DNA of 53,642 bases from a virus (Duplodnaviria; Caudoviricetes): the IMG/VR virus record IMGVR_UViG_3300008255_000158, positions 1 through 53,642 of that record. One strand, written 5' to 3'. The stretch's first letter is position 1; every line of letters starts with the position of its first letter. The translations under genes and the position numbers were made by a program. The notes beneath the pieces were generated by a model. The model was not told the DNA's origin. It worked only from the letters and a program-made list of their open reading frames with translations, and made no database searches. Below, piece by piece: positions 1 through 53,642 of the stretch.

Positions 1-259
1 CAGAGAAGCTTGGGCGGAATCATCCACATTCTCATTTTGGGGCCTCCAAGCCCGTATGTCTTTGCGTTAGAAAGCAACGCGGAGTTTCGTGGGCGCATTC
101 TACATCGGAAATGCCACTTTTGAGTTTTTATAACTGTCCGGGGAGTTGTGAGAGTGGATCGGGTGATTGTGCCGTCGATAATCGAATAATGAGTTATTGT
201 AATTACAAAACATAAAGTGGAAAGTGGTATTGCATAGCGCAGATCGCTTTTACACACAA

Positions 260-420
260 TCAAACGAAAGCCTTATATAGCACATGTGCATGGTGGGTCG
301 TGCGCGCGCGCGAAGCGATTATTCTACTACTTACTACTTATTTAGTAATAATAATAATAATATTGTTTGGTTGCATATAAGGGGACTAGGAGGGGGTTTG
401 GTGTGTTTTTATTGTTCAAG
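260..420. other. AT-rich low-complexity tract in the non-coding region between the divergent arms (possible origin or packaging region)
   Basis: (CG)n run at ~302-312, then TACTACTTACTACTTA and (TAA)n at ~325-362; much lower GC than the rest; no credible ORF. Confidence 0.35.
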
Positions 421-599
421 CGGAAGAACGTCTGTTTTCGTGTTTGCGTCAAAACCCGTCCAGAATCGTCCCCAAAAGTCGGAATTGGATCAGGGTATGC
501 GCCCCTGGACTGATTGGAGAAAAATGGCGTGCTAAAACAGACGTGACTTTGTGGGTTTCGAGCTTTCTTTCTTGGGGTGTAATAACTAAACGGTGATTT

Positions 600-1121
600 A
601 TGACGGTCCTGATTAGTGTCGATCCGTCGATCAAAGACTTTGGCTGGGCGGTGTTTTTGGTCGATGACAAGAGAAAGGTCTGCGGGTATTCAGATAGTGG
701 GTTTATTCGATTCAGCTCTAAGGTGAGTTGGGAAGAGCGGATCGACGAAAGCGTTGATTCGATCGGGGAAGCCACAAAAGGCTGGGGGAAGGGTTCTGGT
801 GGTAGTGGCGGGCTTCTCGGCGCGATTGAGCACCCCGAGCCTTATGCAAGCGCTCGAGGGGAAGCCGCGAAGAACACGGGAGCAACGCTGAAGTTGATGG
901 CCCAGGCCTGGTCGATCCGTGCAGCGATGAGAGCTAACGGCGGTAGAGTGACGATGACGACCCCAACTGGGTGGAAGGGTCAAACGAACAAAGACCACAC
1001 TGCCCGTCGGATGCTCCGTGCTTGGGGCCTCAATTTCGATAATCACAATGAATGTGATGCAGTGGGTATCGGGACTTGGTACATTCGAGAAATTCTCGGC
1101 TATAGACTGACAGGTAGGTAG
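600..1121 (+). CDS. RuvC-like Holliday junction resolvase
   Basis: N-terminal ISVDPS..FGWAV, AIEHP, TPTGWKG and C-terminal HNECDAVGIG match the RuvC-type acidic catalytic layout. Confidence 0.8.
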   Translation: MTVLISVDPSIKDFGWAVFLVDDKRKVCGYSDSGFIRFSSKVSWEERIDESVDSIGEATKGWGKGSGGSGGLLGAIEHPEPYASARGEAAKNTGATLKLMAQAWSIRAAMRANGGRVTMTTPTGWKGQTNKDHTARRMLRAWGLNFDNHNECDAVGIGTWYIREILGYRLTGR

Positions 1122-1176
1122 GTAATCCAGCACAGTGGCCCCCATGAAACCCTCACCTTATCTGTAATGGACCTGG

Positions 1177-1722
1177 TTGATGCCGAAGAAAACGACGAAG
1201 AAAGTGGCGGGCGGCCCAACTAACCCGAGGCGCAACCCGAGGGGTCGACCGAAGGGCGGTAAGCTTGTCACCGATGAGCACATTGCCCAGATGATTGAGT
1301 GGGTAGCTCAGGGTGTTACCCCTTGGAATTTGAAGACGAAGCTCTACAAACTGCTGGGCACTGAAGTGTCGCCATCGTGCTTCAATCGCCAAATGGCGAA
1401 AGTTCGCGCCTACTTGCGGGAGATGTGGACTCGACCTCAGGAGGATATGAGGGTCGAGTCACTATCATTCTATGCAGAGGTGAGGGGCAACAGCCGCGCT
1501 ATGATGCAAGACCGATTGATGGCTGCCTCGCGAATTGATTCTATCCTCGGACTCGACGCTCGATTCACTCAAGGGCTCGGAAACGAGAGCGTTGAAGACT
1601 TCGTCGAGAGAATCAACGACATCCGCCGGGGAATGCGCGAGAGCGTTCCTGCGGCGCCTGAGACCATTCCTGAGCCTCCTGCGGCCAAAAAGCCAGCAGC
1701 TGCCAGGAAGGGAGAGAAGTGA
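1177..1722 (+). CDS. Terminase small subunit (putative)
   Basis: Directly upstream of TerL; basic N-terminal NPRGRPKG motif and helical body. Confidence 0.6.
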   Translation: MMPKKTTKKVAGGPTNPRRNPRGRPKGGKLVTDEHIAQMIEWVAQGVTPWNLKTKLYKLLGTEVSPSCFNRQMAKVRAYLREMWTRPQEDMRVESLSFYAEVRGNSRAMMQDRLMAASRIDSILGLDARFTQGLGNESVEDFVERINDIRRGMRESVPAAPETIPEPPAAKKPAAARKGEK

Positions 1723-1794
1723 AATTATGGGGCCTCAGGTGATAGGCCGATTCCTGGATTCCGTTTCTCTCGTGTTCTCACCTGAGGTCCCGTT

Positions 1795-3174
1795 TTGATC
1801 AAGCCCAAACCCAAGCGGCTATTGAATAACCGCTGGTATCCCCTCAGATACCACAGTAAGCAAGCTGAAATGTCACGCTCGGATGCGCGGTTCATTGTCA
1901 ACGCAAGTGGTCGTAGAAGCGGTAAAACCGAGCTTGTAAAGCGATTGGCGATCCAGCGCGCCATGGACTTCATCAAGTTTGACGACGGTCGCTTTATCTT
2001 CGGTGCCCCTACGATTCCGCAGGCCAGACAGATCTATTGGAATGACCTGAAGCGATTCACCAACATCCCTGGACTACGCCTCAAGGCGCCTAACGAGTCA
2101 CGACTCGAGATCACCCTATTCAACGGGGCTCGACTGCAGGTGCATGGGCTTGATAAGCCAGAACGAGTCGAGGGTGACCCGATTGATGGCATCGTGCTAG
2201 ACGAGTATGGCAATATGAAGCCAAGCGTCTGGGATGAGCACGTTCGACCAGGCCTAGACACTCCCGACCGTGAAGGTTGGGCCATGTTCATTGGGACGCC
2301 TGAGGGTCGAAACCACTACTACAAGATCTACCGAAGAGCTACTACGGATACGACCGGGCGTTGGCAGTCATTTCATTGGCCCAGTTGGGAGATTCTCACA
2401 GAAGAGGCTATTGAGGAGGCCCGTCGAGACCTCGATGAAATGACCTTTAGGCAAGAGTACGGTGGTGAGTTCGTCAATTTCGGCGGACGCGCATACTACT
2501 GCTTCGACCCGGACATTCACGCGACCAGGAGGCTTCCTTACGATCCCGAGAAGCCAATCGCGCTCTGCTTCGACTTCAACGTCTCACCCGGTATTGCAGT
2601 GATTTGCCAGGAGCATCCGACTTATGACTCTCGGGGGAATCAACTCGAGTGGTGTAAGGGGATTCCGAATCTCGACCCAGCTGGTGTTACCTGTGTGATC
2701 GGTGAGGTGTGGATTGACCGCAACTCAAACACCCCAAAAGTATGCAAAGTATTCACGAAGAACTGGAAGAATAAGCACAGAAGCGAGGTTCATTGTTTCG
2801 GTGATGCAACCGGCGGTGCGCGGCATACAAGCCAAACTGAGGGTACTGACTGGGACCTCATCTGGGAGTATCTGAAGCCGGAATTTCCGGGGCGATTGCA
2901 CCTGTATAACAAGCGCTCGAACCCTCCTGAGCGAGTCCGCGTTAATTCCGTGAATTCGCGTCTACAGACAGCCGATGGCTTTGTTCACTGCCTAGTCGAC
3001 CCGTACGAGGCCCCCCACTTGATGGAGGATCTTGATACCGTCACTTGCGATGAAGCCGGCGAGCTTGATAAGAAGACGGATAAAAGACTTACTCATCCCA
3101 GCGACGCTTTCGGTTACTATATCGAAGCTGAGTTCTCGATTGCGGCATCCGAGCTACAGTCAACGGAGTATTGA
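1795..3174 (+). CDS. terL: Terminase large subunit
   Basis: Walker A SGRRSGKT, Walker B IVLDEY, coupling motif FIGTPEG, FRQEY, nuclease CFDFN and C-terminal HPSDAFGY. Confidence 0.95.
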   Translation: MIKPKPKRLLNNRWYPLRYHSKQAEMSRSDARFIVNASGRRSGKTELVKRLAIQRAMDFIKFDDGRFIFGAPTIPQARQIYWNDLKRFTNIPGLRLKAPNESRLEITLFNGARLQVHGLDKPERVEGDPIDGIVLDEYGNMKPSVWDEHVRPGLDTPDREGWAMFIGTPEGRNHYYKIYRRATTDTTGRWQSFHWPSWEILTEEAIEEARRDLDEMTFRQEYGGEFVNFGGRAYYCFDPDIHATRRLPYDPEKPIALCFDFNVSPGIAVICQEHPTYDSRGNQLEWCKGIPNLDPAGVTCVIGEVWIDRNSNTPKVCKVFTKNWKNKHRSEVHCFGDATGGARHTSQTEGTDWDLIWEYLKPEFPGRLHLYNKRSNPPERVRVNSVNSRLQTADGFVHCLVDPYEAPHLMEDLDTVTCDEAGELDKKTDKRLTHPSDAFGYYIEAEFSIAASELQSTEY

Positions 3175-3175
3175 T

Positions 3176-3466
3176 ATGCAAATCCTCACCATTTGCCTCC
3201 TGCTCCTCGTTTTCGCACTTCCTGGCTGCAAAACGGCTATCTCTCCAGAGTGGTCGCCAAGGATCCAGGAAGCTTGCGAGAAGGGGCAGCTTACCATCGG
3301 CATGACTCGCGACCAAGTCAGGTCGTCATGGGGGTATCCCCAGAATCGTCATGTCTTCACAACCAACTCGGTCTCCTATGAGACCTGGGTCTATCACCCC
3401 ACCAGGCGTAGCACCTGGCTTGTTATGTTCGACCCCAGGGGTAGGGTCAGTTCTGTAAGCCAATAG
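3176..3466 (+). CDS. Small lipoprotein, SmpA/BamE-like fold
   Basis: Hydrophobic signal with lipobox LPGC; IGMTRDQVRSSWGYP...ETWVY pattern; ATG at 3176 just after the terL stop. Confidence 0.65.
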   Translation: MQILTICLLLLVFALPGCKTAISPEWSPRIQEACEKGQLTIGMTRDQVRSSWGYPQNRHVFTTNSVSYETWVYHPTRRSTWLVMFDPRGRVSSVSQ

Positions 3467-3475
3467 GAGTGGCCC

Positions 3476-3967
3476 ATGAAGAGCTTTCTCACTTTCATCA
3501 TTCTCGCGGTCTGCGCGCTTCTTCAGGCGTGCCAATCGCCTGGTCAGGGTGCTGCGGCGGGTACGACGATCCCGCAGACGCAGGGAGCGCAGACGGTAGG
3601 CAATGACCAGGGTCAAGCGAGTGCCGCCGAGACCGGCGCTGCGACGACCCAGTCGAATCCCCTCATTTTCAACATCATGGCGGCGAAGACAGTCAACATC
3701 AAGACCGAACCGGGCAAGACGACCGACGTTGCTGTTGTCGGCTCCGACTATGCCGAGGTGAATATATCCGGCGCCGAGTTCGGATTGATGAAGTGGGGCA
3801 GTTACAATTCACTCGATGCCAGTACGTCGAGTGGTGGAGGAGCTGCGGGTGGTGTAGGCGGAGCAGTCAGAGCTCAGGAGGGAGTGTCGTCTTCCGGGAT
3901 CAATCCGACACTGCCTGTCTCGACTCCGCCAACTCCCGCAACCCCGGTCACTCCCCCGGGAAACTGA
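3476..3967 (+). CDS. Lipoprotein, low complexity (Gly/Ala/Thr/Pro-rich)
   Basis: AGGAG RBS; signal peptide MKSFLTFIILAVCALLQAC; Pro/Thr-rich C-terminus. Confidence 0.65.
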   Translation: MKSFLTFIILAVCALLQACQSPGQGAAAGTTIPQTQGAQTVGNDQGQASAAETGAATTQSNPLIFNIMAAKTVNIKTEPGKTTDVAVVGSDYAEVNISGAEFGLMKWGSYNSLDASTSSGGGAAGGVGGAVRAQEGVSSSGINPTLPVSTPPTPATPVTPPGN

Positions 3968-4053
3968 ATGGGACCTCCCTGACGGAGGGAGTCGCCGCGC
4001 CCTTTGGTGGGCGTCTGGCGGGCGGCGGGGAGCGTCCGAATCAGTAGGGAGTA

Positions 4054-4100
4054 GGGGGAGTCGAGCTCGAGGTGTGCGAGCTTGATTCCCCCGTCTTTTT
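4054..4100 (+). terminator. Intrinsic terminator
   Basis: 16-bp stem GGGGGAGTCGAGCTCG / CGAGCTTGATTCCCCC (2 G-U pairs), 7-nt loop, then GTCTTTTT. Confidence 0.75.
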
Positions 4101-4111
4101 GTGAGAGTAAC

Positions 4112-4330
4112 ATGCCCAGAGAACTCGAATTCAAAAACACCAAAGTGGTCATCATTGCCGAGTCGCTCATCCGTGATGCCACTCGGGATGTCAATGCAGT
4201 GAACCCAGTGGTGTTCATCACCTATCCAGACGGCACTACCGGCACTGAACTGGCTATGATTGCCAAAGAGACTGCCTCGGTTGTTCGTGCCGTTGATGAG
4301 CTGGAGAACGAGAATGCCAAGGCCAGTTGA
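4112..4330 (+). CDS. Hypothetical protein
   Basis: 72-aa ORF with codon usage like its neighbours; overlaps the next gene. Confidence 0.55.
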   Translation: MPRELEFKNTKVVIIAESLIRDATRDVNAVNPVVFITYPDGTTGTELAMIAKETASVVRAVDELENENAKAS

Positions 4331-4598
4331 CTTTACCGAAGCCAATTGCATATTTCACGCGCCGGACGATATGCCCGACTGTTCCTCCATTCAAGTGTGG
4401 AAGGGATGTGATGAGCACAAGCAAGAGCTCATCATCGAGGTCTGGGAGTTCACGCCCGAAGAGATCATCGATCTGATGGGGAATGGCAGAGTCTATCTGA
4501 CGGTCCTCGGCGGATCCTTGCCCCCCATCGCGCTCAGCACCGAAAACCCCTTTGTGAAGGTATCCGATGAGCCTGAGAATCCCGATCCGCGGGGCTGA
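4314..4598 (+). CDS. Hypothetical protein
   Basis: PVDFTEAN...W.FTPEE...GRVYLTVLG..LPPI resembles a recurring small phage protein. Confidence 0.6.
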   Translation: MPRPVDFTEANCIFHAPDDMPDCSSIQVWKGCDEHKQELIIEVWEFTPEEIIDLMGNGRVYLTVLGGSLPPIALSTENPFVKVSDEPENPDPRG

Positions 4599-6048
4599 TT
4601 ACCAGCCCAAGTTCCGCGACCTCAAGACCGCTGCAAAGCATATCGCTGACAAGGGCGATTTGAGCTTTGATTCCGGTGGGTGGCCAGATGAGCGAATCGT
4701 CTGGACTGACGGCAGCACGTTCGCCGACTACATTCCACCACTCACCGGCGGCAAGCGGCATGTACTGCCCGCAAATGCCTCTTTAACCGTCCTTCGGGCA
4801 TGTCGTGAGTGGGAGTGTCCCTCGGCTGACAAGTTCGACGCAGTCAGGCAAATCATCGAGGCCACCAGTAATATGGGGGTGATCACCCAACCCGGCTATG
4901 AGAGGCTGAATCACCTCGCCGGGTTGCATCTAGGAGGTCATCAGCCGGCGAACACACCACATCCTGATACTCGGATTGAGTGGTGGCGTGACAACTGGTC
5001 CTCCAATCTGGGGGGCAATCCGAAGAAGGGGTGGTACTTCGGGACATTGCCGGGACGTTCGGCCAATGGCTGGGATAACAACCACTACAATCGATTGCTC
5101 TGGGAGACTGGGGCAATGTGCTTCGAGACGGATCATGAGAAGCGCCAGGGAGCTTGGGCTTTCTACCTTCAGCAGGCAGTCTCGTATGAGGGCTTTGGCC
5201 GGATTCAATCGGGACCGAAGAAGGGCTATTCGCGGACTGAGAAGGGTGATGTCTACGTTGGCCGCGACTCCGGCGGGAACGATGTCACCGCATATGAAAA
5301 GGACTGGGTCCCGAACCTGGTAGGATCGGCTCTTTTGACCGAGCAGGAACTCTTCACGGAGGCTCTGGTCGAAGCCGCTGATTTCTATTCGGCAATCACC
5401 TATCAATGGGGCGGTGCCTGGGGCGCAAGAATTCCTGGTCGAATCCTCGAGAACATGCTTCAGCTTTGGATGGTTTTGCCCACTCATCGCTGGGCTCTCG
5501 AGCGTGAAATGGGCCAGGTGCTCGACCTCCTCCTTCACCAGCTTGACAAGAGCGAGTGGTTCTGGCTCAATCTAGGAAATCGGGGGAAAGGCCCAATGTC
5601 CGGCTGGATGCACTCTGAGGCGGTAGCATCGATCCTTCGGGTGCACGAGCATATCCCGAGCTTGCGTGATCGTGGACCGTCGCGAGCTGATTGCGTCAAG
5701 ATCATGCAGCGAGTCATGGACACTACGAGTGGCATCGAGGGTGGGTCCGAGATGATCAACGGATACGCTTGCTTGAGGTATCGCTTCCACACCAACACCG
5801 GGGAGTCGATGAACGCGGTCTTTGCTGTGAACACTGCTTTTGCGCTTCCCGCCTTGCGACTGTTGCAAGTCGAGATGCCCACCGAGTACGAGAACTGCAA
5901 GGAGTTTGTTCAGCGATTCGCCGGGTCGTCAATCGCTGATGTCCGGGCCGACACACCAGTTCCGCTGGATCAGATCGGCTACCGATTCCCTCGAGAGGGT
6001 CCGGCTTGGACGAAGACAATTCTGGAATGGATCGAAGGCGTCCGCTGA
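4567..6048 (+). CDS. 493-aa Trp-rich helical protein, possible alpha/alpha-toroid polysaccharide lyase or hydrolase
   Basis: Long ORF is solid; function inferred only from motifs WDNNHY, W..NL....LLT, R.PGR.L and WM. Confidence 0.45.
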   Translation: MSLRIPIRGADYQPKFRDLKTAAKHIADKGDLSFDSGGWPDERIVWTDGSTFADYIPPLTGGKRHVLPANASLTVLRACREWECPSADKFDAVRQIIEATSNMGVITQPGYERLNHLAGLHLGGHQPANTPHPDTRIEWWRDNWSSNLGGNPKKGWYFGTLPGRSANGWDNNHYNRLLWETGAMCFETDHEKRQGAWAFYLQQAVSYEGFGRIQSGPKKGYSRTEKGDVYVGRDSGGNDVTAYEKDWVPNLVGSALLTEQELFTEALVEAADFYSAITYQWGGAWGARIPGRILENMLQLWMVLPTHRWALEREMGQVLDLLLHQLDKSEWFWLNLGNRGKGPMSGWMHSEAVASILRVHEHIPSLRDRGPSRADCVKIMQRVMDTTSGIEGGSEMINGYACLRYRFHTNTGESMNAVFAVNTAFALPALRLLQVEMPTEYENCKEFVQRFAGSSIADVRADTPVPLDQIGYRFPREGPAWTKTILEWIEGVR

Positions 6049-6059
6049 AGGGGTAAACT

Positions 6060-7754
6060 ATGGTGAGTCCAGTTAGCAGCACCCGTGGGAAGCACGCAAT
6101 CACGTTGGCCGCCAATGTCGTCAATTCGACGACGGTGGCCTATGACCGTATGACTCGCAGATGGGGACTGCCGGATACGTTGATGGGTGGCACTGTGAGT
6201 ATGCGCGAGGCGGGGGAGAAGTACCTCCCCAAGGAACCCCGCGAACAACAGCGCACTTGGCAGAATCGCTTAAACAGATCAATCCTCTTCAATGCTTACG
6301 AAGATACCCTCAAGAAGGTGTCGGCGAAGCCCTTTGAAGAGCCGATTACCATCAAGAACGAGGAGAAGCTCGATCCCCGACTTTCGAAGCTGCCGAAGAA
6401 CGTGGACATGCAAGGCAACTCGCTGACCCAGTTCGGAAATGCCCTATTCAAGAACGCTCTTCATAGGGGGCTGATCCACGTCTACATCGACTATCCAACG
6501 GTCGACCTCGAGAATCCGCCGACCCTGTCCCAGGAGATCGAGGGAAACATCAGGCCCTACTTTACTCAGGTCGATCCGATTGACCTTCCGGCCTGGCGTT
6601 CTCGAGTGATGCCGTCGGGTGAGCGGATGCTAGCTCAAGTCCGCCTGCTCGAGACTGAGGTCATTCCCGATGGTGACTTCGGTGAGAAGGTGAGAGAGAC
6701 CATCCGAGTCGTCACAGCGCCTGATTGCGATGACCTCGATATCCTTCAGAAGTTCATCGCTCGGGAGATTGACTGGCGTGTCTTCGTTGATCGTGGCGGC
6801 GAGCTTGGTGAAGTGAGAGTGTTCGAGCGGGTTACTCAGAAGGACGAAGACCTGCCCGAAAACAAGCGCTCGAGCTCGAACTTTGAGGATTCGAAGTTCG
6901 AGGAGGTCACCGAGGAGGGTGGAGCTCACACCTATCCTGGAATTCCGCTTAGAACGCTCTATATCAACAAAACGGGGTTCATGACCGCGGAGCCACCTTT
7001 CGAGGACCTTGCCTGGCTGAATCTCGCTCATTGGCAAAGCATGAGCGACCAGCGCAATATCCTCCGATTCGCTCGAGTCGGTATCCTTTTCATGACCGGC
7101 TTGAGCAAGCAGGAAATGGAGAAGGAGCTCGTCGTCGGCCCCACCCAAATGTGGCGCTCGACCAATCCCGAAGCGAAGCTCACTCACGTTGAGCACTCGG
7201 GCGCATCGATTGAAGCGGGTGAGCGTGACCTCAAGGAACTCGAGAGGCGAATGGAAGTGCTCGGACTGCAGCCATTTGTTGAGAGTGCTGGTAACGTGAC
7301 CGCCACTGCTCGATCAATCGATACCAGCAAGGAGCAGGCGGCAATCAAGTCGTGGGTTCGCGGGCTCGAGCTCCTGCTCGAGCAGTGCTTCGAATGCGCG
7401 AGTATCTGGCTCGGCGTTGAACTGCCCGACGACTTCGCCGTGGACGTCTTCAGTGAATTCTCGCTCGGCATGAAGGCAAGCACGGATACCGATCAGCTGA
7501 TCAAGCTCCGCGACCCGATCAATCCCAACATCAGCCACAAGACGCTTATCGCCGAACTCAAGAGACGGGGGCTGCTCAGTGATGATGTCGACTCCGACGA
7601 GGAGATGGAGCGTATAGCTGAAGAGGGAGGGGGAATTGACCGTTTCTTGGAGTCGGGGATCGACCCGGTTACGGGGCTGCCCATTGACCACAGTACCGAT
7701 CACACGAAAGACCCAGTCAAGGAACCCGATCCGGAGCTTCCCGCCGAGGAATAG
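6060..7754 (+). CDS. Portal protein (DUF4055-like)
   Basis: MREAGEKYLPK, RLNRSILFN, PPFEDLAWLNLAHWQSMSD and TAT motifs; lies between terminase and head genes. Confidence 0.9.
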   Translation: MVSPVSSTRGKHAITLAANVVNSTTVAYDRMTRRWGLPDTLMGGTVSMREAGEKYLPKEPREQQRTWQNRLNRSILFNAYEDTLKKVSAKPFEEPITIKNEEKLDPRLSKLPKNVDMQGNSLTQFGNALFKNALHRGLIHVYIDYPTVDLENPPTLSQEIEGNIRPYFTQVDPIDLPAWRSRVMPSGERMLAQVRLLETEVIPDGDFGEKVRETIRVVTAPDCDDLDILQKFIAREIDWRVFVDRGGELGEVRVFERVTQKDEDLPENKRSSSNFEDSKFEEVTEEGGAHTYPGIPLRTLYINKTGFMTAEPPFEDLAWLNLAHWQSMSDQRNILRFARVGILFMTGLSKQEMEKELVVGPTQMWRSTNPEAKLTHVEHSGASIEAGERDLKELERRMEVLGLQPFVESAGNVTATARSIDTSKEQAAIKSWVRGLELLLEQCFECASIWLGVELPDDFAVDVFSEFSLGMKASTDTDQLIKLRDPINPNISHKTLIAELKRRGLLSDDVDSDEEMERIAEEGGGIDRFLESGIDPVTGLPIDHSTDHTKDPVKEPDPELPAEE

Positions 7755-7811
7755 GTGATTCCGTTCCTGCTCCTCGAATTCGCGGCACTCAGGAACCGAA
7801 AGGGGTGAACG

Positions 7812-8897
7812 ATGGGTAGACGAGTCCGGGCAGCCCAATTTCGCACGGTTAACGAGCAGCTATTCGATGACGCCATCATCCATGCTATTCGTCTCGAGCG
7901 ATTCAAGGCTGGCGAAGTGCGAGAGATCGTGGCGATGCTCAAGAACGAGATTATGCCGAGCATCGCTGCAAGACTTGAGTCGAGGATAGCCCGAATCGCC
8001 TCCAGGGGGTTCGATTCGGGCGTTTTCACGACTAACCGTTATAAGGAGATGATCCGGTCAATCAATGCAGTGATTGAGAAGGGCTATGGCGGAATCAGCA
8101 ATACCATTGTCAATGACATGGTCGAACTGGCCCGACTCGAGACAGAGGTGGTGCTGACCAGCCTTAGTCGGGCGATGCCAATCGCAATCAGCTATTCCAC
8201 CCCTTCCTCAGCGGTCCTTAAGGCTCTTGTGACCAACAAGCCGATGGGTAACGTCGGCGTGACCATGAAAGAGGCTCTTAGCGGCCTTTCAAAGGGTGCA
8301 AAGACCATTGTAACCCAGCAGATCAGGGTCGGTATCGGGTCTGGTGAGTCACTCAGTCAGATAGTCCGTCGAGTGAGGGGCGCAACTGGGGCTGAGCAGC
8401 TGTTGAAGCGCCAGGCAACTGCAATCGTGCGGACTTCGATTGCTCATACCTCAAATGCTGCAAGAGAAGAGACCTTCGCGGCCAATAGTGATGTCATCGG
8501 CAAGCTTCAGTACGTTGCCACACTCGATTCACGCACTACGGACATTTGTGCCAGTCTCGATGGTGAGGTGTTTGGCCTATATGAAGGGCCCCGTCCGCCG
8601 ATGCACCATCAGTGTCGGTCGAACATGGTGCCCGTCACGAAAAGCTGGTCTGAGCTTGGTATACCGGGTTTGAAGGAGCTCCCTCCCACGACTCGAGCTG
8701 CGTTGGGTGGGCCAGTGTCCGAGAAGACTGGATACGGTGATTGGATTCAACGCCAGCCCATCAAAATCCAGAATGAGGCCTTGGGAGTTGGAAGAGCCCA
8801 ATTGTTGCGGTCTGGCAGAGTGAGTATCAGTCAGTTCACTGATAGTCAGTACAGACCACTGAGCCTCAAGCAATTGACAGCACTCGCAAATTCATGA
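7812..8897 (+). CDS. Minor head protein (SPP1 gp7 / Mu F family)
   Basis: YVATLDSRTTDICASLDG and PPMHHQCRS motifs. Confidence 0.9.
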   Translation: MGRRVRAAQFRTVNEQLFDDAIIHAIRLERFKAGEVREIVAMLKNEIMPSIAARLESRIARIASRGFDSGVFTTNRYKEMIRSINAVIEKGYGGISNTIVNDMVELARLETEVVLTSLSRAMPIAISYSTPSSAVLKALVTNKPMGNVGVTMKEALSGLSKGAKTIVTQQIRVGIGSGESLSQIVRRVRGATGAEQLLKRQATAIVRTSIAHTSNAAREETFAANSDVIGKLQYVATLDSRTTDICASLDGEVFGLYEGPRPPMHHQCRSNMVPVTKSWSELGIPGLKELPPTTRAALGGPVSEKTGYGDWIQRQPIKIQNEALGVGRAQLLRSGRVSISQFTDSQYRPLSLKQLTALANS

Positions 8898-9001
8898 ATT
8901 TGGTAGCCGTGCGGTTACTTGCTTGTCACATAGATTTTGGTCGTAAGCTTTAGGACGGGATGTCCGTTCCGGCGCGGGACGCAAAGGAGTTAGTCAATAC
9001 C

Positions 9002-9799
9002 ATGCCATTTGATGCACTGATTTCCGCCGAGCAGCACGGGACTCTTCCCGATGTCGTGAAGGCGGAGTACAAGAAGCGCGAGGACGGGATGTTCTTGCTG
9101 CAGGTCAACGAAGTCAGCGGATTCGGTCTCGAGAATGTGACCGGAATCAAGAAGGCGCTTTCCACCGAGCGAAAGCTCAGGGAAACCGCTGAGGCCAAGG
9201 TCTCCCAGTTCAAGGACATCGATGCTGAAGCAGCGCGGGATGCGCTGGCGAAGGTTGCCGAGATGGACGGGTGGGACAAGGACACGAAGACGAAAGAGCT
9301 CGTCGAGCAGGCGACTCGCAAGCTGAGCGAAAAGCACAAGACCGAACTCACCCAGAAGGAGCAACGTGAAACACAGCTCATGGGTGCGCTCGAGGGTGCT
9401 CTGATCGAGTCGGCAGCGACCGCGGCGATTGTAGAACACAGTGGCAACGTCGATCTGCTCCTGCCCATCGTTCGCAAGTATGCGAAGGTCGAGGAGAAGG
9501 ACGGCAAGTTCGAAGTCCGCGTCCTCGACGACGATGGAACCAACCGAATTACCAGTAAGACGGGCTCGACTGACCCGATGGGTATCGGTGACTTCGTGTC
9601 CACGGTGCTGAAGACTGACAAGCGGTATCAACCCGCTTTCGTTGGATCGCAGAACAGTGGTGCTGGCGTCAAGCCCAAGGGGGGCAAGGACACTAGCGCT
9701 GATCGGGATCGGCGTGAGGGAGACGCTCCAGCAACTCTCAACCCGGTTGAAAGGCTCCGGCAGGCGCGTGAGCAGGCAGCTCAAACGTCGGACGAGTAG
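9002..9799 (+). CDS. Capsid scaffolding protein
   Basis: AAGGAG RBS before ATG 9002; charged coiled coil; C-terminal SGAG; immediately before the capsid gene. Confidence 0.8.
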   Translation: MPFDALISAEQHGTLPDVVKAEYKKREDGMFLLQVNEVSGFGLENVTGIKKALSTERKLRETAEAKVSQFKDIDAEAARDALAKVAEMDGWDKDTKTKELVEQATRKLSEKHKTELTQKEQRETQLMGALEGALIESAATAAIVEHSGNVDLLLPIVRKYAKVEEKDGKFEVRVLDDDGTNRITSKTGSTDPMGIGDFVSTVLKTDKRYQPAFVGSQNSGAGVKPKGGKDTSADRDRREGDAPATLNPVERLRQAREQAAQTSDE

Positions 9800-9911
9800 A
9801 CAGTAAAATCAGGCGAAAGCGCGGCGGGATGCCACCCCTCTGACGGGATGTCGGGGTAAAAGCTGAGGCCTTTGGCAACAAAACGAAACCAAGAAGGTCA
9901 GGAGAAAATCC

Positions 9912-10841
9912 ATGGCAGTTACCCTACTTGAAGCAGCCAAGCAGATGACTGGTGATGTCATCCGCCAATCGGTGATCGAGGTCTTTGCTCGATCCACCGA
10001 CCTGCTTCGTGTCATGCTCTACACCGACATCCAGGGTGGAGCCTACAAGTACAGTCAGGAGCAGGCGCTCCCCGGCATCGCCTTCCGAGGCATCAACGAG
10101 TCTTACACCGAGTCGGCTGGCGTGCTCAACCCCGCGGTCGAGCAGCTGGTCATTCTCGGCGGTGACCTCGATGTCGATAAGGCCCTGATCAAGTTCCACG
10201 GCGAGGGCATCCGTGCCACTCACGAGGCGATGAAGATCAAGGCCATCGCTCACGAGTTCAGTCACCGATTCATCAAGGGTGACTCTCAGACCGACCCCAA
10301 GGAGTTCGACGGACTGCAGAAGCGGCTCGTCGGCAATCAGCTCATCGCTGCGGGCTCGACCTCGGGCGGTGACGTCCTGTCCTTGCAGAAGCTGGACGAG
10401 CTCATCGATGCCGTTGATGAGCCGAACTATCTGCTGATGTCGAAGGCCATGCGCCGGATCCTCACGACTGCCGCTCGCAATCAGAGCGTCGGCGGTCACG
10501 TCTCCTATCAGAAGGACGAGTTCGGCCGTCAGGTCACGGTCTACAACGACCTGCCGATCCTCATCGCCGACGGTAACGGTGATGTGAACTCGACCCTCGG
10601 CTTCAACGAGGCGAATCCCGGCGGCGGTTCGAGTGTCGGAACGTCGATCTACTGCATGTCCATCCAGGAGGGCATGCTCTCCGGCATCCAGAACGGTGTT
10701 ATGGACGTGACCGATCTCGGCGAGCAGGACGCCAAGCCCGTGTTCCGTACTCGAGTCGAGTGGTACAACTCGATGCTGCTCGAACACCCCCGGGCGGCGG
10801 CGCGTCTCTACGGTATCAAGACCGGCGCGGCGGTGGCCTGA
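9912..10841 (+). CDS. Major capsid protein
   Basis: AGGAG RBS, strongly biased codons, TLLEAAK start, FRGINESY, EFDGL and RTRVEWY...AARL motifs. Confidence 0.9.
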   Translation: MAVTLLEAAKQMTGDVIRQSVIEVFARSTDLLRVMLYTDIQGGAYKYSQEQALPGIAFRGINESYTESAGVLNPAVEQLVILGGDLDVDKALIKFHGEGIRATHEAMKIKAIAHEFSHRFIKGDSQTDPKEFDGLQKRLVGNQLIAAGSTSGGDVLSLQKLDELIDAVDEPNYLLMSKAMRRILTTAARNQSVGGHVSYQKDEFGRQVTVYNDLPILIADGNGDVNSTLGFNEANPGGGSSVGTSIYCMSIQEGMLSGIQNGVMDVTDLGEQDAKPVFRTRVEWYNSMLLEHPRAAARLYGIKTGAAVA

Positions 10842-10908
10842 TCCGACTGCTAGCTGCTTAACAGCGGCATAGTCCTTCAACAGAAAATTCCTTAGGGAGA
10901 CAACTCGA

Positions 10909-11358
10909 ATGAGTGTTACTCAAAAGACATACGATTCCTCGCTCGTCCTCAAGGCGGCGGGGCTCATCGCGGCGAGCGCTGCCGTCGCCACTATCGTCGA
11001 CCTCGGCGATTGTCCCTGCCATGCGGACGTCGTCATCGACGTTACCGCTCTCGAGATCGCCTCGAACGACGAGCTCTACGACATCGTGATCCAGGGTTCC
11101 CCGGATTCCGACTTCGGAACGGCCGGCAACATCATCGATCTCGCTTCCTTGACGCTCGGCGCCAAGGAGGTCATGCGGTCCAGCAGTGACCGTGACAGCG
11201 TGATCGGTCGCTACCTGCTCGGTCTTCGGAATGAGGCCGATCTGGCTGGCGTCGTGACGACCTTCCGCTATGTCCGTCTCTACACGGTCGTCGCGGGCAC
11301 CGTCGCTACCGGCATCAACTACTCTGCGTACATCGCGAAGCAGCAGCCGGGGGCCTGA
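10909..11358 (+). CDS. Capsid decoration/cement protein (putative)
   Basis: Directly after the capsid gene with the same codon bias; beta-rich; RYVRLY near the C-terminus. Confidence 0.6.
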   Translation: MSVTQKTYDSSLVLKAAGLIAASAAVATIVDLGDCPCHADVVIDVTALEIASNDELYDIVIQGSPDSDFGTAGNIIDLASLTLGAKEVMRSSSDRDSVIGRYLLGLRNEADLAGVVTTFRYVRLYTVVAGTVATGINYSAYIAKQQPGA

Positions 11359-11361
11359 TCG

Positions 11362-11649
11362 ATGTCGTTCCAGGATCGTGAGAAGGTGACTATCCCGTTG
11401 TCGAGCCTCGACTCTCAAGGCTTGGTCACGATATACGACCTCATCGACGGGGGCACCAAGCGGTGTTCCCCGATTGATGCTCGCGAGATTATCGCGAGTG
11501 GTTGTGGGTCGTTGACCAAGCCCGATTCTGCTCCCATCACCGATGATGGTGATGATGATGCAGCGCAGAGCGAAGTCGAGGGCTTGACCACGGCGAAGGT
11601 GACCCGACCCAAGGCCAAAAGAGGGAGCGGGGCCGCTACTCGGCAGTAG
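11362..11649 (+). CDS. Hypothetical head-region protein
   Basis: In-operon ORF with acidic then basic tail. Confidence 0.6.
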   Translation: MSFQDREKVTIPLSSLDSQGLVTIYDLIDGGTKRCSPIDAREIIASGCGSLTKPDSAPITDDGDDDAAQSEVEGLTTAKVTRPKAKRGSGAATRQ

Positions 11650-11668
11650 TCACCCGTAGAGCTTCGCA

Positions 11669-12187
11669 ATGGCAGCTACATTTGTCGTCGAAGATGGTAC
11701 TGGTCTGTCCACCGCTAACGCACTAATCAGCGAGGCGGAGGCGGATCAGTATCACGACAACAACGGAACGCGGACAGCGTGGGACCTGGCCTCCGATAAA
11801 GAGCAGGCGATCCGCAGCGCAACAAAGTACCTTGAGGTCAAGTACAAGGGGAGGTGGCTCGGTTCTCGAGCTGTCGCAACTCAGGCACTTTCGTGGCCTC
11901 GAGCTGGTGTTGAGGACTGCGACGGTTACGCCGTCGATAGTGACTCGATTCCCCAAGACATCAAGAACGCTTGTGCTGAGCTCGCCCTCGATACAGTGAC
12001 TGAGTCCGATCTCCTTGCCGATGAAACCTCGCCAGTTGGCATAATCAAGCGCCAGCGAAACAAGGTCGGTGAGATCGAGCAGGACATCGAGTACATCGGG
12101 GGAGCTGATTCCACTACTCTCCGCACTACCGTTGCTGGATTGGTTCGTAACTACGTCACCGACTCTGACGTCTTGGAACGCGGTTGA
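11669..12187 (+). CDS. Head-tail adaptor
   Basis: VVEDGTG..ANA.IS..EAD.Y, QALSWPR and IP..IK.A.AELA motifs. Confidence 0.8.
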   Translation: MAATFVVEDGTGLSTANALISEAEADQYHDNNGTRTAWDLASDKEQAIRSATKYLEVKYKGRWLGSRAVATQALSWPRAGVEDCDGYAVDSDSIPQDIKNACAELALDTVTESDLLADETSPVGIIKRQRNKVGEIEQDIEYIGGADSTTLRTTVAGLVRNYVTDSDVLERG

Positions 12188-12189
12188 AC

Positions 12190-12549
12190 ATGACTACTCT
12201 TGACGACACTTTTCTCCCACTGACTGCTAACCTAATCAGCAGCTTCGGCAAGTCATTGACTTTCGTCGTGGCGACTGACAGCTACGACCCAGCTACTGGG
12301 TCAAATACGGTGAGTGAGAGCACAAGTGTTGTCAAGGGTGTCCTGTCTGCTTACAGCAGCCGGTTCATCGATGGCGACCTAATCCAGAATGGCGACTTGA
12401 AAGCGCTGATCGCGGCTCAAGGACTTACCTTTACTCCAACAGTGGGGCAAAGGGTTGAGTTCAACAGCCAGAAGTGGCGCATTGTTGCAATTGCAAGCCT
12501 CTACAGCGGTGATGAGATAGCTGGGTATCGTCTTCAACTGAGGCGATGA
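12190..12549 (+). CDS. Head-closure (stopper) protein
   Basis: YDPATG, IDG.LI..GD and C-terminal LQLRR; follows the adaptor. Confidence 0.7.
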   Translation: MTTLDDTFLPLTANLISSFGKSLTFVVATDSYDPATGSNTVSESTSVVKGVLSAYSSRFIDGDLIQNGDLKALIAAQGLTFTPTVGQRVEFNSQKWRIVAIASLYSGDEIAGYRLQLRR

Positions 12550-13049
12550 CATCGAACATCCGCCAGTTTGAAGCTAACGTCCGGAAACTCGCAAGAACTC
12601 TGACGGTTGAGCAGTTTAACCTGTTCAATCGCAAGATTTGCTTTGAGTCCCTCAGACGCGCTGTGCTCCACACCCCCGTCGATACCGGAGTGACCCGTGG
12701 GGCTTGGCAAGTCACTGTCAATGAGCTGCCCAAGGGGTCGGACTCGAAAGACCGGTCTGTATCGGGCTCTTCGTCAACTTCAGACAAGGACGGGGCAGAC
12801 ACAATCAACCGCGGCAATGCGGTCATTGCGACCATGCCCCCTTACTCGCTGTTGTGGATAACCAACAGCACTCCTCACATCATGGTTCTCGAAGAGGGTC
12901 TGTTCGACCCGCCCAACCCTGGCCCGTCTAGCGACCCGAGGCCGGGAAGGTTCGGCGAAGTACTAGTTAGTGGCGGATTCTCGCTGCAGGCGCCTCAAGG
13001 AATGGTTGGACTCACTCTCATCGAGCTCCAAGCCATCTTCGGGCCCTGA
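12546..13049 (+). CDS. Tail completion protein (HK97 gp10-like)
   Basis: TPVDTG..RGAWQV, N..P....LE.G and S.QAP.GMV motifs. Confidence 0.85.
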   Translation: MTSNIRQFEANVRKLARTLTVEQFNLFNRKICFESLRRAVLHTPVDTGVTRGAWQVTVNELPKGSDSKDRSVSGSSSTSDKDGADTINRGNAVIATMPPYSLLWITNSTPHIMVLEEGLFDPPNPGPSSDPRPGRFGEVLVSGGFSLQAPQGMVGLTLIELQAIFGP

Positions 13050-13262
13050 TAATGCAGCGAATGACCAAACATGGCCGACAAGCTAGCGGTGGGGGGTTTT
13101 GTGGTGCTACTCCTGCCCACTCATCGCTAGCTTGTTGGACTTTTGATGATGTCTCACCAGGGTCAGTGACAAGACGCCTACTGGCGTCCCAGTCGGCTCC
13201 CGAGACGATTGATGACTGGACAGTCAGTTCGATCTCAGAATCGGTCTAGGAGACCAATAGAC

Positions 13263-13598
13263 GTGAGTGAAGAAGAAGAAGATACCTTTGAATCAATGCC
13301 GCGCCACAACTCACAAGACGACTACCGGTTCATGCGGTTTCTCAACAAACTCGTATGGGCAAGCATCCCAGTCTTGTTTACCTTACTAGGGGCAACTGGG
13401 AAGCAGGTGCTTGATAACGACAAGCGTCTCACCGTGATCGAGTCTAACAGGTACAGTCGGGACGCTGGTAATGCGGAACGAGAAGAGAGGATCAATGGGG
13501 ACGCTGAGCTGAGAGCACTGATCTTGTCCACGCTTTATTCGATCGAGAAACGGCTTGATCGAGTTGAGGTACTCAACGAAAGACACAAGGATAAGTGA
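13263..13598 (+). CDS. Single-TM coiled-coil membrane protein (lysis-associated?)
   Basis: AGGAGA RBS then GTG 13263; one hydrophobic segment followed by a coiled coil; adjacent to the holin. Confidence 0.55.
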   Translation: MSEEEEDTFESMPRHNSQDDYRFMRFLNKLVWASIPVLFTLLGATGKQVLDNDKRLTVIESNRYSRDAGNAEREERINGDAELRALILSTLYSIEKRLDRVEVLNERHKDK

Positions 13599-13605
13599 GG
13601 ATACC

Positions 13606-13830
13606 ATGGAGTTGCTCAGAGAGCTTTTGACTAGCAAGAAATTCGTGGCAATGCTCGTCGGCATTATCACGGTCGTTGTCACGAAGATCGGCTGGGACAT
13701 CGACCACGACACAATCAGCCAGATCGTGGCACTTGTTGCTTCCTACATCGTCGGTCAAGGATTTGCCGATAAGGGCAAGGAAGCCGCCAGGATTGCTTCA
13801 GCGGCTCGCACGGAAAAGAAGATGGAGTGA
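13606..13830 (+). CDS. Holin (putative)
   Basis: Two TM segments, SKKF and YIVGQGFAD motifs, charged C-terminus, GAGG RBS. Confidence 0.7.
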   Translation: MELLRELLTSKKFVAMLVGIITVVVTKIGWDIDHDTISQIVALVASYIVGQGFADKGKEAARIASAARTEKKME

Positions 13831-13833
13831 TCG

Positions 13834-14634
13834 ATGACCTATCTGATTCCCCAGCACACAAGCTTCAAAATCCCCATCTTCGTCCAGACCGACGCCAATG
13901 ACCGAACCGCGGTCACGGGGATTACTCCATCAACGATGGAGGTCTATGTCAAAAAGTTTGAGCAACCGCTGAACTTCGCTAGCGGCAACGGGGGCGTAGT
14001 CGAGCTCGAAGTGGGATTTGGAATCTATCAGGTGATCCTCGACGAAGTGGACACTAACACAGTCGGGGCGCTCACCGTCGTCGTTGACGCCTCGCCGAGC
14101 GGATTCGTTCACATCATTGAGCTGCAGATTACACCGAATCCAAACTCCATCCCTTGTGTCGTGATGGACGCAAGCACGACATCGATCCTAGTGTCGGGAC
14201 TCCCGCCGAGCGACGACGACGACCACTGGATCGACGGATTGCTGAGAGTCACCGATGGTAACCTTGTCGGACAGCACAAGCGGATCACCGCTAGTACTGA
14301 GGTACTAGCTCTCATCAATGGTGCGACCTACGATGACCTCGGTCATGCGGCTGGCGACTATCTGCTCTACGCCCCAGGTCTTTTCGCTGGGTACACTTTC
14401 ACTGTGGGTGATAGGGTTCGGCTATTCGCTGGTACGGATATGTCACTGACCACCCACGAGATCGCCAGCAGGGTGTCTGACGATGCAGTGCTGTTTACCG
14501 CTTCTGCATCCGTTGCTGGTGCCGATTCGATTGATGGCTCTATCATTGTCCTCGGCCTAACTCGACTGACTGTCGCTGGCGGATTCACAAGTGCACCTGC
14601 GGTGGACGATCATGCAGTGATTGTCGGGGAGTAA
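13834..14634 (+). CDS. Virion-associated beta-rich protein (putative)
   Basis: GGAG RBS; acidic and beta-rich; within the neck/tail operon. Confidence 0.55.
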   Translation: MTYLIPQHTSFKIPIFVQTDANDRTAVTGITPSTMEVYVKKFEQPLNFASGNGGVVELEVGFGIYQVILDEVDTNTVGALTVVVDASPSGFVHIIELQITPNPNSIPCVVMDASTTSILVSGLPPSDDDDHWIDGLLRVTDGNLVGQHKRITASTEVLALINGATYDDLGHAAGDYLLYAPGLFAGYTFTVGDRVRLFAGTDMSLTTHEIASRVSDDAVLFTASASVAGADSIDGSIIVLGLTRLTVAGGFTSAPAVDDHAVIVGE

Positions 14635-14636
14635 CC

Positions 14637-17600
14637 ATGTCTCTGCTTTTGCTGCTCAATGATCCCGAGATTCCCGAGCTGTCTGTAGCTTCAACCTCGA
14701 TTGCTACAGACGGCTTGAGTATCACCTCGGTGACCAATTCGGAATCGACTCTGCAGATGTCTGTGAGAAGCCTTATCAGGCCATGCCTCATGGACACTAG
14801 CGATGAGTCATTCCAGAAGTGGTCGATTGACGACCCCGACTATGCGCTTGCGCCAGTCGGCATCGAGTCGGATTCTAGCAGCTTTACCGCAGAATTTGTC
14901 GGATCGGGCGTTGCAGCTTTTCGGGCTAAGTTGCACTGTGAGGTCGACGGAGTTGGCGGGTCGATCAAGCTTCATCCCGAATTGGTCATGGGATCGGGTA
15001 AAGCGGGCGCTACCCACTATTTCTCGGGGATTGAGGTCTCACTTCCGATTATCGGAAATGCCTCTGATTGCTCAGTTGTTCTCCCCTCGACCATGGGGAT
15101 CGTCGTTCCGTTCTTGGACGACTTGGTTCTACCCGACGGAACGGAAGTAAAGTGGGGATACCCGGGACTGCAAAACAAGGGGTCTGGCGCTGGCGCAAAT
15201 CCGGCTACCCACCCCAGGGGTGATGTCAGCTGGAATGTAGCCTCATTCTTTCCCGTGGTTGCTCTTTACAATCGGGTGACTGGAGTCGGTGGTATTCTTC
15301 GAGTCTCGGGGAACAACAACGGGCGAGGCTGTGCTATCTCACTGACTCGGTCTGGGTCGAATATCATAGTTGCTCTGAGGATGATCCCGATTGACCACCA
15401 GGTGGGCGTTAACGGGGCCTCAGACGAGGAATTCGACTACTCACTACAGATTAAGCCATTCGCAAGCATCGATGCCGATACTGCTTGGTATGATATCTCC
15501 AAGTTCCACAGTGACGAGCTTGAGCGCGAGAGTCATCCCAGCAAGACCGTTGCGAGAGTCATCGATAGGCCCTCAAGCGGCTCGGGCTATTTCCCGAACC
15601 GTATCAGAAACCTTGAAGCCTTTGCTGCGATGACCCAAGGCGATTTGACTGACCCGACTTTTGACTTCGACACGCTGTACAGAGCAAACGGCGCCAACCT
15701 GGTCAACGGATTCGCACACCTCTCTGCAGCTGGGTTGTGTCTGTCGATTTACAACTATACGTCTGGCAGGCTTTGGGCTAATCACCCGAGTCTGCCATTC
15801 GCCCCTGGTGCTGCCCAGGCGGTCATCGACTTGTATGACCTCGGAATCACCATCTCGATGTATACGGTCCAGGCGCTTACTGTGGACGGTTTGACTGGGC
15901 TTGGGCTTGACATCGAGAATCACTTAGTTCTCGATGAGAACGGTGACCCGATTACTGGAGTTGTTGCGGGCTCGTCGGCGCCCGAAGGACTCCAGTATCA
16001 GATGAGTTTTCTCGACGACTCGAGTGTGTCCGAAGTGTTCGGATATCAGGTGGCTGAGATCACCGATGAAGTCGGAACGAAGTTCTGGGTTATCTACATG
16101 GACGGGCTTAACGCCGTGGCACCCCCTGCAGACGCCAATTCGGCTTTGTCATCGGACGACCGAGGAACTGGCTCGAAGACGTTCTGGCCCAAGCTAAGAG
16201 CATCGCTCGACCTCATGAGGGCCGAGATGGTAACTGCGGGGATCGTCAGCCCAAGCGTGTTCACCGAGCACCCGAATCCCAACACAGTGGGCACTGCCGA
16301 CTTCTGCTTCAATAACATGATTGGGCCGGGTGAGTCGTTCCTCGGCGCTCTGTACGGGTCTTGGGACTACATTACGCCTCGATTCCCCAGCTTCATAATC
16401 TGCCACTCACCCGAGACCATAGTCACTGACTTCGCCAGTTTTGGTGATGGTCCCACGGCTGCTTTTGATGGGCTCGCAATTGACAACTATGCCACAGTCC
16501 CCGAGAGGTTCAACTCCCTCTACTCGTTCAATTGGCATAACCACCAGCTACCCAGCTTCCTGAGGTACTTCGAGGTCGATCCCGACTCTGTGTACTTTCC
16601 CGATGATGCAAGTGAGGGCTACCTTGAATGGGCTGAGTTCGTTGACCGGATGTGCTTCAAGAATGGAGACGCGGTCAGGCACTGGAATCGATGCAAGAAA
16701 TTACGAGACCTGCCCGACTCCCAGCATGTTCGCAGTATCGAAGCTTACCACTACTACGATAGCAGCCTGGTCTTGGTCGAGGGCTCACAGCTTCATCACT
16801 CTGTGGTGCACGATGACCGGAACGACGAGGTCATTCTAAGGTTCACGAACTGGTCGATGGTCGGGCATAATCCCGTAGAAGTTCAGTTCACGACATCCTT
16901 GACAGTTGACAAGTGGCCCGAGCTCGGGACGATTGCGCGGGATGTCTGGCTGTGGGACTGGTCGAACGACTCGATGACTCCGATGACTAATCGGGACACA
17001 GGCTCGGCATACCAGCTCACAGTGGTGATTCCAGCTGGGTTTGTCGGTGTTGTCATGATGGTTCCGAGGGGAGTGCTTCCCACATTCAGTGGCACATTCT
17101 CAGTTGAGGCTATGCACAATGCGGCGCGGAGTGTTTGGTCTACTGGGATCGAAGTCGGCCAGTCAATACCGACGCAATACGACAACGCGCCGTTCACTCA
17201 GCCTGAAAACGGCATCTGGGCTCGAGTGAAGGTCTCAGTCAGCGATCAAACGCAAGTGTGCTTTGGCAAGAAGAACACCTTCAAGACCAAAGGCCAAATT
17301 ACCGCCAATATCCACTTCCCTATCACGCTCGGCGACTCGAGCCCCTTGTCGGTGTGTGATAGCGTTGCAGCGGTATTTGACGGACTAAGCGTATCATCGG
17401 CAATGCTCTTCAGACAATCGACTGCTCAGAACGGATATCGGGAGGGCGATGACTGGGTCATTCCCATGGTCATACCGTTCGAGTCAACCAGTGTCGAGAA
17501 CAAGCTGGCCAGGGTGGCTGGGTCGTCGGACAGCTTTGAGGAGTTGGGCAATAACATCCGCAGCTATTTCGACACTAACCTGACAGTTGCTGAGTCGTTG

Positions 17601-17924
17601 TTGACCCACTTCGACAATGCTCCATTCACCATCCAGGATGGCGTAATCTGGGCCAGGATGTCGGTTCAGCGCGGTGATCGGATGACATCGGAGATCGGTG
17701 CATCGCCGACATATCGGACAGTTGGGAGAATCGTCGTCTCGATCTTCATCCCCATCGAGTTGGGTGATATGGATGGACTAGTCTTGGGGGATAAGGTCAG
17801 AGGCGTATTCCGCACAGTGACAATCAAAGGGGTTACTTTCAGGAGCCCCACTGTAAGAAATACTGGTCGTGACGGGTCATGGTGGCGTGTAGACGTCACT
17901 GTCCCATTCAATGTTAGCAGGTAA
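14637..17924 (+). CDS. Fusion of a glycoside-hydrolase-like (DUF6259-like) region and two tandem tail-terminator (DUF4128-like) domains
   Basis: Two C-terminal copies of (Y/F)DNAPFT....IWAR......G.I...I..PI.LGD...W....(I/V)PF; sits directly before the tube gene. Confidence 0.7.
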   Translation: MSLLLLLNDPEIPELSVASTSIATDGLSITSVTNSESTLQMSVRSLIRPCLMDTSDESFQKWSIDDPDYALAPVGIESDSSSFTAEFVGSGVAAFRAKLHCEVDGVGGSIKLHPELVMGSGKAGATHYFSGIEVSLPIIGNASDCSVVLPSTMGIVVPFLDDLVLPDGTEVKWGYPGLQNKGSGAGANPATHPRGDVSWNVASFFPVVALYNRVTGVGGILRVSGNNNGRGCAISLTRSGSNIIVALRMIPIDHQVGVNGASDEEFDYSLQIKPFASIDADTAWYDISKFHSDELERESHPSKTVARVIDRPSSGSGYFPNRIRNLEAFAAMTQGDLTDPTFDFDTLYRANGANLVNGFAHLSAAGLCLSIYNYTSGRLWANHPSLPFAPGAAQAVIDLYDLGITISMYTVQALTVDGLTGLGLDIENHLVLDENGDPITGVVAGSSAPEGLQYQMSFLDDSSVSEVFGYQVAEITDEVGTKFWVIYMDGLNAVAPPADANSALSSDDRGTGSKTFWPKLRASLDLMRAEMVTAGIVSPSVFTEHPNPNTVGTADFCFNNMIGPGESFLGALYGSWDYITPRFPSFIICHSPETIVTDFASFGDGPTAAFDGLAIDNYATVPERFNSLYSFNWHNHQLPSFLRYFEVDPDSVYFPDDASEGYLEWAEFVDRMCFKNGDAVRHWNRCKKLRDLPDSQHVRSIEAYHYYDSSLVLVEGSQLHHSVVHDDRNDEVILRFTNWSMVGHNPVEVQFTTSLTVDKWPELGTIARDVWLWDWSNDSMTPMTNRDTGSAYQLTVVIPAGFVGVVMMVPRGVLPTFSGTFSVEAMHNAARSVWSTGIEVGQSIPTQYDNAPFTQPENGIWARVKVSVSDQTQVCFGKKNTFKTKGQITANIHFPITLGDSSPLSVCDSVAAVFDGLSVSSAMLFRQSTAQNGYREGDDWVIPMVIPFESTSVENKLARVAGSSDSFEELGNNIRSYFDTNLTVAESLLTHFDNAPFTIQDGVIWARMSVQRGDRMTSEIGASPTYRTVGRIVVSIFIPIELGDMDGLVLGDKVRGVFRTVTIKGVTFRSPTVRNTGRDGSWWRVDVTVPFNVSR

Positions 17925-17938
17925 TTGGAGGGTTCAAA

Positions 17939-19102
17939 ATGGGCGCTGATGCCAATAGAATGGGACTCGCTTTCGTCGAAGAATCAACCTTCGGCACGAG
18001 CCCCGGAACGCAGCTGAAAAACATCCGCTACACTGGTGAGTCCCTGAAGCAGGACACGAGCACTACTACCTCAAACGAGATTCGTAGTGACCGCCAGGTG
18101 TCGGATGTCATCCGAACAAATCTCAAGGCTTCGGGTGGCATTGATATCGAGATGAGCTACAAGGCTCATCAAGAGTTCATCGAGGCAGCTCTGCTGTCAG
18201 CTGACATCAGTGCCGAGGTCGATGTCGCAACCGCTGATACTGGTGTGTCTGCGGCTGCGTCGGACAACTCGTTCAATCACACCAGCGCTTGGGATAACAC
18301 TCCCGCTGTCGGCGACTGGATTCGGGTTGAGGGATTCTCCACTGCGGGCAACAACGGCTACTGCCGGGTTGTGTCCGCGACTTCGAGCAAGATCGTGGTC
18401 TCGTTCCTAACCCTGACCGACGAAGCCGCTACCCCGTCGATCGATATGAAGGTTGGTCAGCAGATGACCAACGGTACGACCTTCCGCTCTTTCCACCTCG
18501 AGAAGGAGTTCACCGATCTGACCAACGAGTTCGTTCTCTACGGCGGAATGTGTGTCGATACGATGGATCTCAACATTGCAGTTGAGTCCATCATCACCGG
18601 CGCCTTCTCGTTCCTGGGCAAGAGCGAAGAAGCCGCTTCCGCGACCTCGGGAACCGGCACTAACACGGCTGCCGCGACTAACGACATCATGAACGCCGTG
18701 GACAACATCCAGGCGGTCTTCGAGAACGGGTCGAGTTCTATCGAGGTCACCAGCTTCACGATGGCGTTGGCCAACAACCTTCGCGCTCGAGCCAAGGTCG
18801 GGACTCTCGGCACTATCAGCGTCGGAACTGGTACTGTCGGACTCACCGGCGCACTCGAAGTGTACTTCGCTTCTGCGGGTCTGATGACTCGCTACCGCAA
18901 CTTCAGCGATTCGGCTATTGCCATCATCGCCGAGGATGCGGATGGAAATGGCTTCATCATCGATCTGCCCCAGATTCGGTTCACCGATGCTCAGCAGGTC
19001 TCTGGTGGAATCAACACTGATATCATGGCGGCAATGCAGTACACGGCCTTCCGCCACTCGACGCTCGGCTACACTTGCCGAATCGTCCAGTTCGACGTCT
19101 GA
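17939..19102 (+). CDS. Major tail tube protein
   Basis: GGAGG RBS; EESTFGTSP, SNEIRSDRQ, L.NNL and G.LEVYF motifs; biased codons. Confidence 0.9.
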   Translation: MGADANRMGLAFVEESTFGTSPGTQLKNIRYTGESLKQDTSTTTSNEIRSDRQVSDVIRTNLKASGGIDIEMSYKAHQEFIEAALLSADISAEVDVATADTGVSAAASDNSFNHTSAWDNTPAVGDWIRVEGFSTAGNNGYCRVVSATSSKIVVSFLTLTDEAATPSIDMKVGQQMTNGTTFRSFHLEKEFTDLTNEFVLYGGMCVDTMDLNIAVESIITGAFSFLGKSEEAASATSGTGTNTAAATNDIMNAVDNIQAVFENGSSSIEVTSFTMALANNLRARAKVGTLGTISVGTGTVGLTGALEVYFASAGLMTRYRNFSDSAIAIIAEDADGNGFIIDLPQIRFTDAQQVSGGINTDIMAAMQYTAFRHSTLGYTCRIVQFDV

Positions 19103-19128
19103 TCTGAAGATCAAGAAGGAGTAGCAAA

Positions 19129-19533
19129 ATGGCAAAGATCTCGAGTTTCAAACAAGACCTAACCAAAGAGTCCGAGGGCGTTTGGTTTGACTTCGAGTCG
19201 GGTATCCGCGTGCTCATCGCGAGCACGAATAGCCCGAAGTTCAAGAAGTTTCTGAAGGCCCTGACAAAGCCACACATTCAGGCGATTCGGTCAAACACGG
19301 CCAGCGTCGATCTGCAGACTGCGCTGTTCAAAAAGGCGGGTTCCAAGTACCTCGTTCTCGACTGGGAAAACATCGAGGACGACGACGGAAATCCCATCGA
19401 GTGCACTCCCGAGAATTGCCTCGAGATCTTCAACGACCCCGCGCTCCGCGAATTCTACAATTTCGTGGTGCAGTCCGCTGGTTCGGCGGAAGCGTTCCGC
19501 GTTGAGTTCGAAGCGGAATCCGCGGGAAACTGA
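19129..19533 (+). CDS. Tail assembly chaperone (lambda G-like)
   Basis: EGVW, LVLDWENI and TPEN motifs; between tube and tape measure genes. Confidence 0.85.
   Translation: MAKISSFKQDLTKESEGVWFDFESGIRVLIASTNSPKFKKFLKALTKPHIQAIRSNTASVDLQTALFKKAGSKYLVLDWENIEDDDGNPIECTPENCLEIFNDPALREFYNFVVQSAGSAEAFRVEFEAESAGN
19524..19530 (+). other. Programmed -1 frameshift slippery site G GGA AAC
   Basis: XXXYYYZ heptamer directly before the TGA; the -1 frame (CTG ACG GAG TGC ATG) is open into ORF 19542-19868. Confidence 0.85.
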
Positions 19534-19541
19534 CGGAGTGC

Positions 19542-19868
19542 ATGGTATGGGAGCTCGAGTGGGGCCCCCATATCGCTGCACTCAAAAAGAGGGTGGAACG
19601 GGGTGACCCAGTGCCAGCTCTCGAGAATATGCCCACTGTGTTCGATGACCTCCGATGGGTCTATGACGGGTTCAGTGAGCTAAACAGCCAACGGAGGGTC
19701 AACCAAGTGCCTAATCGAATTAACGTAGTTGAGGTCGATACTTGGTTGACTCTCAATGGCATTGACGATCCAGATGACCGACTGTTCTTTTGGCGAATGG
19801 TCAGAGCTATGGACTCGGCATGGATGGATCGTGCCCACAAAGAAATCAAGCGGAAGATGGGTAAATAG
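19542..19868 (+). CDS. Tail chaperone frameshift extension (T part of GT)
   Basis: In the -1 frame of the chaperone; ends 3 nt before the tape measure start. Confidence 0.8.
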   Translation: MVWELEWGPHIAALKKRVERGDPVPALENMPTVFDDLRWVYDGFSELNSQRRVNQVPNRINVVEVDTWLTLNGIDDPDDRLFFWRMVRAMDSAWMDRAHKEIKRKMGK

Positions 19869-19871
19869 CTA

Positions 19872-22589
19872 ATGCCGACACTTAAGCTTGGAATTGACGC
19901 TCGCGGTGCAAAGAGGGGCGCAGACCAGTTCACCACCGCAACTCGAAGGACGACTGACGGGGCGGATCGCACCGGCAGGAGCGTCAAGAAGCTTGATGAC
20001 GGAATGAGCAGGATGGGTAGTACAGCAACTCGAGTTGCTGGGCTCGTCAGTGCTGCATTTACGGCTATCGGGGCGGGTATTGGCATTCGCGGCGCAATCA
20101 AGACCATCGCTAGTTTCGAGGAGACACTCGCAACTCTCGAAGCAGTCACGGGTGCCAACGATGTCTCGATGAGAGCTCTTCAGGATACGGCTCGAGAACT
20201 TGGTGCTGTGACCAAGTTCTCGGCCACTGAGGCGGGTGAAGGACTCGTTTTTCTCGCTCGAGCGGGTTTCTCAGCTGATGCAGCGATTGCTGCATTGCCA
20301 TCGACACTTGATCTTGCAGCGGCTGGTGCGTTGCAACTGGGCGAATCGGCGGACATCGCCTCAAATGTCCTATCTCAGTTCGGCTTGACAGCCGACGAGA
20401 TGGAGCGAGTCGCGGATACGTTGACGAAGACCGCGAACAGTTCGAATACCGACGTTAGACAGCTAGCGGAGGCGATGAAGTACGTCGGCCCCGTTGCGGG
20501 CGCATTGGGAATCAGCATTGAAGAAACAGCTTCGGCAATCGGTGTATTGGGCGACAGCGGTGTTCAGGGGTCAATGGCCGGAACGAATCTTCGTGGAGTG
20601 TTCTCGGGACTCCTGGGTCCGACGGACAAAGCGAGGAGGGCAATTGAAGAGATGGGCCTTAGCCTAAAGGACCTTGATCCCGCGACCCACTCAATCTCGG
20701 ATATCATGGACCAATTCGCCTCAAAGAATCTGACCGCCGCACAGGCAGTTGAGATCTTCGGTAGGCGAAATGCGGCCGCAGCGCTTATTCTTACTCGGGG
20801 CACCGAGAAAATTCGCGAGCTGGCGGGGGCTAATGAGGAGGCAGCGAGCGCGGCAGAGAAAGCTGCCGCGATCATGAACGACACTCTCACTGGTGCGTTC
20901 AAAGCTCTCAACTCAGCAATCGAAGAATCGTATCTCAGGCTTGGTGAGAGCTTCCTGCTCAAGTCGCTGAGGAATCTGGTCGACGGGGCGACTGACGTTA
21001 TCCGAGTCATGCTCGGGATGGAAGACCAGCTCAATGGTGACGTTGCCGCTGCAAAAGAGATGACCTCAACTGTCCAAGGGTTGTCGGCGTCAATCGCTGT
21101 CTTGTTGGCGTTCAAGCTCGCCGGGTTCTTCAATTCCGCTGCAGCTGCAGTTATCCGATTCACCATCGCTCTTGCAGCTAATCCGATTGGATTGATTGCA
21201 GTGGCGCTTGCAGCTGCTGTGGGACTCCTCGTCAAGTTCAAGGACGAGATGGTCAATGTCGGGGGACAGTCGCTCAGAGTCGGTGTGATCGTTGCAGCCG
21301 CCTTTGACGTCATTGGTGAGCGCGTAAGCATCGTATTCCATGCCATCTACGATATCGCGAAGTGGGGCTTGGACAACGTAATCTCGTTCTTCAAGCAAGT
21401 GGGTGATAATGTCGCCGCGGTCGCTCATGCTATGGGAATCAGTTGGGGCGATGTCCTCGACTTCTTCCTGGATATCACCAAGCGGGCTATCAACTGGGTG
21501 ATTGGGTACTTTGTCTTCATGGGCAAAGAGATCAAGGCGGCCTTTAACCTGATCAAAGACCAGGTCAAGACTATCATTGACACGGTTAGTGAAGTGGTAT
21601 CTGCCATCGGTGATATCGACTTGTTGTCACCGATTGAGTCTGCAACTCGGCTCAACAATGCCAAGGACCGAATCGCGCTATTGTTGTTTGGCGGTACTGC
21701 GGCGAACCTCGCGAACGCCGGTAGGCAAACGGCGATCAACGCGGCTGAGTCGTTCACGACTGACTATGTTGGTGCAGTGATTAGTGCATTGCCGAAAATC
21801 AAGACCGGGCTCAAGATTGCCATCAGTCAGATCATTGGTACTGATAGAACTTCCGAGTTGTTCAAAGCCCTTGACGTTACAACCCTGCTTGATGATATCT
21901 TGGCGAGAGCGGGTAATCTCCAACTCAAGGAAATGGCCGAGGGAAAGAAGGAATTGACGGAAGTGGGCAAGGACTTGTCAGTCGGAGTCAAGACTGAGAA
22001 GGATGCCCTCGAAGAGTTCAACAACGAGCTTGAGACGTCGGCTGACTTGACCGAGGACCTCGCTACAAAGACCGTTGAGCTGACGGCTGCTCAGAAGAGA
22101 ATTGGTGATGCTTTCTCAGACGTTGGTCGGGCATTCTCGACAACGCTTGAAGACATCGTGTTTGAATTCGAGTCAGTTGGACAGGCGCTTAAGGACCTTG
22201 CCACCAACATCAATCGAATCATCTTTGACACTTTCGTCTCTTCACCCATCCGCGACTTCTTCTCTGGATTGCCCGGGATACTCGGGCTCGTTCCCAGCGC
22301 TAACGGCAACGTCTTCTCGGGTGGAACGATTGTCCCTCATGCTGACGGTGGAGTTGTCTCGTCACCGTCAGCGTTCCCGATGAGTGATGGTCGAATTGGT
22401 ACAGTCGCCGAAGTAGCACCTGAGGCGATTGTGCCTCTCGAGCGAATCAATGGTAAGCTTGGCGTCAACACAACCGGTGGAGGGGGCAAATCGGTAACGG
22501 TCAACATGACCGTTGTAACCAACGATGCCGACTCATTCCGACGTTCTCAGCGCCAGATAATGGAGGATCTCCGCCGTGGGGTTTCATGA
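19872..22589 (+). CDS. Tape measure protein (TP901-like core)
   Basis: TKFSATEA, LARAGF, LAEAMKYVGPVA, GSMAGTNLR and ANPIG motifs; 905 aa, Ala-rich. Confidence 0.95.
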   Translation: MPTLKLGIDARGAKRGADQFTTATRRTTDGADRTGRSVKKLDDGMSRMGSTATRVAGLVSAAFTAIGAGIGIRGAIKTIASFEETLATLEAVTGANDVSMRALQDTARELGAVTKFSATEAGEGLVFLARAGFSADAAIAALPSTLDLAAAGALQLGESADIASNVLSQFGLTADEMERVADTLTKTANSSNTDVRQLAEAMKYVGPVAGALGISIEETASAIGVLGDSGVQGSMAGTNLRGVFSGLLGPTDKARRAIEEMGLSLKDLDPATHSISDIMDQFASKNLTAAQAVEIFGRRNAAAALILTRGTEKIRELAGANEEAASAAEKAAAIMNDTLTGAFKALNSAIEESYLRLGESFLLKSLRNLVDGATDVIRVMLGMEDQLNGDVAAAKEMTSTVQGLSASIAVLLAFKLAGFFNSAAAAVIRFTIALAANPIGLIAVALAAAVGLLVKFKDEMVNVGGQSLRVGVIVAAAFDVIGERVSIVFHAIYDIAKWGLDNVISFFKQVGDNVAAVAHAMGISWGDVLDFFLDITKRAINWVIGYFVFMGKEIKAAFNLIKDQVKTIIDTVSEVVSAIGDIDLLSPIESATRLNNAKDRIALLLFGGTAANLANAGRQTAINAAESFTTDYVGAVISALPKIKTGLKIAISQIIGTDRTSELFKALDVTTLLDDILARAGNLQLKEMAEGKKELTEVGKDLSVGVKTEKDALEEFNNELETSADLTEDLATKTVELTAAQKRIGDAFSDVGRAFSTTLEDIVFEFESVGQALKDLATNINRIIFDTFVSSPIRDFFSGLPGILGLVPSANGNVFSGGTIVPHADGGVVSSPSAFPMSDGRIGTVAEVAPEAIVPLERINGKLGVNTTGGGGKSVTVNMTVVTNDADSFRRSQRQIMEDLRRGVS

Positions 22590-23553
22590 AACAAGGTTTC
22601 CGACTGATATCTCCTTTGGATCGAGGGGTGGACCAGGGCTCAACACCAAGCTGATCGAGCTGAAAAGTGGACAGGAGTCGCGGATTGGTCGAATGAGTTC
22701 GGCTAAGCGGCGATTCAACGCCGTATATGGCATCCGCAACATCGACGACCTAGCGACTGTTTATGAGTTCTACATTTGCCGAGACGGGATTCTCAACGGG
22801 TTTCGGTGGAAAGACTGGCTGGACTACACCACAGCTTCTAACCACCGAGATGCACCGACAAATGCCGACGTGATTATCGGAGTCGGCGATGGTGCAACCA
22901 CCACTTTCCAGCTGAAGAAGATCTACAGCAACGGCGGGAACACGAGAACTCGAGTCATCACTAAGCCAATCGACGGCGAGACGGTCGACGAGGTCGACTA
23001 CAACGTGCTGGTTGCACTTGACGCTGTCAATCAGACGAGTGGCTTCACGGTCAACACCACCGACGGGATTATCACCTTCACACCAGCCCCGGGAAATGGT
23101 GTTGTCATCACCGCGGGGTGTGCATTTGATGTCCCCGCTCGATTCGGCAAGTCGGTCGACTTCAACCTGTCCATCCAGATCGACGGTTTCAATGCAGCGC
23201 TGATCCCCGATGTCCCGATTGTCGAGTTGATCGATGAGATCGCCGTTGACGAAGAGCCATATCACGGGGGTGGGACGGATCATGGTGCAGTGGCGTCGGA
23301 CGTCTCCATCACTACTCTACAGGGTAGAGTCCAACGATTCGCTCCTGTCTCGGGCAACGTCAGTGTGACCCTCCCAGACTATGCGAGCATTCCGCCAGGT
23401 GGACCAATTTTCTTCATCATCAATGAGGGCACTAGTAACGTCAAGGTTCTTGATCATCTGACCAACCTCATAATCACACTCACCGCCAGCAGTTCTGCGT
23501 CGCTTCTGCTGACCATTGATGCCACGAGCACCAAGGAGTGGGTGGCGGTATGA
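22576..23553 (+). CDS. Distal tail protein (DUF2460 / GTA-like) with C-terminal extension
   Basis: FHETRFP.DIS.GSRGGP, GFRWKDWLDY, GDG.TT.FQL.K.Y and FDVPARF; ~100 extra residues. Confidence 0.9.
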   Translation: MGFHETRFPTDISFGSRGGPGLNTKLIELKSGQESRIGRMSSAKRRFNAVYGIRNIDDLATVYEFYICRDGILNGFRWKDWLDYTTASNHRDAPTNADVIIGVGDGATTTFQLKKIYSNGGNTRTRVITKPIDGETVDEVDYNVLVALDAVNQTSGFTVNTTDGIITFTPAPGNGVVITAGCAFDVPARFGKSVDFNLSIQIDGFNAALIPDVPIVELIDEIAVDEEPYHGGGTDHGAVASDVSITTLQGRVQRFAPVSGNVSVTLPDYASIPPGGPIFFIINEGTSNVKVLDHLTNLIITLTASSSASLLLTIDATSTKEWVAV

Positions 23554-24710
23554 CGATGAGCTATGAAGCGTACAATGGCGGTGCTGTGCGGATGTCGGGG
23601 ACAAGCACATTCTATGCGCGTCTCGACACAAAAGTCCATCGAGTCAGCGCTACAGGTACCCAGGACTTCATTCTCCCGGACGCACGGCTTTTCAAAGTCG
23701 GTGGCCCCATCTTCTATGTATGGGCAACTGGAGACACTCTCGAGATTAGGTCAGTGGATGTAGGTGTGTCGCTGGGGACTGTGACCACCGGAAACATTGC
23801 TGCTGTCTACCTGCTCGACAACTCAACAGCCGTGGGGACGTGGATTGTGGTCATCAAGGCCGCAAACACAGCCACCACTGGGTTGTTCGCCAATCGTGAC
23901 CTCAGGGTTGTGTATTCGGCTGGTCCGAGCAACGTCCATAGCAAGTATGACTTCAGCGCGGCCACCTGGTCGGCGGATACCACCTCTACATATTCGCGTG
24001 AGTTCTCAGTGGGATTCAGGCTTGCTGAGGCCATGTTTCTGAATGGATACAACTCAGCAGTGACGAGGTGCAAGCGAGTCGAGCGATGGAAGTCGGGCGC
24101 TTGGGCTGTGATGACAGACCACACCGTCTTCCATGTCAAATCGGCTGGCGATGCAGTAAACGGCATCGGATACATGATGTCGGGGGAGACTAATCTGTCA
24201 TGCACCGCCTACGCTCAGTTGACAGACGCCTGGAGCGTCCTAGCGGACTCCCCGTACAATCGAAGTCGATCTGTCGCTCGGGGGGTCGCGGGACGCTTGT
24301 ACTTGATTGCTGGGCTTCCCGCGCTTCAACCCAGTTTCAAGTACTTCCCCAAAGACGATACCTTCGAGAACATCACCGACTATACCACTTTCAATCGCCA
24401 TGACATCGCTGCATTTGCTCTCAAGCAGTGGGTGTTCACGATGGGCGGATATGACCTTGTCACGCACACAGACGCAGTCGAGGCATACAATACGCTCACC
24501 GACGCCTGGGTTGTCACGACAAGTCTCCCATCGGCGAGGTATTCTGGTGCGGGGATATCAGATTCAGAGATAGGCTATTACTGCGGTGGAGCGAACAGCT
24601 CTGATACACTACAGAACAGCGCCCACGACTATCGATCAGGTACTTGGGCATCAATTGGCACTATGCCCACGACACACGGTCGCGTGGCTGGTTCAGGAGT
24701 AGCACTGTGA
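23550..24710 (+). CDS. Kelch-repeat beta-propeller protein, candidate receptor-binding protein
   Basis: Repeated GG...Y....W..P units (MGGYD...YNTLTDAW, CGGAN...W...MP). Confidence 0.8.
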   Translation: MTMSYEAYNGGAVRMSGTSTFYARLDTKVHRVSATGTQDFILPDARLFKVGGPIFYVWATGDTLEIRSVDVGVSLGTVTTGNIAAVYLLDNSTAVGTWIVVIKAANTATTGLFANRDLRVVYSAGPSNVHSKYDFSAATWSADTTSTYSREFSVGFRLAEAMFLNGYNSAVTRCKRVERWKSGAWAVMTDHTVFHVKSAGDAVNGIGYMMSGETNLSCTAYAQLTDAWSVLADSPYNRSRSVARGVAGRLYLIAGLPALQPSFKYFPKDDTFENITDYTTFNRHDIAAFALKQWVFTMGGYDLVTHTDAVEAYNTLTDAWVVTTSLPSARYSGAGISDSEIGYYCGGANSSDTLQNSAHDYRSGTWASIGTMPTTHGRVAGSGVAL

Positions 24711-25315
24711 GTAACGACCTCAATTCCCTCTACGATCTCATTGAGCACTACAATCCCAAGCACTCGGCTTTCCAGATCAACAACTTCATGGTCGGCCGTC
24801 AACCCACTCTCTGGGGTGCATTCCGCCAGGCGCTTCGAGAGCTGTTCCCCCGGTACTTTGAGCTTGATCGGAAGACCGGTCCCAACGACTTGTCTGTTCA
24901 ATCCATCGAGGAACAGATAGACATGGCTCATCGCAAGAGGGAGTTTTGCCACCTGTTTCTGATCGCACAAAAGCTCAAAGCCCAACTGGGCCCATTGACT
25001 CCCCAGAGAGTCGAGGAACTCGAGGCTGAGTACTGGGTGGCGCGTCTGCGTGATGATGCAGTGATGGACCTCATGGGACATGGCCGGGTAACCCGTGAGA
25101 CTCTCGAGGCTATCTCCAATCTACCGATTGAGCCCCGTGCCAAGCTCTTTACCGAGATCAGTGAACATTCACACCAACTCGCTCTGATCGAGTCGTTCCA
25201 GAACCGCGAAAACTTCACCCCCGTTGTCACTCACCTTGAGATCAACGAGCTGGTTCCCCGTACAACCAAGCTGATCGAGGACTTTCATTCATGCTCACTC
25301 ATCCAAGCAACCTGA
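24707..25315 (+). CDS. Hypothetical helical protein (possible fibre chaperone)
   Basis: AGGAG RBS; GTG overlaps the Kelch stop; HSAFQI..F...T.WG.FRQALREL. Confidence 0.6.
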   Translation: MSNDLNSLYDLIEHYNPKHSAFQINNFMVGRQPTLWGAFRQALRELFPRYFELDRKTGPNDLSVQSIEEQIDMAHRKREFCHLFLIAQKLKAQLGPLTPQRVEELEAEYWVARLRDDAVMDLMGHGRVTRETLEAISNLPIEPRAKLFTEISEHSHQLALIESFQNRENFTPVVTHLEINELVPRTTKLIEDFHSCSLIQAT

Positions 25316-26160
25316 TCGGCATAACAAGCCAGCAGGTGATGCGGCTAAGCTACGCTTGGCAGATCACTCGAGTTGATGGGACCATTCTCCGATTCACCGA
25401 CCACAACCGGGTCGTGACAATCGACTCGAATGAGTACACCCCAGTTGGTGGATTCGACAGCTCCGCCTATCGTGAACAAGACGCTCTTCGTGAGAGCGAG
25501 ATCCAGTTCAACGGTGTTATCCAGTCCTCATACGTCATCGAAGCCGACCTGATCGCGGGAAGGTACGAGGAGGCTGAGGTTCTCGAGTACTTGTTCGATT
25601 GGCGAGTCCCATGGGCTGGGTCGATTCAGACAACGAAGTTCTGGATTTCAAACCTCAAGTTCAATGGTGAAGTCTGGCAGGCAAGTCTGACCGACGTCTC
25701 GAGATATCTGAGGCAGCGAGTTGGTGAAGTCTTTGGTCGAACTTGTCCGCATCAGCTCGGTGATTCGAGGTGCGGAGTGAACCTCGCTGGATTCACAGTT
25801 TCAAGCGTTCGGGTTGTCGGGATGGTCGACGGCGAGAAGAGGCGAATCATCCTGGCCAATTCTGTTGACCTGGGTGGCGGGTTCATCGACGACTATTTCA
25901 CTGAGGGTGAGGTCGAAATGACCTCTGGGGATAACGACGGGCTAAAACGTGATGTGAAGCTCTACACCCAAGCTGACCGGCGAATCGAACTCCAGGTCCC
26001 CTTCCCGTTCATCGTTGCGCCCGGCGATACGTTCGACATCATCGCCGGGTGCAACAAGCTCAGAACTACTTGTATTGGCACTTTCTCAAACATCGACAAC
26101 AATGGCTCATTCCCATTCATTCCCGGCAACGACCGAGTCCTGCAGACTCCGCAGACCTGA
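25291..26160 (+). CDS. Baseplate hub protein (DUF2163 / BR0599-like)
   Basis: W.ITR.DG....FTDH, C...LGD.RC and GC.K...TC...F.N..N..FP.IPG. Confidence 0.9.
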   Translation: MLTHPSNLIGITSQQVMRLSYAWQITRVDGTILRFTDHNRVVTIDSNEYTPVGGFDSSAYREQDALRESEIQFNGVIQSSYVIEADLIAGRYEEAEVLEYLFDWRVPWAGSIQTTKFWISNLKFNGEVWQASLTDVSRYLRQRVGEVFGRTCPHQLGDSRCGVNLAGFTVSSVRVVGMVDGEKRRIILANSVDLGGGFIDDYFTEGEVEMTSGDNDGLKRDVKLYTQADRRIELQVPFPFIVAPGDTFDIIAGCNKLRTTCIGTFSNIDNNGSFPFIPGNDRVLQTPQT

Positions 26161-26563
26161 CGTTGTCGAGTACGCTCGTACCCTACTAAATACGCCTTTC
26201 GTTCACCAAGGTCGTCTAGAGGGAGTGGGCATTGATTGCATCGGTGCTCTGGTCTGCATTGCCAAGCATTTTGACATTCCTCACAAAGACCACAAGTCGT
26301 ACAGCCGAAAGCCGAATGGGACGTTGATCAAGAGGCTAGTCAATGCCGGGTTGATCGAGAGACCCAATTTGGTTTTAGAGCCGTGTAGTGTGCTTGTGTT
26401 TGAGATTCGGCGCGAGCCCTATCATGTCGGCATTATGACTAGCGCGGTAACTATGCTTCACACTCACTCGGGTGTCGGGTGTGTTGTCGAGCATCGGCTT
26501 GACCACAAATGGCTTAAACGCCTCCACAGCGTCTGGGAGTTTCCAGTAAAATGGCAGCAATAA
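26102..26563 (+). CDS. Tail-associated NlpC/P60 peptidase
   Basis: AR..L.TPF.HQGR...G.DC.G, HVGI and H catalytic pattern; start uncertain (nearest in-frame ATG is 26102). Confidence 0.85.
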   Translation: MAHSHSFPATTESCRLRRPDVVEYARTLLNTPFVHQGRLEGVGIDCIGALVCIAKHFDIPHKDHKSYSRKPNGTLIKRLVNAGLIERPNLVLEPCSVLVFEIRREPYHVGIMTSAVTMLHTHSGVGCVVEHRLDHKWLKRLHSVWEFPVKWQQ

Positions 26564-29157
26564 CAGGAGCCGTTCTCGGCAGCGTCATCCCAATCCCGGG
26601 CGCTAACTTTGCGCTCGCGGCGCTGGGATCGTACATCGACCAGCAGTTCATTCTCCCAGCGATCCTCCCGTCTGACGACATCGAGGGCCCGAGGCTGAAT
26701 GAGCTTCGGATTCAAAGTGCAGAGGAGGGGTCGCCAGTCAACTATTTGATTGGGACGAACAATCGAGTAGCAGGTACCATTATCTGGGTTAGCGATATCA
26801 TCGAGTCAAAGCAGACCAATACAGTTGGAGGGAAGGGCGGTGGACAGAAGACTGTCCAATATAGCTACTACGTCTCCATCGCGGTGGCTGTTGCTGGTCG
26901 TCAGGAGATTACGGGCTTCACGAAGATTCTTGCCGAGGGCAAGAAGATCTGGGAAGACTCGGTGTCGCCATCCGTCGCTAGTTCACTATTGTCGGTCAAT
27001 CACCTCGGCGGTAAGAACACTGATATTGAGTCACCCAACGGTGGACCAGACTTGTCGGTATTTCGACCCGGTCAGGGGATCACAATTGCCGGTTTCTCTA
27101 ACGGGTCAAATAACGGCACTTTCATCGTCCTGGCTTCTTCCTACACCGCAGGCACGGGGACGTCGAGAGTTCGGGTTAAGAATTTCTCTGGCACAGACGA
27201 GGTCGCTGGCGCCTCAGTGACCCTATCGCAAACACTGCCGAACTTCGTCACTGCCGACATGGCCGATATCACCCTCTATTCCGGGTCGTTGACCCAAGAC
27301 CCAGATCCTCTGATTGAGAGCTTCGAAGGCGTCGGCAATGTTCCTGGATTCAGAGGCATTGCCTATGTCTCTATCGAAATGCTTGCGCTCAAGTCTTATG
27401 GTAACAGAATCCCCCAGTTCAACTTCATCACCGACGCAAACTCAGGCGTGCTAAGCACGGTGTTTGCGAATCTCCTGACCCGAGCGGGTCTGAGTGGTAG
27501 TGACTACGACACTTCGGGACTATCGGGCTTGACAGTCGATGGATACTCGATCTCAGGCCCGGAAGCGACAAGCCGAGCACTTCAGCCCCTGATGACCGCT
27601 TTCGACATCGTGGAGCAACCGACAGCTACTGGGGGAATCAAATTCTTTCAACGGTCCGACGCCACTATCATCGACGTTGATCCCCTCGACCTCGCTGCTC
27701 ATCCCGAGGGCGAAGACACACCGATGGATATGCAGATCGAACCGATGGAGTCGATCAATCTCCCGAGCGAAGTCAACGTTGACTATCTCGATCCACTGTT
27801 GAATGATCAGAAGGGCTCTCAGCGCGAGCGTCGCCGCGTCTACGATATCGACGCAGTCCAGAACGTCAATCTACCACTTGTCCTTAGTGGCGGTGCAGCG
27901 GAGGCAAAAGCAATTGCAAAGCGGCTGATGTGGACCGCGGTCAACTCGCGACAGACCGTACTTGTCCAACTGCCGTTTAAGTACTCTCACGCCCAGAAGA
28001 ACGACGTTCTGCGATTCACTCGAGGGGGAATCACCTGGTTCTTGTTGATCCATCGAAAGGACCGGGGCGAGAACTTCATCCTGCAGTTCGAGTGCACTAT
28101 CGAGCTCAAGTCGTCGTTAATTCAATCGGCAGTTGCTGAGGACCCCGTGACCAATGAGCCCAACAGATTCTTCCCAGCGCCTATCGACTTGGTCCCCTAC
28201 GACGGTCCGCCGACTATTGACGTTCCCGGCGACATCCCCAGCAATACCCCAACTCAGACAGTCATGATCATGTTCGGGGTATCGAAAAAAGACTCGAGTA
28301 CTCGGACTCTCTGGGGCGGGGCTCGTATCCTCGACTCTGAAGACGACCTGGAATTCTATGAGTTCTCGTCGGCAGTCGAGCAGTCGTGCACCGGGTTTGC
28401 TCTTACAGCACTCAGCGCTGGAACCCCGGGAATTTGGGATCGGGTCAATACCGTCGATGTCGAGATGTGGAATGGCACACTCGAAACTAAGACTGAGCTC
28501 GAGGTCCTCAACGGCCAGAATCGAATGGTGCTGGGCACTGAGGTCATTGGATTCGCCACTGCAGCACTGATTGGGACTAATCAGTGGCGATTGAGCACGT
28601 TGCTCCGTGGGCTGACCGACACACTTGACCAGATGGGGACTCATGCTATCGCTGAGCAGCTGATTCACTTGAATGGAGGGGGCTTGTTGTTCCGTCCAGT
28701 GAGTGCTGCTCAGATCGGTACTACGAGGTACTACAAAGCAGTCCCTGCTGGTGGCGAAGAGGCCGACTCTGACTCTGTCGCAGTAACGATTGGACCTCGG
28801 TCTATTCAGCCTTTCTCACCCGTGCACTTGAACGCCACCCGAAGCACCACAGGCGATGACGTTACCTTGGAGTGGATTCGGCGGAGTCGTCGAATCTGCA
28901 AGGTGCTCGGTCCCTACGCCTCGCCCCTTGAAGAATCGGTCGAAAAGTACGAAGTCGACATTCTCACCACTGGGACGTCGACTGTGCTTCGGACTATTGA
29001 TGTCGAGAGTGCAGCGACTGTGGACTACACCGAAGCAATGCAGACTGCGGACGGCTTGACAGCAGGGGCATCGCCGTTTGACTTTATCGTATACATGATG
29101 AACCCCACTGTTGGTAGGGGTCGCGCCTCTGATACTTACACTGTTCCTGGAGCTTGA
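26551..29157 (+). CDS. Central tail-tip / megatron-like protein
   Basis: EGPRL..L, GGKGG, Y.GS..Q.PDP.I, P.FRG.AY, YGNRIP, WRLS.LLRG and WIRRSR. Confidence 0.9.
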   Translation: MAAITGAVLGSVIPIPGANFALAALGSYIDQQFILPAILPSDDIEGPRLNELRIQSAEEGSPVNYLIGTNNRVAGTIIWVSDIIESKQTNTVGGKGGGQKTVQYSYYVSIAVAVAGRQEITGFTKILAEGKKIWEDSVSPSVASSLLSVNHLGGKNTDIESPNGGPDLSVFRPGQGITIAGFSNGSNNGTFIVLASSYTAGTGTSRVRVKNFSGTDEVAGASVTLSQTLPNFVTADMADITLYSGSLTQDPDPLIESFEGVGNVPGFRGIAYVSIEMLALKSYGNRIPQFNFITDANSGVLSTVFANLLTRAGLSGSDYDTSGLSGLTVDGYSISGPEATSRALQPLMTAFDIVEQPTATGGIKFFQRSDATIIDVDPLDLAAHPEGEDTPMDMQIEPMESINLPSEVNVDYLDPLLNDQKGSQRERRRVYDIDAVQNVNLPLVLSGGAAEAKAIAKRLMWTAVNSRQTVLVQLPFKYSHAQKNDVLRFTRGGITWFLLIHRKDRGENFILQFECTIELKSSLIQSAVAEDPVTNEPNRFFPAPIDLVPYDGPPTIDVPGDIPSNTPTQTVMIMFGVSKKDSSTRTLWGGARILDSEDDLEFYEFSSAVEQSCTGFALTALSAGTPGIWDRVNTVDVEMWNGTLETKTELEVLNGQNRMVLGTEVIGFATAALIGTNQWRLSTLLRGLTDTLDQMGTHAIAEQLIHLNGGGLLFRPVSAAQIGTTRYYKAVPAGGEEADSDSVAVTIGPRSIQPFSPVHLNATRSTTGDDVTLEWIRRSRRICKVLGPYASPLEESVEKYEVDILTTGTSTVLRTIDVESAATVDYTEAMQTADGLTAGASPFDFIVYMMNPTVGRGRASDTYTVPGA

Positions 29158-29159
29158 TC

Positions 29160-29852
29160 ATGACACAGCCGACCTCCTCACGATTCGGTCTACCGCTATT
29201 GGCTGAAAACCAGAACTCAGCTGAGATCACCGTTAACCAGTTCACCAATTTGATGGAGGCGCTAAACGGTGGTGGGCTTATTCCGATTGTCGAGTCGAAC
29301 CTCAACACTCCACCGGGATCGCCGACCAATGGCCAAGTCTGGGTCATTGGGTCATCCCCGACTGGTGCATGGGCATCCAACGCCGACGAGCTTGTCATCT
29401 ATTTGGATGGGTGGTTTTTCTTCGACATCAGCTCGGCGGACCTGTCAACTCCTGTCATGGCGTTTGACGCAACGGCCAAGGAGATGATTGCGTTCTCGCC
29501 GTTCGAGGACTTGTGGTACCCCGTGCAAGATCGGTGGTCCGCGACACAGCACTGGACTGGTCGGTATCAGAACGGCGTCAAGCTGTACAGCAAGTCGCTG
29601 CTGAACATCACGGCGCCTGGGTCATTGGCAACTGTCAACACTGCCCACAGCATTACCTCGCTTAACCTGGATGAGCGGATTAATTTTGAGATCTGTTGGT
29701 TCCACAATACCGGTGGTGCTGTCGCTTTCTCAGCGCCGCTTGCCCAGGTCCAACACACCATCGATGGGACCAATTTTGCGATGGTCGATGGATCGGGAAT
29801 GGATTGGTCAGCGTGGAGAGTTGACGTTCGACTTGAGTACACAGTCGACTAG
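29160..29852 (+). CDS. DUF2793-like tail fibre protein
   Basis: R..LPLL...Q...EIT.N and PP.SP..GQ.W.IG..PTGAW. Confidence 0.8.
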   Translation: MTQPTSSRFGLPLLAENQNSAEITVNQFTNLMEALNGGGLIPIVESNLNTPPGSPTNGQVWVIGSSPTGAWASNADELVIYLDGWFFFDISSADLSTPVMAFDATAKEMIAFSPFEDLWYPVQDRWSATQHWTGRYQNGVKLYSKSLLNITAPGSLATVNTAHSITSLNLDERINFEICWFHNTGGAVAFSAPLAQVQHTIDGTNFAMVDGSGMDWSAWRVDVRLEYTVD

Positions 29853-29936
29853 CGAGCTACGGCGTGATTTTGGCGTCCCTGGGACGCTTATCACGAGACG
29901 ATGACTGTCTGAGCTCGGAATCAACTAAAGCAGCTA

Positions 29937-29978
29937 TAGAGACGCCCCCAACTCTGTGATGAGCCGGGGGCGTTTCTA
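29937..29978. terminator. Hairpin terminator between the convergent arms
   Basis: TAGAGACGCCCCC / GGGGGCGTTTCTA inverted repeat. Confidence 0.65.
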
Positions 29979-29992
29979 GTCAGCCGGGTCTA

Positions 29993-30190
29993 TCAGGGAT
30001 AGACGTAGGCGTTGACTCCCACGGTGATGTCCTTCTCCTCACCATCGACGTTGATCTTGCAGCCCGACGACTTGTTGCCGTTGCTCGTGGCGACGACCAG
30101 CGTCTTGCCCGACTTGGAAGGACGGATGGGGTTGACCAGGGGGAGGGTGATGATCAGGGACTTCTTGTCCTTCGAGATTTCAACCTTCAT
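29993..30190 (-). CDS. Small hypothetical protein (PSKSGKTLVVATS.GN type)
   Basis: AGGAGCAAG RBS; strongly biased codons. Confidence 0.75.
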   Translation of the reverse strand: MKVEISKDKKSLIITLPLVNPIRPSKSGKTLVVATSNGNKSSGCKINVDGEEKDITVGVNAYVYP

Positions 30191-30219
30191 GAACTTGCTC
30201 CTGTGGCTTGTTGTTGCAG

Positions 30220-31191
30220 TTACTTGGACTTGAGACCGCCCTTATGGCCGAGTTCGCGGAGTCGTGCGCGGATACGCCGTTTCTCACCCTTGTCGGCCGA
30301 AGTGCGGAGTCGGTTCGTCAATTCCTCCAGGTCATCGGACATTTCCTTTGAGGCCTTGGAGGAAGTGACTGCAGCGCCGCCGTCTTTTGCTCGGCGACCC
30401 TTGCGCTTCTTGGCAGACGCGACCGTTGCGCCTGCTGGTGCGGGTGTGGCGTCATCATCGACGCGGTAGTTGCTCGTGCCGGACAGCGCCCTCGCCGTCG
30501 TGAAGTTGAGGGCAACCCCGATCTTCGGGACGCGCTCTTCTGTTCCCCTCAGCGCGGGAACGCTAAGGGTACAGCAACGTGAGCCCCCTGCCCTGACCCC
30601 GAGATTACGAAACTCCCGGAGTGTGGCAATGATGTTATCCAGCTCATCGACGGTCTTCAGCTCAAGGATCGGCTGATCGGCCTTCTTGCGAAGGTCGTCC
30701 AACGTCAATGCAGAGCCGTCGAGACGTTGATGGAGAAACTTGTTGGCCATGGCGCAGATGTCCGCGCTCATCGATGACGGCCGCTCACGCGGATCATCGA
30801 GGTAGAGCGTGGACTCAACCGAGTAGGGATACCCGTTGAATTGGCACCACATATCGATTGCGAACCCGTGGATTCCCCCAGCGAACTGAGTTCTACGCCA
30901 CTGCCCATAGAAATGGGCCTTGTTCCCGACGCAGTCAATGACATCGACGGTAAAGTTGATTCGCTCTTTGTCCCAGACAACCGGGTACTGATTGAATCCC
31001 CTTGCCTCGTCGGTATCGTCCTCGTCGTTCTCGGGCAATAGCTCGTTGGCGCTTAGCGTCAACGACTCACCATCGTCAAAAACGACGGTGACTCTCTTAC
31101 CCTTGCTTGCAACCGATTCGACCGCACCAGCGTAAATGACCGTGTCAAAGACCGCTTTGACTCTGTCACCAGCTGACCACTTGACAGTCAT
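30220..31191 (-). CDS. Early protein with N-terminal Tudor/SH3-like domain and C-terminal LRxLGHKGG module
   Basis: GDRV...Y.G.V...V.FDDG at the N-terminus; EKRRIRARLRELGHKGG at the C-terminus; AGGAGCAAG RBS. Confidence 0.75.
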   Translation of the reverse strand: MTVKWSAGDRVKAVFDTVIYAGAVESVASKGKRVTVVFDDGESLTLSANELLPENDEDDTDEARGFNQYPVVWDKERINFTVDVIDCVGNKAHFYGQWRRTQFAGGIHGFAIDMWCQFNGYPYSVESTLYLDDPRERPSSMSADICAMANKFLHQRLDGSALTLDDLRKKADQPILELKTVDELDNIIATLREFRNLGVRAGGSRCCTLSVPALRGTEERVPKIGVALNFTTARALSGTSNYRVDDDATPAPAGATVASAKKRKGRRAKDGGAAVTSSKASKEMSDDLEELTNRLRTSADKGEKRRIRARLRELGHKGGLKSK

Positions 31192-31272
31192 GGTTTCTTG
31201 CTCCTATTCGCTTTTCAGAGATCGGGTGATTGAGCCCCCCAGATGGGAGGGGGAACAATCGATGACTGGCGA

Positions 31273-31301
31273 ACAATAAGCTCATTGGTCATCGCAGTCA
31301 A
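31273..31301 (-). promoter_or_regulatory. Sigma70-type promoter
   Basis: TTGACT-17 nt-TATTGT. Confidence 0.7.
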
Positions 31302-31360
31302 GTCGTCATTTCGCGATGACGGATTAGTGCTAATACTGACGGTATTAAGCTTTTCATGCC

Positions 31361-31392
31361 ATAAGAAAGGGCGCGTCCGAAGACGCGCCCTT
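31361..31392 (-). terminator. Intrinsic terminator
   Basis: 11-bp stem with C(UUCG)G loop and U-rich tail on the minus strand. Confidence 0.8.
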
Positions 31393-31458
31393 ATCAGACT
31401 AGTGCGAGGATCATAATGAGTGCCACACCCGCGAAAATGAGTACCTCGCGAATGAAGC

Positions 31459-31788
31459 TCATGACTTCTCGGCCCTTTCGAGGATCATCAGGTCGTGCTC
31501 ATGACACAGTCGCTGCATGGTCGAGTACATCGAGTCCCAGAGGGCGTCGAAGATGAGCTTGTCTTCCGCGCTGACGTTCGGATTGAATTCGGGATGCTCA
31601 CCGAAGTAGTCGGCGATAAGGGTCTCGAAGAACGCGGACTCCTCGATGGAGACGCAGTCGACCTCCGCGCCGAGATTGTGCGCGATGCCCCGAAGCGATC
31701 CTGCTCTCATCTTCTCGTAAGCGAAGGCAAGATGAGCGAACGCCTGTCCAATTAGTATTGCATCGTGGACGGTGAGTTGGATAATCAC
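31459..31788 (-). CDS. Hypothetical early protein
   Basis: TAGGAGCAAG RBS before GTG 31788. Confidence 0.65.
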   Translation of the reverse strand: MIIQLTVHDAILIGQAFAHLAFAYEKMRAGSLRGIAHNLGAEVDCVSIEESAFFETLIADYFGEHPEFNPNVSAEDKLIFDALWDSMYSTMQRLCHEHDLMILERAEKS

Positions 31789-31884
31789 TGAACTTGCTCC
31801 TAGTGGTTGGTTTTGAAGGGGATTCAATTGTCAGAGAGCGGGGGCGCGGGCATTAGGCCCCGCGGCGCTATATCGAGCTAGCGC

Positions 31885-31913
31885 ATACTGTAGCCCCTGG
31901 GGCTTGTCGTCAA
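31885..31913 (-). promoter_or_regulatory. Probable sigma70-type promoter
   Basis: TTGACG-17 nt-CAGTAT (weak -10). Confidence 0.45.
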
Positions 31914-32170
31914 TGACCCCCACCAGAACGACGGTGAGGGGTCAAGGAGTGATCCAGAAAAAATGCCACTACGCGGTAAAAAATCGTGCTTTTTGAGCAC
32001 AAGGGCCCTGGGGCGCTTTAAATCGCCGTGGGGGCGTTTTGGGGCTCGTGGGGGAGAAACGTCAGCTGTGGGCTCAAAAACGCCCCTACGGCGATTCTCG
32101 GCGTATTGTGGCCGAGCTGCTGGGGGCGGGCGCGACGACATCGGGGCCCTCGATTGCCCCTGTAGCTATG

Positions 32171-32204
32171 AAACGACCCCCACCACAGCCGACGGGGGTC
32201 GTTT
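32171..32204 (-). terminator. Hairpin terminator
   Basis: AAACGACCCCC / GGGGGTCGTTT inverted repeat downstream of ORF 32226-32435. Confidence 0.6.
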
Positions 32205-32225
32205 GATGGTGACGACGGTAAGGGC

Positions 32226-32435
32226 CTAATGGCCGGCCATCGTTTCATGAGGGACGCGGTAAACGTGGGCAGGATTGAATTGCTTGATGAACATCCGGAC
32301 GATCGAGGGGTAAACGTAGCCGAGGAAAATGACATTCCCCTGCCCGTGCCGTTTGAGCCAGCATCCGATTTTTCGACTACCCTCTATCTTCGTGACGATG
32401 AGATCGTGATTGCGGCGACGGTTGTTGCGGTTCAT
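32226..32435 (-). CDS. Hypothetical small basic protein
   Basis: Starts 3 nt after the upstream stop; followed by a terminator. Confidence 0.5.
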   Translation of the reverse strand: MNRNNRRRNHDLIVTKIEGSRKIGCWLKRHGQGNVIFLGYVYPSIVRMFIKQFNPAHVYRVPHETMAGH

Positions 32436-32438
32436 GGA

Positions 32439-32609
32439 TCAGTTACCTTTCACGGGGGTAAGGGAGTTGACTGTGACCACCGCGTCGATGTCGCAATTGG
32501 CGCAGCGAACGACCCAGACGAGAGCGTTCGGATCGGAGTCGACTGACAGGACGCGGACGGTCGTTTCGAGGGTCGCGCAGAAGAAGAGATCGTTTTCGCG
32601 GATGGTCAT
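32439..32609 (-). CDS. Hypothetical small protein
   Basis: AAGGA RBS before ATG 32609. Confidence 0.5.
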   Translation of the reverse strand: MTIRENDLFFCATLETTVRVLSVDSDPNALVWVVRCANCDIDAVVTVNSLTPVKGN

Positions 32610-32842
32610 TTTCGGTTCCTTTCGGTTTCGGACGTCTCTCATATTGCACTTGCCGGGCTATACCTGGGAAAATACATGGTACCCGGTTAAAACGGCGATT
32701 TGGCCTGGTATACCGCTACTAATCGGTTTGGCACGCCCTCGGTCGACGACCCCTGGCTGGAGGGCAAACTGTAAAGGCAATTTTACAGATGCCGTAAAAC
32801 GGTAAACCGAATTTTACTGGTATGCGCCGACCCACGGGGCTA

Positions 32843-32879
32843 CGAAAAAGCCCCCGATATGGAGTCGGGGGCGTTTTCG
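32843..32879 (-). terminator. Intrinsic terminator
   Basis: GCCCCCGA / TCGGGGGC stem flanked by A and T runs. Confidence 0.75.
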
Positions 32880-32885
32880 AGGGCT

Positions 32886-33242
32886 TCATTCAGCGACGGT
32901 TGCCTGGCGCATACCGCCCTTATGACCGAGTCGACGGAGGGCAGCGCGGAGATTCTTCTTCGCTCCCTGATCGTCGGTCGAGCGCAGCGCTTCAAGCAGC
33001 GTCTCGATCTCGACGGCGCGGTCTTCCTCGGATAGGACATCGATCAGCGCGGGACGGCCCGGCTTGCGGATCGTCAGCTCGTTGAAGCCGAGGGTCTTCT
33101 CGGTATCGTCGTCGAAACGGACACGCGCCTTGTGGTTCTTGAAGACTTTGACGACGTGGCCGATGTAGAGCTCGCCGTCGAGTTCGACGTTGACGTTAGA
33201 GCCGGCCTCGATCACGTTGCTGTTGTTGTTGCTGGTAGCCAT
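32886..33242 (-). CDS. Early protein with Tudor/SH3-like domain and LRxLGHKGG module
   Basis: Y.G.V......ARVRFDD; AKKNLRAALRRLGHKGG; AGGAGCAAG RBS. Confidence 0.8.
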   Translation of the reverse strand: MATSNNNSNVIEAGSNVNVELDGELYIGHVVKVFKNHKARVRFDDDTEKTLGFNELTIRKPGRPALIDVLSEEDRAVEIETLLEALRSTDDQGAKKNLRAALRRLGHKGGMRQATVAE

Positions 33243-33424
33243 GATTTCTTGCTCCTGGTTTGGTTCGATTGAACCGGGTTTTATTCAGTGGTGATTGAAG
33301 GGGGCAAGAGCATGGACTCCGGGGGGCCTTGTTCAGGCCCTGGGGTCGTGCTCGTATTCACTTGTCAGAGATCGGTCGTCGATTCGAGGGCAATCGAGCG
33401 TCGATTCAAGATCGACGTAGGAGG

Positions 33425-33453
33425 ACAATATACCCATCGGGGTAGGGGGTCAA
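33425..33453 (-). promoter_or_regulatory. Sigma70-type promoter
   Basis: TTGACC-17 nt-TATTGT; same -10 as the promoter at 31273. Confidence 0.7.
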
Positions 33454-33604
33454 GGACCTTGAGGCCCTTTTTGAAAGATTGCCACAAGTCGGGGCATGGC
33501 AACGGGTTGTGGGCACGTGGTTTTTTCGTTCGGGGGGTCTGAAGGGGGCCCCCTGGGGCGTTGACGGGGCATGACCGGCGGTTGGGGGCTTCAGGCATGG
33601 GGGC

Positions 33605-33648
33605 ATAAAGGAGCCCCCGTTCGCTTGCTTTGTTCAGCGAACGGGGGC
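33605..33648 (-). terminator. Hairpin terminator
   Basis: 13-bp perfect stem GCCCCCGTTCGCT / AGCGAACGGGGGC. Confidence 0.65.
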
Positions 33649-33708
33649 GATTGAGAGCGGCACGGGAAGGGTCGTGCCGTCATCAGTCAGGGCCGACGAT
33701 TGCGGTGA

Positions 33709-34032
33709 TTAGTCCTCGGCGACATCGCCGACGGGCTTCTTGCTCTTGCGCTTGGGGGAAGGCTTCGTCGCGGCCTTCTTGCGCGAGCTGGCCTTCTTCG
33801 CCGTCGCAGCCTTGCGCTCGGTCTGACGACCACCACCACGATGACCGCGACTCCGCAGCTTCGCACGGATCTTCTTCTTGTCCTGCTGGTCGACGGCGTT
33901 ATCCAGAGCAATCAAGAGATCCTCGATGGACTCGACCTCCCGCTCGACCTTCGGGGCCTTTGCGGACTTCTCCGCCTTTGCACTGACCTTCTTTTTTGAG
34001 GTCTTCTTCTTGGATGCGACTTTCTTTGCCAT
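33709..34032 (-). CDS. Lys/Ala-rich histone-H1-like protein with central LRxRGHRGG module
   Basis: AGGAG RBS; KKxxSKKK-type tails on both sides of DKKKIRAKLRSRGHRGG. Confidence 0.75.
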   Translation of the reverse strand: MAKKVASKKKTSKKKVSAKAEKSAKAPKVEREVESIEDLLIALDNAVDQQDKKKIRAKLRSRGHRGGGRQTERKAATAKKASSRKKAATKPSPKRKSKKPVGDVAED

Positions 34033-34111
34033 TTTGGCTACTCCTGTTTCGGGTGTAAAACTATCGAGCTAGGGCCACAAGGTAGGACAGAGTCGCCGCG
34101 TTGTCGGCTTT

Positions 34112-34164
34112 AAAATAGAAAAAGGGCCCCACGGCTAGGAGCAAGAAGAAACGCCGTGGAGCCC
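34112..34164 (-). terminator. Intrinsic terminator of the polA operon with a 17-nt loop
   Basis: 12-bp stem (one G-U pair only on the minus strand) followed by UUUUUCUAUUUU. Confidence 0.8.
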
Positions 34165-34212
34165 ATGCCTCGTCGCCGTGACTACCCGACAACGAGGAAA
34201 TCCTAACGACGA

Positions 34213-36174
34213 CTAACCAGCCATGTTGTACTTTTCTTTCTTAGACCACCGTCGTTTCACGACCTCGGGTGAAACGGTGATTGGGACATTGAAGTTCTTC
34301 AAGTCCTCCATGAGCTTAACCAGCTCGGGAATCACCCATCTCTCGGTCGCCGGAACCTCGAACACGATCTCGTCGTGGACGGTAAGAATCATCCTCGTCT
34401 TGAGCTTCATAGCACGGAGCCATTTCCAAGCCCTGACCATAGAAAGCTTCATCAAGTCAGCTGAAGTGCCCTGGCACATATAGTTCAGGGCCTTATAGCA
34501 GAACTTGACTGGGATGTGGTAACGACGACCAAAGGGATTCTCGACGTATCCGTTGACCTTCAACGAGTTCGCAAGCGTCCCCGTTAGCGCTCTCACGCTC
34601 GGGAAGCTTCGATGGTATGCAGTGCAAATCCGTGACGACTCTAGGGCTGTTGTAGGCAGTCCCTTCTTCGTCAACGTCACTGCAACTGTCTTTGCTCCAG
34701 CCCCATACAGGATGCCAAAATTGACGCCCTTAGCTCGCTTACGTTGTTCACTGGTGATCTTGGATGGGTCGAGCTTATATACCTTTGCGGCTGTGTGCAA
34801 GTGGATATCACTTGCAACGGCTTTAGCCATCTCTGCATCTTCAGAGAAATGGGTGAAGAACTTCATCTCAACCTGGTCGTAGTCAATGTGGAAATTCCAC
34901 CGGCCACGACGAGTGATGAAACACTCCCGAGGCCCGAGCTTACGTGGTTGATTCTGCAAGTTCGGTTCGCTCGATGAGAATCGGCCCGTCAGCGCCTCGC
35001 TTTGGTTGAATTTGCAGTGGAGGATGCCGACTCGACGACCGTTGGGCTCGATCCTGACATCCACTGCATTGTTGAGGAAATAGTCGTAGTAGGTCGAAAC
35101 CATTTTCTTCAGCTGGCGAATCTTCCAGATGAAGGGAGGGACAACCTCTCGAGGTTCGAGTCGATGTTTCTTGACCGTTTCGTGGACCGCATTGTAGAAC
35201 TTGCGCCACGGCCATCCTTCCTCACTCGACTCCCTCAGCGTATACGCCAACGGGGCTGAGACGTATCGGATGATGGCGTACTCGTCAAACGCCCAGTTCC
35301 CTCCACCAGACATCTTACCGCCCTTAGCTCTCTTGGGCTCTGTCTTGAACTTCAGGGGGATTCCCAATTTGCGCCATGCGGCAACGCACTGGGGCTGTGA
35401 GTTCGGCTTGAACTTCTTGACCGTCTCGGTGACTGTTACGCCCTTTCGCTTTCGCTCAACCTCGATTGACCCCACCATCGATTCGAGCTCATGCTGAAGA
35501 ACCTCAATTCCTGCTTCAGCTTCAGCCTTCAATTCAGCGGCCCGGGTGAGGTCAACGGGGACGCCGTAACTCTCCATGTCCACGCAGACTTTCATCAGCA
35601 TCTGCTCGGTTGACATCAGCTCGGGACACGTTGAGCTGACCCGGGGGTACAACAAACCGAATAGCATGAGAGTGTGCTTGACGTCCCACAGGCACCGACG
35701 CTTGACCACGTCTCGAGGGGCGTCTGAGAAGTTGGGTGCCCTGCCATTAGCCGATTTGAAGCTTCTGGCGTTGGTTTTGAGCCAGTGCTCGACCTCGTCT
35801 TTGTCGCCGGGGCTGGCGTTCAAGAATCTCATTGCCAACGACCGGAGATCGTGCCTCCCGTTCTCGTTGTAGAGCTTTGACAATATCAGGGTGCAGTGGA
35901 TATCGGCGACACAGTCGAAGATATCGAGCCCCTCGGAGTGCAAGAACCCGAGATCGAACTTGGCGTTATGGAATACGAGCTTCTTTCGCTTCCTTAGCAG
36001 GCGACCAAGGAATCTTTTTGACACTCTATCCCACGGCATAAAGCCGTACTCGCCCTTCTCAGTGTAGTAAGCCATGCAGAATGGCTTATGCCCCTTGACG
36101 TAGCTCAGCCCCGTTGTCTCGAGATCGAGAGCGATTACGCTCCCGCGGACAACTGGTACACTGTTACTCTGCAT
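34213..36174 (-). CDS. polA: Family A DNA polymerase with 3'-5' exonuclease
   Basis: DLETTG, FHNAKFD, TGRFSSSEPNLQN, motif A DYDQVE, motif B R..AK..NFGILYG, motif C VHDE. Confidence 0.95.
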   Translation of the reverse strand: MQSNSVPVVRGSVIALDLETTGLSYVKGHKPFCMAYYTEKGEYGFMPWDRVSKRFLGRLLRKRKKLVFHNAKFDLGFLHSEGLDIFDCVADIHCTLILSKLYNENGRHDLRSLAMRFLNASPGDKDEVEHWLKTNARSFKSANGRAPNFSDAPRDVVKRRCLWDVKHTLMLFGLLYPRVSSTCPELMSTEQMLMKVCVDMESYGVPVDLTRAAELKAEAEAGIEVLQHELESMVGSIEVERKRKGVTVTETVKKFKPNSQPQCVAAWRKLGIPLKFKTEPKRAKGGKMSGGGNWAFDEYAIIRYVSAPLAYTLRESSEEGWPWRKFYNAVHETVKKHRLEPREVVPPFIWKIRQLKKMVSTYYDYFLNNAVDVRIEPNGRRVGILHCKFNQSEALTGRFSSSEPNLQNQPRKLGPRECFITRRGRWNFHIDYDQVEMKFFTHFSEDAEMAKAVASDIHLHTAAKVYKLDPSKITSEQRKRAKGVNFGILYGAGAKTVAVTLTKKGLPTTALESSRICTAYHRSFPSVRALTGTLANSLKVNGYVENPFGRRYHIPVKFCYKALNYMCQGTSADLMKLSMVRAWKWLRAMKLKTRMILTVHDEIVFEVPATERWVIPELVKLMEDLKNFNVPITVSPEVVKRRWSKKEKYNMAG

Positions 36175-36644
36175 TGCTTCAGTACCTCAAGCCCTTCATG
36201 GTTTCTGTACGGGCGGTCGTAGTAAACGGTTCGGACCCCCGCATTGACTAGTCGCTGGGCGCACATTCTGCACGGCTCGGTCGTAGTGAATGCGACCTTG
36301 TCCGTTGCTCGAGAATCGACTTGAAGACAGGCATTGTCTTCAGCGTGAAGACATCCGCAACCCCCCTCTCTGCCCCGGCACGACGAAGAGGGGAGTCCCT
36401 TTGCGGGTCCGTTGTATCCGAACGCCAGAATCTGCCGTAGATCAGCGGTAGTGATGACGCAGCCCACTTGTGCTCTTTTGCATATCGACCTCTTCGCCCA
36501 CAATGTGGCAGTGAGCATATGCAGCACTTCGCGGGCGGGTCGGGCATCGCACTCGTGAGGGCATGCTGGATGGTGAATCGATCCGCAGCCCCTACACCGA
36601 GACGCTCCCATCCCCACCGACTGTTGGCATTCGGAACACTTCAT
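36135..36644 (-). CDS. dCMP deaminase with N-terminal Cys-rich extension
   Basis: S.C.R.QVG, GYNG, HAE.NA and PC..C motifs. Confidence 0.9.
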   Translation of the reverse strand: MKCSECQQSVGMGASRCRGCGSIHHPACPHECDARPAREVLHMLTATLWAKRSICKRAQVGCVITTADLRQILAFGYNGPAKGLPSSSCRGREGGCGCLHAEDNACLQVDSRATDKVAFTTTEPCRMCAQRLVNAGVRTVYYDRPYRNHEGLEVLKQCRVTVYQLSAGA

Positions 36645-36868
36645 GACTTTCTCAGCTTCATATGGGTGGGGCAGATAACGCCAACACCATCGATGTATCT
36701 CCACCCGGACGTGAAGAGCTCACGACTGATGGACAGGTCGAGGGCCCCGCCAGTGATAGTGTCACTGTGGGGTTCTTCACACTTGATGCACTTGATCGAG
36801 TACGAAGTGGTGACATCGAGAATGGTGGTCATGCGCTGAATCTGGGTCACGGCGTTGCTCTTGCTCAT
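36641..36868 (-). CDS. Small Cys-containing protein
   Basis: CxxC...GW...CPxH; coupled start/stop overlaps on both sides. Confidence 0.6.
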   Translation of the reverse strand: MSKSNAVTQIQRMTTILDVTTSYSIKCIKCEEPHSDTITGGALDLSISRELFTSGWRYIDGVGVICPTHMKLRKS

Positions 36869-37644
36869 CAGAACTCACCTCGCTTCTTCAGGTCTTTGGC
36901 GTAGGCGTGGAGTGACCCGGCGAAGTAGGTGAACGCCCCAGTGGTAAGCTTCAGCTGGTCAGCGAACCACAGTTGAAGCTCGAGGGCCAGTGCGATGTCA
37001 ACGGGGAAGTGGGTCAGAAGGTCGCAAGAGCGCATGGTGTAGATCAGGTCAACTCGCTCTTTTCGGACCATCACCTGATAGTACATCGAGCAGGGAATAC
37101 GACCACCTCCACCAGCATTGAAGAAGTCGGTGCCCAGAATGGTTCGACCAGCATTGAATGCACTGCCGCAACCAATGATGTTGGAGTGCATCGTGATAAT
37201 CGCCTGGCGCGATCCGTTGTCATCCTGGAGACGCTTCACGATCTGAGCGATCTGGGGTGCGAACCGCTCAGAGTAGGTGTATGCGAACTCACCCCTCTCA
37301 TCGAGAAACTCGCGCCAGACGTGCTTTCGCTCAACCCACGCCGTGCCGGGATTCTGAGGGATGCCGCCGACTCGAGCTTGATGCTCCGCCTTGATGTAGG
37401 CAAGAACCGAGTCAAGCTCGGATCGGTCATCGAGCAAGTAGAAGATTCCATCAGCCAGATCGGCGCCGTCGTACGACCAGTCGGTGATCTTGAACCCGTA
37501 GCCCTGAAGCTCGCGAGTGACAAAGCGCGGGTCTTCGGCAATGTCCTTGTCTTGCATCGTTTTAGTATGCACTTCGATGCCCATCTCTTGAAGGTCGCGG
37601 GCCGTTTCCTTCATTGCCTCGAAAGGATTGGTGTAGATTCGCAC
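36868..37644 (-). CDS. Thymidylate-synthase-fold enzyme (dNMP methylase/hydroxymethylase type)
   Basis: YTYSER, SRQA, RIPCS, MRSCD...HFPVD and GSLHAY; AAGGAG RBS. Confidence 0.9.
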   Translation of the reverse strand: MRIYTNPFEAMKETARDLQEMGIEVHTKTMQDKDIAEDPRFVTRELQGYGFKITDWSYDGADLADGIFYLLDDRSELDSVLAYIKAEHQARVGGIPQNPGTAWVERKHVWREFLDERGEFAYTYSERFAPQIAQIVKRLQDDNGSRQAIITMHSNIIGCGSAFNAGRTILGTDFFNAGGGGRIPCSMYYQVMVRKERVDLIYTMRSCDLLTHFPVDIALALELQLWFADQLKLTTGAFTYFAGSLHAYAKDLKKRGEF

Positions 37645-37773
37645 AAAATGCTCCTTTTCACGGTTTGTCGATCAGCCGCCATTCAATGTGAAAAACGACT
37701 GCTTGCAGTGTTCTCGTACCCTTGTCGTCGTAGTCGCTCCCAGAGCGTCTCTCGTCAGTTGTCGCTTGATGAC

Positions 37774-38178
37774 TCAGTCGTCGTCGTCCCCGCGTCCCTC
37801 GGAGACGCTGGCGTCACCAGCGCCCCTTGTGATGCAGCATCTGCAAGTCGGTTGACTAAGGGGCTGGTGGCACTTGACACAAATGGTCAACCTCTTTCGC
37901 TCGACTGCAACACCACGAGCGATGCAGCCTCTGCCCCACCTAACAACAAGCTCGGCAATCTTCTCGGGATTCGCGGAGTCAAGCTTCCCGACCTCTTGGA
38001 AAAACGACTCGAGCTCGGATTCCGTAATCCTGTCAAAGCTCGCCAGCTTGTTGCCGTAGTCGAGCTCGACCATCTCGACTATCTTTTGGGCTTCGACCAC
38101 TGTGATCTTGTTGCCCACGAAAGAGCAGATAGCCTCGGCTACTGCGCTTTGTCGAACGTCAGCTCGCCCACGTCCCAT
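37774..38178 (-). CDS. Hypothetical protein with C-terminal Cys cluster
   Basis: ORF between the two TS-fold genes; start uncertain. Confidence 0.5.
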   Translation of the reverse strand: MGRGRADVRQSAVAEAICSFVGNKITVVEAQKIVEMVELDYGNKLASFDRITESELESFFQEVGKLDSANPEKIAELVVRWGRGCIARGVAVERKRLTICVKCHQPLSQPTCRCCITRGAGDASVSEGRGDDDD

Positions 38179-39038
38179 GATGGTCTCCTGTTCTCGATGT
38201 GGCCCTCAGCCATCAGCCAGCACTTTTTGACTCGCCTGAGGGGTCCGTACTTCTCTTCATCCAGGTAGCGCTCAGGTGTTCCCTTCGCTTCCCAGTCTCG
38301 AATCATCTTCGAGTACCAAGAGGTCGCATTGCACCAGGCGGGAGTGAGAGTCTTGCAGAACCCCTTGGTCTTGTTCTCGCGCTTTGCGTACCCCTCGAGT
38401 CGCTTCTTGAGGTCAGGCTGATTCAACAACCACGGAATCGTCTTGAACGAGTGGAGTTGTGCAGTGCCGATATGCCAATGGAAGTCGATGAGTTCCGGGC
38501 TACCGTCAGTGATATACCAAGCCATGACGTAGGCAATAGCCGCGTCGAGCCAGCCGATATAACCAATGTAGGTGGTTCGCGAGTAGAAGATCAGAGTGCC
38601 GACGTTTGAGGTGTTGTGCTTGTCCGGATTGCCGATGAAGACTGCGCCCATCAAGCACCCTCCCCATCGATGCTTCTTCGCATACCGAGGGGGGTCATGG
38701 AAGAACATGCTGTCAGACGCGCCGTCTCGATTCTCCCGATTCAGAGTCGACTTTGCGTTGGCGATGAAGCGGTCAAGGTGCTCCCTCGGAACGTACTCTT
38801 TGATGAGTCGACTCCACCGTTGCGCCGCAAGCCAAAGTGACTTGCCAGCGTCGAACTCATACTCGAGTGACTCCGCGTAAATCTGGGTGTTGAAGAAGTT
38901 CGTCTCGATGCTCAGTCGAGCATCGGGTTTCGTACACTCGAACATCCCACGGGCGCACACCTCGAGCGCTCCTGTTAATGTTGCGCCGCGAGCAAGCCAG
39001 GCGTTCGAGAATTGACGGTCGAATCCCGAGCGCATCAT
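38139..39038 (-). CDS. Divergent thymidylate-synthase-fold protein
   Basis: GGCLM, FYSRTTYIGYIGWLD and WHIGTAQLH appear in the same order as TS PC, RSxD...N/D and GxxHxY. Confidence 0.55.
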   Translation of the reverse strand: MMRSGFDRQFSNAWLARGATLTGALEVCARGMFECTKPDARLSIETNFFNTQIYAESLEYEFDAGKSLWLAAQRWSRLIKEYVPREHLDRFIANAKSTLNRENRDGASDSMFFHDPPRYAKKHRWGGCLMGAVFIGNPDKHNTSNVGTLIFYSRTTYIGYIGWLDAAIAYVMAWYITDGSPELIDFHWHIGTAQLHSFKTIPWLLNQPDLKKRLEGYAKRENKTKGFCKTLTPAWCNATSWYSKMIRDWEAKGTPERYLDEEKYGPLRRVKKCWLMAEGHIENRRPSWDVGELTFDKAQ

Positions 39039-39742
39039 CAGTACTGACTCCGCTGACGAAACTTGTTCACCTCGCTCTTCTTGAAGTACAGGTCGAAGAA
39101 GTCGCGGTAATCAGCATCAAGCGCTGTCCAGACGGAGAACCACTCGGCCCAGACATTGCGGAGTCGAGACCGGAACCGCTCGGTATCAGTCTCCATCTGC
39201 GTCTGCTTCCAAGGCTTGTTCTTCAGCTCGTTCGCCGCGATTCCCATCGCTTCGATGAAGAGGTGGGAGTTATTGCGAGCGTCAGTGGCAAAGTCGTTCA
39301 TCTGGGCCTCCGCCATCAGGTTCACCTCATGATTGCCGTAGTCTTCGTAGAGCGCTTTGAGGTCGAGTGAGTCGACATCGTGGCCCGAGTGAAGAGTCGC
39401 TTCGATGAGGAAGTGGAAGGCGTCGGCAAGCTCCTCGAAGATATGCCGAACCTTGGGATTCGATCCCCAGTGAGTTCGCCAGCTGTTGATCTCGTTACCC
39501 ACGAGGTGAAGCTCTTCCCAGGCTTCGGCAATTTCCTCGGTCGTTCGCCAGAAGTCTTCCTTGATCCGCCACTGACGTTTCGCGTCTTGCAGCGAGATCG
39601 GGTCAGCGGGGACGTTGCCCCCGTTTCGCTTCTCGATTCCGCAGTACTTCGCCATGAGCTCGCGCTGACGGTCAAACATCGCGCAGAGAGCTCGGTACAC
39701 GTTGTCGGGACAGTTCGTGGTGGTTGCGTCGTCGATGTTCAC
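39038..39742 (-). CDS. All-alpha dimeric dUTPase/dCTPase (MazG superfamily)
   Basis: EEIAEA, EELADAFHF, KNKPWK and YFKK..VN.FRQ..Y. Confidence 0.85.
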   Translation of the reverse strand: MNIDDATTTNCPDNVYRALCAMFDRQRELMAKYCGIEKRNGGNVPADPISLQDAKRQWRIKEDFWRTTEEIAEAWEELHLVGNEINSWRTHWGSNPKVRHIFEELADAFHFLIEATLHSGHDVDSLDLKALYEDYGNHEVNLMAEAQMNDFATDARNNSHLFIEAMGIAANELKNKPWKQTQMETDTERFRSRLRNVWAEWFSVWTALDADYRDFFDLYFKKSEVNKFRQRSQY

Positions 39743-40239
39743 GATTCACTCCTCTTCGTCAGGTAATAGCCAAGAACGCAGTAACCCACCACGTCCATCA
39801 GGGTGTCAGCGACTGACTCGCTGACGGGGAGGCCGAACAGAGTATGTTCTTGCGGCCCGTCGGGATCGTCTTCGTGGACCATGTTGACGACCCGCTGCAT
39901 CTTCGAGTCGATCCGGATTACGACCCCAACCGTTCCCCACCGAGTCAGTGGGGATACTCCGTATCGCTTGTGCTTTTCGATGAGCAGGGCGGGGAGCAGC
40001 TTGGGAACCCCAATCCCGTCATTGCCACGAATCGATGCGAAAGAGTCCCAAGCCAAACGACCGAGCTTCAGGAAGAATCCCGACATATCGAGCTTCCGAA
40101 CCGTACCGACTGTCCGAAACTCGTCGACCATCTTGAGTATCACACTCATCGGGGTGTCGACTTTCTCAAGCTCTGCCATCTTGGTGAGCACTGCGGTGAC
40201 GTGCTCGGGCTGGGTAATCAAATACTCTTCAGAGGGCAT
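39739..40239 (-). CDS. DUF1599 / nucleotide-modification-associated domain protein
   Basis: EK...YG, G...RI..K..R..N and ES..DT..D..GY. Confidence 0.75.
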   Translation of the reverse strand: MPSEEYLITQPEHVTAVLTKMAELEKVDTPMSVILKMVDEFRTVGTVRKLDMSGFFLKLGRLAWDSFASIRGNDGIGVPKLLPALLIEKHKRYGVSPLTRWGTVGVVIRIDSKMQRVVNMVHEDDPDGPQEHTLFGLPVSESVADTLMDVVGYCVLGYYLTKRSES

Positions 40240-43090
40240 TGAGAGCCTCCTTTTCGTTCCTTAGCCACTCAACAAAAGCCGGATTCTTCCGGTACAGGTT
40301 ACGTTCTTGTCTCATGAGGCACTTGGCCTTCACCAGCTCACTGATGATGGCGCGGGCAGCAAACGTATCGCCGACATAGTCAGCGATTGCGTCGATGGTC
40401 ACGTCTTGTAGTGCAAGCATCCCGTCGATCAGATGAGTCTTGTCCTTCCCAAGGGAGTCGAATGTGTCAACGATGTGAGCAGTATCGCCCATGGTTGAGG
40501 CTTCATAGGCTGCATCGCTGTACTCGTGATACCTCATGCTTTCCTTGGTGTAGAACAAGTCGAGGATTTGACAGGCGCAACGGACATGCCTCGAAGTCAC
40601 GATAAGTCGCTCACCCGTTTTGTCGCTGCTGAATGTCCTTGCAGCGACGGCCGCCGATATTTTGGCTAGCTTGACGCGGATGTTCTCGGATTGCACCAGT
40701 GGGATTGTTGCGCTATACGAAGCCCCCAGAGCAATGGCTGACTCGATGATTGACTTCGTTGCCGAGGGGGTAAACTTGACTTGCTCGGGTGATCTTGACC
40801 AAGCCCAAAGTACAAGCGATTTGCATAGTGATCGATTGAATTGGTCGGGCTCGATATACTCGGTGTCATCGGGTGATCGGATGACGTTGATCACCGACGA
40901 CGGGACTTCACTCGAGGCAACTGTGAGTGCATAGTCGAACCGACTGATATCCTCATTCGAGCCGACGAGCTCTTTAATTGCCTCCGCTCCCGATCCGTAG
41001 GTTGCGAGTGGTTGACCTGATCGGGGGTTTGCACACCATAGAAGTCGAGTGTTCGCTTGAGTAGCCTCTCGTACAATCTTGACAATCTCAGCGACGCCCT
41101 CGGATCGTACTCGGGACATTCGGCCGATCTCTTGACGAGACAGGGCGGACGCCTCGTCAATGACAACGAGCCGGTTGTTGTTGAGTGGGATGATTCCCCA
41201 AGTAACGAGCCATCGATTGCCAGCTTGTTGAACCCCCCCAACCAAGCCAGCAAAACTGCAGTTCTCACCTGAGGCGATCTCACCCAGCCCATAATACTTC
41301 ACCAGCCCTTCGCTAACGTACCCCTTACCGCACCGAGTATCGCCGAGAATCAGGACATCGAGCATTCCCCGTTTGACAGGCTCACCGTTGAACTCGAAAG
41401 CACTGACTGAGTGGAAGACGAGGTCCACGGCAATATGCAAATCGGGTCTTCGCTTGATGTGGGTAATGTGTGTCGATTGCCACTCTGCAATCTCAAAGAG
41501 GTGATCGAGCAAGTCCTCCTTCTTGGGGCGGAACCTCTTCAAATCGGCAAACAGCTCAGGTGTGAGCTCGAAGGTGTCGATGGCGTCTTGCACTGGCATT
41601 GCCGAATCGAATAGACAAGTCGAATGCTGATCTTTGGGATGAGACATCGAACGCCCGGTGAATGAGTACGACCGATTCGAGCTTATCCCGTGTCCCGAGT
41701 AATACACTGATCGGATTGAGTACTCACCATTCGACGAGTCAAGTGTCGGGATGACAAGCAGCCTCTCGATGTTTTGGGTTTCGATCACCTCAAGCTTTAC
41801 CTGGCACTCGGGCTTTGCATGGCCGAATCCAGCGTGATTAAGCAGCAGCTTCGCTTGTCGTTCTTCGGGGATGTCAATGAGCTTGAGGACTATCGGATCG
41901 TCGGGCGCGATCTTACAGGTTCTGTACTCTTGACCGAGCTCTTTCAACGGACACAGCCCGCAGCTGTGCGAGCAAGCAACGCGGTACTGCTTGGGGACAA
42001 AATAGGGTGAACTGTCTTTGCCAGTGACAAGCGCTTTGACCCTCATGGGCTTCTTGTACCACTTCGCAAGTGATGAGTCTTGCAGCGTGAGCTCGACAAC
42101 CTCATCGGTCGGTAGCGCGGAATCGGGATTTTCGAGAATCGACTTAGCGGAATTGATCCGCTTGTTCCAAGCCTCTCGTTTCCTCATTGACGGCTGGTTG
42201 CGAATCCAGTCGGTTGCATCCTTGCCCCACTTTCGTGGCACTTTAAGCCGCTTACATGATCGGACGTTCTTGCGGATTGCGGCTAGTGGCTTTCGATAGC
42301 ACCGCTCGCCCTCTTCGTCGTTGTCGTAGCAGATGCAAGCGTGAAGCCCAGTGAATCGATCCTCCACTCCCAGTGGCCATGACTTTGCACCTGCGGTCGA
42401 GGTGATCGACGGAACACCGACTGACAGGAGAGCAAGAGCATCCCACTCGCCCTCGACTATCATCAGTGTGAGCTCGTCACTCACGCTGTCTTGCATTGTC
42501 TGGATAACCGAGAAGGGGAACAACGTAGGAGGTGATCCGAACTTGCGTGGCTCCTCAGCGTCGGGCAAGGAGTAGTTCAGCATCTTGGGCATGCTACCCT
42601 TCGGATTCGGATCGTAGAGCTTAGCGTTCACAATCAACCCGAACTCGTTCGGGATTGGGATGACGAATCTCTCTCCGTTGAATCCGAGCTTATATGTCTC
42701 TATGACCTCGAGTGAGAGGTGTCTCGACCCAGTCAGATACTTCAACGCGCTCGGCGTTGACATCAACGCTCGATGCCAGGCTCGAATCTTCTTGGGGTCG
42801 ATGGTTGGATGAATGAATTGGTGGAACAATGCAGCGGCTGCGTCATCGTGAGACGACTGTGACAGCAACGACTCGAATGATACGACTGAGCGACCGCCAG
42901 CTGAGCAGCCGTGACAGAACCACTTTCCTGTGTGTCGGTTAACGTGGAGGGATGGGGTGCTATCATCATGAAAGCAACACTTGACTCGTGGGTCGTCGCC
43001 TTGGCTCCAGTCGACATCAGGAAAAACTTGGGTGTAGTATTCAACGGGGTCAACTTGAGACCTTACGAATTCGATCAAGCTTTGTTTCAT
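40229..43090 (-). CDS. DnaG-type primase (CHC2 zinc finger + TOPRIM) fused to an MCM-like helicase
   Basis: C.FH.D..PS...CHGC; EGEWD and YDND; RG.LDVLILGDTRCGKG, VIDE, ANP and SRFD. Confidence 0.85.
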   Translation of the reverse strand: MKQSLIEFVRSQVDPVEYYTQVFPDVDWSQGDDPRVKCCFHDDSTPSLHVNRHTGKWFCHGCSAGGRSVVSFESLLSQSSHDDAAAALFHQFIHPTIDPKKIRAWHRALMSTPSALKYLTGSRHLSLEVIETYKLGFNGERFVIPIPNEFGLIVNAKLYDPNPKGSMPKMLNYSLPDAEEPRKFGSPPTLFPFSVIQTMQDSVSDELTLMIVEGEWDALALLSVGVPSITSTAGAKSWPLGVEDRFTGLHACICYDNDEEGERCYRKPLAAIRKNVRSCKRLKVPRKWGKDATDWIRNQPSMRKREAWNKRINSAKSILENPDSALPTDEVVELTLQDSSLAKWYKKPMRVKALVTGKDSSPYFVPKQYRVACSHSCGLCPLKELGQEYRTCKIAPDDPIVLKLIDIPEERQAKLLLNHAGFGHAKPECQVKLEVIETQNIERLLVIPTLDSSNGEYSIRSVYYSGHGISSNRSYSFTGRSMSHPKDQHSTCLFDSAMPVQDAIDTFELTPELFADLKRFRPKKEDLLDHLFEIAEWQSTHITHIKRRPDLHIAVDLVFHSVSAFEFNGEPVKRGMLDVLILGDTRCGKGYVSEGLVKYYGLGEIASGENCSFAGLVGGVQQAGNRWLVTWGIIPLNNNRLVVIDEASALSRQEIGRMSRVRSEGVAEIVKIVREATQANTRLLWCANPRSGQPLATYGSGAEAIKELVGSNEDISRFDYALTVASSEVPSSVINVIRSPDDTEYIEPDQFNRSLCKSLVLWAWSRSPEQVKFTPSATKSIIESAIALGASYSATIPLVQSENIRVKLAKISAAVAARTFSSDKTGERLIVTSRHVRCACQILDLFYTKESMRYHEYSDAAYEASTMGDTAHIVDTFDSLGKDKTHLIDGMLALQDVTIDAIADYVGDTFAARAIISELVKAKCLMRQERNLYRKNPAFVEWLRNEKEALNAL

Positions 43091-43154
43091 GGTGATAGCA
43101 ATGAGCGCAAAGAGGGGGAGCTCGACGTTAGAGCTCCCCCTGGCCGGTTGGTTG

Positions 43155-44165
43155 CTAGGCCTTCTTGATGGCAGCGATGAGCGCAGCGGGCTTGGCGAAC
43201 TTGCCGGTCAAACCGACATACTCGCCGATGTCCGCAAGCAGGGACGACCAGTCCTCGTAGTCGTCGGGGTCGAACTCGTGGGTCTCGGCGAGAGAGGTGA
43301 TCTGGGCCTGCAGCTTTTCGCTGATGACCCCGTCGTCAAAGGACAGCTCGACGCCCTCCTCATCCGACTCCTCCTCTTCTTCCTCTTCCTCCTCGTCCGA
43401 CTCTTCCTCTTCCTCCTCGTCGGACTCGTCGGCTTCTTCTTCGTCCGACTCCTCCTCTTCTTCCTCTTCCTCTTCCTCTTCCTCTTCATCGGACTCGAGG
43501 AAGGTCACGTCGTCCCGGTTGAGGTCTTGCTTGTCGCCGTCGTCAAACAAGACGGTGACCGTGCCGTCTTCGTAGTTGGCGACGACTTCGCCTTCGTACT
43601 CCTCGCCGTCTTCGAAGGTGCAAGAGACTCGAGCGCCGAGGCAGTTCTCGAATCCCTCTTCCTCTTCGCCTCCGACTTCGTCGGCGTCCTCGAGACCCTC
43701 AGTCTCGATCTCGTCGGAATCGAGAGCCTTGTTGAGATAGACGTTGATGAAGTCGCCCTTGTGCTTCACCGTGCACTCGGCATAGGAGCCGACGAGCTCA
43801 CCGACTGCAGCGGGGAGGCCCTTCGCGCTCTTCGGCCAGTCGACGCCGAGTCGAGCAAGGGTCGTACGGAACCAGCCGAGCCCGGCTTCGTCAGCGAGGC
43901 CATCGTGCTTGAAGAGCTTGCGATTCTTGTACTCGCCGTCGATGATTGACAGCTGGAACGAGCACTGGAAACGGCCGGACGACTTCGAGTTGTTGAGCTT
44001 CGCCGAATCAATGCGGACGGCGTACTTGCCCTCCGGCACTTCTTCGAAGTTGCCACCCCCCTGCTCGTCGATATCGTCCCAGACGTCGTTGAGCTGGGCA
44101 AGAGCGCCAGCGACCTCGGGATCAACGCCGTGCTCGGCGGCCTTGCTTTTTGACTTCTTCGCCAT
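43155..44165 (-). CDS. SSB-like (DUF669-type) protein with Tudor-like domain and poly-acidic tract
   Basis: FEEVPEGKY.V.I and GEY.NRKLF; V.FDDGD; long E/D run; AGGAG RBS before ATG 44165. Confidence 0.7.
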   Translation of the reverse strand: MAKKSKSKAAEHGVDPEVAGALAQLNDVWDDIDEQGGGNFEEVPEGKYAVRIDSAKLNNSKSSGRFQCSFQLSIIDGEYKNRKLFKHDGLADEAGLGWFRTTLARLGVDWPKSAKGLPAAVGELVGSYAECTVKHKGDFINVYLNKALDSDEIETEGLEDADEVGGEEEEGFENCLGARVSCTFEDGEEYEGEVVANYEDGTVTVLFDDGDKQDLNRDDVTFLESDEEEEEEEEEEEEESDEEEADESDEEEEEESDEEEEEEEEESDEEGVELSFDDGVISEKLQAQITSLAETHEFDPDDYEDWSSLLADIGEYVGLTGKFAKPAALIAAIKKA

Positions 44166-44994
44166 TGGATGAACTCCTGATTTTCTTCTTGGTTGCGGTT
44201 GCTGTTTTGAACGTGGAACGGAACTTTGCGCCGTCGAGCAGCTCGTAGCCCTTCGACGGCTTTTGACGTTGAGTGCGATCCTTTGCATACACCGACTCAC
44301 TGGGCTCGGTGTAGATTACCCGTTTCTCGACTCGCTTGCCTCCTTGTTGCATTGCCTTGAATCCGCAGTAACCGACCAAGTCGACGAGTGGGACAATCAC
44401 CTTCCACGCCGTCTTACCCATGTCGGGCTGCACAATCTCACGCTCGATTCCGTGAACCCTTATTGTCTTGATCCCCTCATGGGAGATGAAGACAACGCCG
44501 ACGTTGAGCGCCTTCAGTCGCTGAACAACGTGACTGATCCGACGCTTGAACTCCTTCCAGCCCTGTCCCCACTTCGCGTCTGATAGCGAATCGATCTTGA
44601 GCTCGATTATCGTCTGGTCTTCTGCGTAGTTGGTGAAGTCGTCAACGTGGTCAATGCAGACCATATCGTACTTAGGCGCATTAGGCGCCTCGAGCTGTTC
44701 AAGAAGATCCAGGATGTCCTGGTAGTTGTTGACCTCGCGGACCTTCGCTTCGAGGTGTCGAGCGCCCCGATCAGTCGAGATAAACAGCACGTCTTGAGCG
44801 GCAAGGTCATTGACAAAGGTCGTCTTGCCTACACCCGGTGGGCCATAGAAAAGAGTGATGTACTGGTGAATGTCGGACGCCCCTCGCTTTGCGACCGTGG
44901 GAAGCTCGATCACCTTCTTGGCGGGAGTTGGTGGGGGGCTAGCCCGGCGTCGCTTTGCTGGCGGTGAAGTTTTTGCGGCTCGTTTGATGGCCAT
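44122..44994 (-). CDS. Sak4-like AAA ATPase / recombinase
   Basis: YGPPGVGKTT, CID, FISH, D.VGY and AKDR. Confidence 0.8.
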   Translation of the reverse strand: MAIKRAAKTSPPAKRRRASPPPTPAKKVIELPTVAKRGASDIHQYITLFYGPPGVGKTTFVNDLAAQDVLFISTDRGARHLEAKVREVNNYQDILDLLEQLEAPNAPKYDMVCIDHVDDFTNYAEDQTIIELKIDSLSDAKWGQGWKEFKRRISHVVQRLKALNVGVVFISHEGIKTIRVHGIEREIVQPDMGKTAWKVIVPLVDLVGYCGFKAMQQGGKRVEKRVIYTEPSESVYAKDRTQRQKPSKGYELLDGAKFRSTFKTATATKKKIRSSSNGEEVKKQGRRARR

Positions 44995-45467
44995 TAGTCG
45001 TCCTCGTCGTTGTTGAGGGCCTTCTCCCAGTTCTTGCGAACAAAGGGCTGAAGGCAGATGGGCGGCTCGTATTCAAGAATGCCCGACTCGATCTGGTCAA
45101 ACCAAGCGAGGGTGCTTCTCAAGTCAGAGGGGGTCATCGTCTCTGGGTCGGGCGAACCAGTCAGCACCTTACGATTGGCTAGAAGCTTACGATAGACCCT
45201 CTTGACGTAGTCAAGCCGGTCCTTCTCGATATTCTTCCTGTTCTCGAATTCGATTGCCCCAGTAGCGACTGCTAGGCGAAGACCAGCGACGATAGCCCGG
45301 GATGAGACAGTCTGTTGCGACTCGAGGGCTTGAGACGAGAACGCAGCGTTGACAGTCAATGACGCCAGCAATTTACCATCGCCTGCTAGCAACAAATTGA
45401 GGGACTCGTCCCGTAGTTGGTACATCTCTTCGATGTTGTCTGTGCGTCCTCGATTCTCCTTACTCAT
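44994..45467 (-). CDS. Hypothetical protein
   Basis: GGAGCAAG RBS before ATG 45467. Confidence 0.6.
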   Translation of the reverse strand: MSKENRGRTDNIEEMYQLRDESLNLLLAGDGKLLASLTVNAAFSSQALESQQTVSSRAIVAGLRLAVATGAIEFENRKNIEKDRLDYVKRVYRKLLANRKVLTGSPDPETMTPSDLRSTLAWFDQIESGILEYEPPICLQPFVRKNWEKALNNDEDD

Positions 45468-46491
45468 GAGCTTGCTCCAGCTCAACGTAAGGAGTTTCGG
45501 GCTGGTCAAAGAACGTCGCCGCGCCTCGGTCGCAGCCCCTCAAACAGAGATTCTGGTAGGTGCAGATTTTGAAGTAGGCGTTGCACTCTTGGTCGTCGAT
45601 TCCCCACTCCCGCGGATCAGCCGGGTCATGGGCGTTCTCGAGGACATGGATGAACTCGCGGTGCACTTGTAGCAGCTCGTACTGGAAGGCGTTCAGATCT
45701 TGACGATTGAAGCGCAGCTTTGACCGGTAGAAGTGGCTCGAGTCCTCCATGTAGGTCTCAGCGATTCGCTGGTCAAACTCCTCCTGGTTCTCGTTGGTCT
45801 TTCGCCGCTTCTTGGTCTTTTTGGTAACGTCGTAGATGACGTACTTGCAGGGCAGCCCCGACTTCCATGCGGCGAAGAGGTAAGCGCGGACTTGGGTATC
45901 AAGTGCGAGTCGGTCGATGTATGACTCGGTAATGACACTGGCAGACTTGCGCTCGACCATCACTCGATCCCCCGAGCTGCGCTCGGTCACGATCTGGTCA
46001 ATCGAGCCCATGAAGTCGAAGTCATCGAACGGAATGCAGAACTCCTTCTCGAGCAACGACTTCTTGACCAGCCATTGCTTCCGATCAGCGGCGTGATGGG
46101 CTGCGTATCCCATGCACATACCCCGGAAGATCATCAGAGCGGACTGCATTTTGTCAAGCTCGTCTTGGTCGTAGAACGCCATGGTATCTGTCAGATTCTT
46201 CTCCATCGATTCGATGTGCGCCGCTGCAATCGACGCCATCGACTTGCGACTGGTGATCCACTCGCCGACGCACTTGTGGAACGCAGTACCCATCCAGAGG
46301 GCAGCAGTCGTCGTTCGGGGTATGATCCCGAGGACGTACCTCCAGTAGAACTTGCGCTTGCATCGGCGGAAGAGCTTCATTGACGACTGGGTCCACGACC
46401 ACCTCTCTACGTCACCGTATGGAGCCGGTAGGCGCGGCTTCATGTGGAACGGGTTGTCGATCATGAGTGGTGCGAGCTTGAGTTTACTCAT
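45460..46491 (-). CDS. Cas4/RecB-like PD-(D/E)XK exonuclease
   Basis: S.....C.RK, GTAFH, G.ID...ERKS, Q...Y and C-terminal C.....C.Y..LC. Confidence 0.85.
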   Translation of the reverse strand: MSKLKLAPLMIDNPFHMKPRLPAPYGDVERWSWTQSSMKLFRRCKRKFYWRYVLGIIPRTTTAALWMGTAFHKCVGEWITSRKSMASIAAAHIESMEKNLTDTMAFYDQDELDKMQSALMIFRGMCMGYAAHHAADRKQWLVKKSLLEKEFCIPFDDFDFMGSIDQIVTERSSGDRVMVERKSASVITESYIDRLALDTQVRAYLFAAWKSGLPCKYVIYDVTKKTKKRRKTNENQEEFDQRIAETYMEDSSHFYRSKLRFNRQDLNAFQYELLQVHREFIHVLENAHDPADPREWGIDDQECNAYFKICTYQNLCLRGCDRGAATFFDQPETPYVELEQAHE

Positions 46492-46700
46492 TTGGGATTG
46501 TCCTTGGTTTCATCGATGAATCTCTCCATCAGGGCTTTGCAAGCAACGTGCTTGCCTTCACGAGAACACCTGAGAAAGTCGTGGAATAGCTTCATCTGCC
46601 TCTTGTGCCGTCGTGCCGCAGGCGACCAGCTGTGGAACCACTCCCAGACGAGCCATGCGAAGACAATCGGAGAGAGCAGTATCATCACGGAAACGAGCAT
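46488..46700 (-). CDS. Small membrane protein
   Basis: N-terminal hydrophobic segment; overlapping start and stop. Confidence 0.55.
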   Translation of the reverse strand: MLVSVMILLSPIVFAWLVWEWFHSWSPAARRHKRQMKLFHDFLRCSREGKHVACKALMERFIDETKDNPK

Positions 46701-46903
46701 TACCAGTCTCCCCTTCCTCGGGTGCTCGGGTCGTAGTACGACTCATCAGCTCGACACTGTGGGCACTCGAGATGACCGTTGTTGACTCGCTTTCCGCAAG
46801 CCTGACAGTAGCTCAGGTCGGGTCGTTGTTCGGGCCGCTGTCGTCTTTCGCCGCATACACCGATCCGACGGCTATCACGATGACGGAGATCAGGATTACC
46901 CAT
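46700..46903 (-). CDS. Zinc-ribbon protein
   Basis: CQAC...CPQC. Confidence 0.55.
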   Translation of the reverse strand: MGNPDLRHRDSRRIGVCGERRQRPEQRPDLSYCQACGKRVNNGHLECPQCRADESYYDPSTRGRGDW

Positions 46904-46907
46904 GACA

Positions 46908-47186
46908 TCACTTCGCCCACTCGAGGTCAACGATGGTCATGCGGCCGTTCTCGTCTCCGAGAGCGGGGATGAGCATGGTCACCTCCTTGGTTCCGACCTT
47001 CACGGCGATGACTCGCGGCTTCTCACCGGCGAGCTCCTTGATGGCCGTCTTCTCGATCTCGAGGTTCTGGTTAACAAGCCGGTTCCGATCATTCGTGTCC
47101 CGGTCGATGCTCCGCTGGTGAGCATCGATCTTTTCGAGGTTCTCGATGAACCTCTTGACCTGGCTCTTCTTCTCGGATGCGCTCAT
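46908..47186 (-). CDS. Hypothetical protein
   Basis: In-operon ORF with biased codons. Confidence 0.6.
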   Translation of the reverse strand: MSASEKKSQVKRFIENLEKIDAHQRSIDRDTNDRNRLVNQNLEIEKTAIKELAGEKPRVIAVKVGTKEVTMLIPALGDENGRMTIVDLEWAK

Positions 47187-47953
47187 ACGATTGCCTTCCC
47201 TTGGCCCCTCTGGGATCGTTTCTTCTCGGTTTCCGCCAGTCGCCTGTGGCGGGATTCACGAAACTCTTTGGCCTTTGGCGACAGTGAATAGAGAACGGGC
47301 TTTGCTCCCCGTTTCTTGTTGTCCAACCAGCCCGTGCTAGTTAGTTGACCAATTCTGGTGTGGATCGTTTGCTTCCCTGGGCATTTGGTCATTCTGAGGG
47401 GGCGCCCTTCTCTAATGACTCCGACGATAGTGCGAATCTCAGCAGCGGTCTGAGCACCCCTCTCTACGGCGTACATGACCTCCGCAAGGGCCATTGATTC
47501 CAACTGGGGCCACCCTAGTGATGCAGCCTCAGCCCTCATGAGGTCTTTCACGATCTCGCATGGGCCCGATTTCCCAGTCGATTCTTTCCACCTCTTCATG
47601 GTGTATTGTGGATCGGAGCGCAGAGAAGCGACTGTGGGTAAACCCATCTTTTTCCGGTGATAGAGCACTGTGTTCCGATGCACCCCAGTCATGAGTGCAA
47701 TCCGACGATCCGAGTATCCCTGCTTGTTGAGCTTCTTGAGGCGTCTGGCGAATTTCTGGGGATTGGTCTGGACTATCGATGAGCCGCGATTGCTATTACC
47801 CCACCTGTGACCAAGGTTGTAGCGTCTGATCCGATAAGCCGTAGTCCTGGGAATCCCCATGATGTCGGCGATCTCGGTATCAGTGAACCCCTGGCGATAC
47901 AGGCTGTCTACCGCTTCGCCGCGTTGCTTGTTTTTCTCGTTTTTGGTTGGCAC
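47183..47953 (-). CDS. Multi-HTH DNA-binding protein
   Basis: QGFTDTEIADIMGIPRTT and QGYSDRRIALMTGVHRNTV repeats plus a winged-helix-like end; GGAGCAAG RBS. Confidence 0.75.
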   Translation of the reverse strand: MPTKNEKNKQRGEAVDSLYRQGFTDTEIADIMGIPRTTAYRIRRYNLGHRWGNSNRGSSIVQTNPQKFARRLKKLNKQGYSDRRIALMTGVHRNTVLYHRKKMGLPTVASLRSDPQYTMKRWKESTGKSGPCEIVKDLMRAEAASLGWPQLESMALAEVMYAVERGAQTAAEIRTIVGVIREGRPLRMTKCPGKQTIHTRIGQLTSTGWLDNKKRGAKPVLYSLSPKAKEFRESRHRRLAETEKKRSQRGQGKAIV

Positions 47954-47992
47954 TTCTTGCTCCAGTGCTATGCCCGAAAACTATCACGACTT

Positions 47993-49432
47993 TCAAATCC
48001 TCGATGCCAGAATTTTACGAAGAGGGTTCCCGTCGCGGAGCTGGTTCATCACGAAATTCGCAACATGGATATTGGTCTTCAGTGACTGCAGCACAGACAG
48101 GTCAATTGACCCCTCCGTAACGAGGTCATAATAGGTAATCACCTTATGACCCTCCGACCCCTTACGTCTGATTCTGGCTTCGCTCTGTTGACGGGAAGCA
48201 ACCCGGTATGAGTTCGAGAAGTAGACGGCGGTGTCGGAACACGCTAGCTCGTTCATGCCGACCCCCATATCCGCCTGGCCAACAAATACTCTCGGCCCTT
48301 TTGGTGATGCAAAGGCTAAACGGGCTTCCTTACGTTCCTTGGCGCTCATTGAGCCCGAGTAACGGATCGCGCTGATAGCGCGACGATTCAACTCATCGAC
48401 GATTCGACGCAGCTCAGCGCTGTAGTTCGCCCAGACGACAATCTTACGCTTCGATGACAATTCCCCCTCAGCGATGAGAGAAGTCAACAGATCGAGCTTG
48501 GGACACGTCAGTCTCCGAGTCTTTCGTTTCGCCGATCCGGGGACATCGTAGTAAAAAAACCCGGAGGCAATCTGCCTCAGCTTCGTTACCTGCTGCACAA
48601 TGTAGTTAAACTCGATTGGCTCATCGTCGTTGTTGACGTTGAGCTCGAAGTGCTCGATGACGTCTTCGGAGTATCGCCGTTGCTGGCCCGACATCCGAGC
48701 GCCCTTGGTAATTGATGTCACTGGGGGCAGTTTGAGAACGTCATCCTCATGGACGTGGAACGCCACCTGCCCCAGCTTTTGAGCGATTTGGTCCTTGGCG
48801 TTTTTTCGGGGAAACCACCCGCTTGCACCACCACCAACATTGGCCTTGAGGTAGTACTTCTTCAGGAATTTCCACTGGTTGTCGCCGAAGGTTCGACCGA
48901 GGTCAATGAAGTTCATTTGGCCAAATATGTCAAGAATCTCATTGGTGATAGGTGAGCCGGTCAGTCCAAACCGTACAGGGATGTGGCGGGTAACTCCTAT
49001 GAGCTGCTTTGAGCGTTGCGAGGTCGAGTGCTTTATCAAGTGGCACTCATCGGCGATGACTGTCCGAAATGGCGATGCAGCGATTGCGTTCGCCACGTCT
49101 TCGTTCTTCACCAGATCGTAGGTGACGAAAGTCCAAGGTGGTAGCGCATTAGGGACGATGTTTTTGGCCTTTGCGCCCGATGTGACGAATTCCATATCCA
49201 GTGGTAATGAGCCCTCGGCTGTAAGCTCTGCCTCCCAGGTCATGAAGTCATCCCGGCGACAGACCACAAGTGCTGGCAGCTTTGCACACCTGATAGCTAA
49301 AAGGGTCTTACCGGTTCCGGGGCGCATGAAGATGCCGACTTGAGCCGGCTTGGGCCGTGACTCGATGAAGCGCTTTGCGCGCTTTTGGTGGGGTAGAAGG
49401 GGTCTGACTACTGGGGCTTTGTGGTCGGGCAT
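47993..49432 (-). CDS. SNF2-family helicase
   Basis: LLPHQ, PGTGKT, DECH, LTGSP, G.GMN and Q.E.RI.R. Confidence 0.9.
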   Translation of the reverse strand: MPDHKAPVVRPLLPHQKRAKRFIESRPKPAQVGIFMRPGTGKTLLAIRCAKLPALVVCRRDDFMTWEAELTAEGSLPLDMEFVTSGAKAKNIVPNALPPWTFVTYDLVKNEDVANAIAASPFRTVIADECHLIKHSTSQRSKQLIGVTRHIPVRFGLTGSPITNEILDIFGQMNFIDLGRTFGDNQWKFLKKYYLKANVGGGASGWFPRKNAKDQIAQKLGQVAFHVHEDDVLKLPPVTSITKGARMSGQQRRYSEDVIEHFELNVNNDDEPIEFNYIVQQVTKLRQIASGFFYYDVPGSAKRKTRRLTCPKLDLLTSLIAEGELSSKRKIVVWANYSAELRRIVDELNRRAISAIRYSGSMSAKERKEARLAFASPKGPRVFVGQADMGVGMNELACSDTAVYFSNSYRVASRQQSEARIRRKGSEGHKVITYYDLVTEGSIDLSVLQSLKTNIHVANFVMNQLRDGNPLRKILASRI

Positions 49433-49938
49433 TACTTGATCTCCACGATCCAGCACCATTCGTCGCGCTGCTCAACGGCCACGGACTTGATTTCGATGGT
49501 GAGGCGGGATGCCCAGTGGGGCATGGTGGCGGATGAGCGCCATTTCGCCGGGCCGTGTTTGTCGTCTCTGAGCGGCCCGTCGGCGCGATAGCAGGCGGTC
49601 CAATGAATGGGCCTATTGCCCACGATGCCGCTGTATGGAGCGCGCCGCCCAAAGCGAGCGGGGTCGATGTCGTCTGCGTCTGGGTCGAATAGCTGCCACG
49701 CCTCCCTCACCCAACGCCTCTCGCCAGGGACGCCGAGGGGGCATGGGACTTCGTGGCAGCACTCCGGCTCGAACGGATTAGCATGGTGCATGTTCGACCA
49801 CACCCAGCCCGTCGCCGTCTTGCCGAGCGAACGATAGAACTCCTTCGGCGGCTGCGGCTTCATCGCCCTCACCACCACCACCCGCCCAGTATCGAGCAGG
49901 GAGCGGACTTCTTCATCTCGGAGGATGAGGGATTTCAT
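49432..49938 (-). CDS. Conserved phage protein (ASCH/PUA-like)
   Basis: CP.G.PG.R.WVRE.W, YRAD and W.....MP.WASR.T.EI. Confidence 0.7.
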   Translation of the reverse strand: MKSLILRDEEVRSLLDTGRVVVVRAMKPQPPKEFYRSLGKTATGWVWSNMHHANPFEPECCHEVPCPLGVPGERRWVREAWQLFDPDADDIDPARFGRRAPYSGIVGNRPIHWTACYRADGPLRDDKHGPAKWRSSATMPHWASRLTIEIKSVAVEQRDEWCWIVEIK

Positions 49939-50252
49939 TCGGCGGGCTCCTTGGCATTTGCATAGCATTCCTCACAGTACGGCCCCTGGTCGCCGATGTA
50001 GAGGCTGTCATCGGCTCTCCCGGCGCGGCCGGTGGGCTCGCCGCAAACGAAGCAATATTCGCACTCTCCATGTAGCTTGCCTTGCTGCGGGTCGTGCTCG
50101 GTTCCGCAGCAACCTCGGTGGGCCTCGAATGCTGCCCTCGTCGGCTGGCGCTCAATGGCGGCGAGAAGATCTAGCAGGACAGTCTCGGTATTCTCGCCAA
50201 GATCACTCCTCAGTAGGTTGTGTTCCTTTTCGATCAGTTCGTCTCTTGTCAT
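49935..50252 (-). CDS. Cys-rich hypothetical protein
   Basis: GGAGG RBS; CxxC pairs. Confidence 0.6.
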   Translation of the reverse strand: MTRDELIEKEHNLLRSDLGENTETVLLDLLAAIERQPTRAAFEAHRGCCGTEHDPQQGKLHGECEYCFVCGEPTGRAGRADDSLYIGDQGPYCEECYANAKEPAE

Positions 50253-50672
50253 CACTCTTCCTCCTTCCGCGCCAGCGCGGCGCATTCGATCCGCGTCGTC
50301 GCCACCCGACACAAGGCGATGATGGCCTCGATCTCGGCGCGGTACTCGGCCGCGTGGTCAGGCTCGTGCTTCTCGCACAGGTCATCCAGCAAGGATGACC
50401 ATTCGTCGATGTGATGCGTCTCGCACCCGTAGGCGAGCCGTCCGTCTAGGTAGCACGTGGCCTCGTATCGTGAATAGACGCGGATGACCCCAGTACCGCG
50501 CAGGTGGGCCCAGCGCAGGTTGGCCCCGCGCAGGTTGGCCCCGCGCAGGTCGGCCCCGCGCAGGTTGGCATCGCGCAGGTCAGGCACGACACCATCTTCT
50601 CGCGCCTCGGCCACTATCTTCAATGCTTCGTCTCTTGTCATCACTCTTCCTCCTTCCGCGCCAACGCGGCGC
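50238..50672. repeat. 46-bp direct repeat (1 mismatch) at 50238-50283 and 50627-50672
   Basis: TTCGTCTCTTGTCATCACTCTTCCTCCTTCCGCGCCA(G/A)CGCGGCGC. Confidence 0.9.
50252..50641 (-). CDS. Pentapeptide-repeat protein
   Basis: A(N/D)LRG-type repeats encoded by 15-bp tandem repeats at ~50500-50582. Confidence 0.85.
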   Translation of the reverse strand: MTRDEALKIVAEAREDGVVPDLRDANLRGADLRGANLRGANLRWAHLRGTGVIRVYSRYEATCYLDGRLAYGCETHHIDEWSSLLDDLCEKHEPDHAAEYRAEIEAIIALCRVATTRIECAALARKEEE

Positions 50673-50937
50673 TTGCTTGCTCGATGAATGCGATCTGATT
50701 TCCAGTCAAGTACTTCTTCCAGAGGTTTTCACATCCGGTCATGCCTTTGGCCTCGGCGCGGGCGCAATTTTCGATGGATTCGACGCCGAACGTCAACACA
50801 TCGCGCAGCGCCGCAATCTCCGCCACAGGGTCGTCGAACTCACCTTGCGCCGTGGCAGGGGAGGATTCGAGGGCGGCGCGGCCAGCAATCCAGCCCATCC
50901 GGTCCGCGATCTCGTCCTTACTCAGCGGGCACTTCAT
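50641..50937 (-). CDS. Hypothetical protein
   Basis: GGAG RBS; ends in the repeated ALARKEEE junction. Confidence 0.6.
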   Translation of the reverse strand: MKCPLSKDEIADRMGWIAGRAALESSPATAQGEFDDPVAEIAALRDVLTFGVESIENCARAEAKGMTGCENLWKKYLTGNQIAFIEQASAALARKEEE

Positions 50938-51048
50938 GTCACGCTCTCCACTCTCTCCACTTCCACGATCCAGCACCATTCGTCGCGGACTTCGATGCGG
51001 CCAGGAAGGCGCGGAGGTTGGGGTAGGTCATCTTCTCCTCCTCCTCAA

Positions 51049-51312
51049 TCACACCCATATCGTTGACTCCACGCACTGACGCCAGCCGTCGAACTCGAAC
51101 TTGTAGTTGCCGGTAGCGAGGTCAATCTCACGCTCGTAGACCATACTCGTTCCGGTAAATGGGGACAGTTGACCGCTGGGCAGAAGGACTGGATCCTTGT
51201 CGTATCCGAAGCTCGGCATGATAAGCTTGACTGGCAGCCTACAGGTTTCCAGCTCGACGACGAACCCGTCTAGCGGACCGCCTTGTAACGAGTATCGAGT
51301 TATCGCACTCAT
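51049..51312 (-). CDS. Hypothetical protein (GGPLDG motif)
   Basis: GGAG RBS; ATGA overlap with the upstream gene. Confidence 0.65.
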   Translation of the reverse strand: MSAITRYSLQGGPLDGFVVELETCRLPVKLIMPSFGYDKDPVLLPSGQLSPFTGTSMVYEREIDLATGNYKFEFDGWRQCVESTIWV

Positions 51313-51839
51313 GATCTCCCCTTTGCCCGCGACTTGCGGGCTCGAAGTTGTTTGAGGTAGTCGAACAACGTATCTTCAGCTGAGGCGGACAGTCCACCTA
51401 TGCCCTTTTTGATGTCTTGGATACCGTCGTTCCAGGTATCGCGCCGTTTTTGAGCCCTAACGTCGTAGAGGTAGTTGACGACTCGAATCTGCCATGGATG
51501 TCGGGGTCGAGGAAGTGGCGGTGCGTCCTTTCCCCATACGATCTCGACTGCTTCACGAAGCTCCTTTCGGATGTGCGCTGGGGACACCCCGCGCTCCGCA
51601 GCGATCTCTCCGACTGTCCGATGAGTCGACATCGCTGCAACGATCCCACGACGACTGGAGACGTAGTCGTTGGGGGAGGTTGCGTCCTTAGCTTTGAATG
51701 ACCTGAGCCCGAGCTTGTTGATCCAGTAGTAGACAGTCGGAACGGAGACGCCGAGCTTGATCGCGCAGTAACGCGCCGATGGGGAAGATGTGTAAGCCTC
51801 GATGAACTGGTCATCGGTGATTGTGGGTGGCCGTGACAT
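51309..51839 (-). CDS. HTH DNA-binding protein
   Basis: CAIKLGVSVPTVYYW and EIAAERGVSPAHI. Confidence 0.7.
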   Translation of the reverse strand: MSRPPTITDDQFIEAYTSSPSARYCAIKLGVSVPTVYYWINKLGLRSFKAKDATSPNDYVSSRRGIVAAMSTHRTVGEIAAERGVSPAHIRKELREAVEIVWGKDAPPLPRPRHPWQIRVVNYLYDVRAQKRRDTWNDGIQDIKKGIGGLSASAEDTLFDYLKQLRARKSRAKGRS

Positions 51840-52114
51840 CAGTCGTCCTCACTCATCGGGCTCGGTCCGGGAAGCGCCTTGACGAATCTTATGAGGTCTC
51901 GTGGCAGATCTGATTCGATCTCTGCTTCAAATCCATCAATGAAGGTCATATGGAGCTCTGGAGGCCCTTCCAATCCCGCGCTGACATGAACTGAGGTAAC
52001 GAAGTGCAGAAGATGCTCATCACCGTTTGGCATCCTGATCCATACTTCTGTGCCCGCCGTCTCATTGACGAACTTCACGATGATCCGCGGCCGTTTCGTG
52101 GGGTTGTTACTCAT
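51839..52114 (-). CDS. Hypothetical protein
   Basis: GGAG RBS before ATG 52114. Confidence 0.6.
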   Translation of the reverse strand: MSNNPTKRPRIIVKFVNETAGTEVWIRMPNGDEHLLHFVTSVHVSAGLEGPPELHMTFIDGFEAEIESDLPRDLIRFVKALPGPSPMSEDD

Positions 52115-52388
52115 CGTCGAATCTCCATTCTTGAGGGACGGCTTCGGGGTCTTCTGGGGACGCGCAATCGACACAGAGCCACTCACCCTCGGATAGTTCC
52201 CAGTCGTTGCGGGCTGGTGATTCACCACACATCTCACAGTGGTGGGCGCTGGGTTGTGGCGCAATGCCGCCGAACCCATCTGTGTTGCCAATTGCCCGAC
52301 AATCAGAGATCTCATGACTGCAGGCCTCAGTCGGAGGTGACGGGTTTACACCGCAGACTGGGCCTTTGAAGATGTAAGGGCATTTCAT
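52107..52388 (-). CDS. Cys-rich metal-binding protein
   Basis: Eight Cys in two clusters; ATGA overlap with the upstream gene. Confidence 0.55.
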   Translation of the reverse strand: MKCPYIFKGPVCGVNPSPPTEACSHEISDCRAIGNTDGFGGIAPQPSAHHCEMCGESPARNDWELSEGEWLCVDCASPEDPEAVPQEWRFDDE

Positions 52389-52672
52389 TGATTCACCATG
52401 AAGACATGGAAGACGAGGGAGCCGTTAGCCATCAGCACAGTGCCAATGAACTCAAGATCATCTGTGACGTAGTCTAGGGGGTGGCCTACGCTCGCAATTC
52501 GGAAGGTTGTCGGCTCGGTCACTGGCTGGTTCATGGGAACTAGGCACCAGAGCTGTATTGACCCTGATGCCAATTCTCGCTGAGAACCCACACTGAGTGG
52601 TCTGGTTCCGATGGGCAGGTCGATCACGACCTTGTTACATGGGATGATCTCGTACCTACAGATCTTCATCAT
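52385..52672 (-). CDS. Conserved small phage protein
   Basis: LP.G...LSV..Q...LW.LV and FIGTV.....LVFHVF, a pattern common in phage accessory genes. Confidence 0.7.
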   Translation of the reverse strand: MMKICRYEIIPCNKVVIDLPIGTRPLSVGSQRELASGSIQLWCLVPMNQPVTEPTTFRIASVGHPLDYVTDDLEFIGTVLMANGSLVFHVFMVNQ

Positions 52673-52884
52673 TGGTTTGATTGTCCCTTCTTCTCAGCTT
52701 TCTCAGCCTTCTCAGCTCTGTGGCATCGGTTGCAGTAGAGGTCGTAGTAGGGCTGACCGTAGACGTTGGTGCGATTTATGATGTTCAGGAATCGTGCGGC
52801 TGATCTACCCCAATAGCGTTCACCGCACTTGTCACACTCCGCGTATTGTGAGGAGTTCAGGCCGTAGTTGATTGCATTGCTCAT
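52669..52884 (-). CDS. Zinc-finger protein
   Basis: CDKC...CNRC; GAGGT RBS; AEK x3 tail. Confidence 0.6.
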   Translation of the reverse strand: MSNAINYGLNSSQYAECDKCGERYWGRSAARFLNIINRTNVYGQPYYDLYCNRCHRAEKAEKAEKKGQSNQ

Positions 52885-53447
52885 CTGTAGGTGTTACCTC
52901 TCTTGTTCAGCCAACAGCTTCTGCACAGGCCCATGAGGTCAATTTGGCCTTTAGCTTTGTGGCAATTAGCGCAAGTGGCCGCGTCTGGGCCGTACGGGGT
53001 GGCATGACGCTCTGGAGAGTTGGGCCGATTGGTGGTAGGAAGTGGTACGATGGCTTCGGGAACCTCATTGGCCAGTTCGCGCTTGAGCTTGGGTTGGGGG
53101 GTCTTGAGCTTTCGCTCGATAGCCCCAATCCAAGATTCCGAGTCTGCAATACGGGTTAGCAGGTTTCGGATTAGGTATCTGGCCTTCGGCGACGACGACT
53201 GGTGAAGCTTGACTGGCTTCGGCTCGGGGTGGGTGTTCGGGCAGGGGAGATTGTCCTCGATGTAGTTAGTATCCATGCAGAGGGGGCAGGGGGCTGCTGG
53301 GATGCCAGATTGCTCGGGTGGTCCAGCAGAGCGAAGAGCGATCTCGAGGTCATCGAGTCTGATGACTAGTTGCCCCGTCGGTTCTTGGGTGAGTGTGATG
53401 ACCACTTGTGGCTTGGTCTTATCCATGGGCGGTTTCGATCCTTTCAC
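52881..53447 (-). CDS. Hypothetical protein with Cys pairs
   Basis: First ORF of the minus arm; CxxC motifs; start uncertain. Confidence 0.55.
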   Translation of the reverse strand: MKGSKPPMDKTKPQVVITLTQEPTGQLVIRLDDLEIALRSAGPPEQSGIPAAPCPLCMDTNYIEDNLPCPNTHPEPKPVKLHQSSSPKARYLIRNLLTRIADSESWIGAIERKLKTPQPKLKRELANEVPEAIVPLPTTNRPNSPERHATPYGPDAATCANCHKAKGQIDLMGLCRSCWLNKRGNTYR

Positions 53448-53642
53448 GGCAGCGATGACAGCGGCTGGTCAAGTCAGCAAACGACTTTGCTATGGATACT
53501 TTGCCAGCTAACGATAGCAAAAGCGTAGCAGGGACGTTCTGCAGGGGTGATTGGTGATTGTAGCCCCTACGGGTCATCTCAGCGACTAGCATGGTGTGTC
53601 GCTCATTGATGAACTGGGGTTCGACTAGTCCGTTGTTGCGGA

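Follow-up and report, generated by a model that had tools for sequence, protein, structure and literature searches.

Immediately downstream of a phage DNA polymerase gene, polA, the window (the whole stretch of DNA analysed here, a 53,642-bp linear viral contig of an uncultured phage with an estimated completeness of 84% and a GC content of ~55%) contains a hairpin whose large loop is complementary to the translation initiation regions (TIRs) of several phage genes far beyond chance. Comparative sequence data place this hairpin in a conserved element of a clade of uncultured phages, in which the two arms of the stem covary and the loop changes together with the ribosome-binding sites (RBSs) that it matches. 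We propose, with a probability of about 0.65, that the hairpin RNA acts in trans as a translational repressor of a small private regulon.

The minus strand of the window codes genes from ~53.6 kb down to ~30 kb, and polA lies towards the lower end of this range. When polA was used as a tblastn query against phage records, only DNA polymerase I matches at ~25% identity were recovered, and a megablast search of 50,697 phage records returned no match to the region 33000-37000. A search for a host, in which an alignment of the polA C-terminus was run over genome contigs, gave 29 pattern matches, none of which was a relative, and no prophage relative was obtained. Ten proteins were compared with Pfam and PHROGs; HTH domains were recognised in the product of 47183-47953 and a dCMP deaminase in that of 36135-36644, and the other proteins had no significant match. 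The features at and after the end of polA are:

34213..36174, minus strand: polA, family A DNA polymerase of 653 aa (ORF and tblastn), with its stop codon at 34213-34215, directly upstream of the element
34168..34197, minus strand: hairpin 1, an 11-bp stem including 2 G-U pairs, with an 8-nt loop (sequence and RNAfold)
34124..34164, minus strand: hairpin 2, a 12-bp GC-rich stem (1 G-U pair) around a 17-nt loop (sequence and RNAfold)
34164-34153, minus strand: 5′ arm of hairpin 2, GGGCTCCACGGC (sequence)
34152-34136, minus strand: anti-TIR loop of hairpin 2, 5′-GUUUCUUCUUGCUCCUA-3′ (GTTTCTTCTTGCTCCTA), 17 nt, complementary to six TIRs (sequence)
34135-34124, minus strand: 3′ arm of hairpin 2, GCCGTGGGGCCC, with 1 G-U pair (sequence)
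34123-34112, minus strand: U-tract TTTTTCTATTTT after the stem, of intrinsic-terminator shape (sequence)

The two hairpins, the 17-nt loop and the G-U pairs that work on the minus strand only had all been noted earlier, and were borne out by the sequence and by RNAfold. On the plus strand, the G-U pairs of both stems turn into C-A mismatches. In the MFE fold, the entire 17-nt loop of hairpin 2 is unpaired. Hairpin 2 has the GC-rich stem followed by a U-tract that is expected of an intrinsic terminator. The small loop of such terminators, typically of 3-8 nt, is not found here, the window having a loop of 17 nt and its relatives loops of 15-39 nt, and the full hairpin was not called by a terminator scan because the scan permits only 3-8-nt loops. 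The hairpin has the standard terminator shape. Its seed is accessible and single-stranded within a stable structure, as expected of a trans-acting base-pairing sRNA. No part of the hairpin is covered by Rfam, either in the window at the gathering score or in the region 29500-34400 at E values up to 1, where four sub-threshold, unrelated matches were returned. A 12-bp duplex inside a closed 17-nt loop is topologically strained, and opening of the stem may be required for full pairing.

The complement of the loop, TAGGAGCAAGAAGAAAC, is found ahead of the start codons of six minus-strand genes, with matches of 12, 11, 11, 10, 9, and 8 nt:

31195..31206, minus strand: best target TIR, TAGGAGCAAGAA, 12-nt loop match, of the 323-aa gene p323 (30220-31191); RNAduplex -19.2 kcal/mol, compared with a median of -8.3 kcal/mol over all called genes
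33246..33256, minus strand: target TIR, AGGAGCAAGAA, 11-nt loop match, of gene 32886-33242 (118 aa); RNAduplex -18.4 kcal/mol
47953..47963, minus strand: target TIR, GGAGCAAGAAG, 11 nt including the G of the GTG start, of gene 47183-47953 (HTH_23); RNAduplex -19.9 kcal/mol
31793..31802, minus strand: target TIR, TAGGAGCAAG, 10-nt loop match (11 nt with one stem base), of gene 31459-31788 (GTG start, 109 aa)
30194..30202, minus strand: target TIR, AGGAGCAAG, 9-nt loop match, of gene 29993-30190 (65 aa)
45471..45478, minus strand: weakest candidate TIR, GGAGCAAG, 8-nt loop match, of gene 44994-45467 (157 aa)

These lengths agree with those first reported for the six TIRs (12, 11, 11, 10 or with the stem base 11, 9, and 8 nt). 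The motif GGAGCAAG occurs seven times in the window, once on the plus strand, where it is the loop itself, and six times on the minus strand, where every copy lies 3-6 nt before a start codon (47953, 45467, 33242, 31788, 31191, and 30190). The number of copies is modestly unusual, as shuffled sequences contain 2.16 copies on average and at least seven in 3 of 100 cases. Sense-strand matches to the loop of at least 11 nt amount to exactly three in the 53.6 kb and are all located at TIRs. The earlier view that the loop is directed against the RBSs of a particular group of genes is supported. With a threshold of at least 10 nt, six matches are found, namely four TIRs and two internal purine-rich sites. 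In 2,000 shuffled loops with CTCC held in place, matches of at least 10 nt had a mean of 0.31 and a maximum of five, and the observed six were reached in 0/2000.

The complementarity continues past the SD core, which had also been claimed. According to the gene starts given by our own crude caller (81 genes in the window), GGAG is present 4-12 nt before the start in 23 of the 81 called genes, and CAAG comes next in 5 of these 23; the five share the strand of polA, and the strand of the structural genes has no such case. RNAduplex energies of the loop with the top three TIRs of the window range from -18.4 to -19.9 kcal/mol, compared with a median of about -8.5 over all called genes, and those with six targets of the relative G001 range from -23.6 to -27.4 kcal/mol. 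Like a base-pairing sRNA, the loop contains a seed complementary to the SD/start region of its targets beyond chance.

Four of the targets (33242, 31788, 31191, and 30190) belong to the operon that directly follows the hairpin and forms the distal end of the leftward transcription unit, and two (47953, encoding the HTH protein, and 45467) are located upstream of the hairpin. The original prediction had the RNA silencing early genes; with 4/6 of the targets in the downstream operon, and hence not early genes, this claim is not supported as worded. The product of gene 47183-47953 carries the Pfam domain HTH_23 (E 5.6e-11), and gene 29993-30190 has an orthologue in G001 (51753-51986, 32% identity) that likewise bears GGAGCAAG. 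The recurrent target, and the one target conserved across the relatives, is p323, whose orthologues in G001, G007, G006, and G004 are 27-31% identical and each have a loop-matched TIR. Searches for a function of p323 gave no significant match in Pfam and PHROGs, and all TM scores in a protein atlas were <0.35.

Relatives were collected by scanning contigs of viral and metagenomic origin with three queries: polA, the last 130 residues of its product, and p323. The clade comprises 41 loci, 34 of which are distinct, with a polA 48-65% identical to that of the window and a GC content of 31-57%. Including that of the window, 16 hairpins are located downstream of polA, with TTGC[TC]CC at the 3′ edge of the loop (TTGTTCC in L167), among relatives with a GC content of 34-56%. 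The stem sequences are distinct in at least 13 of the 16, and pairing is kept throughout. In an in-register alignment of seven sequences, pairing is intact in all 63 cells, and changes on both sides are seen in 6 of the 9 pairs. The stem covariation score of these seven sequences was reached by 0/500 shuffles, and sliding the partner columns cut pairing to 27-54%. This in-register subset was used together with our own stem finder, as MAFFT and RNAalifold on 14 hairpins put the stems out of register and returned only 3 spurious pairs; an MFE-based filter missed 14/16 hairpins because of small pairings within the loops. A covariance model (R1) built from seven relatives also finds L112 (29.9 bits), L167 (25 bits), L159 (20.2 bits), and L165 (18.0 bits), and its match to the window, at 34117-34164, is weak (16.8 bits, E 0.15). 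In the window, G001, and G006, the G-U pairs are consistent with the polA strand only, and between G001 and G007 one G-U pair of the stem has changed to A-U. As read by eye, most of the 16 hairpins are followed by a T-rich tail; a U-tract is missing in L140 and L146. In L167, a similar first hairpin is also present ahead of the anti-TIR hairpin.

Covariation of loop and RBS in related phages, named as a check in the original prediction, was positive. In the window, the state shared by loop and TIRs is GGAGCAAGAA, with matches of 12, 11, 11, and 10 nt. In G001 and G007, it is GGAGCAAGGCAA(A), with matches of 14, 13, 12, and 12 nt to four TIRs, and the extra TIRs of these two genomes read GGAGTAAGGCAA and pair through G-U. 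The state GGAGCAAGGCAA is also found in L140, L141, L143, L146, and L152 with matches of 12-13 nt, and the matched TIRs of the G001 group number 1-4 per genome. L114 has GGAGCAACGCAA in the loop and in four TIRs, with a G at that position in its sister L143, and L159 has GGAGCAAGCA with a match of 10 nt. The loop of G006 reads CCCC where others read CUCC, and GGGGCAAGG is present at its p323 orthologue and at the next gene. In L163, the state is AAAGGCAATGC, and the match takes in an ATG. The best matches of the loops within their own genomes sum to 173, compared with a mean of 147.1 (sd 5.5) when loops were randomly reassigned among 15 genomes, and 0/20000 reassignments reached 173. The polA tree placed the derived states (the window, L114, G006, and L159) on separate branches, and L165, with a loop nearly that of the window, in a different subclade. 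Seed and targets co-vary among the relatives, as those of a base-pairing sRNA do, with five or six matched states, at least four of them derived.

In G004, the loop fits its own TIRs (9, 9, and 8 nt) no better than the TIRs of other genomes, and in L162 pairing is confined to two blocks of 6 nt. The hairpin of L138 shows just UUCCUU in its loop, and this genome lacks a motif TIR. In the G005 lineage, the same position is occupied by a plain, motif-free terminator, with a best TIR match of 6 nt. For the 21 distinct genomes whose sequence continues for at least 1500 nt past polA, hairpin and motif TIRs occur together in 11, the hairpin alone in 2, a single motif TIR alone in 2, and neither in 6 (Fisher p = 0.018, a value that ignores phylogeny). 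G-U-compatible mismatches make up 22 of 41 at wobble-possible positions against 13.7 expected (p = 0.006), and single-mismatch TIR variants at such positions, read by eye, are wobble-compatible in 8/8 cases, an excess confounded by transition bias, by the non-independence of orthologous TIRs, and by noisy two-mismatch hits. The uniformity of the TIR copies could also come from a trans factor other than the loop.

As for the origin of the RNA, a perfect TATAAT is found 22-37 nt upstream of the hairpin in 8 of the 16 cases (G006, L112, L114, L141, L143, L152, L165, and L167). In addition, L159 has TATGAT at 27 nt upstream and G001 has TG-TATATT at 93 nt, and the search for such a -10 box was negative in the window, G004, L140, L146, and L162. 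The sequencing runs listed for the region 33000-35000 comprised two of DNA and none of RNA. A small gene lies between polA and the hairpin in L114 and L138. In view of the TATAAT boxes and of the intervening gene in these two relatives, the element looks like a separate sRNA gene, and it is probably an independent sRNA gene of ~70-100 nt ahead of the distal operon. The earlier assignment of the hairpin to the polA 3′UTR, which the relatives with such a box or an intervening gene speak against, may apply to the window, where no -10 box was found for the hairpin.

Under the proposed mechanism, the RNA would be made from the polA strand, probably from its own -10 promoter in many relatives, and the window hairpin may form the 3′ end of the polA transcript. 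The GC stem and the U-tract would end transcription and stabilise the RNA, and the large single-stranded loop would display the anti-TIR sequence. The loop would pair with a phage-private extended RBS, consisting of the SD core GGAG, CAAG, and a lineage-specific extension, which extends to the start codon in some relatives. The motif is carried by between four and six mRNAs of the phage, mostly from the operon that follows the hairpin, and foremost by that of the conserved p323. A duplex of 10-14 nt covering SD and spacer would keep the 30S subunit off. Such pairing normally blocks initiation through exclusion of the 30S subunit, and since the SD and spacer would be covered, the RNA most likely represses translation of its regulon. 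Accumulation of the RNA, its pairing in vivo, and its repressive effect are what we infer from the structure, the complementarity, and the comparative data. The original prediction is partly supported: its core, an RNA directed against the RBSs of a matching set of genes, is right, and its particulars, namely the polA 3′UTR, the silencing of early genes, and the timing of the switch, are either wrong or unproven.

The pairing may also be real and have another outcome than repression in trans, such as action in cis on read-through transcripts, activation or stabilisation, or guided processing, e.g., with hammerhead ribozymes. The hairpin is on the same strand as most of its targets and upstream of them, L012, L091, and L092 have Hammerhead_II matches that precede motif TIRs by 15-20 nt, and the sign of regulation is not fixed by anything in the sequence. 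Nevertheless, we consider such an outcome unlikely. Action in cis is difficult to reconcile with a single loop, which cannot hold 4-6 TIRs simultaneously, with the relatives in which the terminator is followed by a separate strong promoter-like site between hairpin and operon, and with the window targets 47953 and 45467, which are located upstream of the hairpin. Guided processing is at odds with the window, where no hammerhead was found with Rfam, and a non-repressive outcome in general with the common knowledge that coverage of the SD and spacer normally blocks initiation.

Concerted change of all motif copies in a genome would likewise be expected if the motif were a double-stranded DNA site for a phage DNA-binding protein, e.g., the HTH protein encoded by 47183-47953, the gene of which itself bears the motif. 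As the motif occurs in both orientations, the copies would then co-evolve with the protein and not with each other. The start-associated sequence (SAS) motifs of Cluster K mycobacteriophages are equally unexplained, and a protein or RNA partner is left open in the part of the report concerned (PMC3203893). A DNA site is nevertheless improbable, for the lone reverse copy lies in a hairpin loop in 16/16 cases, the stems covary as RNA with G-U pairs that work only on the transcribed strand, the forward copies keep the exact spacing of an RBS, and the variant TIRs are enriched in G-U-compatible changes. Moreover, the match in L162 and L163 shifts to include the AUG, which suits pairing better than a fixed protein site.

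It is very improbable that the loop is instead the true RBS, on the opposite strand, of a small plus-strand ORF, with the hairpin merely displaying it. In several relatives, the reverse copy is indeed followed at proper spacing by a start codon, TTG (G001, G007, L114, and G006), ATG (L112), or GTG (G004), which opens an ORF of 2-35 codons. However, these putative peptides of 2-35 codons are, by eye, mutually unrelated, the G-U pairs of the stem become C-A mismatches on that strand, and no plus-strand promoter was seen. The use of 34136-34147 as an RBS by a plus-strand ORF, which had been named beforehand as evidence against the predicted switch, is absent from the window among ORFs of at least 20 aa; the nearest start there, a GTG 12 nt after the 8-mer, opens 16 codons.

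An ordinary intrinsic terminator, with a functionless loop that resembles an anti-SD by chance or descent, would explain the standard shape of GC stem and U-tract, the match of any CUCC-containing loop to SD cores, and the modest enrichment of GGAGCAAG (3/100 shuffles reaching 7 copies), but is the least credible reading and is contradicted by the comparative data, as the loop sequence is conserved and the stems divergent, the extensions in loop and TIRs have changed together in at least four derived states, the motif-free terminator of G005 at the same position lacks TIR complementarity (best match 6 nt), and the CTCC-preserving shuffles never reach the observed count (0/2000).

An invertible promoter segment between inverted copies of the motif was also considered and dropped; the spacing is ~220 nt in G001 versus ~880 nt and two genes in the window, and no adjacent invertase was seen.

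Antisense RNAs that mask an RBS are a familiar kind of regulator. Our literature search, within the parts of the publications that it covered, did not turn up a phage RNA whose loop corresponds to a dedicated RBS 'code' of several genes, with both changing together across many uncultured phages. If trans repression by the hairpin RNA is true, the element would provide unusually clean sequence-only evidence of co-evolution between an sRNA and its targets, and would define a new family of phage RNAs for which viromes can be screened. It would also offer a matched pair of regulator and RBS that is naturally independent of host RBS rules, with a possible use in synthetic biology.

Several bacterial sRNAs with C/U-rich loops, such as the 3′-domain hairpins of S. 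aureus RNAIII, RsaE, and B. subtilis RoxS, pair with the SD regions of several mRNAs and block initiation. These sRNAs are encoded by the host, their seeds are short, generic UCCC or CCCC stretches that target ordinary SDs, and the seed is sometimes borne by the terminator hairpin itself. The phage element resembles them in its accessible pyrimidine-rich loop directed at the SD regions of several mRNAs, and differs in that its seed of 10-14 nt is matched to a dedicated, phage-specific, and co-evolving RBS extension. The 3′UTR-derived sRNAs CpxQ, SroC, and DapZ share the terminator of the upstream gene, and their seed is usually located 5′ of the terminator hairpin and not in its loop. Similarly, the window RNA would have the same 3′ end as the polA mRNA, from which it could be freed. 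In contrast to these sRNAs, the seed here lies in the loop, a -10 box of its own precedes the hairpin in 8/16 cases, and in two relatives a gene separates it from polA.

In its mode of action, the element appears closest to the c4 RNA of phages P1 and P7. According to the sections of the reports drawn on here, c4 is a phage-encoded structured antisense RNA located upstream of its targets on the same strand, the loops of which pair with the target mRNA; one loop partly occludes the RBS, and the loop sequence sets the specificity and differs between related phages (PMC5320573; PMC12197685). The likeness lies in the pairing with RBSs and in the location of four of the six targets of the window, which follow the hairpin on its own strand, and is one of function and not of membership. 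No Rfam C4 match was obtained at the gathering score in the window, L001, L012, L091, and L092, or at E up to 1 in the window region 29500-34400. Relative to c4, there are one or two hairpins here instead of three, and a single loop spans the SD and spacer instead of split a′/b′ loops. Furthermore, 4-6 targets share a private RBS motif instead of one operon leader, and no sign of RNase P processing or of an immunity/antirepressor context is seen here.

On the side of the targets, a parallel is found in the SAS of Cluster K mycobacteriophages. In the portions of the literature used here, the SAS is described as an asymmetric SD-containing motif that extends beyond 16S pairing and lies 3-7 bp before the starts of a non-structural subset of genes, with an orientation that is nearly always the same apart from one reverse copy in some genomes, and its role is given as 'not known' from 2011 to 2025 (PMC3203893; PMC11373665; PMC12699233). 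Anaya has 16 forward copies and 1 reverse copy, the latter forming, on the gene strand, part of the 10-nt loop that a 6-bp GC stem closes within a conserved 385-nt unannotated gap. The window likewise has six forward copies and one reverse copy of its motif, as does G001, and the forward copies lie a few nt before starts. However, the 13-bp SAS consensus GGGATAGGAGCCC is not matched by the window motif, (T)AGGAGCAAGAA, which has the SD core alone in common with it; Cluster K genomes have 13-19 sites each, and host and lineage differ. The stem of the Cluster K hairpin is invariant in 8 phages and thus shows no covariation, and the reverse copy of Ximenita, GGGAAGGGAG, has drifted from the 13 GGGATAGGAG sites of that genome. 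Given this invariant stem and drifted loop, the co-variation of loop and targets is not seen in Cluster K, and the parallel serves as a lead only. It is a tentative and rather doubtful generalisation that phages run a private translational channel, in which a co-evolving hairpin RNA and an extended RBS gate a small regulon independently of host SD rules, and which may also explain the SAS of Cluster K. With the element described here, the question raised by SAS-type motifs becomes testable, namely, whether the lone reverse copy is expressed as a hairpin RNA.

Two alternative pairings of the anti-TIR loop, which is complementary to the extended ribosome-binding sites of motif-bearing translation initiation regions (TIRs), can be drawn around the hairpin 3' of polA. 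A leader, CAAGGA(U/A)G, was recognized by eye 5–15 nt upstream of the hairpin 5' arm and is conserved in five uncultured relatives (G001, G007, L141, L143, and L152). The CAAGG of this leader could base-pair with the loop CCUUG, possibly forming a pseudoknot or a self-masking structure. A terminator scan of the window returned an alternative small stem at 34126–34142 (minus strand), in which GCUCC of the loop is paired with GGGGC of the 3' arm, and such a stem would be a candidate rival conformer in which the anti-Shine-Dalgarno (anti-SD) sequence is masked.

In several relatives, a mini-ORF of 2–6 codons lies behind a very strong SD in the interval between polA and the hairpin; the encoded peptides include MK in G004 and MNKLL in G008. 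The window lacks an equivalent. The located cases are:
G001 (L001:8065–8097), mini-ORF MKYRKQ after a very strong SD
G007, about 825–860, mini-ORF MKYRKQ after a very strong SD
L012, about 7290–7315, SD and mini-ORF
L014 (G008), about 3510–3540, SD and mini-ORF

On the other side, the intergenic region separating the hairpin from the downstream same-strand target operon contains repeated inverted repeats, GTAAGT-N(12–18)-ACTTAC, together with what resembles a strong promoter (in G006, TTTACA-17-TATACT). These elements were identified by eye and resemble operators. The loci are:
G001, 48480–48520
G006 (oriented), 7590–7740
L112, 7580–7800
L114, 7940–8120

Within the operon 3' of the hairpin, three relatives encode type II hammerhead ribozymes (Rfam RF02276; 44–47 bits, above the gathering score), each about 15–20 nt upstream of a motif-bearing TIR, and a search of the window for this family found none:
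L012, 9436–9507, upstream of the TIR GGAGCAAAgcaATG at 9527
L091, 5558–5627, upstream of the TIR GGAGCAAGGCAAATG at 5645
L092, 3136–3200, upstream of the TIR GGAGTAAGGCAATG at about 3219

Several lysine-rich, otherwise unrelated proteins of the operon were seen by eye to share a C-terminal motif, [KR]xIRxxLRxLGHxGG, with no match in Pfam or PHROG:
Window, 33709–34032 and 30220–31191
G001, 48637–49041
L014, about 3599–3830
L114, about 7200–7290
L138 and L166

In the relative G008 (L105/L014; 616–3393), polA encodes 925 aa, and alignment placed an insert of ~290 aa after the TGRF motif that looks like an intein or homing-endonuclease insert. Two contigs of the same sample (3300024265) each carry part of polA, residues 6–403 at one end of G003 and 405–653 at the start of G007, and these contigs appear to be halves of a single phage genome.

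Among the Cluster K mycobacteriophages, whose start-associated sequences (SAS) are SD-containing motifs just before the starts of a gene subset, Anaya (JF704106) has a lone reverse-oriented SAS at about 59,870–59,882 (L190:34871–34883). On the gene strand it reads GCGCGG-[CCUCCUAUCC]-CCGCGC, with a GCGCGG/CCGCGC stem that did not vary among eight aligned phages, and the unannotated gap of 385 nt around it shows conservation across 154 phage records. The reverse copy of Ximenita (L198:34869–34878) is GGGAAGGGAG, unlike the 13 forward sites of that phage, which are GGGATAGGAG.
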